Below, one piece after another: positions 1-44,243 of a DNA stretch of 44,243 nucleotides. Under the pieces are notes generated by a model. It worked only from the letters and a program-made list of their open reading frames with translations. It was not told the DNA's origin and made no database searches. The DNA is from Flavobacteriales bacterium (GTDB taxonomy: Bacteria; Bacteroidota; Bacteroidia; Flavobacteriales_F; PHOS-HE28), in assembly GCA_049290175.1 (NCBI GenBank), contig JBATND010000351.1, positions 1 through 44,243 of the forward strand, read 5' to 3'. The number at the start of each line of letters is the position of its first letter. Position 1 is the first letter of the stretch. The translations under genes were made by a program, and so were the position numbers.

Positions 1-844
1 CAAGGATCGATGCCTTGAAGTTGTCGCGCTCGTCGTGGATCCAGCAGTCGTTGGGCGAGAAGTCAGGGCCGATGTCGATGATGCGCGGCTTCATCTCCTT
101 GATGCAGATGCCCTTGGTGCCGTTCGCGAAGGTGAGCGGCTTGCCCTGCTCCACGAAGAGCGTGTTCGTGGGCTTGTTCGCCTTCTCCGTGAAGACCTCG
201 AAGGCGCCATCGTTGAAGACGTTGCAGTTCTGGTAGATCTCCACGAGCGAGGTGCCGCGGTGCGCATCGGCGCGGGCCAGCACTTCGCGCATGTGCTTCG
301 GATCGCGGTCCATGCTGCGGGCGATGAATGTGCCATCGGCTCCTTTCACCAGCGCGAGCGGATTGAACGGATGATCGGTGCTTCCCATCGGCGTGCTGCG
401 CGTCACGGCGCCTTCGGGCGAGGTGGGCGAGTACTGTCCTTTGGTAAGGCCGTAGATCTCGTTGTTGAAGAGCAGCACGTTCACATCAACGTTGCGGCGC
501 AGCAAGTGGATGATGTGGTTGCCACCGATGCTGAGCGCGTCGCCATCGCCGGTGATCATCCACACGCTGAGGTCGGGGCGTACGCTCCGCAAGCCGCTCA
601 CGATGGCCGGCGCGCGCCCGTGGATGCCGTGCAAACCATAGGTATCGAGGTAGTACGGGAAGCGCGAGCTGCAGCCGATGCCGCTGATGAAGACCACTTC
701 TTCCTTCTTCTTGCCGCTTTGCTCCAGCAGCGTTTGCACCTGCTTCAGGATGCTGTAGTCGCCGCAGCCGGGGCACCAGCGCACTTCTTGGTCGGAGGAG
801 AAATCGATCTTCTCCGTCGCAACGGTTCCATTCACGGCGCTCAT
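1..844 (-). CDS. korB: 2-oxoacid:ferredoxin oxidoreductase subunit beta (3' end truncated by window edge)
   Basis: Absent from the ORF track because it runs off the window. My minus-strand translation from the ATG at 844-842 gives [37 protein letters not shown]...[11 protein letters not shown]...[22 protein letters not shown]. It shows the CPGCGD motif and the TPP-binding GDG motif typical of KorB. ATGA overlap with the korA stop. Confidence 0.9.
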
Positions 845-2745
845 CGCTTCATCATGTTGAGCACGGCTTCCTTGATCTCCGCGCTGGTGAAAGGCAATCC
901 TTGGATCTTGTTCAGGCCCTGCGCGTCCACGAGGAACTCGGCGCGCAGCATCTGGCGCAACTGGCCGCTGTTCATCTCGGGCACCAGTACCTGCTTGTAC
1001 TTCTTCAGCAATGGCCCCAGACCTTTATTGAAAGGGAACATGTGCCTGATGTGGACGTGCGCCACGCTGTGCCCTTCCGCCTGCAACTCAAGTGCGGCTG
1101 TGCGGATCGCGCCATAGGTGCTGCCCCAACCCACCACGAGCAATTCACCTTCTGGCGGACCGCTATCCAATCGTATCGGCTTGAAGCGATCGGCGATGCG
1201 CGCGACTTTCTCGGCACGCAGGCGCACCATCAGCTCGTGGTTCTTCGGCTCATAGCTGATGTTGCCGGTCTTGTCCTGCTTCTCGATGCCGCCAATGCGA
1301 TGCTGCAGGCCAGGTTGACCGGGCAAAGCCCACGGGCGCACGCCGCGCTCGTCTCTGGCGTATGGCAGAAACTTGCCCGAGGCGTCGTGCATGTCCGCCA
1401 AGGATCGCTTCGCGGCTCCTTCGTCGCCGCTCGCGATGACCATTGGCGCTTGAATGTCCGGCAGATCCTGCGACTGCGGGAAGCGCCAAGGCTCTGCGCC
1501 GTTGGCGATGTAGCCATCGGTGAGCAGGATCACGGGCGTCATGTGCTCCAGCGCGATCTGCACCGCTTCGAAGGCCATCTCGAAACAATCGATGGGCGTG
1601 CTGGCAGCGATCACGGGAATCGGCGCTTCGCCATTGCGACCGAAGACCGCTTGCCAGAGATCGGCTTGTTCTGTCTTGGTCGGCAAGCCCGTGCTTGGGC
1701 CGCCGCGCTGCACATTCACGATCACCAAAGGCAGCTCCAGCATGAATGCCAAGCCCATCGCCTCGGTCTTCAATGCGATGCCCGGTCCGCTGCTGGCCGT
1801 GATGCCGATGGCCCCGCCATAGCTGGCACCGATGGCGCTGCTGATGGCTGCGATCTCGTCCTCCGCCTGGAAGGTGACCACGCCGAAATTCTTGTGGCGC
1901 GAGAGTTCGTGGAGAATGTCGCTCGCGGGAGTGATCGGATAACTGCCGTAGAAGAGATCGAGCTTCGCCTTCTGCGCAGCGGCAATGAGGCCAAGCGCAG
2001 TGCCTTGGTTGCCGGTGATGCTGCGATAGGTGCCCTTCGGCATCGGCGCGGGCTTCACCTCGAATCGCGTGGTGAAGGTCTCGCTGGTATCGCCGAAGTG
2101 ATAACCCGCGAGCAACGCCTTCCGGTTGGCATCGAGCAGCTCGGGCTTCTTGCCGAACTTCTTCTCGAGGAAGCGCTCGGTGAGGCCGTTGTCGCGGTTG
2201 TACATCCAGTTGATGAAACCGAGCACGAACATGTTCTTGCAGCGGTCCTTCTCCTTCATGCCGAGCGTGGTGCCCTCGAGCGCCGCACGCGTCAATTTGG
2301 TCACATCAACGCTATGGAGCGAGTACTGCGCAAGCGTACCGTCCGTAAGCGGATCGGCCTCATCGATGTAGCCCGCGAGTCGCAGGTTCTTCTTGTCGAA
2401 GCCGTCGCTATTGGCGATGATGCTGCCACCGGGCTTCAGCTTGCCGAGGTTGGCCTTGAGCGCTGCGGCGTTCATCACCACCAGCACATCGCACTGGTCG
2501 CCGGGCGTGAAGATCTCGACGCTTCCGAAGTGCAGCTGGAAGCCGCTCACGCCGGCCAGTGTGCCTTGCGGTGCGCGGATCTCGGCCGGGAAATTCGGGA
2601 AGGTGCTCACATCGTTGCCGAAGAGCGCACTGCTGTCGGTGAACTGGCTGCCGGTGAGTTGGATGCCATCGCCGCTATCGCCGGCGAAGAGGATGACCAC
2701 GTTGCGCCGTTCCTCGACGGGCTTGGTCCGTGTAGGGGTTTCCAT
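841..2745 (-). CDS. korA: 2-oxoacid:ferredoxin oxidoreductase subunit alpha
   Basis: 634-aa ORF. The N-terminus [20 protein letters not shown]...[19 protein letters not shown] and the central [15 protein letters not shown] motif are typical of KorA. It sits directly upstream of korB. Confidence 0.93.
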
Positions 2746-2881
2746 GAATCGCTGCGCGAAGGTAGCCGGGCCGGGTCGCGGGCCGGTGATTCACGTCACG
2801 CGGCGGGAGAACCACTTACGGGCTGTGGTTGTTCGCCGCAGGTCGCACGGGCTACATTTGGTGGGCCGAAACGAACGCATC

Positions 2882-3115
2882 ATGCTGAACTGGCGCGACC
2901 ACATCACCTCTGATCCGGCCATCATGGTCGGAAAACCGTGCATAAAAGGCACCCGCATCCCTGTGGATCTCATTTTAGAAGAGCTCGCGCATGGCAGGGA
3001 GATATTCGACTTGATCGAGAGTTATCCACGGCTGAAGGCAGATGATGTGAAGGCAAGCCTTCAGTTCGCAGCGGAGTACTTGCGCGACATTACGGTTTAT
3101 CCTGCAGCATCCTGA
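2882..3115 (+). CDS. DUF433-domain protein (putative antitoxin)
   Basis: Only the last 77 codons of the 2393..3115 ORF look real: MLNWRDHITSDPAIMVGKPCIKGTRIPVDLILEELAHG. The GKPCIKGTRI core is the DUF433 signature. The upstream part of that ORF is antisense to korA. Confidence 0.75.
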   Translation: MLNWRDHITSDPAIMVGKPCIKGTRIPVDLILEELAHGREIFDLIESYPRLKADDVKASLQFAAEYLRDITVYPAAS

Positions 3116-3121
3116 TCGGAA

Positions 3122-3475
3122 ATGCTCATCGTTGCCGATGAAGATGTGGATGCCGGAATCGTTCGCGCATTGCGTGAGGATGGATTCGAAGTGCGCTACA
3201 TCGCTGAAGCGTCCCCAAGTATGAAGGACCCATCTGTGCTTGCAACCGCCATTGAACTGAATGCGCTGTTGATAACGCAAGACAAAGGATTCGGCCGCCT
3301 GGTCCGCAGATATGGCATGCCATCGGGCGGCGTAGTGCTGGTGCGACTCATTGGTTGGTCGTCGAAGTCAAAGGCTGAGAGCGTTCGCGCTTTCTTCAAG
3401 GATTATGGCCACACCATGCAAGGAACATATGCCGTTTTGGAGCCGGGCAGGACTCGTACAGCGCGGTGGCCTTGA
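3122..3475 (+). CDS. DUF5615 / Mut7-C-like PIN-fold protein (putative toxin)
   Basis: 117 aa, MLIVADEDVDAGIVRALREDGFEV...LLITQDKGFG. This is the usual N-terminal acidic PIN-like pattern found paired with DUF433. It starts 6 nt after the DUF433 gene. Confidence 0.7.
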   Translation: MLIVADEDVDAGIVRALREDGFEVRYIAEASPSMKDPSVLATAIELNALLITQDKGFGRLVRRYGMPSGGVVLVRLIGWSSKSKAESVRAFFKDYGHTMQGTYAVLEPGRTRTARWP

Positions 3476-3483
3476 CTATCGCC

Positions 3484-3747
3484 CTACGCCTCCACCCCCA
3501 GGTTCACCGCCTCCACCCTCTTCACCTGAGGCGCCACGCGCTTGATCGCTTCCTCGACACCGGCCTTCATCGTCATGGGTACCATGGCGCAGCCGAGGCA
3601 ATTGCCATGCAGCCGCACACGCGCAACGCCATCAGCCGTCACCTCATCCAAGGTGATGTCGCCGCCATCGGCCTCTAAGAAGGGGCGCAACTCGGCCAGC
3701 GCTTCGCGGATGCGCGCTTCGGTGACTTCGTGATCGTTGAGGCTCAT
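3484..3747 (-). CDS. NifU-like Fe-S cluster assembly domain protein
   Basis: 87 aa with LRPFLEADGGDITLDEV...RLHGNCLGCAMVPMTMKAGVE, the CxxC motif of the NifU C-terminal domain. Confidence 0.9.
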   Translation of the reverse strand: MSLNDHEVTEARIREALAELRPFLEADGGDITLDEVTADGVARVRLHGNCLGCAMVPMTMKAGVEEAIKRVAPQVKRVEAVNLGVEA

Positions 3748-3750
3748 GGT

Positions 3751-4815
3751 TCAGGCGGGCACTGCTTTCAAAACACGATCAGCAACTGCAGCGCAAAGAT
3801 GGCGGAAAGGCGCAGCGGCGGGCGTATCGCCTTGCAGCACCGCAGGACGACCCACATCGCCGGCCTCGCGCACGCTCTGGATCAAGGGCACCTCGCCCAG
3901 GAAGGGCACCTTCAGTTCTTCGGCCAAGGCTTGCGCACCGCCCTTGCCGAAGATGTAATACTTGTTCTCCGGGAGCTCTGCGGGCGTGAACCACGCCATA
4001 TTCTCCACGATGCCGAGCACGGGCACATTCACGCTGGGCAAGCGGAACATGCCTACGCCTTTGCGCGCGTCGATGAGCGCTACCGGTTGCGGCGTGCTCA
4101 CGATGATGGCGCCGCTCAAGGGCACTGCTTGCACGAGAGAGAGGTGGATGTCGCCGGTGCCGGGTGGCAGGTCGATGAGCATGAGATCGAGCTCGCCCCA
4201 ATCCACATCCTTGATCATCTGCTCCAGCGCCTTGGTGGCCATGGGGCCGCGCCACACGATGGCCTGGTCGGTCTGTGCGAAGAAGCCGATGCTCAGCAGT
4301 TTCACGCCGTAGCTCTCCACCGGCACGATCCAATGCTTGCCATCGCGCTCGCGTGTTCCGGGCTTCTCATGCACCACATCGAACATCAGCGGCATGCTCG
4401 GCCCGTAGATGTCGGCGTCGATGAGGCCCACACGCAAACCGCGCGCGGCGAGGCCTGCGGCGAGATTCGAGGTGATGGTGCTCTTACCAACGCCGCCTTT
4501 GCCGCTGGCGATGGCCACGATGTGCTTAACGCCCGGCAGCACCTTGCGCGTGTTGGCGCGTTCGCCGCTAAGCGGAGAGACCTGCACCACCACGCTCAAC
4601 TCCTGCCCCAGTGCCTGCTTCACATTGAAGACCACTGCTTCTTCCATGCGCTTGCGGCTGTGCATGGCGGGATTGCTCACTTCAACATTCACATGGATCG
4701 CATTGCCTTCGATGCGGATGTCGCGCACGAGGTCGAGCGCCACGATGTCCTTCTTCAGGTCGGGCTCGATGATGCGGGAAAGGGCGGAGAGGACGGCGTC
4801 GCGGGTGATGGGCAT
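3751..4815 (-). CDS. mrp: Mrp/NBP35/ApbC family Fe-S cluster carrier ATPase
   Basis: 354 aa. It has an N-terminal DUF59-like segment, the deviant Walker A motif ASGKGGVGKST and DLPPGTGD. It lies immediately upstream of the NifU-like gene. Confidence 0.93.
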   Translation of the reverse strand: MPITRDAVLSALSRIIEPDLKKDIVALDLVRDIRIEGNAIHVNVEVSNPAMHSRKRMEEAVVFNVKQALGQELSVVVQVSPLSGERANTRKVLPGVKHIVAIASGKGGVGKSTITSNLAAGLAARGLRVGLIDADIYGPSMPLMFDVVHEKPGTRERDGKHWIVPVESYGVKLLSIGFFAQTDQAIVWRGPMATKALEQMIKDVDWGELDLMLIDLPPGTGDIHLSLVQAVPLSGAIIVSTPQPVALIDARKGVGMFRLPSVNVPVLGIVENMAWFTPAELPENKYYIFGKGGAQALAEELKVPFLGEVPLIQSVREAGDVGRPAVLQGDTPAAAPFRHLCAAVADRVLKAVPA

Positions 4816-4859
4816 GGCGAATGGTGCGCGAAACTAACGCCGCAAGAAGCCGACGGCGC

Positions 4860-5759
4860 TCAGTGGTGCGCAACGACGAAGCGCGCCGCCCATCGCGCGC
4901 CATGCTCATCAACGAGCTCGGCGAGCAGGACTGAAGTCGCGGAAATTGGCAAAGCCACATCGCGCATTTGTTCATTGACCCTCTTGGTGATCAGTACCCT
5001 CCCCTTGGGATCGCGGATTGTGAGCGCGCCATTTCGAAAGCGATCGGGATAGACCAGCTGCACCACACCTCCTTCCATTCGGGCTTTGAAGCTTGACGCC
5101 GAGGTTTCCCCAAATTCGATTACGCCGACATTGCCGACGAAGCAGTTCGGCGCCGCTTGGTACACGCGGAGACCAAGGCTGTCAACGCATGTTGCGCTAT
5201 AGGTCGTCTCGCAGCCGTCGTGTATGCAAGCGAGGTGGAAGAACGGATGCCAGGTAGAACCGATCCCTTCTACCCAATGCATCGTCCCATACAACGACTC
5301 ATCGGGATCTCCTGTCCAATTCGGATTGAAGCGCATGGTGAATCGCCGACGCGAGATTCCGTTGAGGACGACAGATTCGATGTTCTCCAACTTGAAGGGG
5401 ATGGTCTCAAGCGAGATTCCGGGTTGCACTCCGATGAAAGCGGTGTCGCCGATGGTTAGGGAATAATCATACGCGAGGAACTCCGGGCCTTCAGGTCGGC
5501 GGAAGTAGGTCTTGTCCCCTTCATTCCTATAATACCCCAGGACTGCTGCCCCAATTCCGAGCACTGAATACTCCACTCCATCAATGCTAGCGCTGGTGGG
5601 CATGGAATAGGTCAAAGTTCCTGTGGATGTCCCAATGCCGAAAAGCGTCCACTGGACATTCCACACCGGTTCATCCGAATGCGTGAGGAATGGCTGCTGC
5701 GCCATGGCGGCGATCGAAAGCAGCAGACACCAGGAAAGTGAAGCATAGCGTTTCTTCAT
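4860..5759 (-). CDS. hypothetical secreted protein with probable T9SS C-terminal sorting domain
   Basis: Start moved to MKKRYASLSWCLLLSIAAMAQQ (signal peptide; the ATG at 5759-5757 was checked in the sequence). The C-terminal ~75 aa (VQLVYPDRF...TIRDPKGRVLITKRV...ARFVV) resembles a type-A T9SS CTD. No recognisable catalytic motif. GC is lower than in the flanks. Confidence 0.6.
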   Translation of the reverse strand: MKKRYASLSWCLLLSIAAMAQQPFLTHSDEPVWNVQWTLFGIGTSTGTLTYSMPTSASIDGVEYSVLGIGAAVLGYYRNEGDKTYFRRPEGPEFLAYDYSLTIGDTAFIGVQPGISLETIPFKLENIESVVLNGISRRRFTMRFNPNWTGDPDESLYGTMHWVEGIGSTWHPFFHLACIHDGCETTYSATCVDSLGLRVYQAAPNCFVGNVGVIEFGETSASSFKARMEGGVVQLVYPDRFRNGALTIRDPKGRVLITKRVNEQMRDVALPISATSVLLAELVDEHGARWAARFVVAHH

Positions 5760-5849
5760 CGCAGCAAGGGTTGAGCGAATGTACTCGTAGGCCATGAAGT
5801 AAGGCCACTTCAGCAGGCAACGGCAACATCGAACCGAGATACGTCGAGC

Positions 5850-6740
5850 CTACCCCGCCGCCGTCTCCACCTCCTTGCTCACCTTCTTGAACAAGCCTTG
5901 CAGCACATTGCCGGGTCCGACCTCCACCACTTTGCTGGCTCCATCGGCGAGCATGTTCTGCATGGTCTGCGTCCAACGCACGGGCGCGGTGAGCTGCGCG
6001 ATCAGGTTGGCCTTGATGCGCGCGGGATCGGTATGGGCGCGTGCATCCACGTTCTGGTACACGGGGCAACGCGGGTTCACGATGGGCGTGTAGGCGATGG
6101 CCGCTTCCAACTCGAGGCGCGCGGGTTCCATGAGTGGGCTGTGGAAGGCTCCGCCAACGGGCAGCACGAGCGCGCGCTTCGCACCAGCGGCCTTCATGGC
6201 TTCGCAGGCTGCATTCACGGCATCGATGGTGCCGCTGATCACCAGCTGGCCGGGACAGTTGTAGTTGGCAGCCACCACCACGCCCTTGCCGCCATTGGCG
6301 GTGATATCGGCGCAGATTTCCTCCACTTTGGAGTCTTCCATGCCAAGTATCGCGGCCATTGTGCTGGGCTGCAGCTCGCAAGCCTTCTGCATGGCGTTGG
6401 CGCGCGCGGCCACCAGCTTCATGCCATCGGCGAACTCCATGGCACCTGCTGCAACCAATGCGCTGAACTCACCCAATGAATGTCCTGCGGTCATGGCCGG
6501 CTGGAAGGCATCGCCCATCACCTTGGCCTTCACCACGCTGTGCAGGAAGATGGCGGGCTGCGTCACCTTGGTCTGCTTCAGGTCGGCATCGGTGCCGGTG
6601 AACATCACATCCGTGAGCTTGAAGCCAAGGATATCGTTGGCGTGCTCGAACCAGATGCGCGCGTTGCTATCGGCATCGTACAGGTCCTTGCCCATGCCGG
6701 TGAACTGCGAGCCTTGGCCGGGGAAAACGTAGGCGGTCAT
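5850..6740 (-). CDS. fabD: ACP S-malonyltransferase
   Basis: MTAYVFPGQGSQFTGMGKDLY...GHSLGEFSALVAAG...GAFHSPLM are canonical FabD motifs. The start was trimmed from 6848 to the ATG at 6740-6738. Confidence 0.93.
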   Translation of the reverse strand: MTAYVFPGQGSQFTGMGKDLYDADSNARIWFEHANDILGFKLTDVMFTGTDADLKQTKVTQPAIFLHSVVKAKVMGDAFQPAMTAGHSLGEFSALVAAGAMEFADGMKLVAARANAMQKACELQPSTMAAILGMEDSKVEEICADITANGGKGVVVAANYNCPGQLVISGTIDAVNAACEAMKAAGAKRALVLPVGGAFHSPLMEPARLELEAAIAYTPIVNPRCPVYQNVDARAHTDPARIKANLIAQLTAPVRWTQTMQNMLADGASKVVEVGPGNVLQGLFKKVSKEVETAAG

Positions 6741-6848
6741 GCGTATTTGTGGGATGACGGGTTCGTGGCTATTGCTATGAGGGTTCAACATCGCACCTGT
6801 ACAAACAACCCTCTGGGTTGACCCAACAGATGCGATGATGGATGCCAA

Positions 6849-7574
6849 TCAATCACGCCGCCCGAACAGGCGCAGCAGCATGAGGAAGAGGTTGATGAAA
6901 TCGAGGTAGAGGCTGAGGGCGCCCATGAGGGCCATCTTCTGCGCGGCCTCGGTGCCGGTGGCCACTACATCGCCGAGGCGCTTGAGGCGCTGCATGTCGT
7001 AGGCCGTGAGGCCGGTGAAGATGACCACGCCGAGGATGCTGATCACATAGTCCATCGTGCTGCTGCCGAGGAACATGTTCACCAGCGATGCGATGATGAT
7101 GCCGATGAGGCCGATGAAGAGGATGCTGCCGAGCTTGGTGAGATCGGTCTTGGTGGTGTAGCCCGCAACCGCCATAAGGCCGAAGACTCCGGCGCTCATG
7201 AAGAAGACTGTGCCGACCGAATCCAGCTTGTAGATCCAGAAGATGTATGACAGGCTCATGCCAGTGAGCGCGCTGTAGAGGATGAAGACGGCGAGCAGCA
7301 CGGTGCCGCTCATCTTCTCAACCATGCCGCCCATGAGGAAAACAAGGCCGAGCGGCGCGAACATGACCACCCAGCCCATGATGGTGGGGCTGCCGGTTTC
7401 GGGGCTTCGCAGCATGCTGAAGAGCTCTGTGTTGGTTCCGAAGAGCCAAGCCAATGCACCGCTAATGACCAGCGCGGTGGCCATGTATGCGAACACATGG
7501 CTCAGGAAGGTGCGGACGCTGGTCGCGGGTCCGTAGATCACTTGTCCAGTAGCGGGCATTTGGTGCTGTTCCAT
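6849..7574 (-). CDS. Bax inhibitor-1/YccA family membrane protein
   Basis: 241 aa and multi-pass hydrophobic. It has the typical N-terminal FLSHVFAYMATAL segment and the C-terminal ALSLYLDFINLFLMLLRLFG tail. Confidence 0.88.
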   Translation of the reverse strand: MEQHQMPATGQVIYGPATSVRTFLSHVFAYMATALVISGALAWLFGTNTELFSMLRSPETGSPTIMGWVVMFAPLGLVFLMGGMVEKMSGTVLLAVFILYSALTGMSLSYIFWIYKLDSVGTVFFMSAGVFGLMAVAGYTTKTDLTKLGSILFIGLIGIIIASLVNMFLGSSTMDYVISILGVVIFTGLTAYDMQRLKRLGDVVATGTEAAQKMALMGALSLYLDFINLFLMLLRLFGRRD

Positions 7575-7593
7575 GTTGTGTTGTTTTCGGTAG

Positions 7594-7612
7594 GCCGACC
7601 CAGTGGGTCGGC
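7594..7612 (-). terminator. GC-rich hairpin between folE and the BI-1 gene (weak terminator candidate)
   Basis: An 8-bp perfect stem (GCCGACCC / GGGTCGGC) with a 3-nt loop lies in the 80-nt gap after the folE stop. No U-tract follows it on the minus strand. Confidence 0.25.
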
Positions 7613-7654
7613 GGTACGGTCGGATTGCTTGAGAGCGGGTTTGTCCCTGCCGCG

Positions 7655-8344
7655 CTAATGTAGTCTGGCGCCGATGAGCTTGATGAATTCCTCGCGCGTG
7701 CGTGGATCACTGAGGAAGATGCCGGTGAAGGCGCTGGTGGTGGTCACCGAGTTCTGCTTCTGGATGCCGCGCATCTGCATGCAGAGGTGGGCGCATTCGA
7801 GCACCACGGCCACACCCATGGGCTTCAGGGTGTCGTGCAGGCAATCGCGGATCTGGTCGGTGAGGCGCTCCTGCACCTGCAAGCGGCGCGCGTAGGCATC
7901 CACCACGCGGGGGATCTTGCTCAGGCCGGTGATCCGCCCGTTGGGGATGTAGGCCACGTGCGCTTTTCCAAAGAAGGGCAGCATATGGTGCTCGCACAGG
8001 CTGTACACCTCGATGTCCTTCACCAGCACCATCTGGCTGTAGCTCTCTTTGAAAAGGGCGCTCTTCAGGATGGCCGATGGGTCGAGGTCGTAGCCATGCG
8101 TGAGGAATTGCAGCGCCTTGGCCACGCGCTCGGGCGTCTTCTTCAAGCCTTCGCGCTTCGGGTCCTCGCCGATCTGCTTCAGGATGTCGTCGTAGTGCCC
8201 GCTGATGCGCGCCACGGATTTCGCGTCGTACACATCGATGCGCTCGTAGCCCTCGCCGGTGGTCTCGTGCTCGCTCCCGTCGTCCCGCTGCACGGCGGAA
8301 GTCGGGACGGGTGCGGTGCTTCTCTTGGCTGTTTTACGCGCCAT
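7655..8344 (-). CDS. folE: GTP cyclohydrolase I
   Basis: The [20 protein letters not shown] and QVQERLT motifs are present. The start is ambiguous: 8344 (MARKTAK) or 8356. Either one overlaps the queD 3' end. Confidence 0.9.
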
Positions 8345-8753
8345 GGTATTCGGCAAAGTTGTTCTCGGTCTCCTGCACTTTCACGCAGTGCAATGCGCAG
8401 CCCAGTGCATGCACCGATGCTTCCAATTGTTCCCAGATGGCCACGCACAGGTTCTCGGTGCTGCTGTAGCGACCGCGCATGAAGGGCACATCCATGTCGA
8501 GGTTCTTGTGATCGAGGTGATCGATGACGCGCTCTTTGATGATGCGGCTCAATTGGCTCAGGTCGGTCACGAAACTGGTTTCGGGATCCTGCTCGCCCTT
8601 CACCGTCACCCAAAGTTCGTAGTTGTGGCCGTGGCCATTCGGGTTGCTGCACTTGCCGAAGACCTCGAGGTTCTTCGCGTCGCTCCAATCGGGTCGGGCC
8701 AAGCGGTGCGAGGCGGCGAAGCGCTCTCGGCGTGTGATGTGGACTTGTGACAT
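8334..8753 (-). CDS. queD: 6-carboxytetrahydropterin synthase / 6-pyruvoyl-tetrahydropterin synthase family
   Basis: 139 aa with FAASHRL...[11 protein letters not shown]...DHKNLD, the PTPS/QueD zinc and catalytic motifs. Confidence 0.9.
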
Positions 8754-8793
8754 GGCTCAGTAACGCCCCGGGCTCTTGATTGTGCGGCCGAAA

Positions 8794-8879
8794 GTAGCCA
8801 GTTGGCAGTAGGCAGTCGGAGGTTCGGTGGTGCTGCATGCGAATGCCCGAACGGCATTTGCCAACTGCCAACTGGCTAC
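8794..8879. repeat. 86-bp palindrome whose arms are tandem heptamers
   Basis: Arms 8794-8815 and 8858-8879 pair at 20 of 22 positions, plus one G-U. The outer 16 bp are perfect, checked base by base. The left arm reads GTAGCCA GTTGGCA GTAGGCA GTCGGAG GTTCGGT. The right arm reads TTGCCAA CTGCCAA CTGGCTA CTGCGAA. An inner GTTCGG/CCGAAC pair and a central GCATGC are also present. Confidence 0.85.
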
Positions 8880-8911
8880 TGCGAACTCCAAGGTCGTTCT
8901 AGTTTCGCGGC

Positions 8912-9904
8912 ATGATCATCGTAACCGGCGCAGCGGGCTTCATCGGCAGCTGCCTCATCGGGGAGTTGCAGCGCCAGGGCTGGCAGGACATTGTTGCGGT
9001 TGACGATTTCTCCCGCGTTGATAAGGCGCCCAACCTGCTGAAGAAAGAGCTCACGGCGAAGGTGGACCGCAAGGACTTCTTCACCTGGCTCGATGCCAAC
9101 GAGAAGCTGGTGCAGTTCATTTTCCACCTCGGCGCGCGCACCGACACCACCGAGTTCAATGCGGCCATCTTCGATGAATTGAACGTGCGCTACAGCCAGC
9201 GCATGTGGGAGGCTTGCGTGAAGTACGGCATCCCGCTGGTGTACGCCAGCAGTGCAGCTACCTACGGTGGCGGCGAACTGGGCTACAGCGATCAAGACGA
9301 TGCTCTTCCCTTCAAGCTGAAGCCGCTGAATCCTTATGGCGAGAGCAAGAACGAGTTCGACAAGTGGGCGCTTCAGCAGGCCGCAGGTCCCGACAAAGGC
9401 GGGGAGAAGAAGCCCTTCTTTTGGGCCGGCCTCAAGTTCTTCAATGTGTATGGGCCGAACGAGTACCACAAGGGCCGCATGGCGAGCGTGGTCTTCCATG
9501 CCTTCAACCAGATCCGTGACACGGGCGGCATGAAGCTCTTCCGCAGCCACCGGCCAGACTACAAGGACGGCGAGCAGCAGCGCGATTTCATCTATGTGAA
9601 GGATCTCTGCGACGTGTGCATCTTCCTGATGCAGCACCGCAAGAACAGCGGGCTCTACAACCTCGGCAGCGGCACCGCGCGCAGCTTCCTCGATCTGGTG
9701 CGCGCCACCTTCGCCGCCATGGACAAGCCGGAGAATATCTCCTTCATCGACACGCCGGCCGACATCCGCTCCACCTACCAGTACTTCACCGAGGCCGATA
9801 TGCGCAAGCTGCGCGCGATCGGCTACGAGCGCCCGTTCAGCTCACTCGAGGATGGCGTGAGCGAATACGTGAAGGACTATCTGATGCAGGCGGCTTACTG
9901 CTGA
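8912..9904 (+). CDS. hldD: ADP-glyceromanno-heptose 6-epimerase-like NAD-dependent epimerase
   Basis: MIIVTGAAGFIGS Rossmann motif, ASSAATYG and a YGESK-type catalytic region. The 330-aa length fits HldD/RfaD. Confidence 0.82.
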   Translation: MIIVTGAAGFIGSCLIGELQRQGWQDIVAVDDFSRVDKAPNLLKKELTAKVDRKDFFTWLDANEKLVQFIFHLGARTDTTEFNAAIFDELNVRYSQRMWEACVKYGIPLVYASSAATYGGGELGYSDQDDALPFKLKPLNPYGESKNEFDKWALQQAAGPDKGGEKKPFFWAGLKFFNVYGPNEYHKGRMASVVFHAFNQIRDTGGMKLFRSHRPDYKDGEQQRDFIYVKDLCDVCIFLMQHRKNSGLYNLGSGTARSFLDLVRATFAAMDKPENISFIDTPADIRSTYQYFTEADMRKLRAIGYERPFSSLEDGVSEYVKDYLMQAAYC

Positions 9905-10248
9905 GTGTTCCGCAGCGCGACCAGCTTGCGGCGCACATCCAACAAGCGCTCGCGCAACGCTTCAATGTCGATGCCAGGGCGCTCGGCAGCGGGCAGTTCG
10001 CCGCGCTTGAGCTTCTCCTTCGCCCCTTGGATGGTGAAGCCCTCGCCCTTCACCAATTGCTGAATCACGCGCAACTGCTCGATCTGATCGCGCGTGTACA
10101 AGCGATCGCCCCTGCCCGTGCGGCGCGGCGTGATGTTACCGAACTCCTTCTCCCAGAAGCGAACGCTGCTATTGGCCACGCCCAGTTCCTGCGCCACCTC
10201 ACCAATGGTGAAGTAGATCTTCTCGATGGTCTTGGGCTTGAGCGGCAT
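9895..10248 (-). CDS. MerR family transcriptional regulator
   Basis: The start was set at MPLKPKTIEKIYFTIGEVAQELGVANSSVRFWEKEF (MerR HTH; the ATG at 10248-10246 was checked). The 18 upstream codons in the track ORF are translated repeat sequence. Confidence 0.85.
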   Translation of the reverse strand: MPLKPKTIEKIYFTIGEVAQELGVANSSVRFWEKEFGNITPRRTGRGDRLYTRDQIEQLRVIQQLVKGEGFTIQGAKEKLKRGELPAAERPGIDIEALRERLLDVRRKLVALRNTQQ

Positions 10249-10266
10249 GATCGGCGAATCTCCGAT

Positions 10267-10343
10267 GGAAACGTGAAACATGAAAGCTGAAAGTTGAAAC
10301 AAAGGCCGCCTACCAGCTTTCAGCTTTCATGTTTCACATTTCC
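10267..10343. repeat. 77-bp palindrome whose arms are tandem heptamers
   Basis: Arms 10267-10293 and 10317-10343 pair at 26 of 27 positions with a 23-nt loop, checked base by base. The left side is TGGAAAC GTGAAAC ATGAAAG CTGAAAG TTGAAAC. The right side is CTTTCAG CTTTCAT GTTTCAC ATTTCCG ATTTCAA. Confidence 0.9.
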
Positions 10344-10347
10344 GATT

Positions 10348-11319
10348 TCAATCTAGCGCCTGCCCCGCGTTCCTCGAGATCTCCACCATGCGTGCGTATT
10401 CCTCTGGTGTGAGGTCGTTGAAGTAGTAGTTGGCCGGATCCATGGGCTGGCCGCCCTTATGCACCTCGTAATGCAAGTGTGGTCCCACGCTCAGGCCCGT
10501 GTTGCCCACCAGCCCGATCACGTCGCCGCGTTTCACGCGCTGTCCCTTGCGCACTTCCAATTTGCTCAGGTGGGCATACAGCGTCTCGTAGTCGAAACCG
10601 TGATCGATGACCACATGCATGCCGTAGCCGTTGGTGCCATATTCCGCATAGGTGACTACGCCATCGCCGGTGGCGTGGATGGGCACGCCGGGCTTCGCCG
10701 TGAAATCCATGCCTGCGTGGAACTTCATGATCTTGTGGATCGGGTGCATGCGCCAGCCGAAACCACTGGCCGTCTGGTTGAGATCCTCATTGGCGATGGG
10801 CTGCACAGCGGGGATACTGGCGAGCATCTCCTGTTTGCGCAGCACCAATTCGCCCACTTCATCGAGCGAGCGCGATTGGATCACGAGCTGTCGCGTGAGC
10901 AGGTCGAGCCGCTTCGCAGTGGCCACCACCAATTCGCTGTTGGCATAACCCGCCAGGTCGCGGTAGCGGTTGATGCCGCCCACGCCGGCCATGCGCATGC
11001 TCTCCGGGAGCGGATCGGCCTCCAGGATCACGCGGTAGATGTTGTCGTCGCGGCGGCGCACATCGCCCAGCACCTTTTCCAGCTCCCCGATCTGCTTGTT
11101 CAGCAACTCGTACTGCACCAGCAATTGCTTGTTCTCCCGGCGCAAAAGCGACTCCTTCGGGCTATCGACGAACTGGTAAACGAGGAAGATGCCCAGCAGC
11201 CCCACGGCCAGCCCCGGAAGCAGCAGCAGTGCGGTGCGCTTCACCTTCTGCCAGGCAGTGAGGCGGATGCGCTCGAAGTTGAGCGTCTTGGGGTTGAGGC
11301 GATACTTGTGCTCGGGCAT
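10348..11319 (-). CDS. M23 family metallopeptidase (membrane-anchored)
   Basis: It has the C-terminal LytM motifs HAGMDF...HATGDG...TGLSVGPHLHYEV and an N-terminal TM segment followed by a coiled coil. The start was trimmed to MPEHKYRL (ATG at 11319-11317). Confidence 0.88.
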   Translation of the reverse strand: MPEHKYRLNPKTLNFERIRLTAWQKVKRTALLLLPGLAVGLLGIFLVYQFVDSPKESLLRRENKQLLVQYELLNKQIGELEKVLGDVRRRDDNIYRVILEADPLPESMRMAGVGGINRYRDLAGYANSELVVATAKRLDLLTRQLVIQSRSLDEVGELVLRKQEMLASIPAVQPIANEDLNQTASGFGWRMHPIHKIMKFHAGMDFTAKPGVPIHATGDGVVTYAEYGTNGYGMHVVIDHGFDYETLYAHLSKLEVRKGQRVKRGDVIGLVGNTGLSVGPHLHYEVHKGGQPMDPANYYFNDLTPEEYARMVEISRNAGQALD

Positions 11320-11548
11320 GGTTCGGCGAAGTTGATGCCAGTTGCACAAATGATGACACCTGCATCCAAGAAGCGAGTGAACCTCCAAGAGTGATAGGCC
11401 ATAAAGCGCTGATATACTGCGGCATTACCCCCGCCGCCTACCATTAGGCATGCGCGAATGGCAACTTAAATGATTTGGCGGTGGCGAAGATGCCAACAAG
11501 GTTCGTGTTCGCTATACCAAGCCCAAGAAAAACCTTCACACCCCTCTG

Positions 11549-12592
11549 ATGTTTGTAGCGGCCATGATTGCCATGATTGCATGCAAGAAAGAAATCCATG
11601 ACATGAGGTCAAAAACATGCGAACCCGATGGCGCTTTTAAAGCTGGCGACCCTCCGCAGGATTGTGCGATGAATGTTTCAATAGAGTGCGGGATGCTCTC
11701 CTTTGAAGATTTAGACCATTTTCTCGCAGTAGCGGAATGTTTGACGGAGAGATACAACGCGCACGTTGATTGGTTCGTTTCACAGAACGAGAACCTGGAC
11801 GATGACGAGCTCGACGAGCTTGCAGAAGTGAGTGGCTTTGTTGATGAAGAGGCAATCATATACTTTGAAACATCCTTAGGGTTCGCCTCCTATCGACAGC
11901 ATTACGAATCAACTCTAACAGACTGGGTCGACGCTGGCAACGATCCTGAGGACTTTAGTATGCCCGAGCTCTTCCCTTCACCGGCTCTCGCAGCACTGAG
12001 GAATGTGCATGGCGCTGTGATGATTGGAGGCGCGATATACTTGACCGACGGTTCTGGAAGGCGTTGGGAATTCTGCACTTGCGATGTTCATTTGGATTAC
12101 TTAGCGAATCCTACCGCATACGAATCCATTGAGGGGGACCCCTGCGTTACGCTGCATAGAACTATTTACGAAGGCAATGGAACGCAGTGCTCCGACTCAT
12201 GGAGGCAATGTAGATGGATAGAGTACAGTACCGGCAAGAAAGTGAAGGCGACTTTGGAATTCAGCTATGGAGGTTACGCACCTACCCAAACTCTAGTGTC
12301 TGCCAGACTCGATGCCTGGAAGCAGCGTGCGAGTGGCAGGTGGAAGCGTCGATACCTGAGCCTGCACCCGAGGGCCACAGGTCCCTTTACGGAAACCGGC
12401 TGCGACGCGCGTGGTAATTACAACGTGAACAAGGGCAGCAAGCGTCGTCGAACTTGGGAATCATGGGATAGCTATCATGGACAAAAGACGTTCAAGAATG
12501 AGACCTGCGTTGGGAGTTACGTATGGGGTCCCAACAATTTGCAGCATACCATAATGCTTGACTTCGTCAACGGACAACTGTGCTGGAATTAA
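11549..12592 (+). CDS. hypothetical lipoprotein with an acidic N-terminal half and a Cys/Trp/basic-rich C-terminal half
   Basis: MFVAAMIAMIAC is a lipobox-like signal. There are 13 Cys after the lipobox Cys. I recognise no family. The region is low in GC. Confidence 0.55.
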   Translation: MFVAAMIAMIACKKEIHDMRSKTCEPDGAFKAGDPPQDCAMNVSIECGMLSFEDLDHFLAVAECLTERYNAHVDWFVSQNENLDDDELDELAEVSGFVDEEAIIYFETSLGFASYRQHYESTLTDWVDAGNDPEDFSMPELFPSPALAALRNVHGAVMIGGAIYLTDGSGRRWEFCTCDVHLDYLANPTAYESIEGDPCVTLHRTIYEGNGTQCSDSWRQCRWIEYSTGKKVKATLEFSYGGYAPTQTLVSARLDAWKQRASGRWKRRYLSLHPRATGPFTETGCDARGNYNVNKGSKRRRTWESWDSYHGQKTFKNETCVGSYVWGPNNLQHTIMLDFVNGQLCWN

Positions 12593-13406
12593 TGCAGATG
12601 GAACTGCGGTGGTGCGCTACGGCTTACTCATAACAGCATGCGCAGGGTCGATTCTATCAATGGGTCAATCCCCAGTTCCAACGTATTGCATCCGCCTCAG
12701 TGCTGGTTTTCTAGCTCTCCCGCCCATAAGGGTAAATCAGCGGCATGGGGACGAATCGCACTACAAAGGGCTTTGGGGTGCTGGCATGCGATTATCCACG
12801 GAGTTTTGCTTCCGAAGAACATTGCATGGTTCTATCCTCCTCGGTTTAGACTATGGGAGAATTCCAGCAGCATTCGCATGGGATTTAGTCTCAGACCCCA
12901 ATAGTGTAAACCAAGGCGTTGCCGACCTTCAACCTGAACCAGTTGAGCGCTACGGGCTTATCAACCTCCGGGCAGGATATGAACACACGCTTTTGCGGTT
13001 GAAGCGCACTCACCTCTCAGCGCAAATAGGCGTTGGCGTTTCTCACATCTCTACTGACGAAGGCACCTTCAGCCATTATAAAGTCACGGAATCCGGTGAT
13101 TTGGCGCTGCTCGCCACGCATAATCTTGAGATTAATTCAGAAGGTCGGCCCCTGCCCACCTTTTACGGCGCACTCACCTGGCAGCACACATTCTCAAATT
13201 TGAATGAACTCTGCATCGGTGCTTATAGTATGATCTCACTTCAAGGCGATGAGATCCGTACCACCTATGTCATCGACCCTCTTGGTCCAGAGGCACGTGG
13301 CGGTTCTGCGACGGGTTCCCTAAGCCATGCTGGGCTATACATCGCCTACACCATGTCCTGGGGGTATCCCAAATTGCCTCGCTGGCTTCGAGCTACGATT
13401 CAATGA
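12558..13406 (+). CDS. hypothetical exported beta-rich protein, paralog A (start uncertain)
   Basis: The ORF-track ATG is at 12558. The in-frame GTGs at 12609/12612 would give (M)VRYGLLITAC, a short lipobox-like signal with no overlap on the upstream gene. The sequence alternates in a beta-strand-like pattern. The C-terminus YIAYTMSWGYPKLPRWLRATIQ matches the next gene. Confidence 0.45.
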   Translation: MTSSTDNCAGINADGTAVVRYGLLITACAGSILSMGQSPVPTYCIRLSAGFLALPPIRVNQRHGDESHYKGLWGAGMRLSTEFCFRRTLHGSILLGLDYGRIPAAFAWDLVSDPNSVNQGVADLQPEPVERYGLINLRAGYEHTLLRLKRTHLSAQIGVGVSHISTDEGTFSHYKVTESGDLALLATHNLEINSEGRPLPTFYGALTWQHTFSNLNELCIGAYSMISLQGDEIRTTYVIDPLGPEARGGSATGSLSHAGLYIAYTMSWGYPKLPRWLRATIQ

Positions 13407-14275
13407 AAGCGCGATTGGTCTGCTGTGCTTGTGTACTTGGCCTCCACTCGCACCATGGGTCAGCAACGGCCCAGTCGCTTCCGAAGCCTGCTGTACCAAA
13501 ACATCGGTTGTGCATGGAACTCGGCGGTGGCTACCAAATGCCGCGTTCTTTCTCCACAAACGAAAACGGCCATGCCGAGTTTTCATTTTCTGCTGTGCAT
13601 CTTTCATTGGGAGGTGTGTATGGCTGGCGGTTCAGCGAGCGCCTTGAGTTCGCCATTGGCGCTGGGTTCGTTTGGTCCCGTTACGAAATGCGAGCAAATG
13701 CTGCTATATCCGACTCGCTTGTTAATCGGAGTGGGGCTTCGCGCACTACTTATTCGTTCAACTGGTTCCCTTTCCCTTCCGGAGGATCCACACGCTACGA
13801 CCGTCCAATAGACCCCCCGATCTGTGCCTTTCGCGCAGAATACCGCATATCTCAGAAGCGGGCCAACTCGTGTTGGCTTGGGCTTGCAATAGGTGTGATG
13901 CCTCAATACACTTCGATGATAACCCGGCATGTTTCGGTATATGCAAGCACTGACCAAACTTATGTGCTCATGGACGCCGGACTTGGCCATGGAGGCCAAC
14001 TCAATCCATGGGCAGGCGCGCAATTCCGAGTAGAACGGTCGCTTGCGAACATGAACCGGATTCAATTCGGGATAGATGCCATTGTCAGCATCTTGCCGTT
14101 TTACACTACGCAGTTGCTCATGAATCAACGAGACGGAACCTTTACCATTTACTCTCACAACAACCGTTTCGCTTGGCTTCGTCTATCCGTCGGTCATTCT
14201 TTTACATGGGGATCCCCTCGCAAGCCGCGATGGCTGCGCCTTCATGAAGAACGCAGGGTTTCTACCGCGCCATAA
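13403..14275 (+). CDS. hypothetical exported beta-rich protein, paralog B
   Basis: Signal peptide MKARLVCCACVLGLHSHHGSATAQ. The C-terminus LSVGHSFTWGSPRKPRWLRLHEERR is shared with the upstream gene. ATGA overlap with paralog A. Confidence 0.55.
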   Translation: MKARLVCCACVLGLHSHHGSATAQSLPKPAVPKHRLCMELGGGYQMPRSFSTNENGHAEFSFSAVHLSLGGVYGWRFSERLEFAIGAGFVWSRYEMRANAAISDSLVNRSGASRTTYSFNWFPFPSGGSTRYDRPIDPPICAFRAEYRISQKRANSCWLGLAIGVMPQYTSMITRHVSVYASTDQTYVLMDAGLGHGGQLNPWAGAQFRVERSLANMNRIQFGIDAIVSILPFYTTQLLMNQRDGTFTIYSHNNRFAWLRLSVGHSFTWGSPRKPRWLRLHEERRVSTAP

Positions 14276-14313
14276 TGCAGTAGTTGGGCGCTGAATAACT
14301 TCGCCGCCCACTA

Positions 14314-16953
14314 TTGAGTATGATGACGTCCCAGCAGATCCGCCAGAAGTTCCTCGACCATTTCGCTAAGCGCGGCCACCAGATCGTGCCCAGTGCGCCC
14401 ATGGTGATCAAGGACGATCCCACGCTCATGTTCACCAACGCGGGCATGAACCAGTTCAAGGACCTGTTCCTCGGCAACCGCGAAGCCAAGCACAAACGCA
14501 TCGCCGACACACAGAAATGCCTGCGCGTTTCCGGCAAGCACAACGACCTGGAGGAAGTAGGTATCGACACCTACCACCACACCATGTTCGAGATGCTCGG
14601 CAACTGGAGCTTCGGGGATTATTTCAAGAAGGAGGCGATCCAGTGGGCCTGGGAGTTGTTGGTGGATGAATACAAGATCGATCCAGCGAGCATCTACGTG
14701 ACCTATTTCGGCGGCGACGAGAAGGATGGCCTGCCCGCCGATGAAGAGACGCGCCAACTATGGTTGCAGTACATGCCCGAAGAGCGCATCCTCCCCTTCA
14801 GCCGCAAGGACAACTTCTGGGAGATGGGCGACACCGGTCCGTGCGGGCCATGCACCGAGATCCATGTGGACGTGCGCACGGCCGAGGAGAAAGCGCAGAA
14901 GCCCGGCCGCGAGTTGGTGAACAACGACCACCCGCAGGTGATCGAGATCTGGAACAATGTGTTCATGCAGTTCGAGCGCAAGGCCGATGGCTCGCTCGTA
15001 ACGTTGCCCGCGCAGCACGTGGATACCGGCATGGGCTTCGAGCGCCTGTGCATGGTGCTGCAAGGCAAACGCAGCAACTACGATACGGATGTGTTCCAGC
15101 CGCTGATCCAGGTGATCGCGAAGGCGAGTGGGAAAGTGTATGGTGAGACTCCGGCTCAAGGCCGGAGTGACAATGCAGAGAAGAGTGACATCGCCATGCG
15201 CGTGATCGCCGATCACCTGCGCGCCATCAGCTTCGCCATTGCCGATGGACAATTGCCGAGCAATACCGGCGCGGGTTACGTGATCCGTCGCATCCTGCGC
15301 CGTGCCGTTCGCTATGGCTACAGCTTCCTCGGCTTCAACGAGCCGTTCATGTTCGCGTTGGTACCCACGCTCGCCAAAGAGATGGGCGATCAATTCCCTG
15401 AGTTGCGCAAACAACAGCAGCTCATCGAAAGCGTGATACAGGAAGAAGAGAAAGCCTTTCTGCGCACATTGGAGCAAGGCACCAAGCGTCTCGAACAAGC
15501 GCTCTCAGAATCGAAGGGAACGCTTGCTGGGGACCGCGCCTTCGAGCTATTCGACACCTACGGCTTCCCCATCGACCTCACGCAGCTCATCGCCCGCGAG
15601 CAGAAGATGGATGTGGATATGAAGGGCTTCGAGGTTGAATTGCAGAAGCAGAAGGAACGCTCACGCGCTGCCACGGCAGTAACCACCGGCGACTGGGTTG
15701 AGATCGGCAAGGGTGAGACGGCCTTCATCGGCTACGATGAACTCAGCACTGATGCCCGCATCCTGCGCTACCGAAAGGTGAGCGGCAAGGGCGGCGACCA
15801 GTTCCAACTTGTGCTCGACCGCACACCGTTCTATGCCGAAGGCGGCGGACAAGTGGGCGATCAAGGCTGGCTGATACAAGGGGCCGATCAGATTGAAGTG
15901 ATCGACACCAAGCGCGAGAATCAGCTCATCGTCCACTTCACCAAGGAGTTGCCGAAGGATGTTGAGAAGCCGCTCACCGCGCAGGTGAACACGCAACGCC
16001 GCAGCCTCACTGCGCGCAACCACACGGCTACGCACTTGCTGCACCATGTGCTGCGCAAGCACTTGGGCACACACGTGGAACAGAAAGGCTCGCTCGTAGC
16101 GCCCGACCGTCTGCGCTTCGACATCAGCCACTTCGCCAAGGTCTCGGCCGAGGAATTGGCCACCATCGAGCGCGAGGTGAACGGCATGATCACCGCCGAC
16201 ATCGTGTTCGACGACAAGCGCAACGTGCCCATCGCGGAGGCGAAGGCCATGGGCGCCATGGCGCTCTTCGGCGAGAAGTACGGCGACAACGTGCGTGTGG
16301 TGAAGTTCGGCCCCAGCGTTGAGCTCTGCGGTGGCACGCACGTGCCGCGCACCGGTGTGATCGGACCTTTCCGCATCGTGAGCGAGAGTGCGCTGGCAGC
16401 AGGCATCCGCCGCATCGAGGCCATCACCAGCGTAGAGGCCGAGCGCATGATCAGCGAGAAGCTCGCCAAGTTGGAGGCCATCGAGGCCCTGCTGAAGAAC
16501 CCCGCCGATGTGGTGGCCGCCGTGCAGAAGCTCGCCGAGCAGAACACCGCCCTCACCAAGGAATTGGAGAAGGCTGGGAAGGAGAAGGTGAAGCGCCTGG
16601 CCTCTTCCATTCCCGCCAAGGCGAAGGCCAATGCGAAAGGCGTGAAAGTGCTCGTGGAGCAGCTCGACCTCGATGCCCAAGGCATGAAGGATCTCGGCTT
16701 CGCCCTGCGCGAGCAGCACAGTGACCTGGCCTTCGTTGCTGGCTCCGTGATCGATGGCAAACCCTTGCTCGCCGTCTCGCTCGGCAAGCAGGCGATCGAG
16801 TCAACCGGCCTCAAAGCGGTGGACATCATCAAGCAGATCAGTCCCGCGATCAAAGGCGGCGGCGGTGGCCAACCCGATTTCGCCACGGCCGGCGGCAAAG
16901 AGCCGAGCGGCATGAGCGATGCGCTGAAGAAGGCGGCGGAGCTACTCTCGTGA
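14314..16953 (+). CDS. alaS: alanine--tRNA ligase
   Basis: 879 aa. It shows FTNAGMNQFKD, WSFGDYFK, DTGMGFERL, the HTATHLLH editing-domain motif and a C-terminal DHHA1-like GGGGGQPDFA. Confidence 0.97.
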   Translation: MSMMTSQQIRQKFLDHFAKRGHQIVPSAPMVIKDDPTLMFTNAGMNQFKDLFLGNREAKHKRIADTQKCLRVSGKHNDLEEVGIDTYHHTMFEMLGNWSFGDYFKKEAIQWAWELLVDEYKIDPASIYVTYFGGDEKDGLPADEETRQLWLQYMPEERILPFSRKDNFWEMGDTGPCGPCTEIHVDVRTAEEKAQKPGRELVNNDHPQVIEIWNNVFMQFERKADGSLVTLPAQHVDTGMGFERLCMVLQGKRSNYDTDVFQPLIQVIAKASGKVYGETPAQGRSDNAEKSDIAMRVIADHLRAISFAIADGQLPSNTGAGYVIRRILRRAVRYGYSFLGFNEPFMFALVPTLAKEMGDQFPELRKQQQLIESVIQEEEKAFLRTLEQGTKRLEQALSESKGTLAGDRAFELFDTYGFPIDLTQLIAREQKMDVDMKGFEVELQKQKERSRAATAVTTGDWVEIGKGETAFIGYDELSTDARILRYRKVSGKGGDQFQLVLDRTPFYAEGGGQVGDQGWLIQGADQIEVIDTKRENQLIVHFTKELPKDVEKPLTAQVNTQRRSLTARNHTATHLLHHVLRKHLGTHVEQKGSLVAPDRLRFDISHFAKVSAEELATIEREVNGMITADIVFDDKRNVPIAEAKAMGAMALFGEKYGDNVRVVKFGPSVELCGGTHVPRTGVIGPFRIVSESALAAGIRRIEAITSVEAERMISEKLAKLEAIEALLKNPADVVAAVQKLAEQNTALTKELEKAGKEKVKRLASSIPAKAKANAKGVKVLVEQLDLDAQGMKDLGFALREQHSDLAFVAGSVIDGKPLLAVSLGKQAIESTGLKAVDIIKQISPAIKGGGGGQPDFATAGGKEPSGMSDALKKAAELLS

Positions 16954-16968
16954 ATCGCGTCGGAGGCA

Positions 16969-17634
16969 TCACAGCTTCCGCAGCGCCTCCCGCTCACTCA
17001 ATCCCGAGAGCTTCCTCAACTTCACGAAGCGCTTCACCGCCGTCGGATCGGTAGCGCCCAATTCGCGCAGCGCCCAACCGATGGCCTTGCGCATGAAGAA
17101 GTCGGGGTGAGCCGCGTGCCGATCGATGTTGGCGAAGAGCAGTGCTTGATCAGTGTCCTCCTTCCAACGGTTCTGGAAGAGGATCGCGGTGCGGTTCAGC
17201 CAGAGGTTCTTGCTGGTGATCCAGCGCTTGTTCCATTCCGTGATCTCCTTTGGGTACCGCTTCAGTATCATGCCCACCACATGGATCGCGAGCGCATCCA
17301 CCGTATCCCACCAGCTCTTGGTGGTGATGAGCTCCTCAACCAATGGCAAGTGATCGGGCGTGAGCTTCCGCGCGTGTTTCATCAATATGTCCAAGGCGGT
17401 GTGGTGCATCTCGCGTTCCGGACAGGCGAAAGCAGCACGGGCGATCGCGGGCAGCTCATCGAGCGCTGGCGCACCATGCATGGCGATGTGCTCCGCGAGC
17501 AACTCCCTGCGCGGCACTGCCTTGATTCCGAAGAAGGGCGCGATGCCCTTCATGTAGGCCTCCATCGCCGCGGCATTCTCGGCGTTGCGATTGCGCCTGA
17601 AGGAATCATGCAAAGGGGCCAACCAAGGATGCAT
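16969..17634 (-). CDS. DNA alkylation repair protein (AlkC/AlkD-like HEAT repeat)
   Basis: 221 aa with NAAAMEAYMKG...FFGIK...WWDTVD...WLNRTAILFQ...FFMRKAIGWALRE, the typical pattern for this family. Confidence 0.85.
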   Translation of the reverse strand: MHPWLAPLHDSFRRNRNAENAAAMEAYMKGIAPFFGIKAVPRRELLAEHIAMHGAPALDELPAIARAAFACPEREMHHTALDILMKHARKLTPDHLPLVEELITTKSWWDTVDALAIHVVGMILKRYPKEITEWNKRWITSKNLWLNRTAILFQNRWKEDTDQALLFANIDRHAAHPDFFMRKAIGWALRELGATDPTAVKRFVKLRKLSGLSEREALRKL

Positions 17635-17648
17635 GACTCAAGAACTGT

Positions 17649-20150
17649 TCACCCCCGCACGTACACGCGCTTCACCCGCGGCGGCACGCTCGTGAGCACT
17701 TCGTAGGGAATGGTGCCCAGGTCGCGCGCGAGCTCGGTGATCGGATGCGCGGCATCGAAGAGCACGGCCTCGTCGCCAACCGCGCATGTGATTTCCGTGA
17801 CATCGATCATGCACATGTCCATGCACACGGTGCCGATGATGGGTGCCGCATGGCCATGCACCCAGAAGCGGCCCACGCCGTTGCTGAGCCTGCGCGATAG
17901 TCCATCGGCGTAGCCCATGGGCACGGTGGCAATGAGCCGCTCACTGTCCGCCACGCCGCGCCTTCCATAGCCGATGGTGCTTCCTGGAGGCACGCGCTTG
18001 ATCTGCGCGATCACCGTGCGCAAGCTGGCGGCGTGCAAGAGTTGGGCGGTCTCTTGTGTGCTGGAACCGATACCGTGCAGGCCGATGCCGAGCCGTACCA
18101 TATCGAAGTGGGCTTCCTTCCAACGCGATGCACCGGCTGAATTCGCGATGTGCAGCAGCGGCCTGTAGCCGAGCACCGCGATCAACGCATCGGCCATGCG
18201 CGTGAATGCCACGATCTGCCCGCGCGTGAACTCGTCGTGCGCGGGATCGTCGCTCGCGGCAAGGTGCGAAAGGATCGATACGACCTTCAGTCCTTTCGCC
18301 CCACGAATCGCCTCGATGAGCTGCGGCAGTTCATCCTCCGCGAAGCCCAAGCGCCGCATGCCCGTATCGAGCTTCATGTGGATGGGCGGCGCATCGGCAT
18401 GCGCTTGGGCAAAGCGCGCGGCCTCGCTGAAGGAGCGCTCGTCGTACACCTCTGGCTCCAAGCGGAATCGGTGCAGGGTCTCCATCGGAACCGGCTCCGG
18501 GTTCATCACGAGGATCGGCGTGGTGATGCCCTGCTGCCGCAATTCAATGCCTTCATCGGCATAGGCGACACCCAGGTATTGCACCTGCTCATGCGCGAAG
18601 AGCCGCGCTAATTCCAGCGCGCCATTGCCATAGCCGAAGGCCTTTACCATGGCCATCACAGCCACGGCTACCCTCTCCTTCGGAGAGGGGCCGGGGGTGA
18701 GGCCGAGCGACGCGCGGTAGTAGTTGAGATTGTGCCGGATCGCCTCCAGGTCAACCTCCATCACGGTGCCATGCACTTGTCGTTGCCAGCGCGTTGCGAT
18801 GCGCTCCAATCCGAAGGCGCGCGCACCCTTAACGAGCACGGCGTGATCCTTCAGCGCTGCTGGATCGAAACGCGCGAGCAGCTCTTCGGCATCAGCGAAA
18901 TGCTGCACGTGCGGTGCGAAGCTCATCGCGTGCTCGCGCAGCTCAGGGCCAACAGTGATCACGGCTTCAACACGCGATCGCGCAAGCAGTTCCTCCACAC
19001 GGAGATAGCGCAGCGCGGGCTCCTCGCCTCCCATCAAGTCGGAGAGCACAACGGCCTTTGGCCTACCAGCGGCGAGTGCATCGAGGTGCTCCAGCGCGAT
19101 GGCCAAGGATGCCGTGTCGTTGCTGTATGCATCGTTGAGCAGCGTGATGCCATGCACGCCATCGAGCGCTTCGAGGCGCATGCTCACCGGCGGCAGCGTG
19201 GGCGTGCGCGCGGCGATCCATTGCGGCGAACGGCCCAAGTGCAGCAGCAGCGCCACGCAATGGATGGCATTCTCGGCCGAGGCTTGATCGGTGAAGGGGA
19301 TCTCGAAATCGAAGTCAACGCGGTCGTTGAAGACGCGGATGCGCTGGCCGTGCGGCAGCGGCTCAGTACGGACCACATGCAGCCAGCCCTGGCGCTCGCG
19401 GCTCCAGCCCAGCAGGGCAGCGCGCTGATCGATGCCATGCGAATGCAAGGCCTGCACGACATCGGCATGATCGGCGCAGAAGACAATGGCTTGCGCATCG
19501 CGAAATAGCATTGCCTTCTCCACGGCCTTCGCACGGTCGTCTGCGAAATGCTCACCGTGCGCTGGGCCGATGTTGGTGAAGATGCCGACGGTGGGATGGA
19601 TCACGGCGCGCAATCGCTCCATCTCGCCCGGCTCACTGATGCCAGCCTCGAAAAGGCCCAGCGTGTGCTCGCGCCGCATGCCCCACACGCTCAACGGCAC
19701 GCCCACCTGCGAGTTCCAACTGCCTGGGCTGCGCGCGATGTGCTCACTGTCGCGCAGCAGGTGGAAGAGCCACTCCTTCACTACGGTCTTGCCATTGCTT
19801 CCGGTGATGCCGATCACCGGCGCATGCATCTGACTGCGGTGCCACGCGGCGATGCGCTGCAAGGCATCACGCGTGTCGCGTACGCGTATCACATTGCTAT
19901 CGGGCAGTCCTTGCGTTGCCGCTGCATCACTGACCATGAAATGGCGCATGCCCTTCGCATGCAGCTCGCGGATGTATCGGTGTGCATCGTGCCGTTCGCC
20001 ACTGAGTGCAACGAAGAGCGTGTCATTCGGCGAAAAGGGCTTGCGCGAATCGACGCTGAGGTGCGCGATCAACGGGTCGTTGTGCTGGGAGAGCCACTCC
20101 CCACCGATGGCCTCGGCGAGCGCGGTGAGGCGGTGGCCGGCGCTGGTCAT
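17649..20150 (-). CDS. murF/alr: bifunctional UDP-N-acetylmuramoyl-tripeptide--D-alanyl-D-alanine ligase / alanine racemase
   Basis: The N-terminal half has the MurF P-loop GITGSNGKT. The C-terminal half has the Alr PLP motif [10 protein letters not shown] and the C-terminal YEVLTSV...RVKRVY. The start was set at MTSAGHRL (ATG 20150-20148), in ATGA overlap with the tdk stop. Confidence 0.92.
18669..18703. repeat. hairpin-forming REP-like unit embedded in frame in murF/alr
   Basis: The plus strand reads CCCTCTCC-TTC-GGAGAGGG, a perfect 8-bp stem at 18671-18689, followed by GCCGGGGGTGAGG. On the coding strand it is translated as [11 protein letters not shown]. Confidence 0.6.
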
Positions 20151-20737
20151 TGCGCGTTCCCGACGGCACGGGCCTGATCGAAGCACACGCGGCACAACGG
20201 CTGGTAGCTCTCCTTCTCGCCCAATTGCACCAGATCGCGCCCAGCGCTGATTCGGTGGCTGAAGGCCGCGAGCGCTCCGCATCTCACGCAGATGGCATGC
20301 ACTTTCGTCACGTACTCGGCGGTGCTCAGCAGCTGCGGCATGGGGCCGAAGGGCCTTCCGAGGAAATCCATGTCGAGGCCGGCGGCGATCACGCGCACGC
20401 CCTTCGCGGCCAATTCGGCACAGACCACCGGCAGCCGCTCATCGAAGAATTGCGCTTCATCGAGCCCGACCACTTCGACATCATCAGCCAAATGCAACAA
20501 CTCTTCGCTGCTGGCGATAGGGCGCCCGCGCAAGCTGGTGCTATCATGGCTCACCACCTCGGCCTTGGCATAGCGCGTATCCACTTGCGGCTTGAAGACC
20601 TCGACGCGCTGCTTCGCGAATTCGGCGCGGCGCAGGCGACGGATCAGTTCTTCGGTCTTGCCGCTGAACATGCTGCCGCAGATCACCTCAATCCAGCCCC
20701 TGCGCGGGCTTTGGCTACCGGTGTGTTCGAGGAACAT
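20147..20737 (-). CDS. tdk: thymidine kinase
   Basis: [18 protein letters not shown]-loop, DEAQFF and the C-terminal zinc-ribbon cysteines (AICVRCG...PLCRVC). The start was trimmed to MFLEHTG (ATG 20737-20735). Confidence 0.92.
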
Positions 20738-20832
20738 GCAAAAAGCTGTGGAAAGCTGGGCAGAAGGCCCGTTGCGCGAGCGGCGAAAATAGGGATCTTC
20801 GTCCGGGGCCTCCGGTAACGGCCCAAGCACCC

Positions 20833-21615
20833 ATGAGCAACGACAAGGGTTTCCGTTCGATGAGCGCGCTGGTAGAGGCGCTCGGCAAAGCCGAAGAAGG
20901 ATTGCGCAAGGGCACATTGCCGCTCACCGCGCTCGATGAAGCCGCCAACGATGCGCGCGAGCTCTTTGAGCGGTTGGTGGTGATCCGCCACAAGGCGCGT
21001 GAATCCGCGCATGCACGAGCCTCAGCGGAAACAGAGAAACCGAAGGCCGCACCCGCACCGGTTGAGAAGGCCGTAGCTGCCGTGCCACCTCCAGCTCCCC
21101 CGCCCCCTGCACCCATTGCGCAGCCCGTTGCCGAATCGGCTGCCCCGCCGGAGCCCAAAGCCGCTGAAACAGCCATTCGCCTGAACACGCGCCCCGTGGC
21201 ACCGCGCCAAACCGATTTGGAGGAAGCCATCGCGTCGACGAGCGAACCCGAGCCGGTGATGAAGACCGCCGCTGAATTCCTGCGCGAAGCGCAAGCCGCC
21301 AAGACCGCAGCGCCGCAAACCGTTCAGGCCGCACAAGCCAAGCCTGTGACATCCGTAGCCGAGAAGCTCGAGCGCGCGCGCATCGCCGACCTGCCCAAGG
21401 CCATCGCCCTCAGCGACAAATTCTGGTTCACCAAGGAGCTCTTCGGCGGCGATGCCAAGGCGTATGAGGTGGGTGTCTCGTTGCTCAACAGCGCCAAGGA
21501 CCTCGGCGAAGCGCAAGCCTTCCTGAAGGAAGAGTTGCTCGCCAAGCTGAAGACACCACCGGACCCCGAGGCAGTGGATGCGTTCACCGATCTGATCGAG
21601 CGCCGCTTCGCATGA
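20833..21615 (+). CDS. hypothetical protein with a Pro/Ala-rich linker and a helical C-terminal domain
   Basis: 260 aa with a helical N-terminal segment and a low-complexity [10 protein letters not shown] linker. The C-terminal [19 protein letters not shown] block resembles, from my memory, a conserved Bacteroidota hypothetical family. ATGA coupling to the M28 peptidase gene. Confidence 0.6.
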
Positions 21616-22877
21616 GGAGGAATCTGATCCTGATCCTCGCCTGCGCATGTTTCAGCACGGCCAATGCGCAAGACGCCTTGACCCAGCGCGCCCGTGCCTG
21701 GCTCGACACCCTGTGCTCGCCTGCCTTCCATGGCCGCGGTTACGTGAAAGATGGCGACCGCATCGCCAGTGAATGGATCGCGAGCAAATTCCGTCAGTTC
21801 GGCGTGAAGCCCGTGAAGGCCGATTTCTACCAGCCCTTCCAGTTCAATGTGAACAGTTTCCCCGACAGCATGCGCGTGGCCATCGACGGGCGCAAGCTCA
21901 GCGCAGGAACCGAATTCCTGGTGGATGCGGAGAGCGGGACCCTATCCGGCAGCTTTACGCTGGTGCATGTATCGCCCAACGATTTGCAAGGCCCCGAGCG
22001 CAAAGGCATGACCATGGGCGTGCTGCTGGGCAAGGCCGCATGCCTGCATTGGCCCGAAACACGCAACGGCGATTCGCTGCGCCTGTTCCGCCAATGGGAG
22101 CGCGAGCTCATGGACCATTGCGTGGTGGTGAAGCCCGCGAAGAAGCTCACCTGGAGCGTGGCCACCGATGCCCGACGCTTCCCGCTGATCGAAGTGGCCG
22201 AAGGATCGATCGCCGATAGTTCAAGCACCATCGACCTGAGCGTGCGCAACGCCTTGCTGGTGCGCAGGCCCGCGCGAAACGTGCTCGGCATGGTGAAGGG
22301 CAAGAGCAAGAAGTGGGTGGTGATCGGCGCGCACTACGACCACCTTGGCCGCATGGGTGCCGATGCGCTCTTCCCCGGCGCCAACGACAACGCAAGCGGA
22401 ACGGCCATGCTGCTGAGCCTCGCCGAGCACTTCGCGAAGCGCGGCAACACGCCCAAGCACAATCTACTCTTCGTGGCCTTCGCGGGCGAAGAGGCGGGCC
22501 TGATCGGCAGCGAATGGTGCGCCGTGGATCGCCCCATCGACTGGAAGAACGTGAGCATGATGATCAACCTCGACATCCTCGGCACGGGCGATGACGGCAT
22601 CATGGTGGTGAATGCCACGGCGCAGCAGAAGGCGTACAACCAGCTCGTGGCGATCAACGGCAGCAAAGGCTATCTGAAGGAAGTGAAGGCGCGCGGCCCG
22701 GCCTGCAACAGCGACCATTGCCATTTCGTGAAGCGCGGTGTTCCTGCCATCTACATCTACACCCTTGGCGGCGTGGCGCACTACCACGACGTGATGGACC
22801 GCGCCGAGACACTGCCCCTCACCGAGTTCGCTGACCTGCACGCGTTGCTGCGCGACTTCATCCAAGCGCTGAAGTGA
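21612..22877 (+). CDS. M28 family peptidase
   Basis: Signal peptide [20 protein letters not shown], plus GAHYDHLG, GANDNASGTAMLL, FAGEEAGLIGS and a late HYH motif. Confidence 0.88.
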   Translation: MRRNLILILACACFSTANAQDALTQRARAWLDTLCSPAFHGRGYVKDGDRIASEWIASKFRQFGVKPVKADFYQPFQFNVNSFPDSMRVAIDGRKLSAGTEFLVDAESGTLSGSFTLVHVSPNDLQGPERKGMTMGVLLGKAACLHWPETRNGDSLRLFRQWERELMDHCVVVKPAKKLTWSVATDARRFPLIEVAEGSIADSSSTIDLSVRNALLVRRPARNVLGMVKGKSKKWVVIGAHYDHLGRMGADALFPGANDNASGTAMLLSLAEHFAKRGNTPKHNLLFVAFAGEEAGLIGSEWCAVDRPIDWKNVSMMINLDILGTGDDGIMVVNATAQQKAYNQLVAINGSKGYLKEVKARGPACNSDHCHFVKRGVPAIYIYTLGGVAHYHDVMDRAETLPLTEFADLHALLRDFIQALK

Positions 22878-23593
22878 GCGCGTCCAAGGCCCCGCTCGTC
22901 CTGGTACCGACACCCATCGGCAACCTCGACGACATCACGCTGCGCGCCAAGCAGGTGCTCGAGCAAGCCGATGCCGTGGTCGCAGAGGATACGCGCGTGA
23001 CCGGGCGTCTCTTGCAGCACCTCGGCATCAACAAACCGTTGATCTCCTTCCACAACAACAACGAGCACCGCATGACCGAGCAGCTGGTCGCGCGCTTGCT
23101 GGCCGGCGAGCGCTTCGCCTTGTGCAGCGATGCGGGCACGCCCGGCATCAGCGATCCGGGATTCCTGCTTGTGCGCGCTGCCATCCGTGAAGGCATCGCA
23201 GTGGAATGCCTGCCGGGAGCCACCGCCTTCGTGCCCGCGCTGGTAGCGAGCGGCCTGCCCTGCGACCGCTTCGTGTTCGAGGGATTCCTGCCGCAGAAGA
23301 AAGGCCGGCAGACACGGATCCGATCGCTCATTTCAGAGGAGCGCACCATCGTGCTCTACGAGAGCCCGCATCGCATCGCCCGCTTGCTCGGCGAGTTGGT
23401 AGAAGCCTTCGGCGCCGATCGCCAAGCGAGTGTTTCGCGCGAGCTGAGCAAGTTGCACGAAGAGACGCGGCGCGGCACGCTCGCAGAATTGGCCGCGCAC
23501 TTCACGGCGCACGAGCCGCGCGGCGAATTCGTGGTTGTCCTGTCCGGCCGACGTCCCGTCGGCCGTGAGCATGCAGAGCACGCCGAGGAATGA
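22874..23593 (+). CDS. rsmI: 16S rRNA (cytidine1402-2'-O)-methyltransferase
   Basis: LVLVPTPIGNLDDITLRA, AEDTR, SDAGTPGISDPG, YESPHR and RELSKLHEE are canonical RsmI motifs. Confidence 0.93.
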   Translation: MSASKAPLVLVPTPIGNLDDITLRAKQVLEQADAVVAEDTRVTGRLLQHLGINKPLISFHNNNEHRMTEQLVARLLAGERFALCSDAGTPGISDPGFLLVRAAIREGIAVECLPGATAFVPALVASGLPCDRFVFEGFLPQKKGRQTRIRSLISEERTIVLYESPHRIARLLGELVEAFGADRQASVSRELSKLHEETRRGTLAELAAHFTAHEPRGEFVVVLSGRRPVGREHAEHAEE

Positions 23594-23615
23594 TAGCCGC
23601 CAAGAAACACCGAGT

Positions 23616-23719
23616 GAATTGGCCGCAACTGTTGCAGCGCATAGCGCGGCGCGAATTCGGGAACGCTTCTCACTCAACGTCTCATCGGCCGTGAGCATGC
23701 GGAGTGCGACGGCGCATGA
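23616..23719 (+). repeat. degenerate tandem copy of the last ~105 nt of rsmI
   Basis: Blocks are shared in the same order with 23486-23593: GAATTGGCCGC (11/11), GCGCGGC..GAATTCG, ACGTC, and TCGGCCGTGAGCATGC(A/G)GAG. The offset drifts from 130 to 126 nt. Confidence 0.75.
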
Positions 23720-23776
23720 AAACAGCGCCGTGTTCGCTACAGCATGCGGCATGATCCATCGCTCTATCTTAGAGCC

Positions 23777-23983
23777 ATGAACGAGATCATCTTCATCGTT
23801 GAAGATTCGCCCGAAGGCGGGTACGAAGCGCGCGCTCTCGAACACTCCATCTTCACCGACGGTGACGACATCGAGCAGCTCAAGGCGAACGTGAAGGATG
23901 CCGTGGCAGCTCACTTCGAGGCCGAACGCATGCCCAAAGTGATTCGCCTGCACATGGTGAAGGAGATCGTGATCGCGGCATGA
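23777..23983 (+). CDS. hicB: short HicB-like antitoxin
   Basis: MNEIIFIVEDSPEGGYEARALEHSIFTDGDDIEQLKANVKDAV is the HicB N-terminal fold pattern, often mislabelled as a 2-oxoisovalerate dehydrogenase subunit. It is only 68 aa with no DNA-binding domain. ATGA overlap with hicA. Confidence 0.7.
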   Translation: MNEIIFIVEDSPEGGYEARALEHSIFTDGDDIEQLKANVKDAVAAHFEAERMPKVIRLHMVKEIVIAA

Positions 23984-24222
23984 AGGTGCCGCGTGACCTC
24001 ACCGGTCGGGAGTTGATCGCGGCGCTTTCGAAGCTCGGCTATTCGGTCACACGGCAGAGCGGCAGCCATATCCGAATCACCACGGAACGCTCCGGTACCC
24101 ATCACCTGACCATACCGGATCATCGGCCCATCAAAGTCGGCACATTGGCAAGCATCATGCGTGACCTCGAGCAGCACCACGGCATGAACCGATTCGAACT
24201 CACACGATTTCTCTTCGGATAG
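23980..24222 (+). CDS. hicA: HicA family mRNA interferase toxin
   Basis: 80 aa with LTGRELIAALSKLGYSVTRQSGSHIRIT...HHLTIPDH.PIKVGTLASIMRDL, the YcfA/HicA signature including the catalytic GSH. Confidence 0.8.
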   Translation: MKVPRDLTGRELIAALSKLGYSVTRQSGSHIRITTERSGTHHLTIPDHRPIKVGTLASIMRDLEQHHGMNRFELTRFLFG

Positions 24223-24253
24223 CAGGCTTCCATCCCCAGCATCCAATCCACGA

Positions 24254-25261
24254 ATGAAAGCCTGGACCCTCATCGCGCACGGAAAACCGCAACGCGCATT
24301 CGCCTTGCGCGAGCACCCCGAACCGCAGCCCAAACCGAATCAAGTGCTGATCCGCGTGGAGGGCTTCGGCCTCAACTACGCCGATGCCATGGCCGTGCGC
24401 GGCCTCTATCGCGAAGCACCTCCCCTGCCCAGCATCATCGGCTACGAGGTGGTCGGGCGCGTTGAGCGCATAGGACAAGAAGTGCATGATGGCCTTCTCG
24501 GCAAGCGCGTGGTGGCCATGACGCGTTTCGGCGGCTATGCCGAAGCAGCCGTTACCGATCAGCGTGCATGCGCCATCATCCCCGATGAACTGCCGTTGGG
24601 CGAAGCGCTCGCCTTGGCCACGCAGGGCGTAACGGCCTGGTACATGGCCAAAGTGCTCTGTCCGCTGCATGCCGGTGAGCGCGTGCTGGTGCATAGTGCT
24701 GCTGGCGGTGTGGGCCAGTTGCTCGTGCAGATGGCTTCGCATGCGGGCTGCGAAGTGATCGCCGTTGTGGGCAATGCCTCGAAGGTGGCGCGCGCGAAAG
24801 CACTGGGCGCCGCGCATGTGATCGATCGTTCAGCGGGCGACTACGAAGCGCAGGCATTGAAGATCCTGGGCAAGCATCGGCTGGGCGCGAGCTTCAATGC
24901 CGTTGCGGGTCGCAGCTTCAAGAAGGACATGCGGCTCATCGGTTCCGGAGGGCGCTTGGTGTTATTCGGCGGAGCGGAGCGCGGCGGCACCAGCACCTTG
25001 GGCTTCATCTGGCGCATGGGATTGATGCTGCCCATCTTCCTCATGATGAAGAGCAAGAGCATCCTCGGTGTGAACATGCTCAAGCTCGGCGACCATCAAC
25101 CCGCATTGGTGGCGCGCTGCCTCGCTGAAGTGGTAGAGGCGCATCGGCAAGGCCTGCTGAAGCCCTTGGTGCATGCCGAGTTGCCTGCCGAAGAGCTCGT
25201 GCAAGCGCATGACGCCCTGGCCAACGGCAGCACCATGGGCAAGGTGGCGCTCAAGTGGTGA
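24254..25261 (+). CDS. medium-chain dehydrogenase/reductase, quinone oxidoreductase-like
   Basis: The N-terminal GroES-like segment is VLIRVEGFGLNYADAMAVRGLY. The NAD(P)-binding loop is HSAAGGVGQLLVQ. It ends in TMGKVALKW. Confidence 0.85.
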   Translation: MKAWTLIAHGKPQRAFALREHPEPQPKPNQVLIRVEGFGLNYADAMAVRGLYREAPPLPSIIGYEVVGRVERIGQEVHDGLLGKRVVAMTRFGGYAEAAVTDQRACAIIPDELPLGEALALATQGVTAWYMAKVLCPLHAGERVLVHSAAGGVGQLLVQMASHAGCEVIAVVGNASKVARAKALGAAHVIDRSAGDYEAQALKILGKHRLGASFNAVAGRSFKKDMRLIGSGGRLVLFGGAERGGTSTLGFIWRMGLMLPIFLMMKSKSILGVNMLKLGDHQPALVARCLAEVVEAHRQGLLKPLVHAELPAEELVQAHDALANGSTMGKVALKW

Positions 25262-25262
25262 G

Positions 25263-26027
25263 CTACTCCACTACGAAACGACGCACGCTCCTGCTGCCAT
25301 CGGCCATGCGCACGGCATAGGTGCCCGGCAGCCAATCGCGCGTATCGATCACCGCGAAGCCGCGCGTCACCAGCACTTGCGTAACCAAGGCGCCGCGCAT
25401 GTCGAAGGCTTGCAGTGTTCCAGTGGCGGGAAGGCCCGTGATGCTCACTTGGCCGTTGGATGGATTCGGCGAGAGCCACACGTTCGCGGCACTCGCACTC
25501 TCTTCGATCCGTGCCGCACCGATCACATTCAAGGTGAAGTCCTTGAAGTCGCCGTACTGGAACGCACCGCAAGGACCGAAGCCGTTGCCGTTGGAAGTCT
25601 GGAATCCATCGCTGCCCCAAGGCGAGATGATGCGCATGCGGTACTGGCCGCTCGGCGTGCTCTCCGGGATCGCGATGCTGAACTGGTACTCGTAGCTCGG
25701 CGCGCCGCCCACGTAGTTGAAGTAGAGGTTCTCGCTCTCCTCGAAACTATTGCTCTGGTCGAAGTCAACCCACACGGCACAGCCGCACCAAACACCATTG
25801 GTCACGCTCATGGGCAGCATGGCGCCAGCATCAACAGTAGTGCTTACTGAGGTATAGTCCGATGTGGCGCAAGCATCGCTCCCGGGAGTCCAGTTGATGG
25901 ATCCCGCTTGCACCGACATGCTGTACCAACTGAAGCAACCGTTAGCGAAATTGGGGCTGCAGTATTGCGCGGCGGCCGCAGAGCTAATGAAGGCGAAGAG
26001 TGCGAAATGCGCGTAGCGTTTGATCAT
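25263..26027 (-). CDS. secreted GEVED-like domain protein with T9SS C-terminal sorting domain
   Basis: Signal peptide MIKRYAHFALFAFISSAAAAQ (ATG 26027-26025), followed by YCSP...C...QYGDFKDFTLNV (degenerate GEVED motif). The CTD is VWLSPNPSNGQVSI...LPGTYAVRM...RRFVVE. Confidence 0.7.
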   Translation of the reverse strand: MIKRYAHFALFAFISSAAAAQYCSPNFANGCFSWYSMSVQAGSINWTPGSDACATSDYTSVSTTVDAGAMLPMSVTNGVWCGCAVWVDFDQSNSFEESENLYFNYVGGAPSYEYQFSIAIPESTPSGQYRMRIISPWGSDGFQTSNGNGFGPCGAFQYGDFKDFTLNVIGAARIEESASAANVWLSPNPSNGQVSITGLPATGTLQAFDMRGALVTQVLVTRGFAVIDTRDWLPGTYAVRMADGSRSVRRFVVE

Positions 26028-26091
26028 GGCAGGAGTGTTTGGTTCTGCGAGTATAGCGCCAAGCATTTCAAGTTGTGCTTAACCTTGTGGC

Positions 26092-26514
26092 ATGGCTGCA
26101 CCGTTCGCTCCACGCACCATCGATACCCGCTGCGCCACCATGGCGCTGACCGCGCCGGGCTTCATCGAGCAGCGCTTCAAGGGCGATGTCACCATCGACC
26201 GCGCCGGCTTCGAGGAGAACCGCGCGGCACGGCACGAGTTGGGCGGCGATCAGCCATATGTGATGCTCTCGTTCATCCCCGAAGGCATCGACTTCGAGCT
26301 GAGCATTACCAGCAATGACCACTTCAAGCCCGAGCGCGGCACCAGCCCCATGCGGGCCTTGGCCGTGGTGGTGGGCGACGGCATGGGCGAGGCCATCGCC
26401 AAACTCTACTTCAGCTACTTCCCCACGGAGTTCCCAGCGCGCGTGTTCCATGATGAGCGCTCGGCGAGGGAGTGGCTGGCTGAAGCGGGTGCTGCTGCGG
26501 CTAAGGCCGTATGA
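26092..26514 (+). CDS. hypothetical STAS-like small protein
   Basis: 140 aa; the alternative start is MALTAPGF at 26140. The blocks GFIEQRFKGDVTIDRAGFEEN...RALAVVVGDG...AKLYF resemble, from memory, STAS/SpoIIAA-like DUF proteins, but only weakly. The 3' end overlaps the convergent antiporter gene by 14 nt. Confidence 0.45.
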   Translation: MAAPFAPRTIDTRCATMALTAPGFIEQRFKGDVTIDRAGFEENRAARHELGGDQPYVMLSFIPEGIDFELSITSNDHFKPERGTSPMRALAVVVGDGMGEAIAKLYFSYFPTEFPARVFHDERSAREWLAEAGAAAAKAV

Positions 26515-28786
26515 TCAAGGTGCTCGGCACCTCAAATAGCCACGGCTCCCGTGTTTCGGCAGCGCGGCTCCATCCTTTGTAACTGGTGAGCAGGAGATCG
26601 TGCTGGGCGAGCAATTGCGCATCGAGCGCGCGCCCTTGCATCACTTCGATTCGATCACCGGCTACTTGCTGGAGCTGCTGCGCGCCATTGCGGAACGAAG
26701 GATCGCGTTGCGTGAGCCCGGTGACATCGAGCAGGGTGAGGTGGCGCCCTTCGCTCTGAAGCAAACGCTCGGCGTAGTGCAGTAAGAAGAGATCGCCCGG
26801 CGCGCCCAAGGGCAGCAGGATGCGATCGGCCTGCGTGAAGCCCTTGTCCATGAACACGCCCACGCTGCACTGCGCCTCTTCGATGAGCTGGCGCACCTTA
26901 GGATCGAGCTGATCATCGGTAGGCAGCAGCGACTCCTTGCCGGTGAGCGTGCTAATGAGCTTACTAGGGTCGATGACGCGCGTGGTGAAGCCCAGGAGAT
27001 CACCTAAGAAAGTGCCCTTGAGCAAAGGCTTGCCCGCGCCTACGAGCAGCAGGTCGTACGAGCCGCTATTGGCCGTGCGCAGGATGTCGGCGCCCACATC
27101 GCCGCTCACATGGTGCTCGGTGCGCAGGTCCACCTCGAGCCGCTGGGCCTCCTTCAGCACCGGCTTGAAGCCCTCGCGCTCGAAGCCCGCGCTGTCGATC
27201 GGATTCACATCGTTGCTGGGCGTCACGTGCAAGGCGGTCACCACGGGCTTGGCATCGGCGCCAGCCAACTGGCGGACCAAGCGCAAGGCGCGACTCCCGC
27301 TTTCTGGTTGACCGAAGGAGAGCAGCACGCGCCAGCCCGTAGCCGTTTCTATTGCGTGAGCTTGCGGCTCATGTTTCCGGAAAAGCCGTTCGATCAGGCT
27401 CAGCGCCGGGCCGGTCATAAAGGTGCTCAGCAGTGCCATGATCACCAGGATCGCGAAGAGTTCGGCGTTGATCACGCCCAGGTCGAAGCCGATGTTGAGC
27501 ACAACCAGTTCCATGAGGCCACGCGTGTTCATGAGCGCGCCCATGCTCAAGCTCTCCTTCCAGCTATGACCGGTGATGCGAGCAGCCAACGCTGCCGCCA
27601 TGCTCTTGCCCACAACGGCCACGGTCACCACCAGTGCGCAGGTCCACCAGAGGTGCTCGTTGGTGAGCAAGCCGATGCGCGTGCGCAGTCCGGTGAACAC
27701 GAAGAAGAGTGGCAGCAGCAGCACCACGCTCACATCTTCCACCTTGCCGATGAGCAGCCTGCGGAAGGAAAGATTGGTTGGCATGATGGCACCGGCGAGG
27801 AAAGCACCGAAGAGCGGATGGATGCCGATGGCGTCCGTAGCGAAGGCCGAAGCGAGCATCACCAGCAGCATGCCCGCCACCAAAGGCCTGCCCATGCTCC
27901 GGCGCTCGCCATGCACCTCGCCGATCCGACCCAAGAAGGGACGCAGCACGCCCACCATGAAGGCCACATAGAGCGCTGCGGCGGCGATGGTGTACAGTGC
28001 GCTGGTCACACTGCCGGCCTTCACGATGGCGATCACGGCGGCGAGCAGGCACCAGGCCGTTACATCATCGCTGGCAGCCGTGGCCAAGGCGATGCTGCCC
28101 AAGCGGGTGCGCGTGAGCCCGCGTTCTTGGATGATGCGCGCCAGCACCGGGAACGCCGTGATGCTCACCGCGATGCCCAGGAAGAGCGCGAAGGACTGGA
28201 AGCTGACCGTAGGCGGCGCGAAGTCCAAATAGAGCTTGTAGGCGAGCATGGCGCCCAGCGCGAACATGATTACGATGCTGGTGTGGCTGATCACCAAAGC
28301 GGTGTGCAATCGTCCGCGCAGGATGCGGAGATCGAGCTCCATGCCGATGACGAACATGAAGAGCACCAGGCCCACTTGGCTGAGCAGGTGCAGGTTCTCC
28401 AAAGACCCGCTCGGGAACAGGAACTGGAAGGTGCCGGGGAACCAATACCCCACCACGCTGGGGCCGAGCACGATGCCCGCGACGATCTCGCCGATCACCG
28501 ATGGCTGTCCGAGTTTGGTGAAGACGTAGGCGAAGGCGCGCGCAACGGCGATGATGGCCGCGATCTGCAGCAGCAGCACGGCGAATGGATGCGCGATGTT
28601 CTCCGCGAGCGTATCGCCGAAGTGCTCGAGCGCCGTGGTGTTCTCTTTGCCTGCGATCGAACCGCGCAACTCCTCTGCAAGGTGCGGCCTCAGTGCCTCG
28701 CCATCGGCAATGGTGACGTACAGGATGCTTCCGAAGACAAGCAGTGCAAGCGCGTAGTAGATGAAGCTGAACTTGGGCGCTGCCAT
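26501..28786 (-). CDS. cation:proton antiporter (CPA2-type) with a C-terminal tandem USP-like domain
   Basis: 761 aa with about 12 hydrophobic segments and QPSVIGEIVAGIVLGPS near the N-terminus. The soluble C-terminal ~330 aa shows nucleotide-binding-fold-like repeats. Confidence 0.9.
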   Translation of the reverse strand: MAAPKFSFIYYALALLVFGSILYVTIADGEALRPHLAEELRGSIAGKENTTALEHFGDTLAENIAHPFAVLLLQIAAIIAVARAFAYVFTKLGQPSVIGEIVAGIVLGPSVVGYWFPGTFQFLFPSGSLENLHLLSQVGLVLFMFVIGMELDLRILRGRLHTALVISHTSIVIMFALGAMLAYKLYLDFAPPTVSFQSFALFLGIAVSITAFPVLARIIQERGLTRTRLGSIALATAASDDVTAWCLLAAVIAIVKAGSVTSALYTIAAAALYVAFMVGVLRPFLGRIGEVHGERRSMGRPLVAGMLLVMLASAFATDAIGIHPLFGAFLAGAIMPTNLSFRRLLIGKVEDVSVVLLLPLFFVFTGLRTRIGLLTNEHLWWTCALVVTVAVVGKSMAAALAARITGHSWKESLSMGALMNTRGLMELVVLNIGFDLGVINAELFAILVIMALLSTFMTGPALSLIERLFRKHEPQAHAIETATGWRVLLSFGQPESGSRALRLVRQLAGADAKPVVTALHVTPSNDVNPIDSAGFEREGFKPVLKEAQRLEVDLRTEHHVSGDVGADILRTANSGSYDLLLVGAGKPLLKGTFLGDLLGFTTRVIDPSKLISTLTGKESLLPTDDQLDPKVRQLIEEAQCSVGVFMDKGFTQADRILLPLGAPGDLFLLHYAERLLQSEGRHLTLLDVTGLTQRDPSFRNGAQQLQQVAGDRIEVMQGRALDAQLLAQHDLLLTSYKGWSRAAETREPWLFEVPSTLIIRP

Positions 28787-28855
28787 GCGATCATCGCTGC
28801 TGCGGAACGAGCTAGCGATGCGGCGAAAATAGCCGCGCCTATTCTGAACGAAAGG

Positions 28856-29626
28856 TCAATTCGCCTTTAGCTCAACTGTAAGCTCCACGAACTCCGCCAC
28901 GCTCAATTGCTCCGCGCGCTTATCGGCGAATCGCTCCGGGACGCCGCCTTCAGCTTCAGGCAAGGGCTTCAATGCATTGCGCAAGGTCTTGCGGCGCTGG
29001 TTGAAGGCGGTCTTCACCACACGGTACAAGAGCGCTTCATCGCAAGGCAGCTTGTCAACGGCGTTGCGCTTCATGCGGATCACGGAACTGCGCACTTTCG
29101 GCGGCGGGATGAAACTGCCCGGCTCTACGTGGAAGAGCAGCTCCACATCGTACCACGCCTGCGCGAGCACGCTGGTGATGCCGTAGGTCTTGCTGCCGTG
29201 CGGCGCGCGGATGCGGTCGGCTACCTCCTTCTGGAACATGCCCACCAGTTCGGTGCATCGGTCGCGGTGGTCGAGCACTTTGAAGACGATCTGCGTGCTG
29301 ATGTTGTAAGGGAAGTTGCCCACCACGGCGAAGCGGCCATTGGTGACACTATCCGGATCCATGCGCAGGAAATCCGCTTCGCGCACATCGATGCCGGGAT
29401 AATGCTCGCGCAGGTACGGCACCGAATCGCGATCGACCTCGAAGCAGGTGAGCTTGAACTCGCTGCGCGCGAGCAAGTGCTTGGTGAGCGCGCCCGTGCC
29501 CGGACCTACTTCTATCACATGGGTGTAGCCGCCATGTCCAGTGAGGCCATGCGCGATGTCCTGCGCGATGCTGTCCTCCTTCAGGAAGTGCTGGCCCAGG
29601 AACTTCTTCGCGCGGATCTGGCTCAT
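28856..29626 (-). CDS. rsmA: 16S rRNA (adenine1518/1519-N6)-dimethyltransferase
   Basis: KKFLGQHFL, VIEVGPGTGALT and GNFPYNIST are canonical KsgA motifs. Confidence 0.93.
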   Translation of the reverse strand: MSQIRAKKFLGQHFLKEDSIAQDIAHGLTGHGGYTHVIEVGPGTGALTKHLLARSEFKLTCFEVDRDSVPYLREHYPGIDVREADFLRMDPDSVTNGRFAVVGNFPYNISTQIVFKVLDHRDRCTELVGMFQKEVADRIRAPHGSKTYGITSVLAQAWYDVELLFHVEPGSFIPPPKVRSSVIRMKRNAVDKLPCDEALLYRVVKTAFNQRRKTLRNALKPLPEAEGGVPERFADKRAEQLSVAEFVELTVELKAN

Positions 29627-29931
29627 GCGTCGTGGACCACTTCAAGCAAAGTGCGGAAGGCGTGGAAGCGGCCGCCGAAACGCTCATGCGCCTCGGCTTG
29701 CAGGCGCGGCGCCTCCTCGTCGCGGTAGCGCTCGTACTGGGCCATGTCGGCGGCGGTGTATTGGATAGCGTAGGTCACGCCGGTGTCGTCGTCGGCAAGC
29801 ACCTTGTGCATGCGGCTGGCCAGGAAAAGACCCGTGGCCATCACGCGCGGGATGTGATCCTCCTTCATCCAAGCGAGCCAGGAATCATGCGCATCGCGAT
29901 CGATGCTGACGGTGACGTTGTAGATGATCAC
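29623..29931 (-). CDS. DUF4286 family protein
   Basis: 102 aa, MIIYNVTVSIDRDAHDSWLAWMKEDHIPRVMATGLF. This is the typical DUF4286 N-terminus as I recall it. ATGA overlaps on both sides. Confidence 0.78.
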   Translation of the reverse strand: MIIYNVTVSIDRDAHDSWLAWMKEDHIPRVMATGLFLASRMHKVLADDDTGVTYAIQYTAADMAQYERYRDEEAPRLQAEAHERFGGRFHAFRTLLEVVHDA

Positions 29932-31778
29932 GGGTGCGCGTGTGGCGGCTTCTTCTCGTCGGGCGCATCGGGCGCGTCGCCGCGGAGCTTGCGGTAACGG
30001 TCGCGCGCCTCGGGCACGAAGATGCTGCCGGTCTGGTCCATGATGAGCTTCTCATAGAAGCCCTTGGCCTTCTCGGGATCCTTCAGCTGATCCTCGTAGA
30101 GGTGGCCGAGATCGAACAAGGCGTTGTCCACGAGGATATCGAGGGGATATTGCTCGAGGACCTTCTCCAAGTAGCCCGCTGCTTCCTCGTACCGGCGACG
30201 TCCCAACGCAATGCGGTAGCGCTCATAGAGCACATCGTCGCCCAGATTGTGCATGGGGTATTCGGCCGTGAGCGAGTCGAGGGTCGCGAGCGCGCGATCG
30301 TACAGGTGCTGCACGCGCAGCAACTCGGCGCGCGCGAAGAAGCGCAGCGGCACATCGTTGCTGTCGGCGCCGAGGGCGTCGGTGATGCGGAGGCTGAGCT
30401 CTAGCGCATCATTGGCGATGAGCTTGCTGGTGCTCGCCTTCAGCACTTGCAACTGGGCTTGGCTCCAATTGAAATCGCCCGAATAGAAGGAGACCTTGGC
30501 GTTGCGCAGGCGCGCCTCATGACCCAGCGCATCATGCTTGAAGTCGAGGTCCACTTGGCTGTATAGCAGCGAGGCCTCCCAGATGTCGCCGCTGATCAGG
30601 TGTACATCGCCGAGGTCGAGCTTGATCTCGGCCTTCTGCTTGGCGTCCACTGCGGGCATGGCCAGGCCTTCTTCCAGCAGAACGATCGCGACCGCAGGCT
30701 GATTGATGTAGTAGGCATTCAAGTGCGCCCGCTCGCGCAAGAGGCTCACGGTGTGCTTGGCCAAACCCATGTCGGTGAGCGTGGAGGCCATGCGCTGGTC
30801 CAATTCCTGGAGTTCGGCAGGCAGCGGTTCAGGCTGTTGCGTGAGCTGCAAGTAGCGGGCATGCACAGCGCCGGTGCGCGCGCCGAAGTAGTTGGCATCG
30901 TTGCGGCCCAGGCCCACCACATGATCATAGCACTTGAAGGCCACGCCGTATTCCTTGTTGGCTTCGGCGATTCGCGCAAGGTCCATGAGCCGCGCTCCGC
31001 CCTCATCGAGGCGCTTGTCCATGGCCTTGGCCTGCACGAAAGCGCCATCGAGGTCCTTCTGCTGGATGAGCATCCAGATGAGCATCTCGGAGAAGATGGA
31101 GCGCGAGGGGTCGCGCTGGATGCGACGCAGCAGCTCGGTGCGCAGGGTCTCGGTGCGCGCATCGGCGGCATCGAACTCGAAGTGGCGCGAGAGGTTGTTC
31201 TGCACGGCTTGCGCGTAGCCCTCGTTGGCGGCGAGCAGATCCATGTAAGCGGCCACCATCTTGGGCAGGTCGCCCTTCAGCCCGTGCAGGTTGGCTATCT
31301 CGAAGGCGTAGCCCATGCCATCGGTGGAGATGCGCTGGCCCTTCTCGTAGGCCGCGAGCGCCAGGTCCACCTTGTTGTAGGACTGGAAGGCATTGGCCAC
31401 AGCGCGCACGCTGTTCTGATCGCCGCGCATGAGCTTCAGCGCGCGGTCGTATTCCTTCTGGGCCTTGTCGTTCTCGCGCATCAGCTCCAATACGCGCCCC
31501 ATGTCGATGGCATAGCGCGGCTCGTCGCCGTTGCGGCGCATGCGCTCCTTCACCAGTTTCTGCGCGGTTTCGAGATCGGGCACGCCGATGTGGCTCTTGA
31601 GCAGCTGGTCGTAGTAATAGTCCGAGGGCTGTTGCTTGTAGAGGCGCTCGTAGTAGAGCACGGCCTTGGTGAAATCGCCTTGCTGGAAGTATTGCGCCGC
31701 GAGCTGCTCATCGGTGCCGGGCTGCGCGAAGGCAGTGTTCAGCAGGAGCAGCGCGGGGATGAGCAACAGGCGCTTCAT
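29928..31778 (-). CDS. tetratricopeptide-repeat protein (exported)
   Basis: The start was set at MKRLLLIPALLLLNTAFAQ (signal peptide). Repeated A..YY..G.Y..A TPR-like helices run throughout. Confidence 0.8.
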   Translation of the reverse strand: MKRLLLIPALLLLNTAFAQPGTDEQLAAQYFQQGDFTKAVLYYERLYKQQPSDYYYDQLLKSHIGVPDLETAQKLVKERMRRNGDEPRYAIDMGRVLELMRENDKAQKEYDRALKLMRGDQNSVRAVANAFQSYNKVDLALAAYEKGQRISTDGMGYAFEIANLHGLKGDLPKMVAAYMDLLAANEGYAQAVQNNLSRHFEFDAADARTETLRTELLRRIQRDPSRSIFSEMLIWMLIQQKDLDGAFVQAKAMDKRLDEGGARLMDLARIAEANKEYGVAFKCYDHVVGLGRNDANYFGARTGAVHARYLQLTQQPEPLPAELQELDQRMASTLTDMGLAKHTVSLLRERAHLNAYYINQPAVAIVLLEEGLAMPAVDAKQKAEIKLDLGDVHLISGDIWEASLLYSQVDLDFKHDALGHEARLRNAKVSFYSGDFNWSQAQLQVLKASTSKLIANDALELSLRITDALGADSNDVPLRFFARAELLRVQHLYDRALATLDSLTAEYPMHNLGDDVLYERYRIALGRRRYEEAAGYLEKVLEQYPLDILVDNALFDLGHLYEDQLKDPEKAKGFYEKLIMDQTGSIFVPEARDRYRKLRGDAPDAPDEKKPPHAHP

Positions 31779-32323
31779 GGCATGGGGGTGTTGGCGAGCA
31801 GCTGCTCCACGGTGTCGCGGCGATCCCAAGCGTGCTGGAGTTGCCGGTAGTTGTCCATCACCGCATGCACGCCGCCGATCAGCTCTGCGTGGTACTTCTG
31901 CTCAGCGGCGATCATGGCCGACGCTTGCTGCGCCGCCACGGCACCTGCGGCGATGTCGTTGCGCAAGAGCCGCAAGCGTTCGCCGGCGAGGATCAACTCA
32001 CCGAGCACGCGCTCATGATCGCGGCCCATGGTTGCCGCATGGTGCAGCGTGAGCCATTGGTTGCCCAGCACTTGCGCGGAAGGCAGCTCCAAGGTGTCCT
32101 GGAAACGAAGGGCGTAGCGCGCGGAGTCTTGCGCGAGCAACGAGTCGGCCAGCTCGTAGCGTTGGCGGCCCAGCTCGTTCAGGGTGAGCGTGGCGCCATC
32201 GGTGGCGGTGATCAATCGGTCCACGGCGGAGAGCTGGTCGGCATCGGGTGTGCGTGCGCAGGCCATGAGCAGGGCGGCGAATAGCAACGCCGAACCGGTG
32301 GTGCTGCGCATGCCGTGGGTCAT
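31775..32323 (-). CDS. hypothetical lipoprotein
   Basis: The start was set at MTHGMRSTTGSALLFAALLMAC (lipobox), in ATGA overlap with the serS stop. The longer track ORF would overlap serS by 230 nt. Confidence 0.6.
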   Translation of the reverse strand: MTHGMRSTTGSALLFAALLMACARTPDADQLSAVDRLITATDGATLTLNELGRQRYELADSLLAQDSARYALRFQDTLELPSAQVLGNQWLTLHHAATMGRDHERVLGELILAGERLRLLRNDIAAGAVAAQQASAMIAAEQKYHAELIGGVHAVMDNYRQLQHAWDRRDTVEQLLANTPMP

Positions 32324-33594
32324 TTCGTGATGAGCGCGAAGCCTGTATAGGGCTGCAGGGCCTTGGGGATGCGGATGCCGTCGGGTCCTTGGTTGTTCTC
32401 GATCAGCGCCGCCACGATCCGTGCCAAGGCCAAGGCGCTGCCGTTGAGCGTGTGGGCAAGGCGCGGCTTCTTGTTCTCGTCGCGGTAGCGCAGTTTCAGA
32501 CGGTTGCTCTGAAAGGTCTCGAAGTTGCTGATGCTGCTCACTTCGAGCCAACGCTGCTGGGCCGCGCTGTACACTTCCATATCGTAGGTCATGGCGCTGG
32601 CAAAGCCCATGTCGCCGCCGCAGAGCAGCAACTGGCGGTATGGCAATTCGAGCGCGCGCAGCAGGCCCTTCACATGCTCCACCATCTCTTCCAGTGCGGC
32701 GTAGCTGTTCTCCGGTTTCTCCACGCGCACGATCTCGACCTTATCGAACTGATGCACGCGATTGAGGCCGCGCACATGGGCGCCGTAGCTACCGGCCTCG
32801 CGGCGGAAGCAAGGCGTGTAGCCCACGTTCTTGATCGGCAGGCGCTCGGGGTCGATGATCTCGTCGCGGTAGAGGTTGGTGATGGGCACCTCGGCCGTGG
32901 GGATGAGGTACAGGTCATCGACCGTTGCGTGGTACATCTGGCCTTCCTTGTCGGGAAGCTGGCCGGTGGCGAATGCGCTGGCGCTGTTCACCATGTGCGG
33001 CGGGATGATCTCGCGGTAACCGGCCTCGGTGGCCTTGTCGAGGAAGAACGCGATGAGCGCGCGCTGCAAACGAGCGCCTTGGCCGCTGTACACCGGAAAG
33101 CCAGCACCGGTGAGCTTCACGCCCAGATCCATGTGCAGGAAGCCGTACTCCTCTCCCAGCTCCCAGTGAGGCTTGGCGTTGGCGCCCAGATCCGGTATGG
33201 CGCCTTCTTGCATCACCACGGTGTTGTCCTCGGGCGTCTTGCCGTTGGGCACCTTTTGATTGGGAGCATTGGGCAAGGTGACCAAGTGATCACGCAACGC
33301 CTGCTCGCTCGACTCGAGTTTCTCCTGCAAAGCCTGGATACCGCCTTTCAGCTCCGTGCTGCGCGCCTTGGCGGCTTCGGCTTCCTCCTTCTTGCCAGCC
33401 TTCATCAGTTCGCCAACGCTGCGGCTGATGCTGTTCACCTCGGATTGTCGGCCATCGAGTTCGGTCTGGGCGGCGCGGCGCGCATCATCCAATTCTTTCA
33501 CGCGATCCAGCGCGGCCTTGGCATCGATGTTCCGCTTGGCCAAGCGCTGCTCGGCTTCTTCACGATTCTCTCGAAGGAAATTCAGTTCGAGCAT
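32320..33594 (-). CDS. serS: serine--tRNA ligase
   Basis: 424 aa with an N-terminal coiled-coil arm and the class II motifs FRREAGS and GSALA..R. Confidence 0.97.
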   Translation of the reverse strand: MLELNFLRENREEAEQRLAKRNIDAKAALDRVKELDDARRAAQTELDGRQSEVNSISRSVGELMKAGKKEEAEAAKARSTELKGGIQALQEKLESSEQALRDHLVTLPNAPNQKVPNGKTPEDNTVVMQEGAIPDLGANAKPHWELGEEYGFLHMDLGVKLTGAGFPVYSGQGARLQRALIAFFLDKATEAGYREIIPPHMVNSASAFATGQLPDKEGQMYHATVDDLYLIPTAEVPITNLYRDEIIDPERLPIKNVGYTPCFRREAGSYGAHVRGLNRVHQFDKVEIVRVEKPENSYAALEEMVEHVKGLLRALELPYRQLLLCGGDMGFASAMTYDMEVYSAAQQRWLEVSSISNFETFQSNRLKLRYRDENKKPRLAHTLNGSALALARIVAALIENNQGPDGIRIPKALQPYTGFALITK

Positions 33595-33705
33595 GGTGCT
33601 TGTTCGTTCGGGATCAAAGGTATCGGTCGGGACGGCTGCGGCTTTTCACGCCGAAGCCCCTCCACCAGCGGCAGAAGGGCTTCGCACAGGGGTCCGGGGA
33701 AAATG

Positions 33706-33972
33706 CTAGTCGGCTTGGGCGGCGGGCTCTACGCTCACCACGCTGCGATCGCCGCGCTTCTTCTCGAATTTCACGGTGCCGTTGACGAGGGCGAAGAGCG
33801 TGTGGTCCACGCCGATGCCCACGTTCTTGCCAGGGTGGTGCTTGGTGCCGCGCTGGCGCACGATGATGTTGCCGGCCACAGCCGCGCTGCCGCCGAAGAT
33901 CTTCACGCCGAGTCGCTTTGAGTGCGATTCGCGTCCGTTCTGGGTACTGCCTTCACCTTTCTTATGTGCCAT
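33706..33972 (-). CDS. rpmA: 50S ribosomal protein L27
   Basis: [24 protein letters not shown]...[12 protein letters not shown]. Confidence 0.97.
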
Positions 33973-34013
33973 GGCTATTGTGGCTTTTGATCACTCCGAG
34001 CGGAGTCGAGGAG

Positions 34014-34502
34014 TTACTTCTTCTTAGGAGCTGTTTTCTTGGCCGGGGCCTTCTTGGCAGCGGCTTTCTTGGCAGGCTTGGCTGCAGCAGCTGCCTTCGG
34101 CTCAGCGGCTTTCTTCACCTTCTTAGGCGCTTCCGCTAAAACGGCCTTGGGCTTGGGAGCAGTGCTCTTGCTGGCATCGAACTTCTCGCCTTTGCCCAGG
34201 ATCGCCTCGATCCACAGCTCGGTGAGGTACTGGCGGTGGCCGTTCAGCTTCTGGTAGCCCTTACGACGCTTCTTCTTGAAAACCAGCACTTTGTCGCCCT
34301 TGCCATGGCTCAGCACCTTGGCGGCGATACGAACACCCTCCACCTTGGGGGTGCCCACGCTCACGGTCTTGCCGTCGCTCACCAGCAGCACGTTATCCAA
34401 CTCCACGTGCTTGCCTTCCTCGGCTTCGAGGCGGTGTACTTTCAGCTTCTGGGCCTGCTCAACCTTGTATTGCTGGCCGGCGATGTTGACGATGGCGTAC
34501 AT
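34014..34502 (-). CDS. rplU: 50S ribosomal protein L21 with a Lys/Ala/Pro-rich C-terminal extension
   Basis: [14 protein letters not shown]...[16 protein letters not shown] is the L21 core (~105 aa). It is followed by a ~57-aa AKP-rich tail. Confidence 0.95.
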
Positions 34503-34678
34503 GTGCTTTCCTGAGAATGGGGCGCGAAAGTAGGGCGATCGGGCGAATTCACAAGCGCCCGCCTCTTTCCCTTATTCAGGGTCAGGCGAGGCAGGCAGCA
34601 AAACCCCACGGCCTCGCCGCTGCGAAGGCTTGTTAAGCACTTGGCCCTTGGCGGAAGCCGCCGCTTAACATTGCCCCA

Positions 34679-36010
34679 ATGGGACGCCGCGCCATCGGCA
34701 CGCTGATGCTTCTGGCCACGCTGAGCGTGGTGGGCGTGGTGGTGACGCAGATCATCTGGCTCCAGCAATCATCCGCGTACCGGAGCGAGCAGGTGGCGCT
34801 CAACCAGGAGCAAGCGGCGCAGCTCGACCTGCAGTTCAACGATCGGGTGGTGACGGCCTTGGGCGATGTCACCGAGCAGATCCTCAGCATCAACAAGGAC
34901 AGCACCGACCTGTTCGACGCCGTGAAGCAGATGAAGCCCAACTACTTCGCCGTCACCATCAACGACACGCTGCACCCCTACCTGCTCGAGGCGCTGCTAC
35001 GCAAGGAGTTCAGCAGGCGGCACATCGAGGACGATTTCAAGTACGGCATCTACGACTGCTTCACCGACAGCATCGTGTATGTCAATTACGTCTCGCAGGA
35101 CTCGCTCGCGCAGGACACCCTGCCTGCCGACCAGCTCCCCAAGCTCGACAAGGACGGCCACTATTTCACCGTGTACTTCCCCAAGCGGCGCAGTACCCTG
35201 CATGCTGAAACGAGCAACACGGGCTGGACCTGGATCTTCCCCACCGTGGTCACGCTGATCGTCTTCGGCTTCTTCGCTTACAGCGTGTGGGTGATCATGC
35301 GGCAGAAGCGCCTGAGCGAGATGAAGAACGACTTCATCGGCAACATGACGCACGAGCTGAAGACACCCATAAGCACCATCGCCCTGAGCGCCGAGGTGCT
35401 CAGCGACCCGGGCATCGTGCAGGAACCCGATCGGCTGCGCGAATACGCGCGCATCATCCGCAGCGAGAATGAACGGCTGCGCACCCAGGTGGAGCGCGTG
35501 CTGCAATTGGCCACCTTGGAGAAGGATACCATCAAGATGAAGCGCGAGGCGGTGGACATGCACAACGTCGCGAAGGCCGCCGCCGAGAGCATCAAGCTGC
35601 CCGCGCAGGAGCGGGGCATGCAGGTGGAGTTGCATCTGGAGGCCGCAGCGAGCACGGTCACCGGTGATCGCGTCCACCTTACCAATGCGCTCTTCAACCT
35701 GCTCGACAACGCCGTGAAATACGGTAGGCCCGAAACCACCATCGAAGTGCGCAGCAGCCAGCGCGGAAACGAACTGCTGCTCTCGGTGAAGGACCAGGGC
35801 ATCGGCATCCGCAAAGAGGACCAGCGTCATGTGTTCGAGCGCTTCTACCGTGTGCCCACCGGCAACGTGCATGATGTGAAGGGCTTCGGCCTTGGCCTGC
35901 ATTACGTGCAGCAGATCGCCCTCGCCCACGGCGGCGGTGCCAGCGTGCGCAGCGAATTGGGCAAAGGCAGCGTGTTCACCTTATCACTACCCTTGAACCA
36001 GACAGCATGA
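34679..36010 (+). CDS. two-component sensor histidine kinase
   Basis: Two TM segments, the H-box FIGNMTHELKTPIS, the N-box LLDNAVKY and the G-boxes DQGIGI and GFGLGL. Confidence 0.9.
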   Translation: MGRRAIGTLMLLATLSVVGVVVTQIIWLQQSSAYRSEQVALNQEQAAQLDLQFNDRVVTALGDVTEQILSINKDSTDLFDAVKQMKPNYFAVTINDTLHPYLLEALLRKEFSRRHIEDDFKYGIYDCFTDSIVYVNYVSQDSLAQDTLPADQLPKLDKDGHYFTVYFPKRRSTLHAETSNTGWTWIFPTVVTLIVFGFFAYSVWVIMRQKRLSEMKNDFIGNMTHELKTPISTIALSAEVLSDPGIVQEPDRLREYARIIRSENERLRTQVERVLQLATLEKDTIKMKREAVDMHNVAKAAAESIKLPAQERGMQVELHLEAAASTVTGDRVHLTNALFNLLDNAVKYGRPETTIEVRSSQRGNELLLSVKDQGIGIRKEDQRHVFERFYRVPTGNVHDVKGFGLGLHYVQQIALAHGGGASVRSELGKGSVFTLSLPLNQTA

Positions 36011-36708
36011 GCGACAAACCCACCATCCTCTTGGTCGAGGACGACCAGAACCTCGGCTTCGTAGTGCAGGATGCCTTGAAGCGGCAGGGCTACACGGTGC
36101 ACCTGGCGCGCGATGGCAAAGAGGGCCTGAAGAAATTCAACGAGCACCCCTACGACCTGTGCGTGCTCGACGTGATGCTGCCCGGCAAGGACGGCTTCAG
36201 CCTCGCGGAGGACATCCGGCTGGTGAATGCGCTTGTGCCCATCGTCTTCCTCACCGCCAAGAGCCAGACCGACGATCGCATCGCGGGCTTCAAGGCCGGC
36301 GGCGACGACTACCTCACCAAGCCCTTCAGCCACGAGGAACTGCTGCTGCGCATTGAAGCCATCCTGCGCCGCACCATGGGCAAGGGCGACGATGCACGCG
36401 AACGCGAGCGCTTCGAGCTGGGCGACTTCACCTTCGACTACCGCAACCTCACCCTCAGCCACCCGAACGAGGAACGCAAGCTCACGCGCAAGGAGGCCGA
36501 TGTATTGCGCCTGCTCTGCCTGCACGCCGAACAGGTGCTGCCGCGCGAACTCGTGCTCAATATGGTCTGGGGCGACGACACCTACTTCCTTGGGCGCAGC
36601 CTCGATGTCTTCATCAGCCGCTTGCGCAAGTACCTGAAGCCAGATCCCAAACTGCAGATCGTGAACGTTCACGGGGTAGGCTTCAAGCTGGTGGTGGATA
36701 AAGGCTGA
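36007..36708 (+). CDS. OmpR/PhoB-family response regulator
   Basis: Receiver domain ILLVEDD...DLCVLDVMLPG..G...TAK, plus a winged-helix C-terminus LTRKEADVLRLL...RKYL...I.NVHGVGFKL. ATGA overlap with the kinase. Confidence 0.93.
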   Translation: MSDKPTILLVEDDQNLGFVVQDALKRQGYTVHLARDGKEGLKKFNEHPYDLCVLDVMLPGKDGFSLAEDIRLVNALVPIVFLTAKSQTDDRIAGFKAGGDDYLTKPFSHEELLLRIEAILRRTMGKGDDARERERFELGDFTFDYRNLTLSHPNEERKLTRKEADVLRLLCLHAEQVLPRELVLNMVWGDDTYFLGRSLDVFISRLRKYLKPDPKLQIVNVHGVGFKLVVDKG

Positions 36709-36813
36709 GCGGAAACGCGGACTCAGGTGAGGGGCGGCCACCGCAGGGGTATCGGATCCGATGTATTGCGGACTGAATGCGGTACCTGACGGCGCATCGT
36801 CTTAATGGCAGTG

Positions 36814-36931
36814 AACCACGGATTCACACCGATAAATACGGATGGAAATGCCTTCTGGCGTTAGGATGACAGACAACCACCTGAGCCAATCAATTGATCT
36901 TATCCGTGACAATCCGTGTGGATCCGTGGTT
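36814..36931. repeat. inverted repeat whose 30-bp arms are three tandem 10-mers (ATCCGTGNNN)
   Basis: The right arm (36902-36931) reads ATCCGTGACA ATCCGTGTGG ATCCGTGGTT. The reverse complement of 36814-36843 reads ATCCGTATTT ATCGGTGTGA ATCCGTGGTT. That is 24/30 identical, with the outermost unit 10/10. The spacer is 58 bp. Confidence 0.85.
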
Positions 36932-37037
36932 GAATGAGTTCGGATTTGCGCGCCAACAAGCGTGTATGACCCAATAGCCCTAGCGGCCACCGCAAGCGCC
37001 ATCGACCGTCCGTGTTGCAATCGTCACCTTCGCCCCC

Positions 37038-38351
37038 ATGCCCGGCCTCTTCCTCGCCCTAGCCTGGTTCGCGCTGCTGCTCTTCGCGATGCGGCGCGTC
37101 CCCTTCTTCCGCGATGCACCGGGCTTGCCGATGCGCGCGATCGCCGGGCTCTTCGCCGCCAAGATGCTGGCCGGAACAGCCGTGTGGGCCGTGTACACCT
37201 ATGCCTACCCCGATCGCGCCACCGCCGACATCTTCAAGTACTTCGACGATAGCCGCGTGCTCCACGAGGCCCTCTTCACCAGCCCCGGCGATTACTTCCG
37301 CATGCTCCTTGGCATCGGCAACGACACGCCCTGGTTCACCGACGCCTACTACAGCCAGATGAACCATTGGGTGCGCCGCTGGGACTCGGGACTGCATAAT
37401 GATGCGCACACCATGATCCGCTTCAATGCTGCGCTGCGCCTCGTCTCGTTCGGCCATTATCACGTGCATACGGTGTTCGCCGCAGCGGTGAGCCTGACAG
37501 GCGCCTTGGCCCTGTATCGTGCGCTGGAGCCCATGGTCGCGCATGCGCGCCGCGGCTTGGCGATCACGGTCTTCCTATGGCCCAGCGCGTTGTTCTGGAG
37601 CAGCGGCGTTCTGAAGGAGTGCCTGCTCATGCTGGGCATGGGCCTGCTGTTGCTCGCGGCCATCGGACCATGGAAGCACGCATTCACATTGCGCCGCTTC
37701 GTTGCGCTCGCGCTCGGTGCCGCGCTCATGCTGCTGGTAAAGGCCTATGTGCTGCTCTGCCTCGTGCCGCCATTGATCGCCTTTGCGTGGTGCCGCCAAG
37801 CGCCGCGACGCTCTGCATTGAAATTCCTCATCGTGCATGCCGCTTTCATCGGTGCTGCGCTTCTCATAGGCCCCTTGGTGCCGCAGGCCGATGCGCTCTA
37901 TGCGCTCACGATGAAGCAGAGCGACTTCATCGGCCTCGCCCGCGAAGTGCCCACGGGCAGCTACATCGATCTGCCCGTACTGGAGCCAACGGCGTGGAGC
38001 TTCGCACGCCAGGCGCCTCACGCGCTCGCCAACGCCTTCCTCAGTCCGTTCGCTGTTCTGGCCAATGGCCCGCTCGCCTGGATGGGCGCAGCGGAGAGCT
38101 TCATGCTCATGGCGGTGCTGGTGCTTGCCTTGTGGAGCCGCCGCGCCTGGAAGAGCATGAATGCCCCCGCTGCGCTATTCGCGCTCACGTTCATCCTGCT
38201 TCTATCGCTCTTGATCGGATGGACAGTGCCCGTAGTGGGCGCGCTGGTGCGCTACCGTGTGCCTGTGCTGCCTTTCATCGGCGTGCTCGCCCTCTTGCTC
38301 GTGGATCCCGCACGCATTCCTTCGCGGCTCCGCCAAATGATCGCCCCATGA
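37038..38351 (+). CDS. hypothetical polytopic membrane protein
   Basis: 437 aa with at least 10 hydrophobic segments and a loop containing DIFKYFDDS...YYSQMNHW. The shape is reminiscent of GT-C/ArnT-like membrane glycosyltransferases, but I see no definitive motif. Confidence 0.65.
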   Translation: MPGLFLALAWFALLLFAMRRVPFFRDAPGLPMRAIAGLFAAKMLAGTAVWAVYTYAYPDRATADIFKYFDDSRVLHEALFTSPGDYFRMLLGIGNDTPWFTDAYYSQMNHWVRRWDSGLHNDAHTMIRFNAALRLVSFGHYHVHTVFAAAVSLTGALALYRALEPMVAHARRGLAITVFLWPSALFWSSGVLKECLLMLGMGLLLLAAIGPWKHAFTLRRFVALALGAALMLLVKAYVLLCLVPPLIAFAWCRQAPRRSALKFLIVHAAFIGAALLIGPLVPQADALYALTMKQSDFIGLAREVPTGSYIDLPVLEPTAWSFARQAPHALANAFLSPFAVLANGPLAWMGAAESFMLMAVLVLALWSRRAWKSMNAPAALFALTFILLLSLLIGWTVPVVGALVRYRVPVLPFIGVLALLLVDPARIPSRLRQMIAP

Positions 38352-39979
38352 ATCGTTCGCTCCTTTTCTCTTTCCTGCTGATCGCGGCATGCGGCTATCG
38401 CGATCGTGAGGCCGATGTGGTCGTGCACAACGCCGTGATCCACTCGCTCGATGGCATGGACTCCGTGCATCAGGCCATGGCCATCGCCGATGGCCGCATC
38501 ATTGAGCTCGGGCCGGAGCAGCAGATTCGCAACCGCTACCGCGCCAAGCTCACCTATAACGCCGCTGGCCAGCACATCTATCCCGGCTTCGCCGATGGGC
38601 ATTGCCACTTCTACGGCTATGGACTCAACAAGCAGAAGGTCGATCTGCAAGGCGCGCGCGATTGGGACGAGGCGATAGCGCGCGTGGAAGCCTTCGCAAA
38701 AGCGCATCCCGGCAACGATTGGATCCTTGCACGCGGCTGGGACCAGAACCGCTGGCCGGTGAAAGAGTATCCCGACAACGCACGGATCAATGCACTCTTC
38801 CCGGATCGGCCTGTACTGATGCAGCGCATCGATGGCCACGCCGCCGTGGTGAACGAAGCCGCCTTGCGCGCGGTGGGCATGGACCCCGAGAAGGCCATCG
38901 AGGGCGGATTGATGCTGAAGCGCGACGGCCGATTCACCGGCGTGCTCATCGACAATGCGGTGCAGTTGTTCCAACCCATCATGGAGCAGGCATCCGAAGC
39001 CACCAAGCGCCAGGCGCTCCTCGATGCCCAGCGCGATTGCTTCGCCGTAGGCCTCACCATGGTACACGATGCGGGCCTCGACCCAGGCACCATCGACCTG
39101 ATCAAGCGCATGCACGAAGAAGGCATCTTGAAGATGCGCGTGTACGCCATGGTGAGCGATTCGGCGCCTTACCTGGAGCAATTCGCGCGCAGCGGCGCCA
39201 TCGCCACCGATCGCCTCAGCGTGCGCAGCGTTAAGGTGTATGCCGACGGCGCATTGGGCTCGCGCGGCGCCTTGCTTAAGCAGCCGTACAGCGACATGCC
39301 GCATCATCACGGGCTGCAGCTCGCATCGCGCGAGCACTTCGAGCAGGTGGCGCGCTGGTGCGCTGAGCACGGCTTCCAGATGAACACCCATTGCATCGGC
39401 GACAGCGCCAACCGTTTGCTGCTCGATGTGTATGCCCAAGTGCTCGGAGGGGCCAACGACAAACGCTGGCGCATCGAGCATGCGCAAGTGGTGAGCGCGA
39501 ATGATCGCGACCTCTTCGCACGGTACAGCATCATCCCCAGCGTGCAACCCACGCACGCCACCAGCGATGGGCCATGGGCCGGCGATCGTTTGGGCGAAGC
39601 CCGCGTTGCGGATGCCTACGCCTATGATGCGCTGCGCAAGACCATGGGCCTTGTGGCGCTCGGCACCGACTTCCCTGTGGAGGGCATCGATCCATTGCAG
39701 ACCTATCGCAGCGCGGTGCTCCGGCAAGCCGCTGACGGCTGGCCCGAAGGAGGCTATCAACCATCGAATGCGCTGAGCCGCCGCGATGCGCTCATGGGCA
39801 TGACCATTTGGAACGCACTGGCGGCATTCCGCGAGAACGAGCTGGGCACTTTGGAAGTGGGCAAGCTTGCCGACTTTACCGTGGTGAACGCCGACCTTGA
39901 GAAGGCCTCGCCTGAAGCGCTGCGCCTCGCGAAGGTGACCGCCACATGGGTCAACGGCGAGAAGGTCTTCGGGAAGTAG
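38348..39979 (+). CDS. amidohydrolase family protein (YtcJ-like), lipoprotein
   Basis: The true start is MNRSLLFSFLLIAACG (ATG 38348, ATGA overlap with the upstream stop). It has PGFADGHCHFYGYG metal-binding histidines, a later HCIGD and GTDFPVE. Confidence 0.85.
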   Translation: MNRSLLFSFLLIAACGYRDREADVVVHNAVIHSLDGMDSVHQAMAIADGRIIELGPEQQIRNRYRAKLTYNAAGQHIYPGFADGHCHFYGYGLNKQKVDLQGARDWDEAIARVEAFAKAHPGNDWILARGWDQNRWPVKEYPDNARINALFPDRPVLMQRIDGHAAVVNEAALRAVGMDPEKAIEGGLMLKRDGRFTGVLIDNAVQLFQPIMEQASEATKRQALLDAQRDCFAVGLTMVHDAGLDPGTIDLIKRMHEEGILKMRVYAMVSDSAPYLEQFARSGAIATDRLSVRSVKVYADGALGSRGALLKQPYSDMPHHHGLQLASREHFEQVARWCAEHGFQMNTHCIGDSANRLLLDVYAQVLGGANDKRWRIEHAQVVSANDRDLFARYSIIPSVQPTHATSDGPWAGDRLGEARVADAYAYDALRKTMGLVALGTDFPVEGIDPLQTYRSAVLRQAADGWPEGGYQPSNALSRRDALMGMTIWNALAAFRENELGTLEVGKLADFTVVNADLEKASPEALRLAKVTATWVNGEKVFGK

Positions 39980-40153
39980 GGCCCCACACCCCATCACCTT
40001 CGCGTGAAGCTCTCTCAAGAGTGCGACGAGCCGAGGGCGCGAGTGACCGCCCGCCAAGACCCGTTACCGCAATTTGGCCGGGCACCTCGGGACAGCCGAC
40101 TCCAAAAGCATGAGGGTCTTGATTGCCTAACTTCGCCTTCAACACGTTGACCC

Positions 40154-43100
40154 ATGATGCACATCATTGCTACTAAGCACTGCCACGCACCGAATCTATG
40201 CCCAAGGCTGACACGCTATTGGAACGCCGTCCGGCCAGTGGCAATATGGTTGATCGTGTGCCATCTCGCTTTCACTCCAGCCATTTTGCAAGGTCAATCC
40301 GCTGGCAACTGCCATACGCAAGATCAGATTGAGGCCGAATCATGGATGATGCCGGATAGCTTGTTCTGCATTCACCCGAAGTGGACCTACCCTGACACTT
40401 CCTTTGGCTACCAGAGCATGCCCATCTCAGTGGTCAAACTTTGGTTCCATTTCCTGCGACCGCAGGATGGGAGCGGAATACATGCCGGTGACCAAGGAGC
40501 GAATTCAGCGGATCAAGTGGCTGCCGCAAACTTCAGATTCTCGCATTTGCAGAATCCAACCGTGGAGGTGAGCGATACGATTCCAGTCATTCAGGATTCG
40601 CGCTTGCGCTTCAGTCTGGAGGGAATCACCTATCACGATAGTGCGATCTTCGACACGCTCACAGGATATTCGTTCTACCACGGCCAATGGATCAACAACA
40701 TGTTCGGAGGTGATGTCGTCCACTTTGTACATGTGTATTTCTTCCAAGTGGATTCCATGACACCCGCTGGCATCATGGCATCATCCGGTGGGGTGTCCCA
40801 GTACCAGCAAGGGCAGTTCATCATAATGGTCAATTATGGTCTCACCGGCGGCGACGATCTCTTCTGCCATGAATTAGGCCATCTGTACAATAGTCATACT
40901 TTCTTGGGGTGCGCGGATGACGACAACCTTGACGACACTTTTTCCCCGGATGGGAACAGGGCGGGGGTCTCCTGCAGTGCAAGCGCAACATGGAGCGCCC
41001 TATTCTCCAGCCAGATTTGCTCAGGGGCAGGAATCAGCAACAACATTATGGGCTATAACAGCTGCCGCGATTACCTCTCCCCAAAACAGGTGGGAAAAAT
41101 CAGCTCCGCTGTGGCACGAGGCCTTACGCATCCTTCAGGTGCAAGGGTCCCCAGGAGGCACCTGGAATGTGAACCTAGCGAACTCTCCGAGGTGGTTCAT
41201 GTCCATTGCAACGCCATTTGGCGGAGCTCCAAGGCGATCAATCGCGGGTTAGTGATCCATCCGGGCGCCACGCTCACGGTGAAGTGCGGCGTGTTCTTCG
41301 GCACGCAGGCCAAGGTCGATATCATGCCGGGCGGTCGCCTAATCGTGGAAGGCGGCAACCTGAGCAGTTTGGATGGAGACTGCTATTCGTTCTGGCCTGG
41401 AATCCGGGTCTGGGGAGACAATGCTCAAAACCAATTCCCCGAAAACAACCCCTCCCACCAGGGCATCATCATCCTTATCGACGCCACCATTGAGAACGCC
41501 CGTGAAGCGATCAGCACGTGGGGCGATGGCTGGGACACCTTCGGCGGCGTGGTGCGCGCCACCAACACGGTCTTCAAGAATTGCCGGCGTTCCGCACAGT
41601 TCATGGCCTACCAGAACACCATCAACGGGCAGCCCTACCGTAACCACAGCTATTTCACGGGTTGCACCTTCACGGTGGACAACGCCTACCGCGGCAACGA
41701 GGATTTCTACGCGCATGTGAGCATGTGGGGGACCGACGGCATCACCTTCGATGCCTGCGCCTTCGAGAACTTGAGCACCGCCATCTACGAGAGCCACAAG
41801 CGCGGGCACGGCATCATCAGCATCGATGCCAGCTACACCGTTGATGGGATCTGCGCCGTGATGCCACCCGATGGCTCCTTCTGCCACGAGAACGATCTCA
41901 TGCGCAGCCGCTTCACCGGCCTCGATCACGGCATCAACGCCCGGAATGCCACCACCGCACGTGGTTTCATTGTACGTGGATCGCTCTTCGAAGACAATAT
42001 CTGCGGGGTGTATGCCGAAGGAGTAACCGGTTTCCAGATCACCAATAATGTCTTCGAGGTCGGTGGCAGCGAAGCCACGATGACGAACCTTGAAGAGGAC
42101 AACTGGTTTGAAAGACATCGCGCTGTTTTCAGCACGAATAGCTGGGGATTCGCCATCGACGACAATACCTTGATACAGGACGGTGCTCATGCCGAGACCG
42201 AGGGCATCGTAGTGGGCTATTCGCGCGACCACAACGATCTGGTGTTCCGCAACTCGGCCAGTGGTTTGGAGCGGGCGTACATCGGCGAGGGCATCTGCGC
42301 CGACCTTGATGAAACGTACACCATGCTGCGTGGCCTGCAATTCATCTGCAACGAGAACAATGGCAATACCCAGAACTTCTGGAGCAGGAAGGTGGATGCG
42401 GATGAAATCGAGAACCCCTTGACCCACACCATCCGCACCAACCAAGGCGATTATTACCGGCCGGCGGATAACACCTTCGATCAGGTGCCCGGACCGGAAG
42501 GCGTTGCGGATTACGAGGTGACCACCGAGAACGGCAACATCACCTATTGGCACCGCAACACGGGGACCTTTGTTCCCATCCACGTGCGGCAGAGCGTGGT
42601 GCCGCCCACCTACATCGGCCCGGCACCCGCCACGCAGATCCCCGCCAACAACTGCGCGAGCAAGGTGCTGGCCACCATTCCCTACGATGAGGATCACGAG
42701 AGCGGCATGATGCTCCAACCCATCGTGGATTATTTGTTGGCCGAGAAACTCGCGTACGGCAACACGCGCTACCTATACGAGCAATTGATCGATGGCGGCA
42801 GCACCGACGAGGTGGTGGGCGAGATTACGGCGGCTTGGCCGCAGGACGCTTGGGACCTGCGTGATTACCTGCTCAGTCTGAGTCCGTATTTGAGCGTGGC
42901 CGCGCTGAAGGAGGCCATGGACAAGGAGTGGTTCCCGGATGCCATGCGGGCACAGATCTGCATCGCCAACCCCGATGCCACAAAGAAGGAGGGCTTCCTG
43001 GACTGGCTCCGGAACGAATGCCTCTACCCCCTGCCGGAATACATGCTGGCCAGCATCGTGGCGAGTTGGGAGTCGCAGACCTACCGCACGGCATTGGAAG

Positions 43101-43855
43101 CCGAAATGGCGCACCACCATGCGGAGATGAGCCAGGCCGCCAACCTGCTCATCCACCGGCATCACTGGGACGAGAATGGCGCGCAACCAGCAGAGGTGCG
43201 GGCGGTATGGCAGCTGCTGCGCACGCCTGCCGCGCGTTACGCCGAAGCGCTCACCTGGCTGCAAGAGGGCAACTACACCCAAGCCGATGCCGTGATCCGC
43301 GACATCCCCGACGAGCACGACCTGAAGGCCCCTGAGATGCTGGAGCGCCAACGCATGCGTGACCTTATTGCTATCCTACTGGCAGTTCATGCCGATGCTC
43401 GCAGCGAGGCACAACTGACCACAGGCGAAGTAGAGGCGCTGCAAGTGCTGATTGTTGATGCACACGACAGGCCCGCCACCTTGGCCAGCAACTTGCTCTG
43501 CTTTCATTATCAGCATTGCCGAGCACCGCTCACTAGCGGGGAGCCGGGTGGGCCGAAGTCACGCGTGAGTTCAGGTTCTAGGCAGAATGCAAAGGGCTCG
43601 GGCGGAATGCTCCTCATACACCCCAATCCTGCGAGTTCCTGGGTCGCGATCGACTACGATTTACTAGGTGAACCCGTCGATGCGGCTATCGCAATTCTTG
43701 ACCTCGCGGGGCGCGAGGTGAAACGCCTGAAGCTGATTGAGCCGCGGCTTCAAGTAGTGCTTGATACGCGGGAGTTATCCCCAGGCAGCTACACGGTTGT
43801 CCTCAACAACAGCGGACACCAGCTCCACGCAGAAAAACTCATCATTCGCCAATGA
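40154..43855 (+). CDS. large T9SS-secreted multidomain protein: M43-like metalloprotease-like region, beta-helix repeats, helical region, CTD
   Basis: 1233 aa. CHELGHLYNSHTF...DDTF...NNIMGYNSC...SPKQVGKI parallels the M43 layout. Repeated FxxC/FxxN units (VFKNC, FTGCTF, FDACAF, LFEDNI, NNVF, DDNT) suggest a parallel beta-helix. The C-terminus LLIHPNPASSWVAIDYDL...LSPGSYTVVL...KLIIRQ is a type-A T9SS sorting domain. Confidence 0.75.
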   Translation: MMHIIATKHCHAPNLCPRLTRYWNAVRPVAIWLIVCHLAFTPAILQGQSAGNCHTQDQIEAESWMMPDSLFCIHPKWTYPDTSFGYQSMPISVVKLWFHFLRPQDGSGIHAGDQGANSADQVAAANFRFSHLQNPTVEVSDTIPVIQDSRLRFSLEGITYHDSAIFDTLTGYSFYHGQWINNMFGGDVVHFVHVYFFQVDSMTPAGIMASSGGVSQYQQGQFIIMVNYGLTGGDDLFCHELGHLYNSHTFLGCADDDNLDDTFSPDGNRAGVSCSASATWSALFSSQICSGAGISNNIMGYNSCRDYLSPKQVGKISSAVARGLTHPSGARVPRRHLECEPSELSEVVHVHCNAIWRSSKAINRGLVIHPGATLTVKCGVFFGTQAKVDIMPGGRLIVEGGNLSSLDGDCYSFWPGIRVWGDNAQNQFPENNPSHQGIIILIDATIENAREAISTWGDGWDTFGGVVRATNTVFKNCRRSAQFMAYQNTINGQPYRNHSYFTGCTFTVDNAYRGNEDFYAHVSMWGTDGITFDACAFENLSTAIYESHKRGHGIISIDASYTVDGICAVMPPDGSFCHENDLMRSRFTGLDHGINARNATTARGFIVRGSLFEDNICGVYAEGVTGFQITNNVFEVGGSEATMTNLEEDNWFERHRAVFSTNSWGFAIDDNTLIQDGAHAETEGIVVGYSRDHNDLVFRNSASGLERAYIGEGICADLDETYTMLRGLQFICNENNGNTQNFWSRKVDADEIENPLTHTIRTNQGDYYRPADNTFDQVPGPEGVADYEVTTENGNITYWHRNTGTFVPIHVRQSVVPPTYIGPAPATQIPANNCASKVLATIPYDEDHESGMMLQPIVDYLLAEKLAYGNTRYLYEQLIDGGSTDEVVGEITAAWPQDAWDLRDYLLSLSPYLSVAALKEAMDKEWFPDAMRAQICIANPDATKKEGFLDWLRNECLYPLPEYMLASIVASWESQTYRTALEAEMAHHHAEMSQAANLLIHRHHWDENGAQPAEVRAVWQLLRTPAARYAEALTWLQEGNYTQADAVIRDIPDEHDLKAPEMLERQRMRDLIAILLAVHADARSEAQLTTGEVEALQVLIVDAHDRPATLASNLLCFHYQHCRAPLTSGEPGGPKSRVSSGSRQNAKGSGGMLLIHPNPASSWVAIDYDLLGEPVDAAIAILDLAGREVKRLKLIEPRLQVVLDTRELSPGSYTVVLNNSGHQLHAEKLIIRQ

Positions 43856-44243
43856 GATTCAGCCGCCTAGTGCGGCTGATACCTTCACTCGCTGGACTAA
43901 CGGCAGCGAGCGATGCGTGGCCGCAAGAACCGTTTAGTCTCGATCTGGGGTTTCGAACAGAAATCGAGGTACAGAACGTCAATTCAATCCTATCCCTGCC
44001 GGATGGTGATGTGATTATCTCCGGCCAGATCAAATTCCCTGGTGATATATCAACCCGCTCCGGAGCGCGACTCAATCCCGATGGAAGTCGGGACCTCGGA
44101 TTCGCGAACGTCGCCTATATGGGTGGCAAACTCGTGTCATGGAATGATAGGATCTACCAAGGGAACGGAAATGGAGTTAGACGGTCTTGGCCTGATGGTA
44201 CGCTTGATGGCGGCTTCGTAATTAATCCACCGTACGTGAGCAT
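43852..44243 (+). CDS. hypothetical exported protein, delta-60-repeat-like (5' part only, runs off window)
   Basis: Absent from the track because no stop falls in the window. My translation gives MRFSRLVRLIPSLAGLTAASDAWPQEPFSLDLGF...RLNPDGSRDLGF...WPDGTLDGGFVIN. The repeated (N)PDG(S/T)xDxGF resembles the delta-60 repeat. ATGA overlap with the upstream stop. Confidence 0.45.
   Translation, partial: MRFSRLVRLIPSLAGLTAASDAWPQEPFSLDLGFRTEIEVQNVNSILSLPDGDVIISGQIKFPGDISTRSGARLNPDGSRDLGFANVAYMGGKLVSWNDRIYQGNGNGVRRSWPDGTLDGGFVINPPYVS

Follow-up and report, generated by a model that had tools for sequence, protein, structure and literature searches.

We consider the segment from 11549 to 14275 to be, with slightly better than even probability, an accessory, Bacteroidota-specific envelope cassette that encodes a lipoprotein and a pair of barrels and was inserted between an M23 peptidase gene and alaS. 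As part of this best explanation, ORF1 would be a disulfide-rich, lipid-anchored protein of an undescribed family. The window, i.e., the whole stretch of DNA analyzed, comprises 44,243 nucleotides of contig JBATND010000351.1 from a Flavobacteriales bacterium. Three co-directional open reading frames occupy 11549-12592 (ORF1), 12558 (TTG) or 12609 (GTG) to 13406 (ORF2), and 13403-14275 (ORF3), and the tight packing described in the original prediction was seen, including the ATGA overlap of ORF2 and ORF3. They are real genes: other contigs carry the same trio, and purifying selection acts on the family. The original prediction recognized no family in any of the three, and searches of Pfam, NCBIfam, PHROGs, PADLOC, and PDB likewise gave no match; on sequence comparison, no described family matches the trio, and the cassette is a modest novelty. 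The features of the locus are as follows.

10348..11319, - strand: M23 family metallopeptidase (Pfam Peptidase_M23, 8e-35), the left flank; housekeeping, outside the cassette
11320..11548, + strand: divergent intergenic region of 229 nt upstream of ORF1; presumed promoter, and the point at which the GC drop starts
11525..11527, + strand: AAG at the ancestral ORF1 start position; apparent loss of ATG to AAG
11549..12592, + strand: ORF1, a Cys-rich lipoprotein (347 aa) whose Bacteroidota family is unnamed (NCBI WAT74_12665, "hypothetical protein")
11549..11584, + strand: ORF1 signal peptide and lipobox Cys, MFVAAMIAMIA-C, as read from the sequence
12609..13406, + strand: ORF2 (barrel A), about 265 aa, GTG start (alternative 12612); putative small outer-membrane beta-barrel
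13356..13391, + strand: ORF2 C-terminal motif SWGYPKLPRWLR, comprising the final part of the last strand and a basic tail; alignments A1 and A5 show it conserved
13403..14275, + strand: ORF3 (barrel B), 290 aa, signal peptide MKARLVCCACVLGLHSHHGSATA with cleavage before Q24; ORF2 paralog and putative small outer-membrane beta-barrel
14204..14239, + strand: ORF3 C-terminal motif TWGSPRKPRWLR (alignment A4)
14323..16953, + strand: alaS (alanine-tRNA ligase; Pfam tRNA-synt_2c, 3.6e-201), the right flank

The M23 peptidase is a 323-aa product identical to NCBI MFZ1694043.1, has a GC3 of 0.83, and falls in a cluster (at least 90% identity) whose 10 members, e.g., HRD53973.1, represent close relatives and come from contigs reaching 314 kb. 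A promoter search of 11320..11548 returned one sigma-70-like match (11391-11418), which shuffled sequences score as well, and the Bacteroidota TAnnTTTG motif was not found on the + strand of this region. At the other end, 47 nt separate the ORF3 stop from the start of alaS (876-aa product, NCBI MFZ1694046.1), and no terminator-like site was found between 14275 and 14323. The cassette adjoins alaS upstream and is probably co-transcribed with it. The NCBI record holds no protein product between ORF2 (MFZ1694045.1) and alaS (MFZ1694046.1), i.e., ORF3 is apparently missing.

The low-GC block, originally proposed from hand counts, was evident in windowed GC and tetranucleotide calculations. The module has a GC content of 0.519 compared to 0.613 for the remaining contig, and 500-nt windows spanning 11501-14500 range from 0.49 to 0.54 against approximately 0.61 elsewhere. 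The contig's lowest-GC 2.9-kb window (minimum 0.517 at 11301) lies about 3.4 sd under the mean. GC3 values of ORF1, ORF2, and ORF3 are 0.549, 0.511, and 0.529, respectively, versus 0.77-0.85 in six neighboring genes. The tetranucleotide deviation of the block (z = 4.4) is the top outlier of the contig; its dinucleotide relative abundance reaches only z = 2.1 and is not the contig's top.

The trio is present in seven further, non-identical loci whose positions are unrelated, which confirms the co-occurrence that was to be checked and reveals a conserved module. An ORF1 homolog is followed by barrel A and then barrel B in L001, L002/3, L006, L007/L015, L011, and L012, with tandem cassette copies in L011 and L012 and a split barrel A in L002/L003. 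More distant ORF1 relatives (L016, L017, L018/19, L022, and L023) are followed by one signal-peptide protein of 243-273 aa. Four of these five single partners match barrel profiles: those of L017 and L022 match the independent A1, and that of L023 matches A5. For the L018 partner, the A5 score is circular, as it is an A5 member, and its BLASTP match to L022 has a value of 4.7e-11; the L016 partner had no independent match to the barrel profiles. A barrel lies directly downstream of the ORF1 homolog in 12 of 14 contexts, usually with overlapping stop and start codons. The lipoprotein can also exist alone, since no barrel gene was found downstream of the ORF1 relatives in L009/L010 and L021.

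The neighbors of the cassette differ among the window, L001, L002, L007, L016, L017, L018, L022, and L023. It lies between the M23 gene and alaS in the window, after asd in L007/L015, and beside an acetyltransferase gene in L002. Such different genomic positions in different hosts indicate the behavior of an accessory cassette. ORF1 relatives are often near type IX cargo genes; the closest one in the window is 26 kb from the cassette. Purifying selection acts on each of the three genes, with a dN/dS of 0.08 in the lipoprotein and of 0.14-0.20 in the barrels. The trio proteins of the window are only 21-38% identical to their closest relatives, though the hosts look related, and its barrels are the most divergent in their groups, with 21-23% identity.

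The earlier description of the block as a foreign island stood in part. Its composition is an outlier, and the same module was found in unrelated contexts; on the other hand, low GC is general to the family and mobility genes are absent. No integrase or transposase, tRNA target, or direct repeat marks the island, no tRNA occurs in the window, and repeats there are only short and at chance level. This agrees with the original observation that integrase, tRNA, and flanking direct repeats are lacking and that the flanking genes are housekeeping genes. No viral relatives of the cassette were found. Cassette GC is below host GC in all eight loci with measurable flanks (GC3 was compared in seven). 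In 7/7 other hosts, which span GC3 values of 0.32-0.85, cassette GC3 is 0.07-0.23 under that of the neighbors. Module GC follows host GC, from 0.35 to 0.61. Because its GC3 is lower in every host and its GC tracks that of the host, AT-richness is a family trait, and since the bias has the same direction everywhere, deviating composition is by itself weak evidence of acquisition. The window's GC3 gap of about 0.28 (about 0.53 vs. about 0.81) is the biggest of the set, which fits a comparatively recent arrival but is no proof of it.

These data also bear on a rather unlikely alternative, in which the cassette is an old, vertically inherited, weakly expressed resident whose low GC reflects relaxed codon or GC3 selection and no transfer. 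The tracking of host GC, the GC3 deficit in all seven other hosts, the modest dinucleotide deviation, and the failure to find integrase, tRNA, direct repeats, or viral carriers are what such a history would leave. It is opposed by the size of the GC3 gap and the tetranucleotide outlier, by neighbors that vary by lineage, including in two other high-GC Flavobacteriales MAGs, and by the low identity to the closest relatives despite related-looking hosts. We prefer the accessory cassette, which was probably inserted in the divergent M23-peptidase/alaS intergenic region and whose source was probably a lower-GC Bacteroidota lineage.

The lipobox (MIAC) first noticed in ORF1 was upheld. M-I-A-C12 is followed by K-K-E, and at least 90% of the 56 members of the family keep the Cys. 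A recognizable lipobox was found in 81 of the 149 best ORF1 hits, and many of the others are N-terminally cut fragments. The signal in the window has 11 residues before the Cys, without K or R, compared to a family median of 19. The in-frame upstream translation ...KPKKNLHTPL-MFVAAMIAMIAC aligns with the homolog N-termini MRQLPLPLLFMAALISVFMAC, and no ATG, GTG, or TTG occurs from the stop at 11471 to 11549. The signal peptide was apparently shortened through loss of the start codon (ATG to AAG). Because the ancestral start appears to be lost and an 11-residue uncharged signal remains, it is doubtful whether this copy is still exported, and it may be export-impaired. Besides the lipobox Cys, approximately ten further Cys positions are conserved in the family, and every near-invariant family residue is present in the window ORF1. 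A profile search yielded at least 851 family clusters at 50% identity, all unnamed, and searches of Pfam, NCBIfam, PDB, and Foldseek gave no match. AlphaFold modeled residues 40-200 with confidence and the remainder poorly, and no fold match was found.

Surface lipoprotein export signals consist of K-(D/E)2 or Q-A-(D/E)2 right after the Cys, with a net negative charge (Lauber et al. 2016, PMC5080379), and K-E alone is a very weak export signal (PMC5080379). ORF1 reads C-K-K-E-I-H-D in the window and lacks the full K-(D/E)2 signal. In the family (n = 81), position +3 is K in 60/81 and position +4 is E or D in 52/81, with a second acidic residue uncommon at +5. This strong x-K-E conservation suggests some sorting role.

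The start of ORF2 has been placed differently, as NCBI lists 206 aa (WAT74_12670) and the Logan gene caller starts at 12660, for 248 aa. Read from the GTG, the protein begins with MVRYGLLITACAGSILSMG followed by Q, with cleavage before Q20, and M1 and Q20 are invariant (alignments A1, A7). ORF2 matches L001 gene 2 (BLASTP, 1e-15). The short lipobox suggested for ORF2 has to be dropped: the supposed Cys is missing in 5/5 homolog signal peptides read (of 17 homologs), and ORF2 is thus a signal-peptidase-I substrate and not a lipoprotein. For ORF3, the predicted signal peptide is borne out, since ...ATA followed by Q lines up with the orthologs and Q24 is invariant (A4). Both proteins show the Sec/signal-peptidase-I features of a hydrophobic N-terminus, small-x-small, and an invariant Gln (Q20 in A7, Q24 in A4); Gln right after signal cleavage is the Bacteroidetes Q-rule (PMC5837995).

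By profile comparison, ORF2 and ORF3 are true paralogs (hhalign of A7 vs. A4: probability 99.7%, E = 3e-26, 246 columns). Their C-termini share 47% identity over 19 residues (BLASTP), and conservation extends to a last strand of the form ...Y-x-x-(S/T)-W, with the tail after it. In the ORF3 C-terminus, T268, W269, G270, P272, R273, K274, P275, W277, and R279 are invariant in A4. AlphaFold models ORF3 as an all-beta meander with about 12 strands and a C-terminal helix, but the pLDDT is only 42.5; Foldseek returned nothing at E <= 0.001, and outer-membrane barrels appeared only among the non-significant hits. ORF2 and ORF3 have no Pfam match and none above threshold to the OMP_b-brl superfamily, and their best NCBIfam hit is AcfA_fam_omp (E = 0.0067, 15.8 bits vs. 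a cut-off of 100). Their link to the OMP_b-brl families is solely through near-threshold hits in distant partners, namely that of L017 to OMP_b-brl_2 (24.7 bits, cut-off 27) and that of L018 to OMP_b-brl (20.8 bits, cut-off 28.7). The weak barrel hits are all to outer-membrane barrel families, also including AcfA, TP0733, Autotransporter, and DUF3575. ORF2 and ORF3 are most likely small outer-membrane beta-barrels and very divergent OMP_b-brl superfamily members. In the original picture of a lipoprotein plus two outer-membrane paralogs, the lipoprotein, the paralogy, the export, and the beta-rich character hold, and the outer-membrane barrels are predicted from indirect evidence.

Under the accessory-cassette explanation, the ancestral unit would have consisted of two genes, one for a lipoprotein and one for a barrel. 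The barrel gene would then have been duplicated in the window's subfamily, and both copies would have acquired the basic tail WGxP(R/K)KPxW(L/M)R, which by topology should be periplasmic. One tightly coupled transcript would yield translation of all three genes, the barrel hetero-pair would insert into the outer membrane, and the barrels would dock or hold the lipoprotein in a stoichiometric lipoprotein-barrel complex. We infer that the trio products may form such an outer-membrane complex. A broader proposal, which we put forward only tentatively and think improbable, is that lipoproteins of the ORF1 family, together with their cognate small barrel or barrels, constitute an unrecognized outer-membrane device across Bacteroidota. 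A dedicated barrel might present or flip its own lipoprotein to the cell surface via the C-x-K-E motif, or the device might work with the type IX secretion cargo that often adjoins the cassettes. Twin barrels with basic periplasmic tails would mark a specialized subtype.

It is quite unlikely that the window trio is instead a decaying remnant on its way to pseudogenes, with the exported complex no longer made. The apparent ATG-to-AAG change at 11525-11527, the 11-residue signal without a basic n-region, and an ORF2 without an ATG start could all be read in this manner, as could the public record, with no ORF3 product and a 206-aa ORF2, the marked divergence of the window barrels, and the split barrel A in another lineage (L002/L003). 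However, all three frames are intact across 2.7 kb, ORF1 retains all near-invariant family residues, and ORF2 and ORF3 still carry the residues that are invariant in A7 and A4, among them the cleavage-site Gln and those of the C-terminal motif. Moreover, transcription probably crosses the trio, because the essential alaS lies 47 nt downstream without a terminator.

Bacteroidales BSAP genes adjoin a gene whose product is a resistant ortholog of the outer-membrane protein that they target, and the two appear to be co-acquired (PMC4999547). A similar arrangement here, with ORF1 as an antimicrobial lipoprotein and the barrels as non-targeted stand-ins for the outer-membrane protein attacked in competitors, is very unlikely: a lipoprotein gene fixed beside barrel genes in a patchy, compositionally atypical cassette, the partial resemblance of the post-Cys x-K-E to a surface-export signal, and the tandem copies in L011 and L012 fit it, but no MACPF or other toxin domain was found in 56 ORF1-family members (E <= 1 for MACPF), no fold match was obtained, with neither MACPF nor CDC structures among the hits from Foldseek, the cassette sits at unrelated sites and does not take the place of a resident gene at one fixed locus, an ORF1 dN/dS of 0.08 is unlike arms-race diversification, and the overlapping stop and start codons suggest stoichiometric co-production.

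The Bacteroidota envelope differs from that of Proteobacteria in its surface lipoproteins, type IX secretion, and distinct BAM complex, and many of its components are unnamed. The present analysis defines a sizeable unannotated lipoprotein family (at least 851 clusters at 50% identity) that is genetically tied to a small cognate barrel; in the window's subfamily, the barrel has been duplicated. Annotators gain a new family pair to name, and experimentalists gain a compact, testable unit of two or three genes. In this genome, the island is real, one gene is without a public protein product, and another is mis-started.

Several known systems invite comparison. In plug-and-barrel or threaded complexes of the LptD/LptE and RcsF/OmpA type, a lipoprotein is held by or inside an outer-membrane barrel and is co-encoded or co-assembled with it. 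The resemblance of the trio to these complexes is a functional conjecture, as barrel sizes and domain make-up are unrelated and no sequence or fold relation was detected. SusC/SusD and BtuB/BtuG share with the trio adjoining barrel and lipoprotein genes, a presumed complex, and the same phylum; unlike them, the trio has small barrels that are not 22-stranded, the lipoprotein gene comes first, and ORF1 is without the full K-(D/E)2 export signal. A SusC/SusD-like pair was rejected as a candidate, with no TonB-dependent receptor, Plug, or SusD/RagB domains in the trio proteins. BSAP-1 of Bacteroides fragilis (PMC4999547) likewise has a surface or secreted protein gene beside a barrel gene, co-acquired and strain-variable, whereas ORF1 is without MACPF and strongly constrained, and no resident ortholog is replaced at a fixed locus.

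PorP/SprF and type-B CTD cargo are comparable in that the gene of a Bacteroidota-specific, roughly 300-aa barrel adjoins that of the protein it serves; ORF1, however, is a lipoprotein and has no C-terminal sorting domain. As a candidate, the PorP/SprF type IX barrel was rejected; 18 barrels searched against Pfam and NCBIfam gave no PF11751 or TIGR03519 match at E <= 1. The OMP_b-brl and OMP_b-brl_2 families (PF13505, PF13568; "porin family protein" of Bacteroidota) share a Sec signal, a length of 240-290 aa, the all-beta prediction, and a last strand with alternating aromatics. ORF2 and ORF3 differ from them in that they match neither model, carry a conserved basic P(R/K)KPxW(L/M)R extension past the last strand, and always form an A/B pair that follows a specific lipoprotein gene.

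The low-GC block of the contig, which belongs to a MAG with the label "Flavobacteriales bacterium", holds three real genes, ORF1, ORF2 and ORF3, which form a conserved, selected and translationally coupled lipoprotein-barrel gene set with export signals on all three products. The cassette is flanked by housekeeping genes: on the minus strand lie genes for an M23 peptidase and for a MerR regulator, and downstream come alaS and genes for a DNA-alkylation-repair protein and for a Mur-ligase/alanine-racemase fusion. The latter (17649-20282, minus strand) is an 877-aa protein that combines a MurF-like Mur-ligase middle domain with a complete alanine racemase. The three genes were read as open reading frames as follows:

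11549-12592, plus strand, ORF1, lipoprotein (NCBI locus tag WAT74_12665)
12558/12609-13406, plus strand, ORF2, putative barrel A
13403-14275, plus strand, ORF3, putative barrel B

In 500-nt windows across 11501-14500, GC is 0.49-0.54, compared with approximately 0.61 elsewhere in the window; the module itself (11549-14275) has a GC of 0.519 and the remainder of the contig 0.613. GC3 values of ORF1, ORF2 and ORF3 are 0.549, 0.511 and 0.529, versus 0.77-0.85 in six neighboring genes. The block is both the lowest-GC 2.9-kb window of the contig and its top tetranucleotide outlier (z=4.4), while its dinucleotide signature, which is independent of GC, deviates only moderately (z=2.1) and does not rank first. 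No tRNA gene is present anywhere in the 44,243-bp window, and a search for direct repeats around the cassette returned only matches of chance length. The factual part of the original prediction, that is, low GC, three co-directional ORFs, an ATGA overlap between the end of ORF2 and the start of ORF3, and no tRNA or repeats, was thus borne out by composition, ORF and repeat scans. A second region of lowered GC (0.52-0.57) lies at 40154-43855. Its 1,233-aa product carries a zinc-metallopeptidase motif (Peptidase_M43, 7.6e-05) as well as a C-terminal sorting domain for type IX secretion (Por_Secre_tail, 1.4e-07), and confirms the host as a type-IX-bearing member of the Bacteroidota.

An eight-member ORF1 profile was searched against 1.84 billion representative proteins and retrieved 851 relatives at E<=1e-3, of which 485 remained at E<=1e-10 and 84 at E<=1e-30; lengths were mostly 330-370 aa. 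Contigs of relatives with 30-38% identity to the window copy keep the same order, a lipoprotein of about 350 aa followed by two genes of about 275-285 aa. By BLASTP, window ORF2 matches the second gene of these loci (1e-15) and ORF3 the third (3e-13). Loci with the trio, or part of it, are as follows:

L001: trio with a fourth, weakly related barrel paralog (3019-3834)
L002-L005: trio
L006: trio
L007 and L008: high-GC Flavobacteriales/Bacteroidetes MAGs, with the full trio in L007 and a contig that stops within the ORF1 homolog in L008
L011 and L012: metagenome loci with tandem cassette copies, found by a metagenome scan from the barrel motif (barrel-B alignment only)

Nei-Gojobori estimates among the moderately diverged copies in L007, L012 and L014 put dN/dS at 0.08 in the lipoprotein gene and at 0.14-0.20 in the barrel genes; selection thus keeps all three in the family. 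Several loci depart from the simple layout. In L011 (183-3191), a second ORF1 homolog begins directly after barrel B, and in L012 (112-4153) the trio comes after a barrel gene. Contigs L002 (2268-3443) and L003 (1557-2732), from different runs, have barrel A split in two, with a match to the barrel profile in each of the two ORFs; this suggests that the gene has been frameshifted or pseudogenised in that lineage. Directly downstream of the L007 trio lies a 529-aa ORF (10735-12324, minus strand) with a GC3 of 0.59, versus about 0.92 in its neighbors, and no Pfam match, which may be an extra accessory gene of the island or a spurious ORF.

The N terminus of ORF1 reads MFVAAMIAMIAC-KKE, and an alignment of 56 family members shows the lipobox Cys in at least 90% of them. 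Named members of the family all carry the label "hypothetical protein". Scans of the three products against Pfam, NCBIfam, PHROGs and PADLOC gave nothing usable; for ORF1 there was no NCBIfam match, no consistent Pfam family even when the 56 members were scanned one by one, and no significant match among PDB sequences with single proteins or profiles. An AlphaFold2 model from an eight-sequence alignment is confident only at residues 40-200 (overall pLDDT 54.6), where a helical bundle with small sheets is predicted, and Foldseek found nothing at E<=0.001 for it in PDB or BFVD. NTF2-like and capping-protein fold matches were set aside, as their TM-scores were below 0.2. After the lipobox Cys, x-K-(E/D) is strongly conserved, with K at +3 in 60/81 and E or D at +4 in 52/81. 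This is half of the K-(D/E)2 surface-export signal of Capnocytophaga, where K-E alone is very weak (PMC5080379), and surface exposure of ORF1 is therefore neither predicted nor excluded by the motif.

Both barrel genes encode predicted signal peptides. In ORF3, an invariant Q24 directly follows a small-x-small cleavage site, and ORF2, read from the GTG at 12609, begins with MVRYGLLITACAGSILSMG followed by the invariant Q20. Gln after the cleavage site is the Q-rule of signal-peptidase-I substrates in Bacteroidetes (PMC5837995), which both positions fit. A possible lipobox had been proposed for ORF2, but its Cys is absent from the five homolog signal peptides read, which rules out ORF2 as a lipoprotein. 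Automated annotation shortens or omits these genes. The Logan gene caller starts ORF2 at 12660 and ORF3 at 13514, downstream of the signal peptides, and NCBI annotates ORF2 as only 206 aa. Accessions run from the M23 peptidase (MFZ1694043.1) to ORF2 (MFZ1694045.1) and alaS (MFZ1694046.1); since there is none between the last two, the record lacks a protein for ORF3.

Direct BLASTP of ORF2 against ORF3 recovers only a common C-terminal motif. Their group profiles align over 246 columns (probability 99.7%, E=3e-26), and the two are true paralogs. Indirect but consistent evidence points to outer-membrane barrels. The last strand of these proteins is rich in aromatic residues, and weak family matches among 18 barrel members are all to outer-membrane barrel families. 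For ORF3, AlphaFold2 with a three-sequence alignment predicted an all-beta meander, with about 12 strands and a helix at the C terminus (pLDDT 42.5); Foldseek gave no significant match for this model, and the matches that it did list were not trusted. PDB sequence searches with single proteins and profiles A1 (an ORF2-group alignment), A2, A5 (a barrel alignment that includes the L016, L017 and L018 partners) and A6 found no significant match. A word-indexed search with ORF3 alone returned only itself, and with the barrel alignment two proteins only. Both barrels most likely belong to a known superfamily, from whose other members they have diverged strongly. In the trio subfamily, the last strand is followed by a conserved basic tail, WGxP(R/K)KPxW(L/M)R, which would be periplasmic given an even strand number. 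SusCD, PorP/SprF, MACPF and type V pilus readings were dropped for want of domain support.

Each of the more distant ORF1 relatives has a single partner downstream, a signal-peptide-bearing protein of 243-273 aa whose start codon usually overlaps:

L016: ORF1 relative of 521 aa, partner of 243 aa
L017: ORF1 relative of 347 aa, partner of 273 aa
L018/19: ORF1 relative of 352 aa, partner of 255 aa
L022: ORF1 relative of 350 aa, partner of 272 aa
L023: ORF1 relative of 348 aa, partner of 260 aa

The independent A1 profile is matched by the partners in L017 (1e-11) and L022 (1.8e-9), and A5 by that in L023 (1.1e-8); A5 scores of L016, L017 and L018 were discounted, as these are themselves A5 members. 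The L017 partner also matches the trio-barrel profile (1e-9) and reaches 24.7 bits for OMP_b-brl_2 (cut-off 27). The L018 partner reaches 20.8 bits for OMP_b-brl (cut-off 28.7) and is tied to the family through L022 (BLASTP 4.7e-11). The L016 partner has no independent match to the barrel profiles, and no barrel gene was found downstream of the ORF1 relative in L009/10 and L021. Because the distant relatives each have a single partner, the ancestral unit was probably one lipoprotein with one cognate barrel; in the window subfamily the barrel is duplicated. Of about eleven independent contexts, five or six (L001, L009, L017, L021, L022 and, for the sixth, L007) have a type IX cargo gene (Por_Secre_tail/CHU_C) within about 6 kb of the ORF1 homolog, directly adjacent in several, and L021 and L022 share a Laminin_G_3/N-glycanase_C/Por_Secre_tail protein of approximately 1,100 aa. 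This proximity could reflect a functional link or common residence in flexible regions.

We consider it slightly better than an even bet that the three products would assemble as an outer-membrane complex, in which the two paralogous barrels would form a hetero-pair that docks the lipoprotein, and that transcription of the trio would continue into essential alaS. Between the ORF3 stop and the alaS start lie 47 nt (14276-14322) without a terminator-like hairpin or a recognisable Bacteroidota -7 motif, and alaS may therefore rely on read-through from the cassette or on a promoter within ORF3. The -7 motif is absent from the plus strand across 11200-14400, and in scans for sigma-70 promoters and terminators the matches did not exceed those in shuffles. 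This reading and its rivals are not mutually exclusive, as some concern history and others function.

One rival is a resident, weakly selected locus instead of a recent import, which we regard as unlikely. The original prediction of a foreign island is partly supported: the block is low in GC, its GC3 gap (about 0.28) is the largest observed, and insertion sites vary among hosts. Cassette neighbors differ in every host examined: the site lies between M23 and alaS in the window, after asd in L007, beside an acetyltransferase in L002 and beside Era in L018. Against an island, no integrase, tRNA or repeats were found with the cassette, and its GC3 is 0.07-0.23 lower than that of flanking genes in 7/7 other hosts. 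Cassette GC follows host GC from 0.35 to 0.61 and never exceeds it. AT-richness is thus a cassette trait wherever it is found and does not by itself date the acquisition. AT-richness is common among accessory genes. The gap in the window is consistent with a fairly recent transfer from a lineage of lower GC. Close relatives of the host exist: contigs of up to 314 kb carry members of the 90%-identity cluster of the M23 peptidase, among them HRD53973.1 on an 11.5-kb contig, a 314-kb JGI contig and a 14.7-kb Logan contig. A phage-borne origin is unsupported, since no relatives of the cassette were found on viral contigs.

It is distinctly unlikely that the cassette is decaying in this particular genome. 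The window ORF1 signal peptide has 11 residues and no basic residue (family median 19). Translation in frame 5' of the ATG (11519-11551) gives KPKKNLHTPL-MFVAAM..., which aligns with homolog N termini of the type MRQLPLPL-LFMAAL..., and codon 11525-11527 is AAG where the alignment expects ATG; the original start codon appears to have been lost, with an internal Met left as start. The protein retains all near-invariant positions of the 56-member alignment. Logan contig L020 (run SRR28060531) shows 100% identity to window 11280-14463 (3,184 bp) and, though an independent assembly, may come from the same sample. It covers almost exactly the low-GC island with about 150-270 nt of each flank and ends inside M23 and alaS. 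The island itself is unbranched, and the breaks may stem from coexisting strains that differ in the housekeeping flanks.

A BSAP-like toxin with a co-acquired resistant receptor (PMC4999547) is very unlikely, given that no toxin domain was found in the cassette, that ORF1 is strongly constrained and that the cassette is inserted at unrelated sites without replacing a resident gene. Literature searches found no description of the ORF1 lipoprotein family, and both this family and its fixed barrel pairing are, as far as shown, undescribed in the libraries and literature searched. The unit has clear limits, is fairly widespread and can be tested; it contradicts no expectation and belongs to a known kind, the outer-membrane lipoprotein-barrel modules.

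Follow-up and report, generated by a model that had tools for sequence, protein, structure and literature searches.

The stretch of DNA analysed here (the window, 44,243 nucleotides) carries on its minus strand a MurF-Alr fusion gene at 17649..20150, delimited from Pfam matches, the ORF list and an orthologue alignment that runs from residue 1. Its stop codon occupies 17649-17651 and the open frame reaches 20282, with the ATG at 20150 as the likely start. In Pfam the host protein matches the Mur ligase middle and C-terminal domains and the alanine racemase N- and C-terminal domains; we found no second Alr-domain match anywhere in the genome, so that MurF-Alr is its only recognized Alr. Purifying selection acts on the gene, whose dN/dS against the sister species (G007) is 0.125. 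The codon of the PLP-binding lysine, in the motif MAMVKA, lies at 18642-18644 on the minus strand and is invariant in 23 orthologues.

Compared with same-genus orthologues, the assembled contig holds 30 extra bases at 18669-18703 inside this gene, a net gain of 10 amino acids located nine residues ahead of the PLP lysine. The insert is missing in 18 of 19 same-genus orthologues, sister species included, and the site is empty both in G007 (91% identical) and in a more divergent congener (G009, 79%). The stretch from HNLN to GYG measures 111 nt here and 81 nt in 17 of the 19 orthologues, the exceptions being G019, with 87 nt and no unit, and G001, with 114 nt and a unit of its own. A phmmer alignment to PDB entry 4y2w opens a 10-residue gap exactly at the insert. 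The ortholog alignment and the 4y2w gap thus agree with the original prediction that the Alr domain holds, near the PLP lysine, an in-frame insert specific to this lineage, and the same-genus alignment agrees with its statement that orthologues are short at this point, their loop having 4-5 residues. Modelling of the Alr domain, proposed earlier as a way of placing the insert, yields an AlphaFold structure (pLDDT 81.7) with a helix at residues 17-30, a coil at 31-45, a strand at 46-50 and the lysine at 52; the insert block (pLDDT 62) is modelled, with low confidence, as a coil joining helix 1 to the PLP-lysine strand at the bottom of the TIM barrel, the PLP lysine itself being at that strand's other end. 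In this model the insert is predicted to be a flexible coil of Pro, Gly, Ser and charged residues, forming the loop that links the N-terminal helix of the Alr domain to its first barrel strand, and the extra loop is probably neutral for the enzyme.

The whole repeat unit, delimited by an nhmmer profile built from 221 family units (E=7e-9) and by orthologue length comparison, spans 18667..18703 with its G-rich strand on the plus strand, where positions 18671-18702 read CCCTCTCC TTC GGAGAGGG GCC GGGGGTGAGG. The pyrimidine arm CCCTCTCC (18671..18678, plus strand, from sequence and folding) pairs with the purine arm GGAGAGGG (18682..18689, plus strand) in a perfect 8-bp stem closed by a 3-nt hairpin loop, TTC (18679..18681, plus strand), a variable position in the family; a pattern search that used a 4-nt hairpin loop returned nothing. 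The second loop, GCC (18690..18692, plus strand), is the family's most frequent loop 2 and leads to the third block GGGGGTGAGG (18693..18702, plus strand), recognized from the sequence, from the TM_ECO pattern (PMC4666352) and from three-way covariation in the T/A subfamily. The sequence directly bears out the earlier description of a perfect 8-bp stem with GCCGGGGGTGAGG after it. The description of the segment as a hairpin repeat stands as far as the hairpin goes, but the G-rich tail mirrors the purine arm, making the unit a BoxC/PIT-type triplex motif and not a plain hairpin. Within the third block, GGGTGAGG differs from the purine-arm mirror GGGAGAGG by a single change, A to T, and the sequence would permit G.G:C, A.A:T and T.A:T triads between the third block and the hairpin. 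The family's ninth C:G pair is absent in the Alr copy (18670 is A), which gives ...ERV where the consensus has ...ERG; read from the minus strand, the unit encodes an 11-residue peptide preceded by G and followed by A. Folded as DNA with a tool that scores duplex pairs only, the hairpin reaches -12 kcal/mol (z -1.8 to -2.3), a modest z because GC-rich shuffles fold too. No Rfam family matched either strand of 18400-19000 (best E 5.6).

The edges of the insert are less distinct than its core. No target-site duplication, such as would mark a MITE, and no clean junction was seen at the Alr insert, and the five residues past it are scrambled (VAVAV versus GTRT in the sister species), indicating that the insertion event was not simple cut-and-paste. 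The letters CTCACC.CCGG are common to the empty site of the sister species and the unit's own end, and the insert boundaries are thereby blurred.

The 32-mer has no second site in its own genome, even in a mismatch scan allowing up to 6 substitutions, and a profile scan recovered, besides the Alr copy, nothing but a degenerate one at C428:7413-7445 (E=0.003). The refuting outcome named earlier, that no similar repeat exists elsewhere in the genome, is thus nearly reached: one other copy exists, but no good one, and the unit's status as a repeat depends chiefly on the many family members in relatives. The hairpin is present in 70 of 101 congeners, at up to 60 sites per genome, whereas a reversed control pattern gave 0-1 per genome in the same search. 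The family consensus derived from the flanks is CCCCTCTCC-N3-GGAGAGGGG-CC-GGGGGTGAGGG. The exact 33-mer pattern occurs in metagenome-assembled genomes of Flavobacteriales, Lewinellaceae, Hymenobacter, Ignavibacteriales, Planctomycetaceae and Gemmatales, identical 33-mers being found in other phyla, and the 11-residue peptide of the Alr insert recurs in units of other genomes. Tandem arrays of solo units, repeating every 42 nt and containing no nuclease gene, are also present. The Alr segment is therefore a true member of a dispersed repeat family, and the congeners contain the GGAGAGGG..GGGGTGAGG family giving PSPxER / GEGxGVR peptides that had been described at the outset. In units whose arms carry T:A for C:G, the mirrored position of the third block is A or T in every case (9/9), against none of about 25 units of the major type; the repeat may form an intrastrand triplex in vivo.

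A G/C-rich class II triplex motif of this kind, known as BoxC, PIT (potential intrastrand triplex) or TM_ECO, has been described previously from E. coli and other bacteria (Hoyne et al. 2000, cited in Holder et al. 2015, PMC4666352). The TM_ECO element has a C-rich arm, a loop of 3-6 nt, a complementary G-rich arm, a 3-nt loop 2 and a mirrored G-rich block, as does the unit in Alr; the third block is nearly identical (GGGNGAGGG in TM_ECO, while that of Alr fits GGGNGAGG). As families, both are dispersed, with copy numbers that differ sharply between close relatives (only 2 copies in the present genome) and copies often in inverted pairs, and neither has a published partner protein. The stem patterns differ, CCCTCNCCC / GGGNGAGGG in TM_ECO as opposed to arms CCCTCTCC / GGAGAGGG in the Alr unit. 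Judged by sequence, the Alr unit is the same kind of element as TM_ECO and belongs to a separate sequence family. The settings differ as well: TM_ECO is 'always located intergenically' in E. coli K-12 (PMC4666352), whereas the Alr unit is translated in an essential enzyme, at least half of the genus's sampled units are intragenic, and units of this genus flank DUF559 genes in relatives.

An in-frame, tolerated insertion had been thought unusual, and the sampling overturns that expectation, since this is the commonest state in the genus: at least 22 of 40 sampled units (at least 55%) lie inside conserved genes, among them those for IleRS, LeuRS, AspRS, DnaE, UvrD, Mfd and urocanase. All six strand and frame combinations are used across 61 verified intragenic units, and in the frame where the major type has TGA only units of the T/A subfamily occur, reading GAT GAG there. 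A frame and stop filter thus acts on intragenic units. We found no publication on in-frame BoxC-type units or on their link to DUF559.

In relatives, units stand as inverted pairs around ORFs that match DUF559 (Pfam E about 1e-31), a small Vsr-like PD-(D/E)XK nuclease gene; the flanked ORFs examined are DUF559 and not Y1_Tnp by Pfam. Such cassettes lie within LeuRS in at least five genomes and are often read through in frame. The median number of units is 6.5 in genomes that have DUF559 and 1 in genomes that lack it, counts that ignore phylogeny and are inflated by cassette ends; the exceptions are one genome with 25 units but no DUF559 (G071) and four with DUF559 but no units of this hairpin type. 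The nuclease appears to be the best candidate for the spreading activity. The genome studied here (98.95% complete) has no match to PF04480 (DUF559), and the copy in the window is solo, with no arrangement of unit, DUF559 ORF and inverted unit. With the nuclease gone and almost no other units in the genome, the Alr copy is taken to be a stranded relic, orphaned and without a function of its own.

That the same loop of Alr has been occupied repeatedly is a new observation. Units are present in it in six of 131 congeners, representing at least five independent events in both orientations. All six occupants are solo units, and five of them vary in orientation, in reading frame, in the peptide they encode and in length, which ranges from +24 to +51 nt. 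Among 388 genomes of other genera, none has a unit next to MVKA. One unit, shared by G001 and G086, shows no change in 36 nt against about 3-4 expected (dS 0.39 between the genes), a weakly significant difference that is too slight to serve as a sign of constraint at the DNA level.

Taken together, the Alr segment is very probably a solo unit of a dispersed, DNA-level mobile repeat of the BoxC / PIT / TM_ECO kind, now a functionless relic in a tolerated loop. Under this explanation the unit would have landed in the loop of the Alr domain where the N-terminal helix leads into the first barrel strand; insertion would be indifferent to frame and orientation, with gene-breaking copies purged by selection, and the enzyme would remain functional with the extra loop. 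The unit would survive because the length it adds is divisible by three, no stop codon occurs in this strand and frame, and the peptide is a flexible coil. The DUF559 nuclease would spread units in relatives and would have been lost in this genome, leaving the Alr copy orphaned.

How the unit arrived is a partly separate question. It is 1-2 bases off the consensus, yet the genome lacks source copies, and it should consequently be either recent or brought in by recombination. Import from a relative with an active repeat system, through homologous recombination with its insert-bearing alr allele, is somewhat unlikely while deserving consideration, given a nearly consensus unit in a genome with neither DUF559 nor another good unit as a source. 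A sliding window shows the gene to be mosaic in its identity to the sister species, with stretches of 92-98%, others of 72-80% and 77-83% near the insert, as import might leave it, but no clear tract boundaries were found at the insert; the flanks 60-120 nt away show ordinary divergence, and the other five insert-bearing alleles found share neither the unit nor its junctions. Recombination would in any event account for the arrival of the unit and not for its identity, and is compatible with the preferred reading of a relic mobile unit.

That the unit is the remaining end of a full DUF559 cassette, once present in the Alr loop and later deleted, we regard as improbable. In congeners, housekeeping genes do contain unit-bounded cassettes that are translated in frame, which lends the idea some plausibility, but the occupants of the Alr loop among the 131 congeners are solo units only, the 388 genomes of other genera show no unit next to MVKA, and the 42-nt tandem arrays are built of solo units without a nuclease gene. 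Even less probable is retention of the loop, or of the DNA or RNA hairpin, for some use, for instance as a regulatory pause site in the mRNA or an interaction loop of the enzyme. The five or more independent hits on one loop and the identity of the G001/G086 unit over 36 nt despite a dS of 0.39 could be read in this sense, but that identity is weakly significant, with only about 3-4 changes expected, 125 of 131 congeners lack a unit there, and the five occupants share no conserved protein feature, differing in orientation, frame, length and peptide. An ordinary lineage-specific loop expansion or an assembly artefact resembling the repeat by chance is scarcely credible and effectively refuted by the family match: the repeat is nearly missing from the rest of the genome, but the profile match (E=7e-9), the agreement of hairpin, loop 2 and third block with the family consensus, the recurrence of the peptide in units of other genomes and a reading frame unbroken through the insert on a 44-kb contig speak against it.

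Beyond the relic reading itself, the Alr loop may be a sequence-directed hot spot and not merely a permissive one, with DUF559-dependent break repair copying units into sites that resemble their own third-strand/loop-2 segment, although we consider this doubtful. Where the unit reads CTCACCCCCGG, the sister of this genome has CTCACCGCCGG at its empty site and the G130 sister has CTCACACCCGG. The empty sites of two sisters of insert-bearing genomes are outliers, with 10/12 matches in G007 (top 4%) and 11/12 in G006 (top 0.7%). Across 18 congeners taken together, empty Alr sites resemble the unit no more closely than do random windows of that gene (median rank 0.26), and the G130 junction is not colinear with the unit-like match in its sister's empty site. 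If true, this would be a new, homing-like spread of triplex-hairpin repeats, lodging them in conserved essential genes, and after loss of the nuclease units would persist as fossil loops such as the Alr copy of this genome.

To our knowledge, repeats of the BoxC/PIT/triplex-motif kind have been known since the 1990s without an established function, partner protein or mode of spread. Mobile repeats within genes are reported elsewhere: the SDR repeats of heterocystous cyanobacteria, reportedly described by Elhai and co-workers in 2008, are said to be hairpin-forming, about 20-30 nt long and found inside genes and one another, whereas they have another sequence, are not known to have a mirror third block and are confined to cyanobacteria. 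Inteins and free-standing homing endonucleases resemble the present units in their hosts (aaRS, DnaE, helicases and other conserved enzymes), in lying in frame, in occupying the same sites repeatedly and in their association with a nuclease. The units differ from them in having no splicing domain, so that the insert remains in the protein, and in varying in orientation and length at the same site, which simple homing would not yield. The RPE of Rickettsia (PMC10969869) are likewise selfish palindromic repeats found in frame in many unrelated housekeeping genes, where they add peptides compatible with the fold. They are about 100-150 bp long, confined to Rickettsia and read as a conserved peptide in one frame, in contrast to the family in Alr, which is 33-42 nt long, nearly letter-for-letter the same across phyla, used in all six frames and equipped with a third mirror block. 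The REP / REPIN-RAYT system (PMC3116915) shares the scattered short palindromic units, the inverted pair around a small nuclease-type gene as presumed mobiliser and the scarcity of units in genomes without the enzyme; it differs in that REPs are extragenic and that the candidate here, known from gene context, is a DUF559 PD-(D/E)XK nuclease and not an IS200/IS605-type Y1 transposase.

While the published picture of BoxC/PIT repeats is intergenic, the same kind of repeat is translated here as loops of essential enzymes. A DUF559 nuclease gene accompanies the units, providing a candidate enzyme for a defined substrate, and the natural pairs of filled and empty sites offer a handle on the chemistry of insertion. 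In terms of annotation, the units explain the common odd PSPxERG / GEGxGVR segments in Bacteroidota proteins, and their positions map insertion-tolerant loops in enzymes such as Alr, the aaRS and DnaE.

The unit lies at 18671-18702, reads CCCTCTCC TTC GGAGAGGG GCC GGGGGTGAGG on the plus strand, and is translated in frame within the minus-strand murF-alr ORF (17649..20282), which encodes a MurF-Alr fusion with Mur_ligase_M and _C followed by Ala_racemase_N and _C (Pfam). The original prediction of a hairpin repeat inserted into the alanine racemase domain is borne out by MurF-Alr orthologues taken from 19 congeneric genomes: the HNLN-to-GYG segment measures 111 nt in the window genome and 81 nt in 17 of the 19, with 87 nt and no unit in congener G019, and 114 nt and a unit of its own in congener G001. 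Likewise, phmmer alignments of solved alanine racemases to the window protein show a 10-residue gap exactly at the insert. The two nearest relatives, the sister species G007 (91% protein identity) and the next nearest, G009 (79%), are empty at the site. The element is real and was correctly interpreted, the sole correction being a hairpin loop of 3 nt (TTC). At the 5' end of the gene, the frame runs 44 codons upstream of the orthologue-supported start (ATG at 20150), through 20150-20282, and this extension overlaps the 3' part of a minus-strand ORF (20147-20917) that looks like a thymidine kinase; the longer call, to 20282, is probably an over-extension.

Read in mirror image, the purine arm GGAGAGGG gives the G-rich block GGGTGAGG, apart from one A changed to T. 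Judged by sequence, such an arm and mirrored block are what a purine-motif (class II) intrastrand triplex requires, and the unit would be predicted to form one. In a minority subfamily, in which a T:A arm pair stands where the major type has C:G (arms CCTTCTCC/GGAGAAGG), the mirrored position of the third block is A or T in 9 of 9 units (GGGGGATGAGG or GGGGGTTGAGG), and in 0 of about 25 major-type units. Arms and third block covary three ways, although as few as one or two ancestral changes may account for the pattern. In architecture and dimensions the unit matches the BoxC / PIT / TM_ECO repeats (CCCTCNCCC-N3-6-GGGNGAGGG-N3-GGGNGAGGG), which are described as abundant, highly conserved and of unknown function; TM_ECO in E. 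coli K-12 is "always located intergenically" (PMC4666352). No Rfam family matches the unit region. For in-frame repeat insertion, the published analogue is the Rickettsia palindromic element (PMC10969869). We found no paper on triplex motifs inside genes, and a translated triplex-hairpin unit in an Alr loop is, as far as we found in the literature, an unpublished phenomenon.

The expectation of a dispersed repeat held for the congeners, in which the unit is abundant, and hardly for the window genome, which has one other, degenerate copy. No further copy of the 32-mer was found there even at 6 substitutions, looser scans with the tail or the hairpin gave nothing further, and a family profile built from 221 units (nhmmer) matched only the Alr copy (E=7e-9) and C428:7413-7445 (E=0.003). 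The latter belongs to the T/A subfamily (CCTTCTCC AAA GGAGAAGG, preceded by GCCTCATCCC) and begins directly after a stop codon (…GTGGTCTAA, then GCCTCATCCC). Among congeners, the hairpin CCYTCTCC-N3-5-GGAGARGG is present in 70 of 101 genomes at up to 60 sites per genome, a reversed control pattern giving 0-1 sites. The flanks of these sites yield a family consensus of about 42 nt, (GCATTCC)CCCCTCTCC-NNN-GGAGAGGGG-CC-GGGGGTGAGGG(C), which the window copy fits across the hairpin, second loop and G-rich block. Exact matches to the 33-nt pattern were further found in MAGs labelled Flavobacteriales, Lewinellaceae, Hymenobacter and Cytophagaceae, and in others labelled Ignavibacteriales, Planctomycetaceae, Gemmatales and Limnobacter (loci L063, L065, L074 and L100 included); near-identical units span phyla, unless some bins are contaminated, and some of these labels may be binning errors. 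In one Lewinellaceae MAG (locus L123, CAVWSC010000023.1), a long open frame contains a 177-nt sequence repeated seven times in tandem, each copy holding one exact unit (peptide ...NVTPLPRRGAGGEGTRR), so that the unit appears embedded in a larger protein-coding tandem repeat.

At three loci from relatives (L031, L034, L047), an ORF matching DUF559 (Pfam, E ~1e-31), a family of presumed nucleases, lies between two inverted units spaced about 470 bp apart. DUF559 is present in 73 of the 131 genus genomes, often within open frames of more than 1000 codons. The five cases examined are in-frame cassettes inside LeuRS with inverted units at their ends (L177 in G072, L179 in G051, L180 in G075, L187 in G134, L188 in G079), inserted around residues 310-317 of the window genome's LeuRS, a site at the start of the editing domain common to at least five congeners; many other DUF559 matches, in open frames of about 1200 aa, are probably LeuRS cassettes too. 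The median number of hairpin sites is 6.5 in genomes with a strong DUF559 match and 1.0 in the rest (Mann-Whitney p ~1e-9, with kinship ignored and cassette ends counted as units); exceptions are G071, which has 25 units but lacks DUF559, and four genomes that have DUF559 but not this hairpin type. Literature linking DUF559 to BoxC/PIT-type repeats was not found. Because the window genome has no DUF559 match, and its sister has neither units nor a listed DUF559 match, the Alr unit is best read as a solo, orphaned and stranded relic.

The Alr unit deviates from the consensus by no more than one or two bases despite a dS of 0.49 to the sister species, and is therefore younger than the split from that species, or imported. 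Against the sister's locus (L002), murF-alr (17652-20150) is a mosaic, with 92-98% identity in several stretches and 72-80% elsewhere, the latter covering about 500 nt in the C-terminal half of Alr that are as divergent as the outgroup G009, which suggests recombination within the gene. The comparison revealed no clear imported tract ending at the insert; no target duplication is seen at the junctions, and directly after the insert five residues depart from the sister sequence.

The Alr domain was modelled with AlphaFold (23-sequence alignment, mean pLDDT 81.7): a helix (17-30) is followed by a coil (31-45) holding the insert (block pLDDT 62), a strand (46-50) and Lys52, the invariant lysine of MAMVKA. 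The insert thus lengthens the loop into the N-terminal end of the strand that has the PLP lysine at its C-terminal end. In TIM-barrel enzymes, the N-terminal strand ends lie on the far side of the barrel from the active site. Several solved racemases can be aligned by phmmer only from about residue 45 onward, a sign of natural variability ahead of the strand. Purifying selection acts on the gene (dN/dS = 0.125 against G007), and no second Alr-domain match exists in the window genome (98.95% complete), so that the insert-bearing protein is very probably the working racemase. The loop is tolerant, and the insert in it presumably neutral.

Across the genus, 160 of 257 units in fetched loci lie within frames that stay open for 60 codons or more to either side, and for about 60 of these the tblastn alignment to the window genome's orthologue, used as the empty-site reference since this genome is unit-poor, runs straight across the unit. 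An unbiased genus sample (30 loci, 40 units) contained 16 tblastn-verified intragenic units and 6 ends of in-frame DUF559 cassettes, an intragenic share of at least 55%. The host genes are IleRS, LeuRS, AspRS, DnaE, UvrD, Mfd, a MiaB-like radical-SAM enzyme and urocanase. The 61 distinct verified intragenic units use all six strand/frame combinations; only T/A-subfamily units, with GAT GAG at that point, occupy the frame that gives GGGGG-TGA-GG in the major type. Such usage would be expected if the DNA inserted without regard to frame and selection then removed copies with stop codons. Among the C-strand classes, LTPGPSPxERG is the commonest, and the window copy is one of its members. In the window genome, urocanase (contig C16, about aa 430-445) and the MiaB-like enzyme (C395, about aa 113-128) have loops of the same length at sites where relatives carry units (loci L114 and L040, respectively), with faint similarity (APRPVSPSGAEDKG vs SPSPSEKGLGDEG; SSSEAGHRERSE vs SPLSLGEGLGVR); these loops may be decayed old units and not truly empty sites.

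Searching all 131 genus genomes for the hairpin within 10-40 nt of ATGRTNAARGC recovered a unit in the same Alr loop in six: the window genome (net +30 nt), G001 and G086 (+33 nt, IPGPSPVEKGEQ, T/A subfamily), G107 (+24 nt, TPSPSPRERG), G130 (+51 nt, APPQPSPKEREN) and G073 (+39 nt, SSPLLGRGAGGEA, opposite orientation). In a MurF-Alr tree computed without the loop, the insert-bearing lineages fall in separate places, each with empty sisters at starred support, which means that a unit was gained independently five times or more. Outside the genus, the position is free of units in all 388 genomes searched from other genera of the class. Other sites are also reoccupied: one AspRS site holds 1, 2 or 5 tandem units in different genomes (L103, L106, L165; empty in the window genome, C311), one IleRS site has different occupants in three genomes, and urocanase has two recurrent sites, with both orientations seen. 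The AspRS tandem period is 42 nt, or 14 aa (MPLTPGPSPxERGG), so that a complete unit equals whole codons and can expand as a peptide repeat. Mixed orientations and lengths would follow from a permissive surface loop under high insertion pressure. A sequence-directed component is hinted at by the empty sites of sister species, CTCACCGCCGG (sister of the window genome) and CTCACACCCGG (sister of G130) against CTCACCCCCGG in the unit, which rank in the top 4% and top 0.7% of windows of their own genes for unit-likeness; taken together, however, the empty Alr sites do not stand out, and the junction in G130 is not colinear with its match. Units of this genus typically reside in frame, and the Alr copy as an instance is ordinary for the clade; what the present analysis adds is a recurrent hot spot in one Alr loop.
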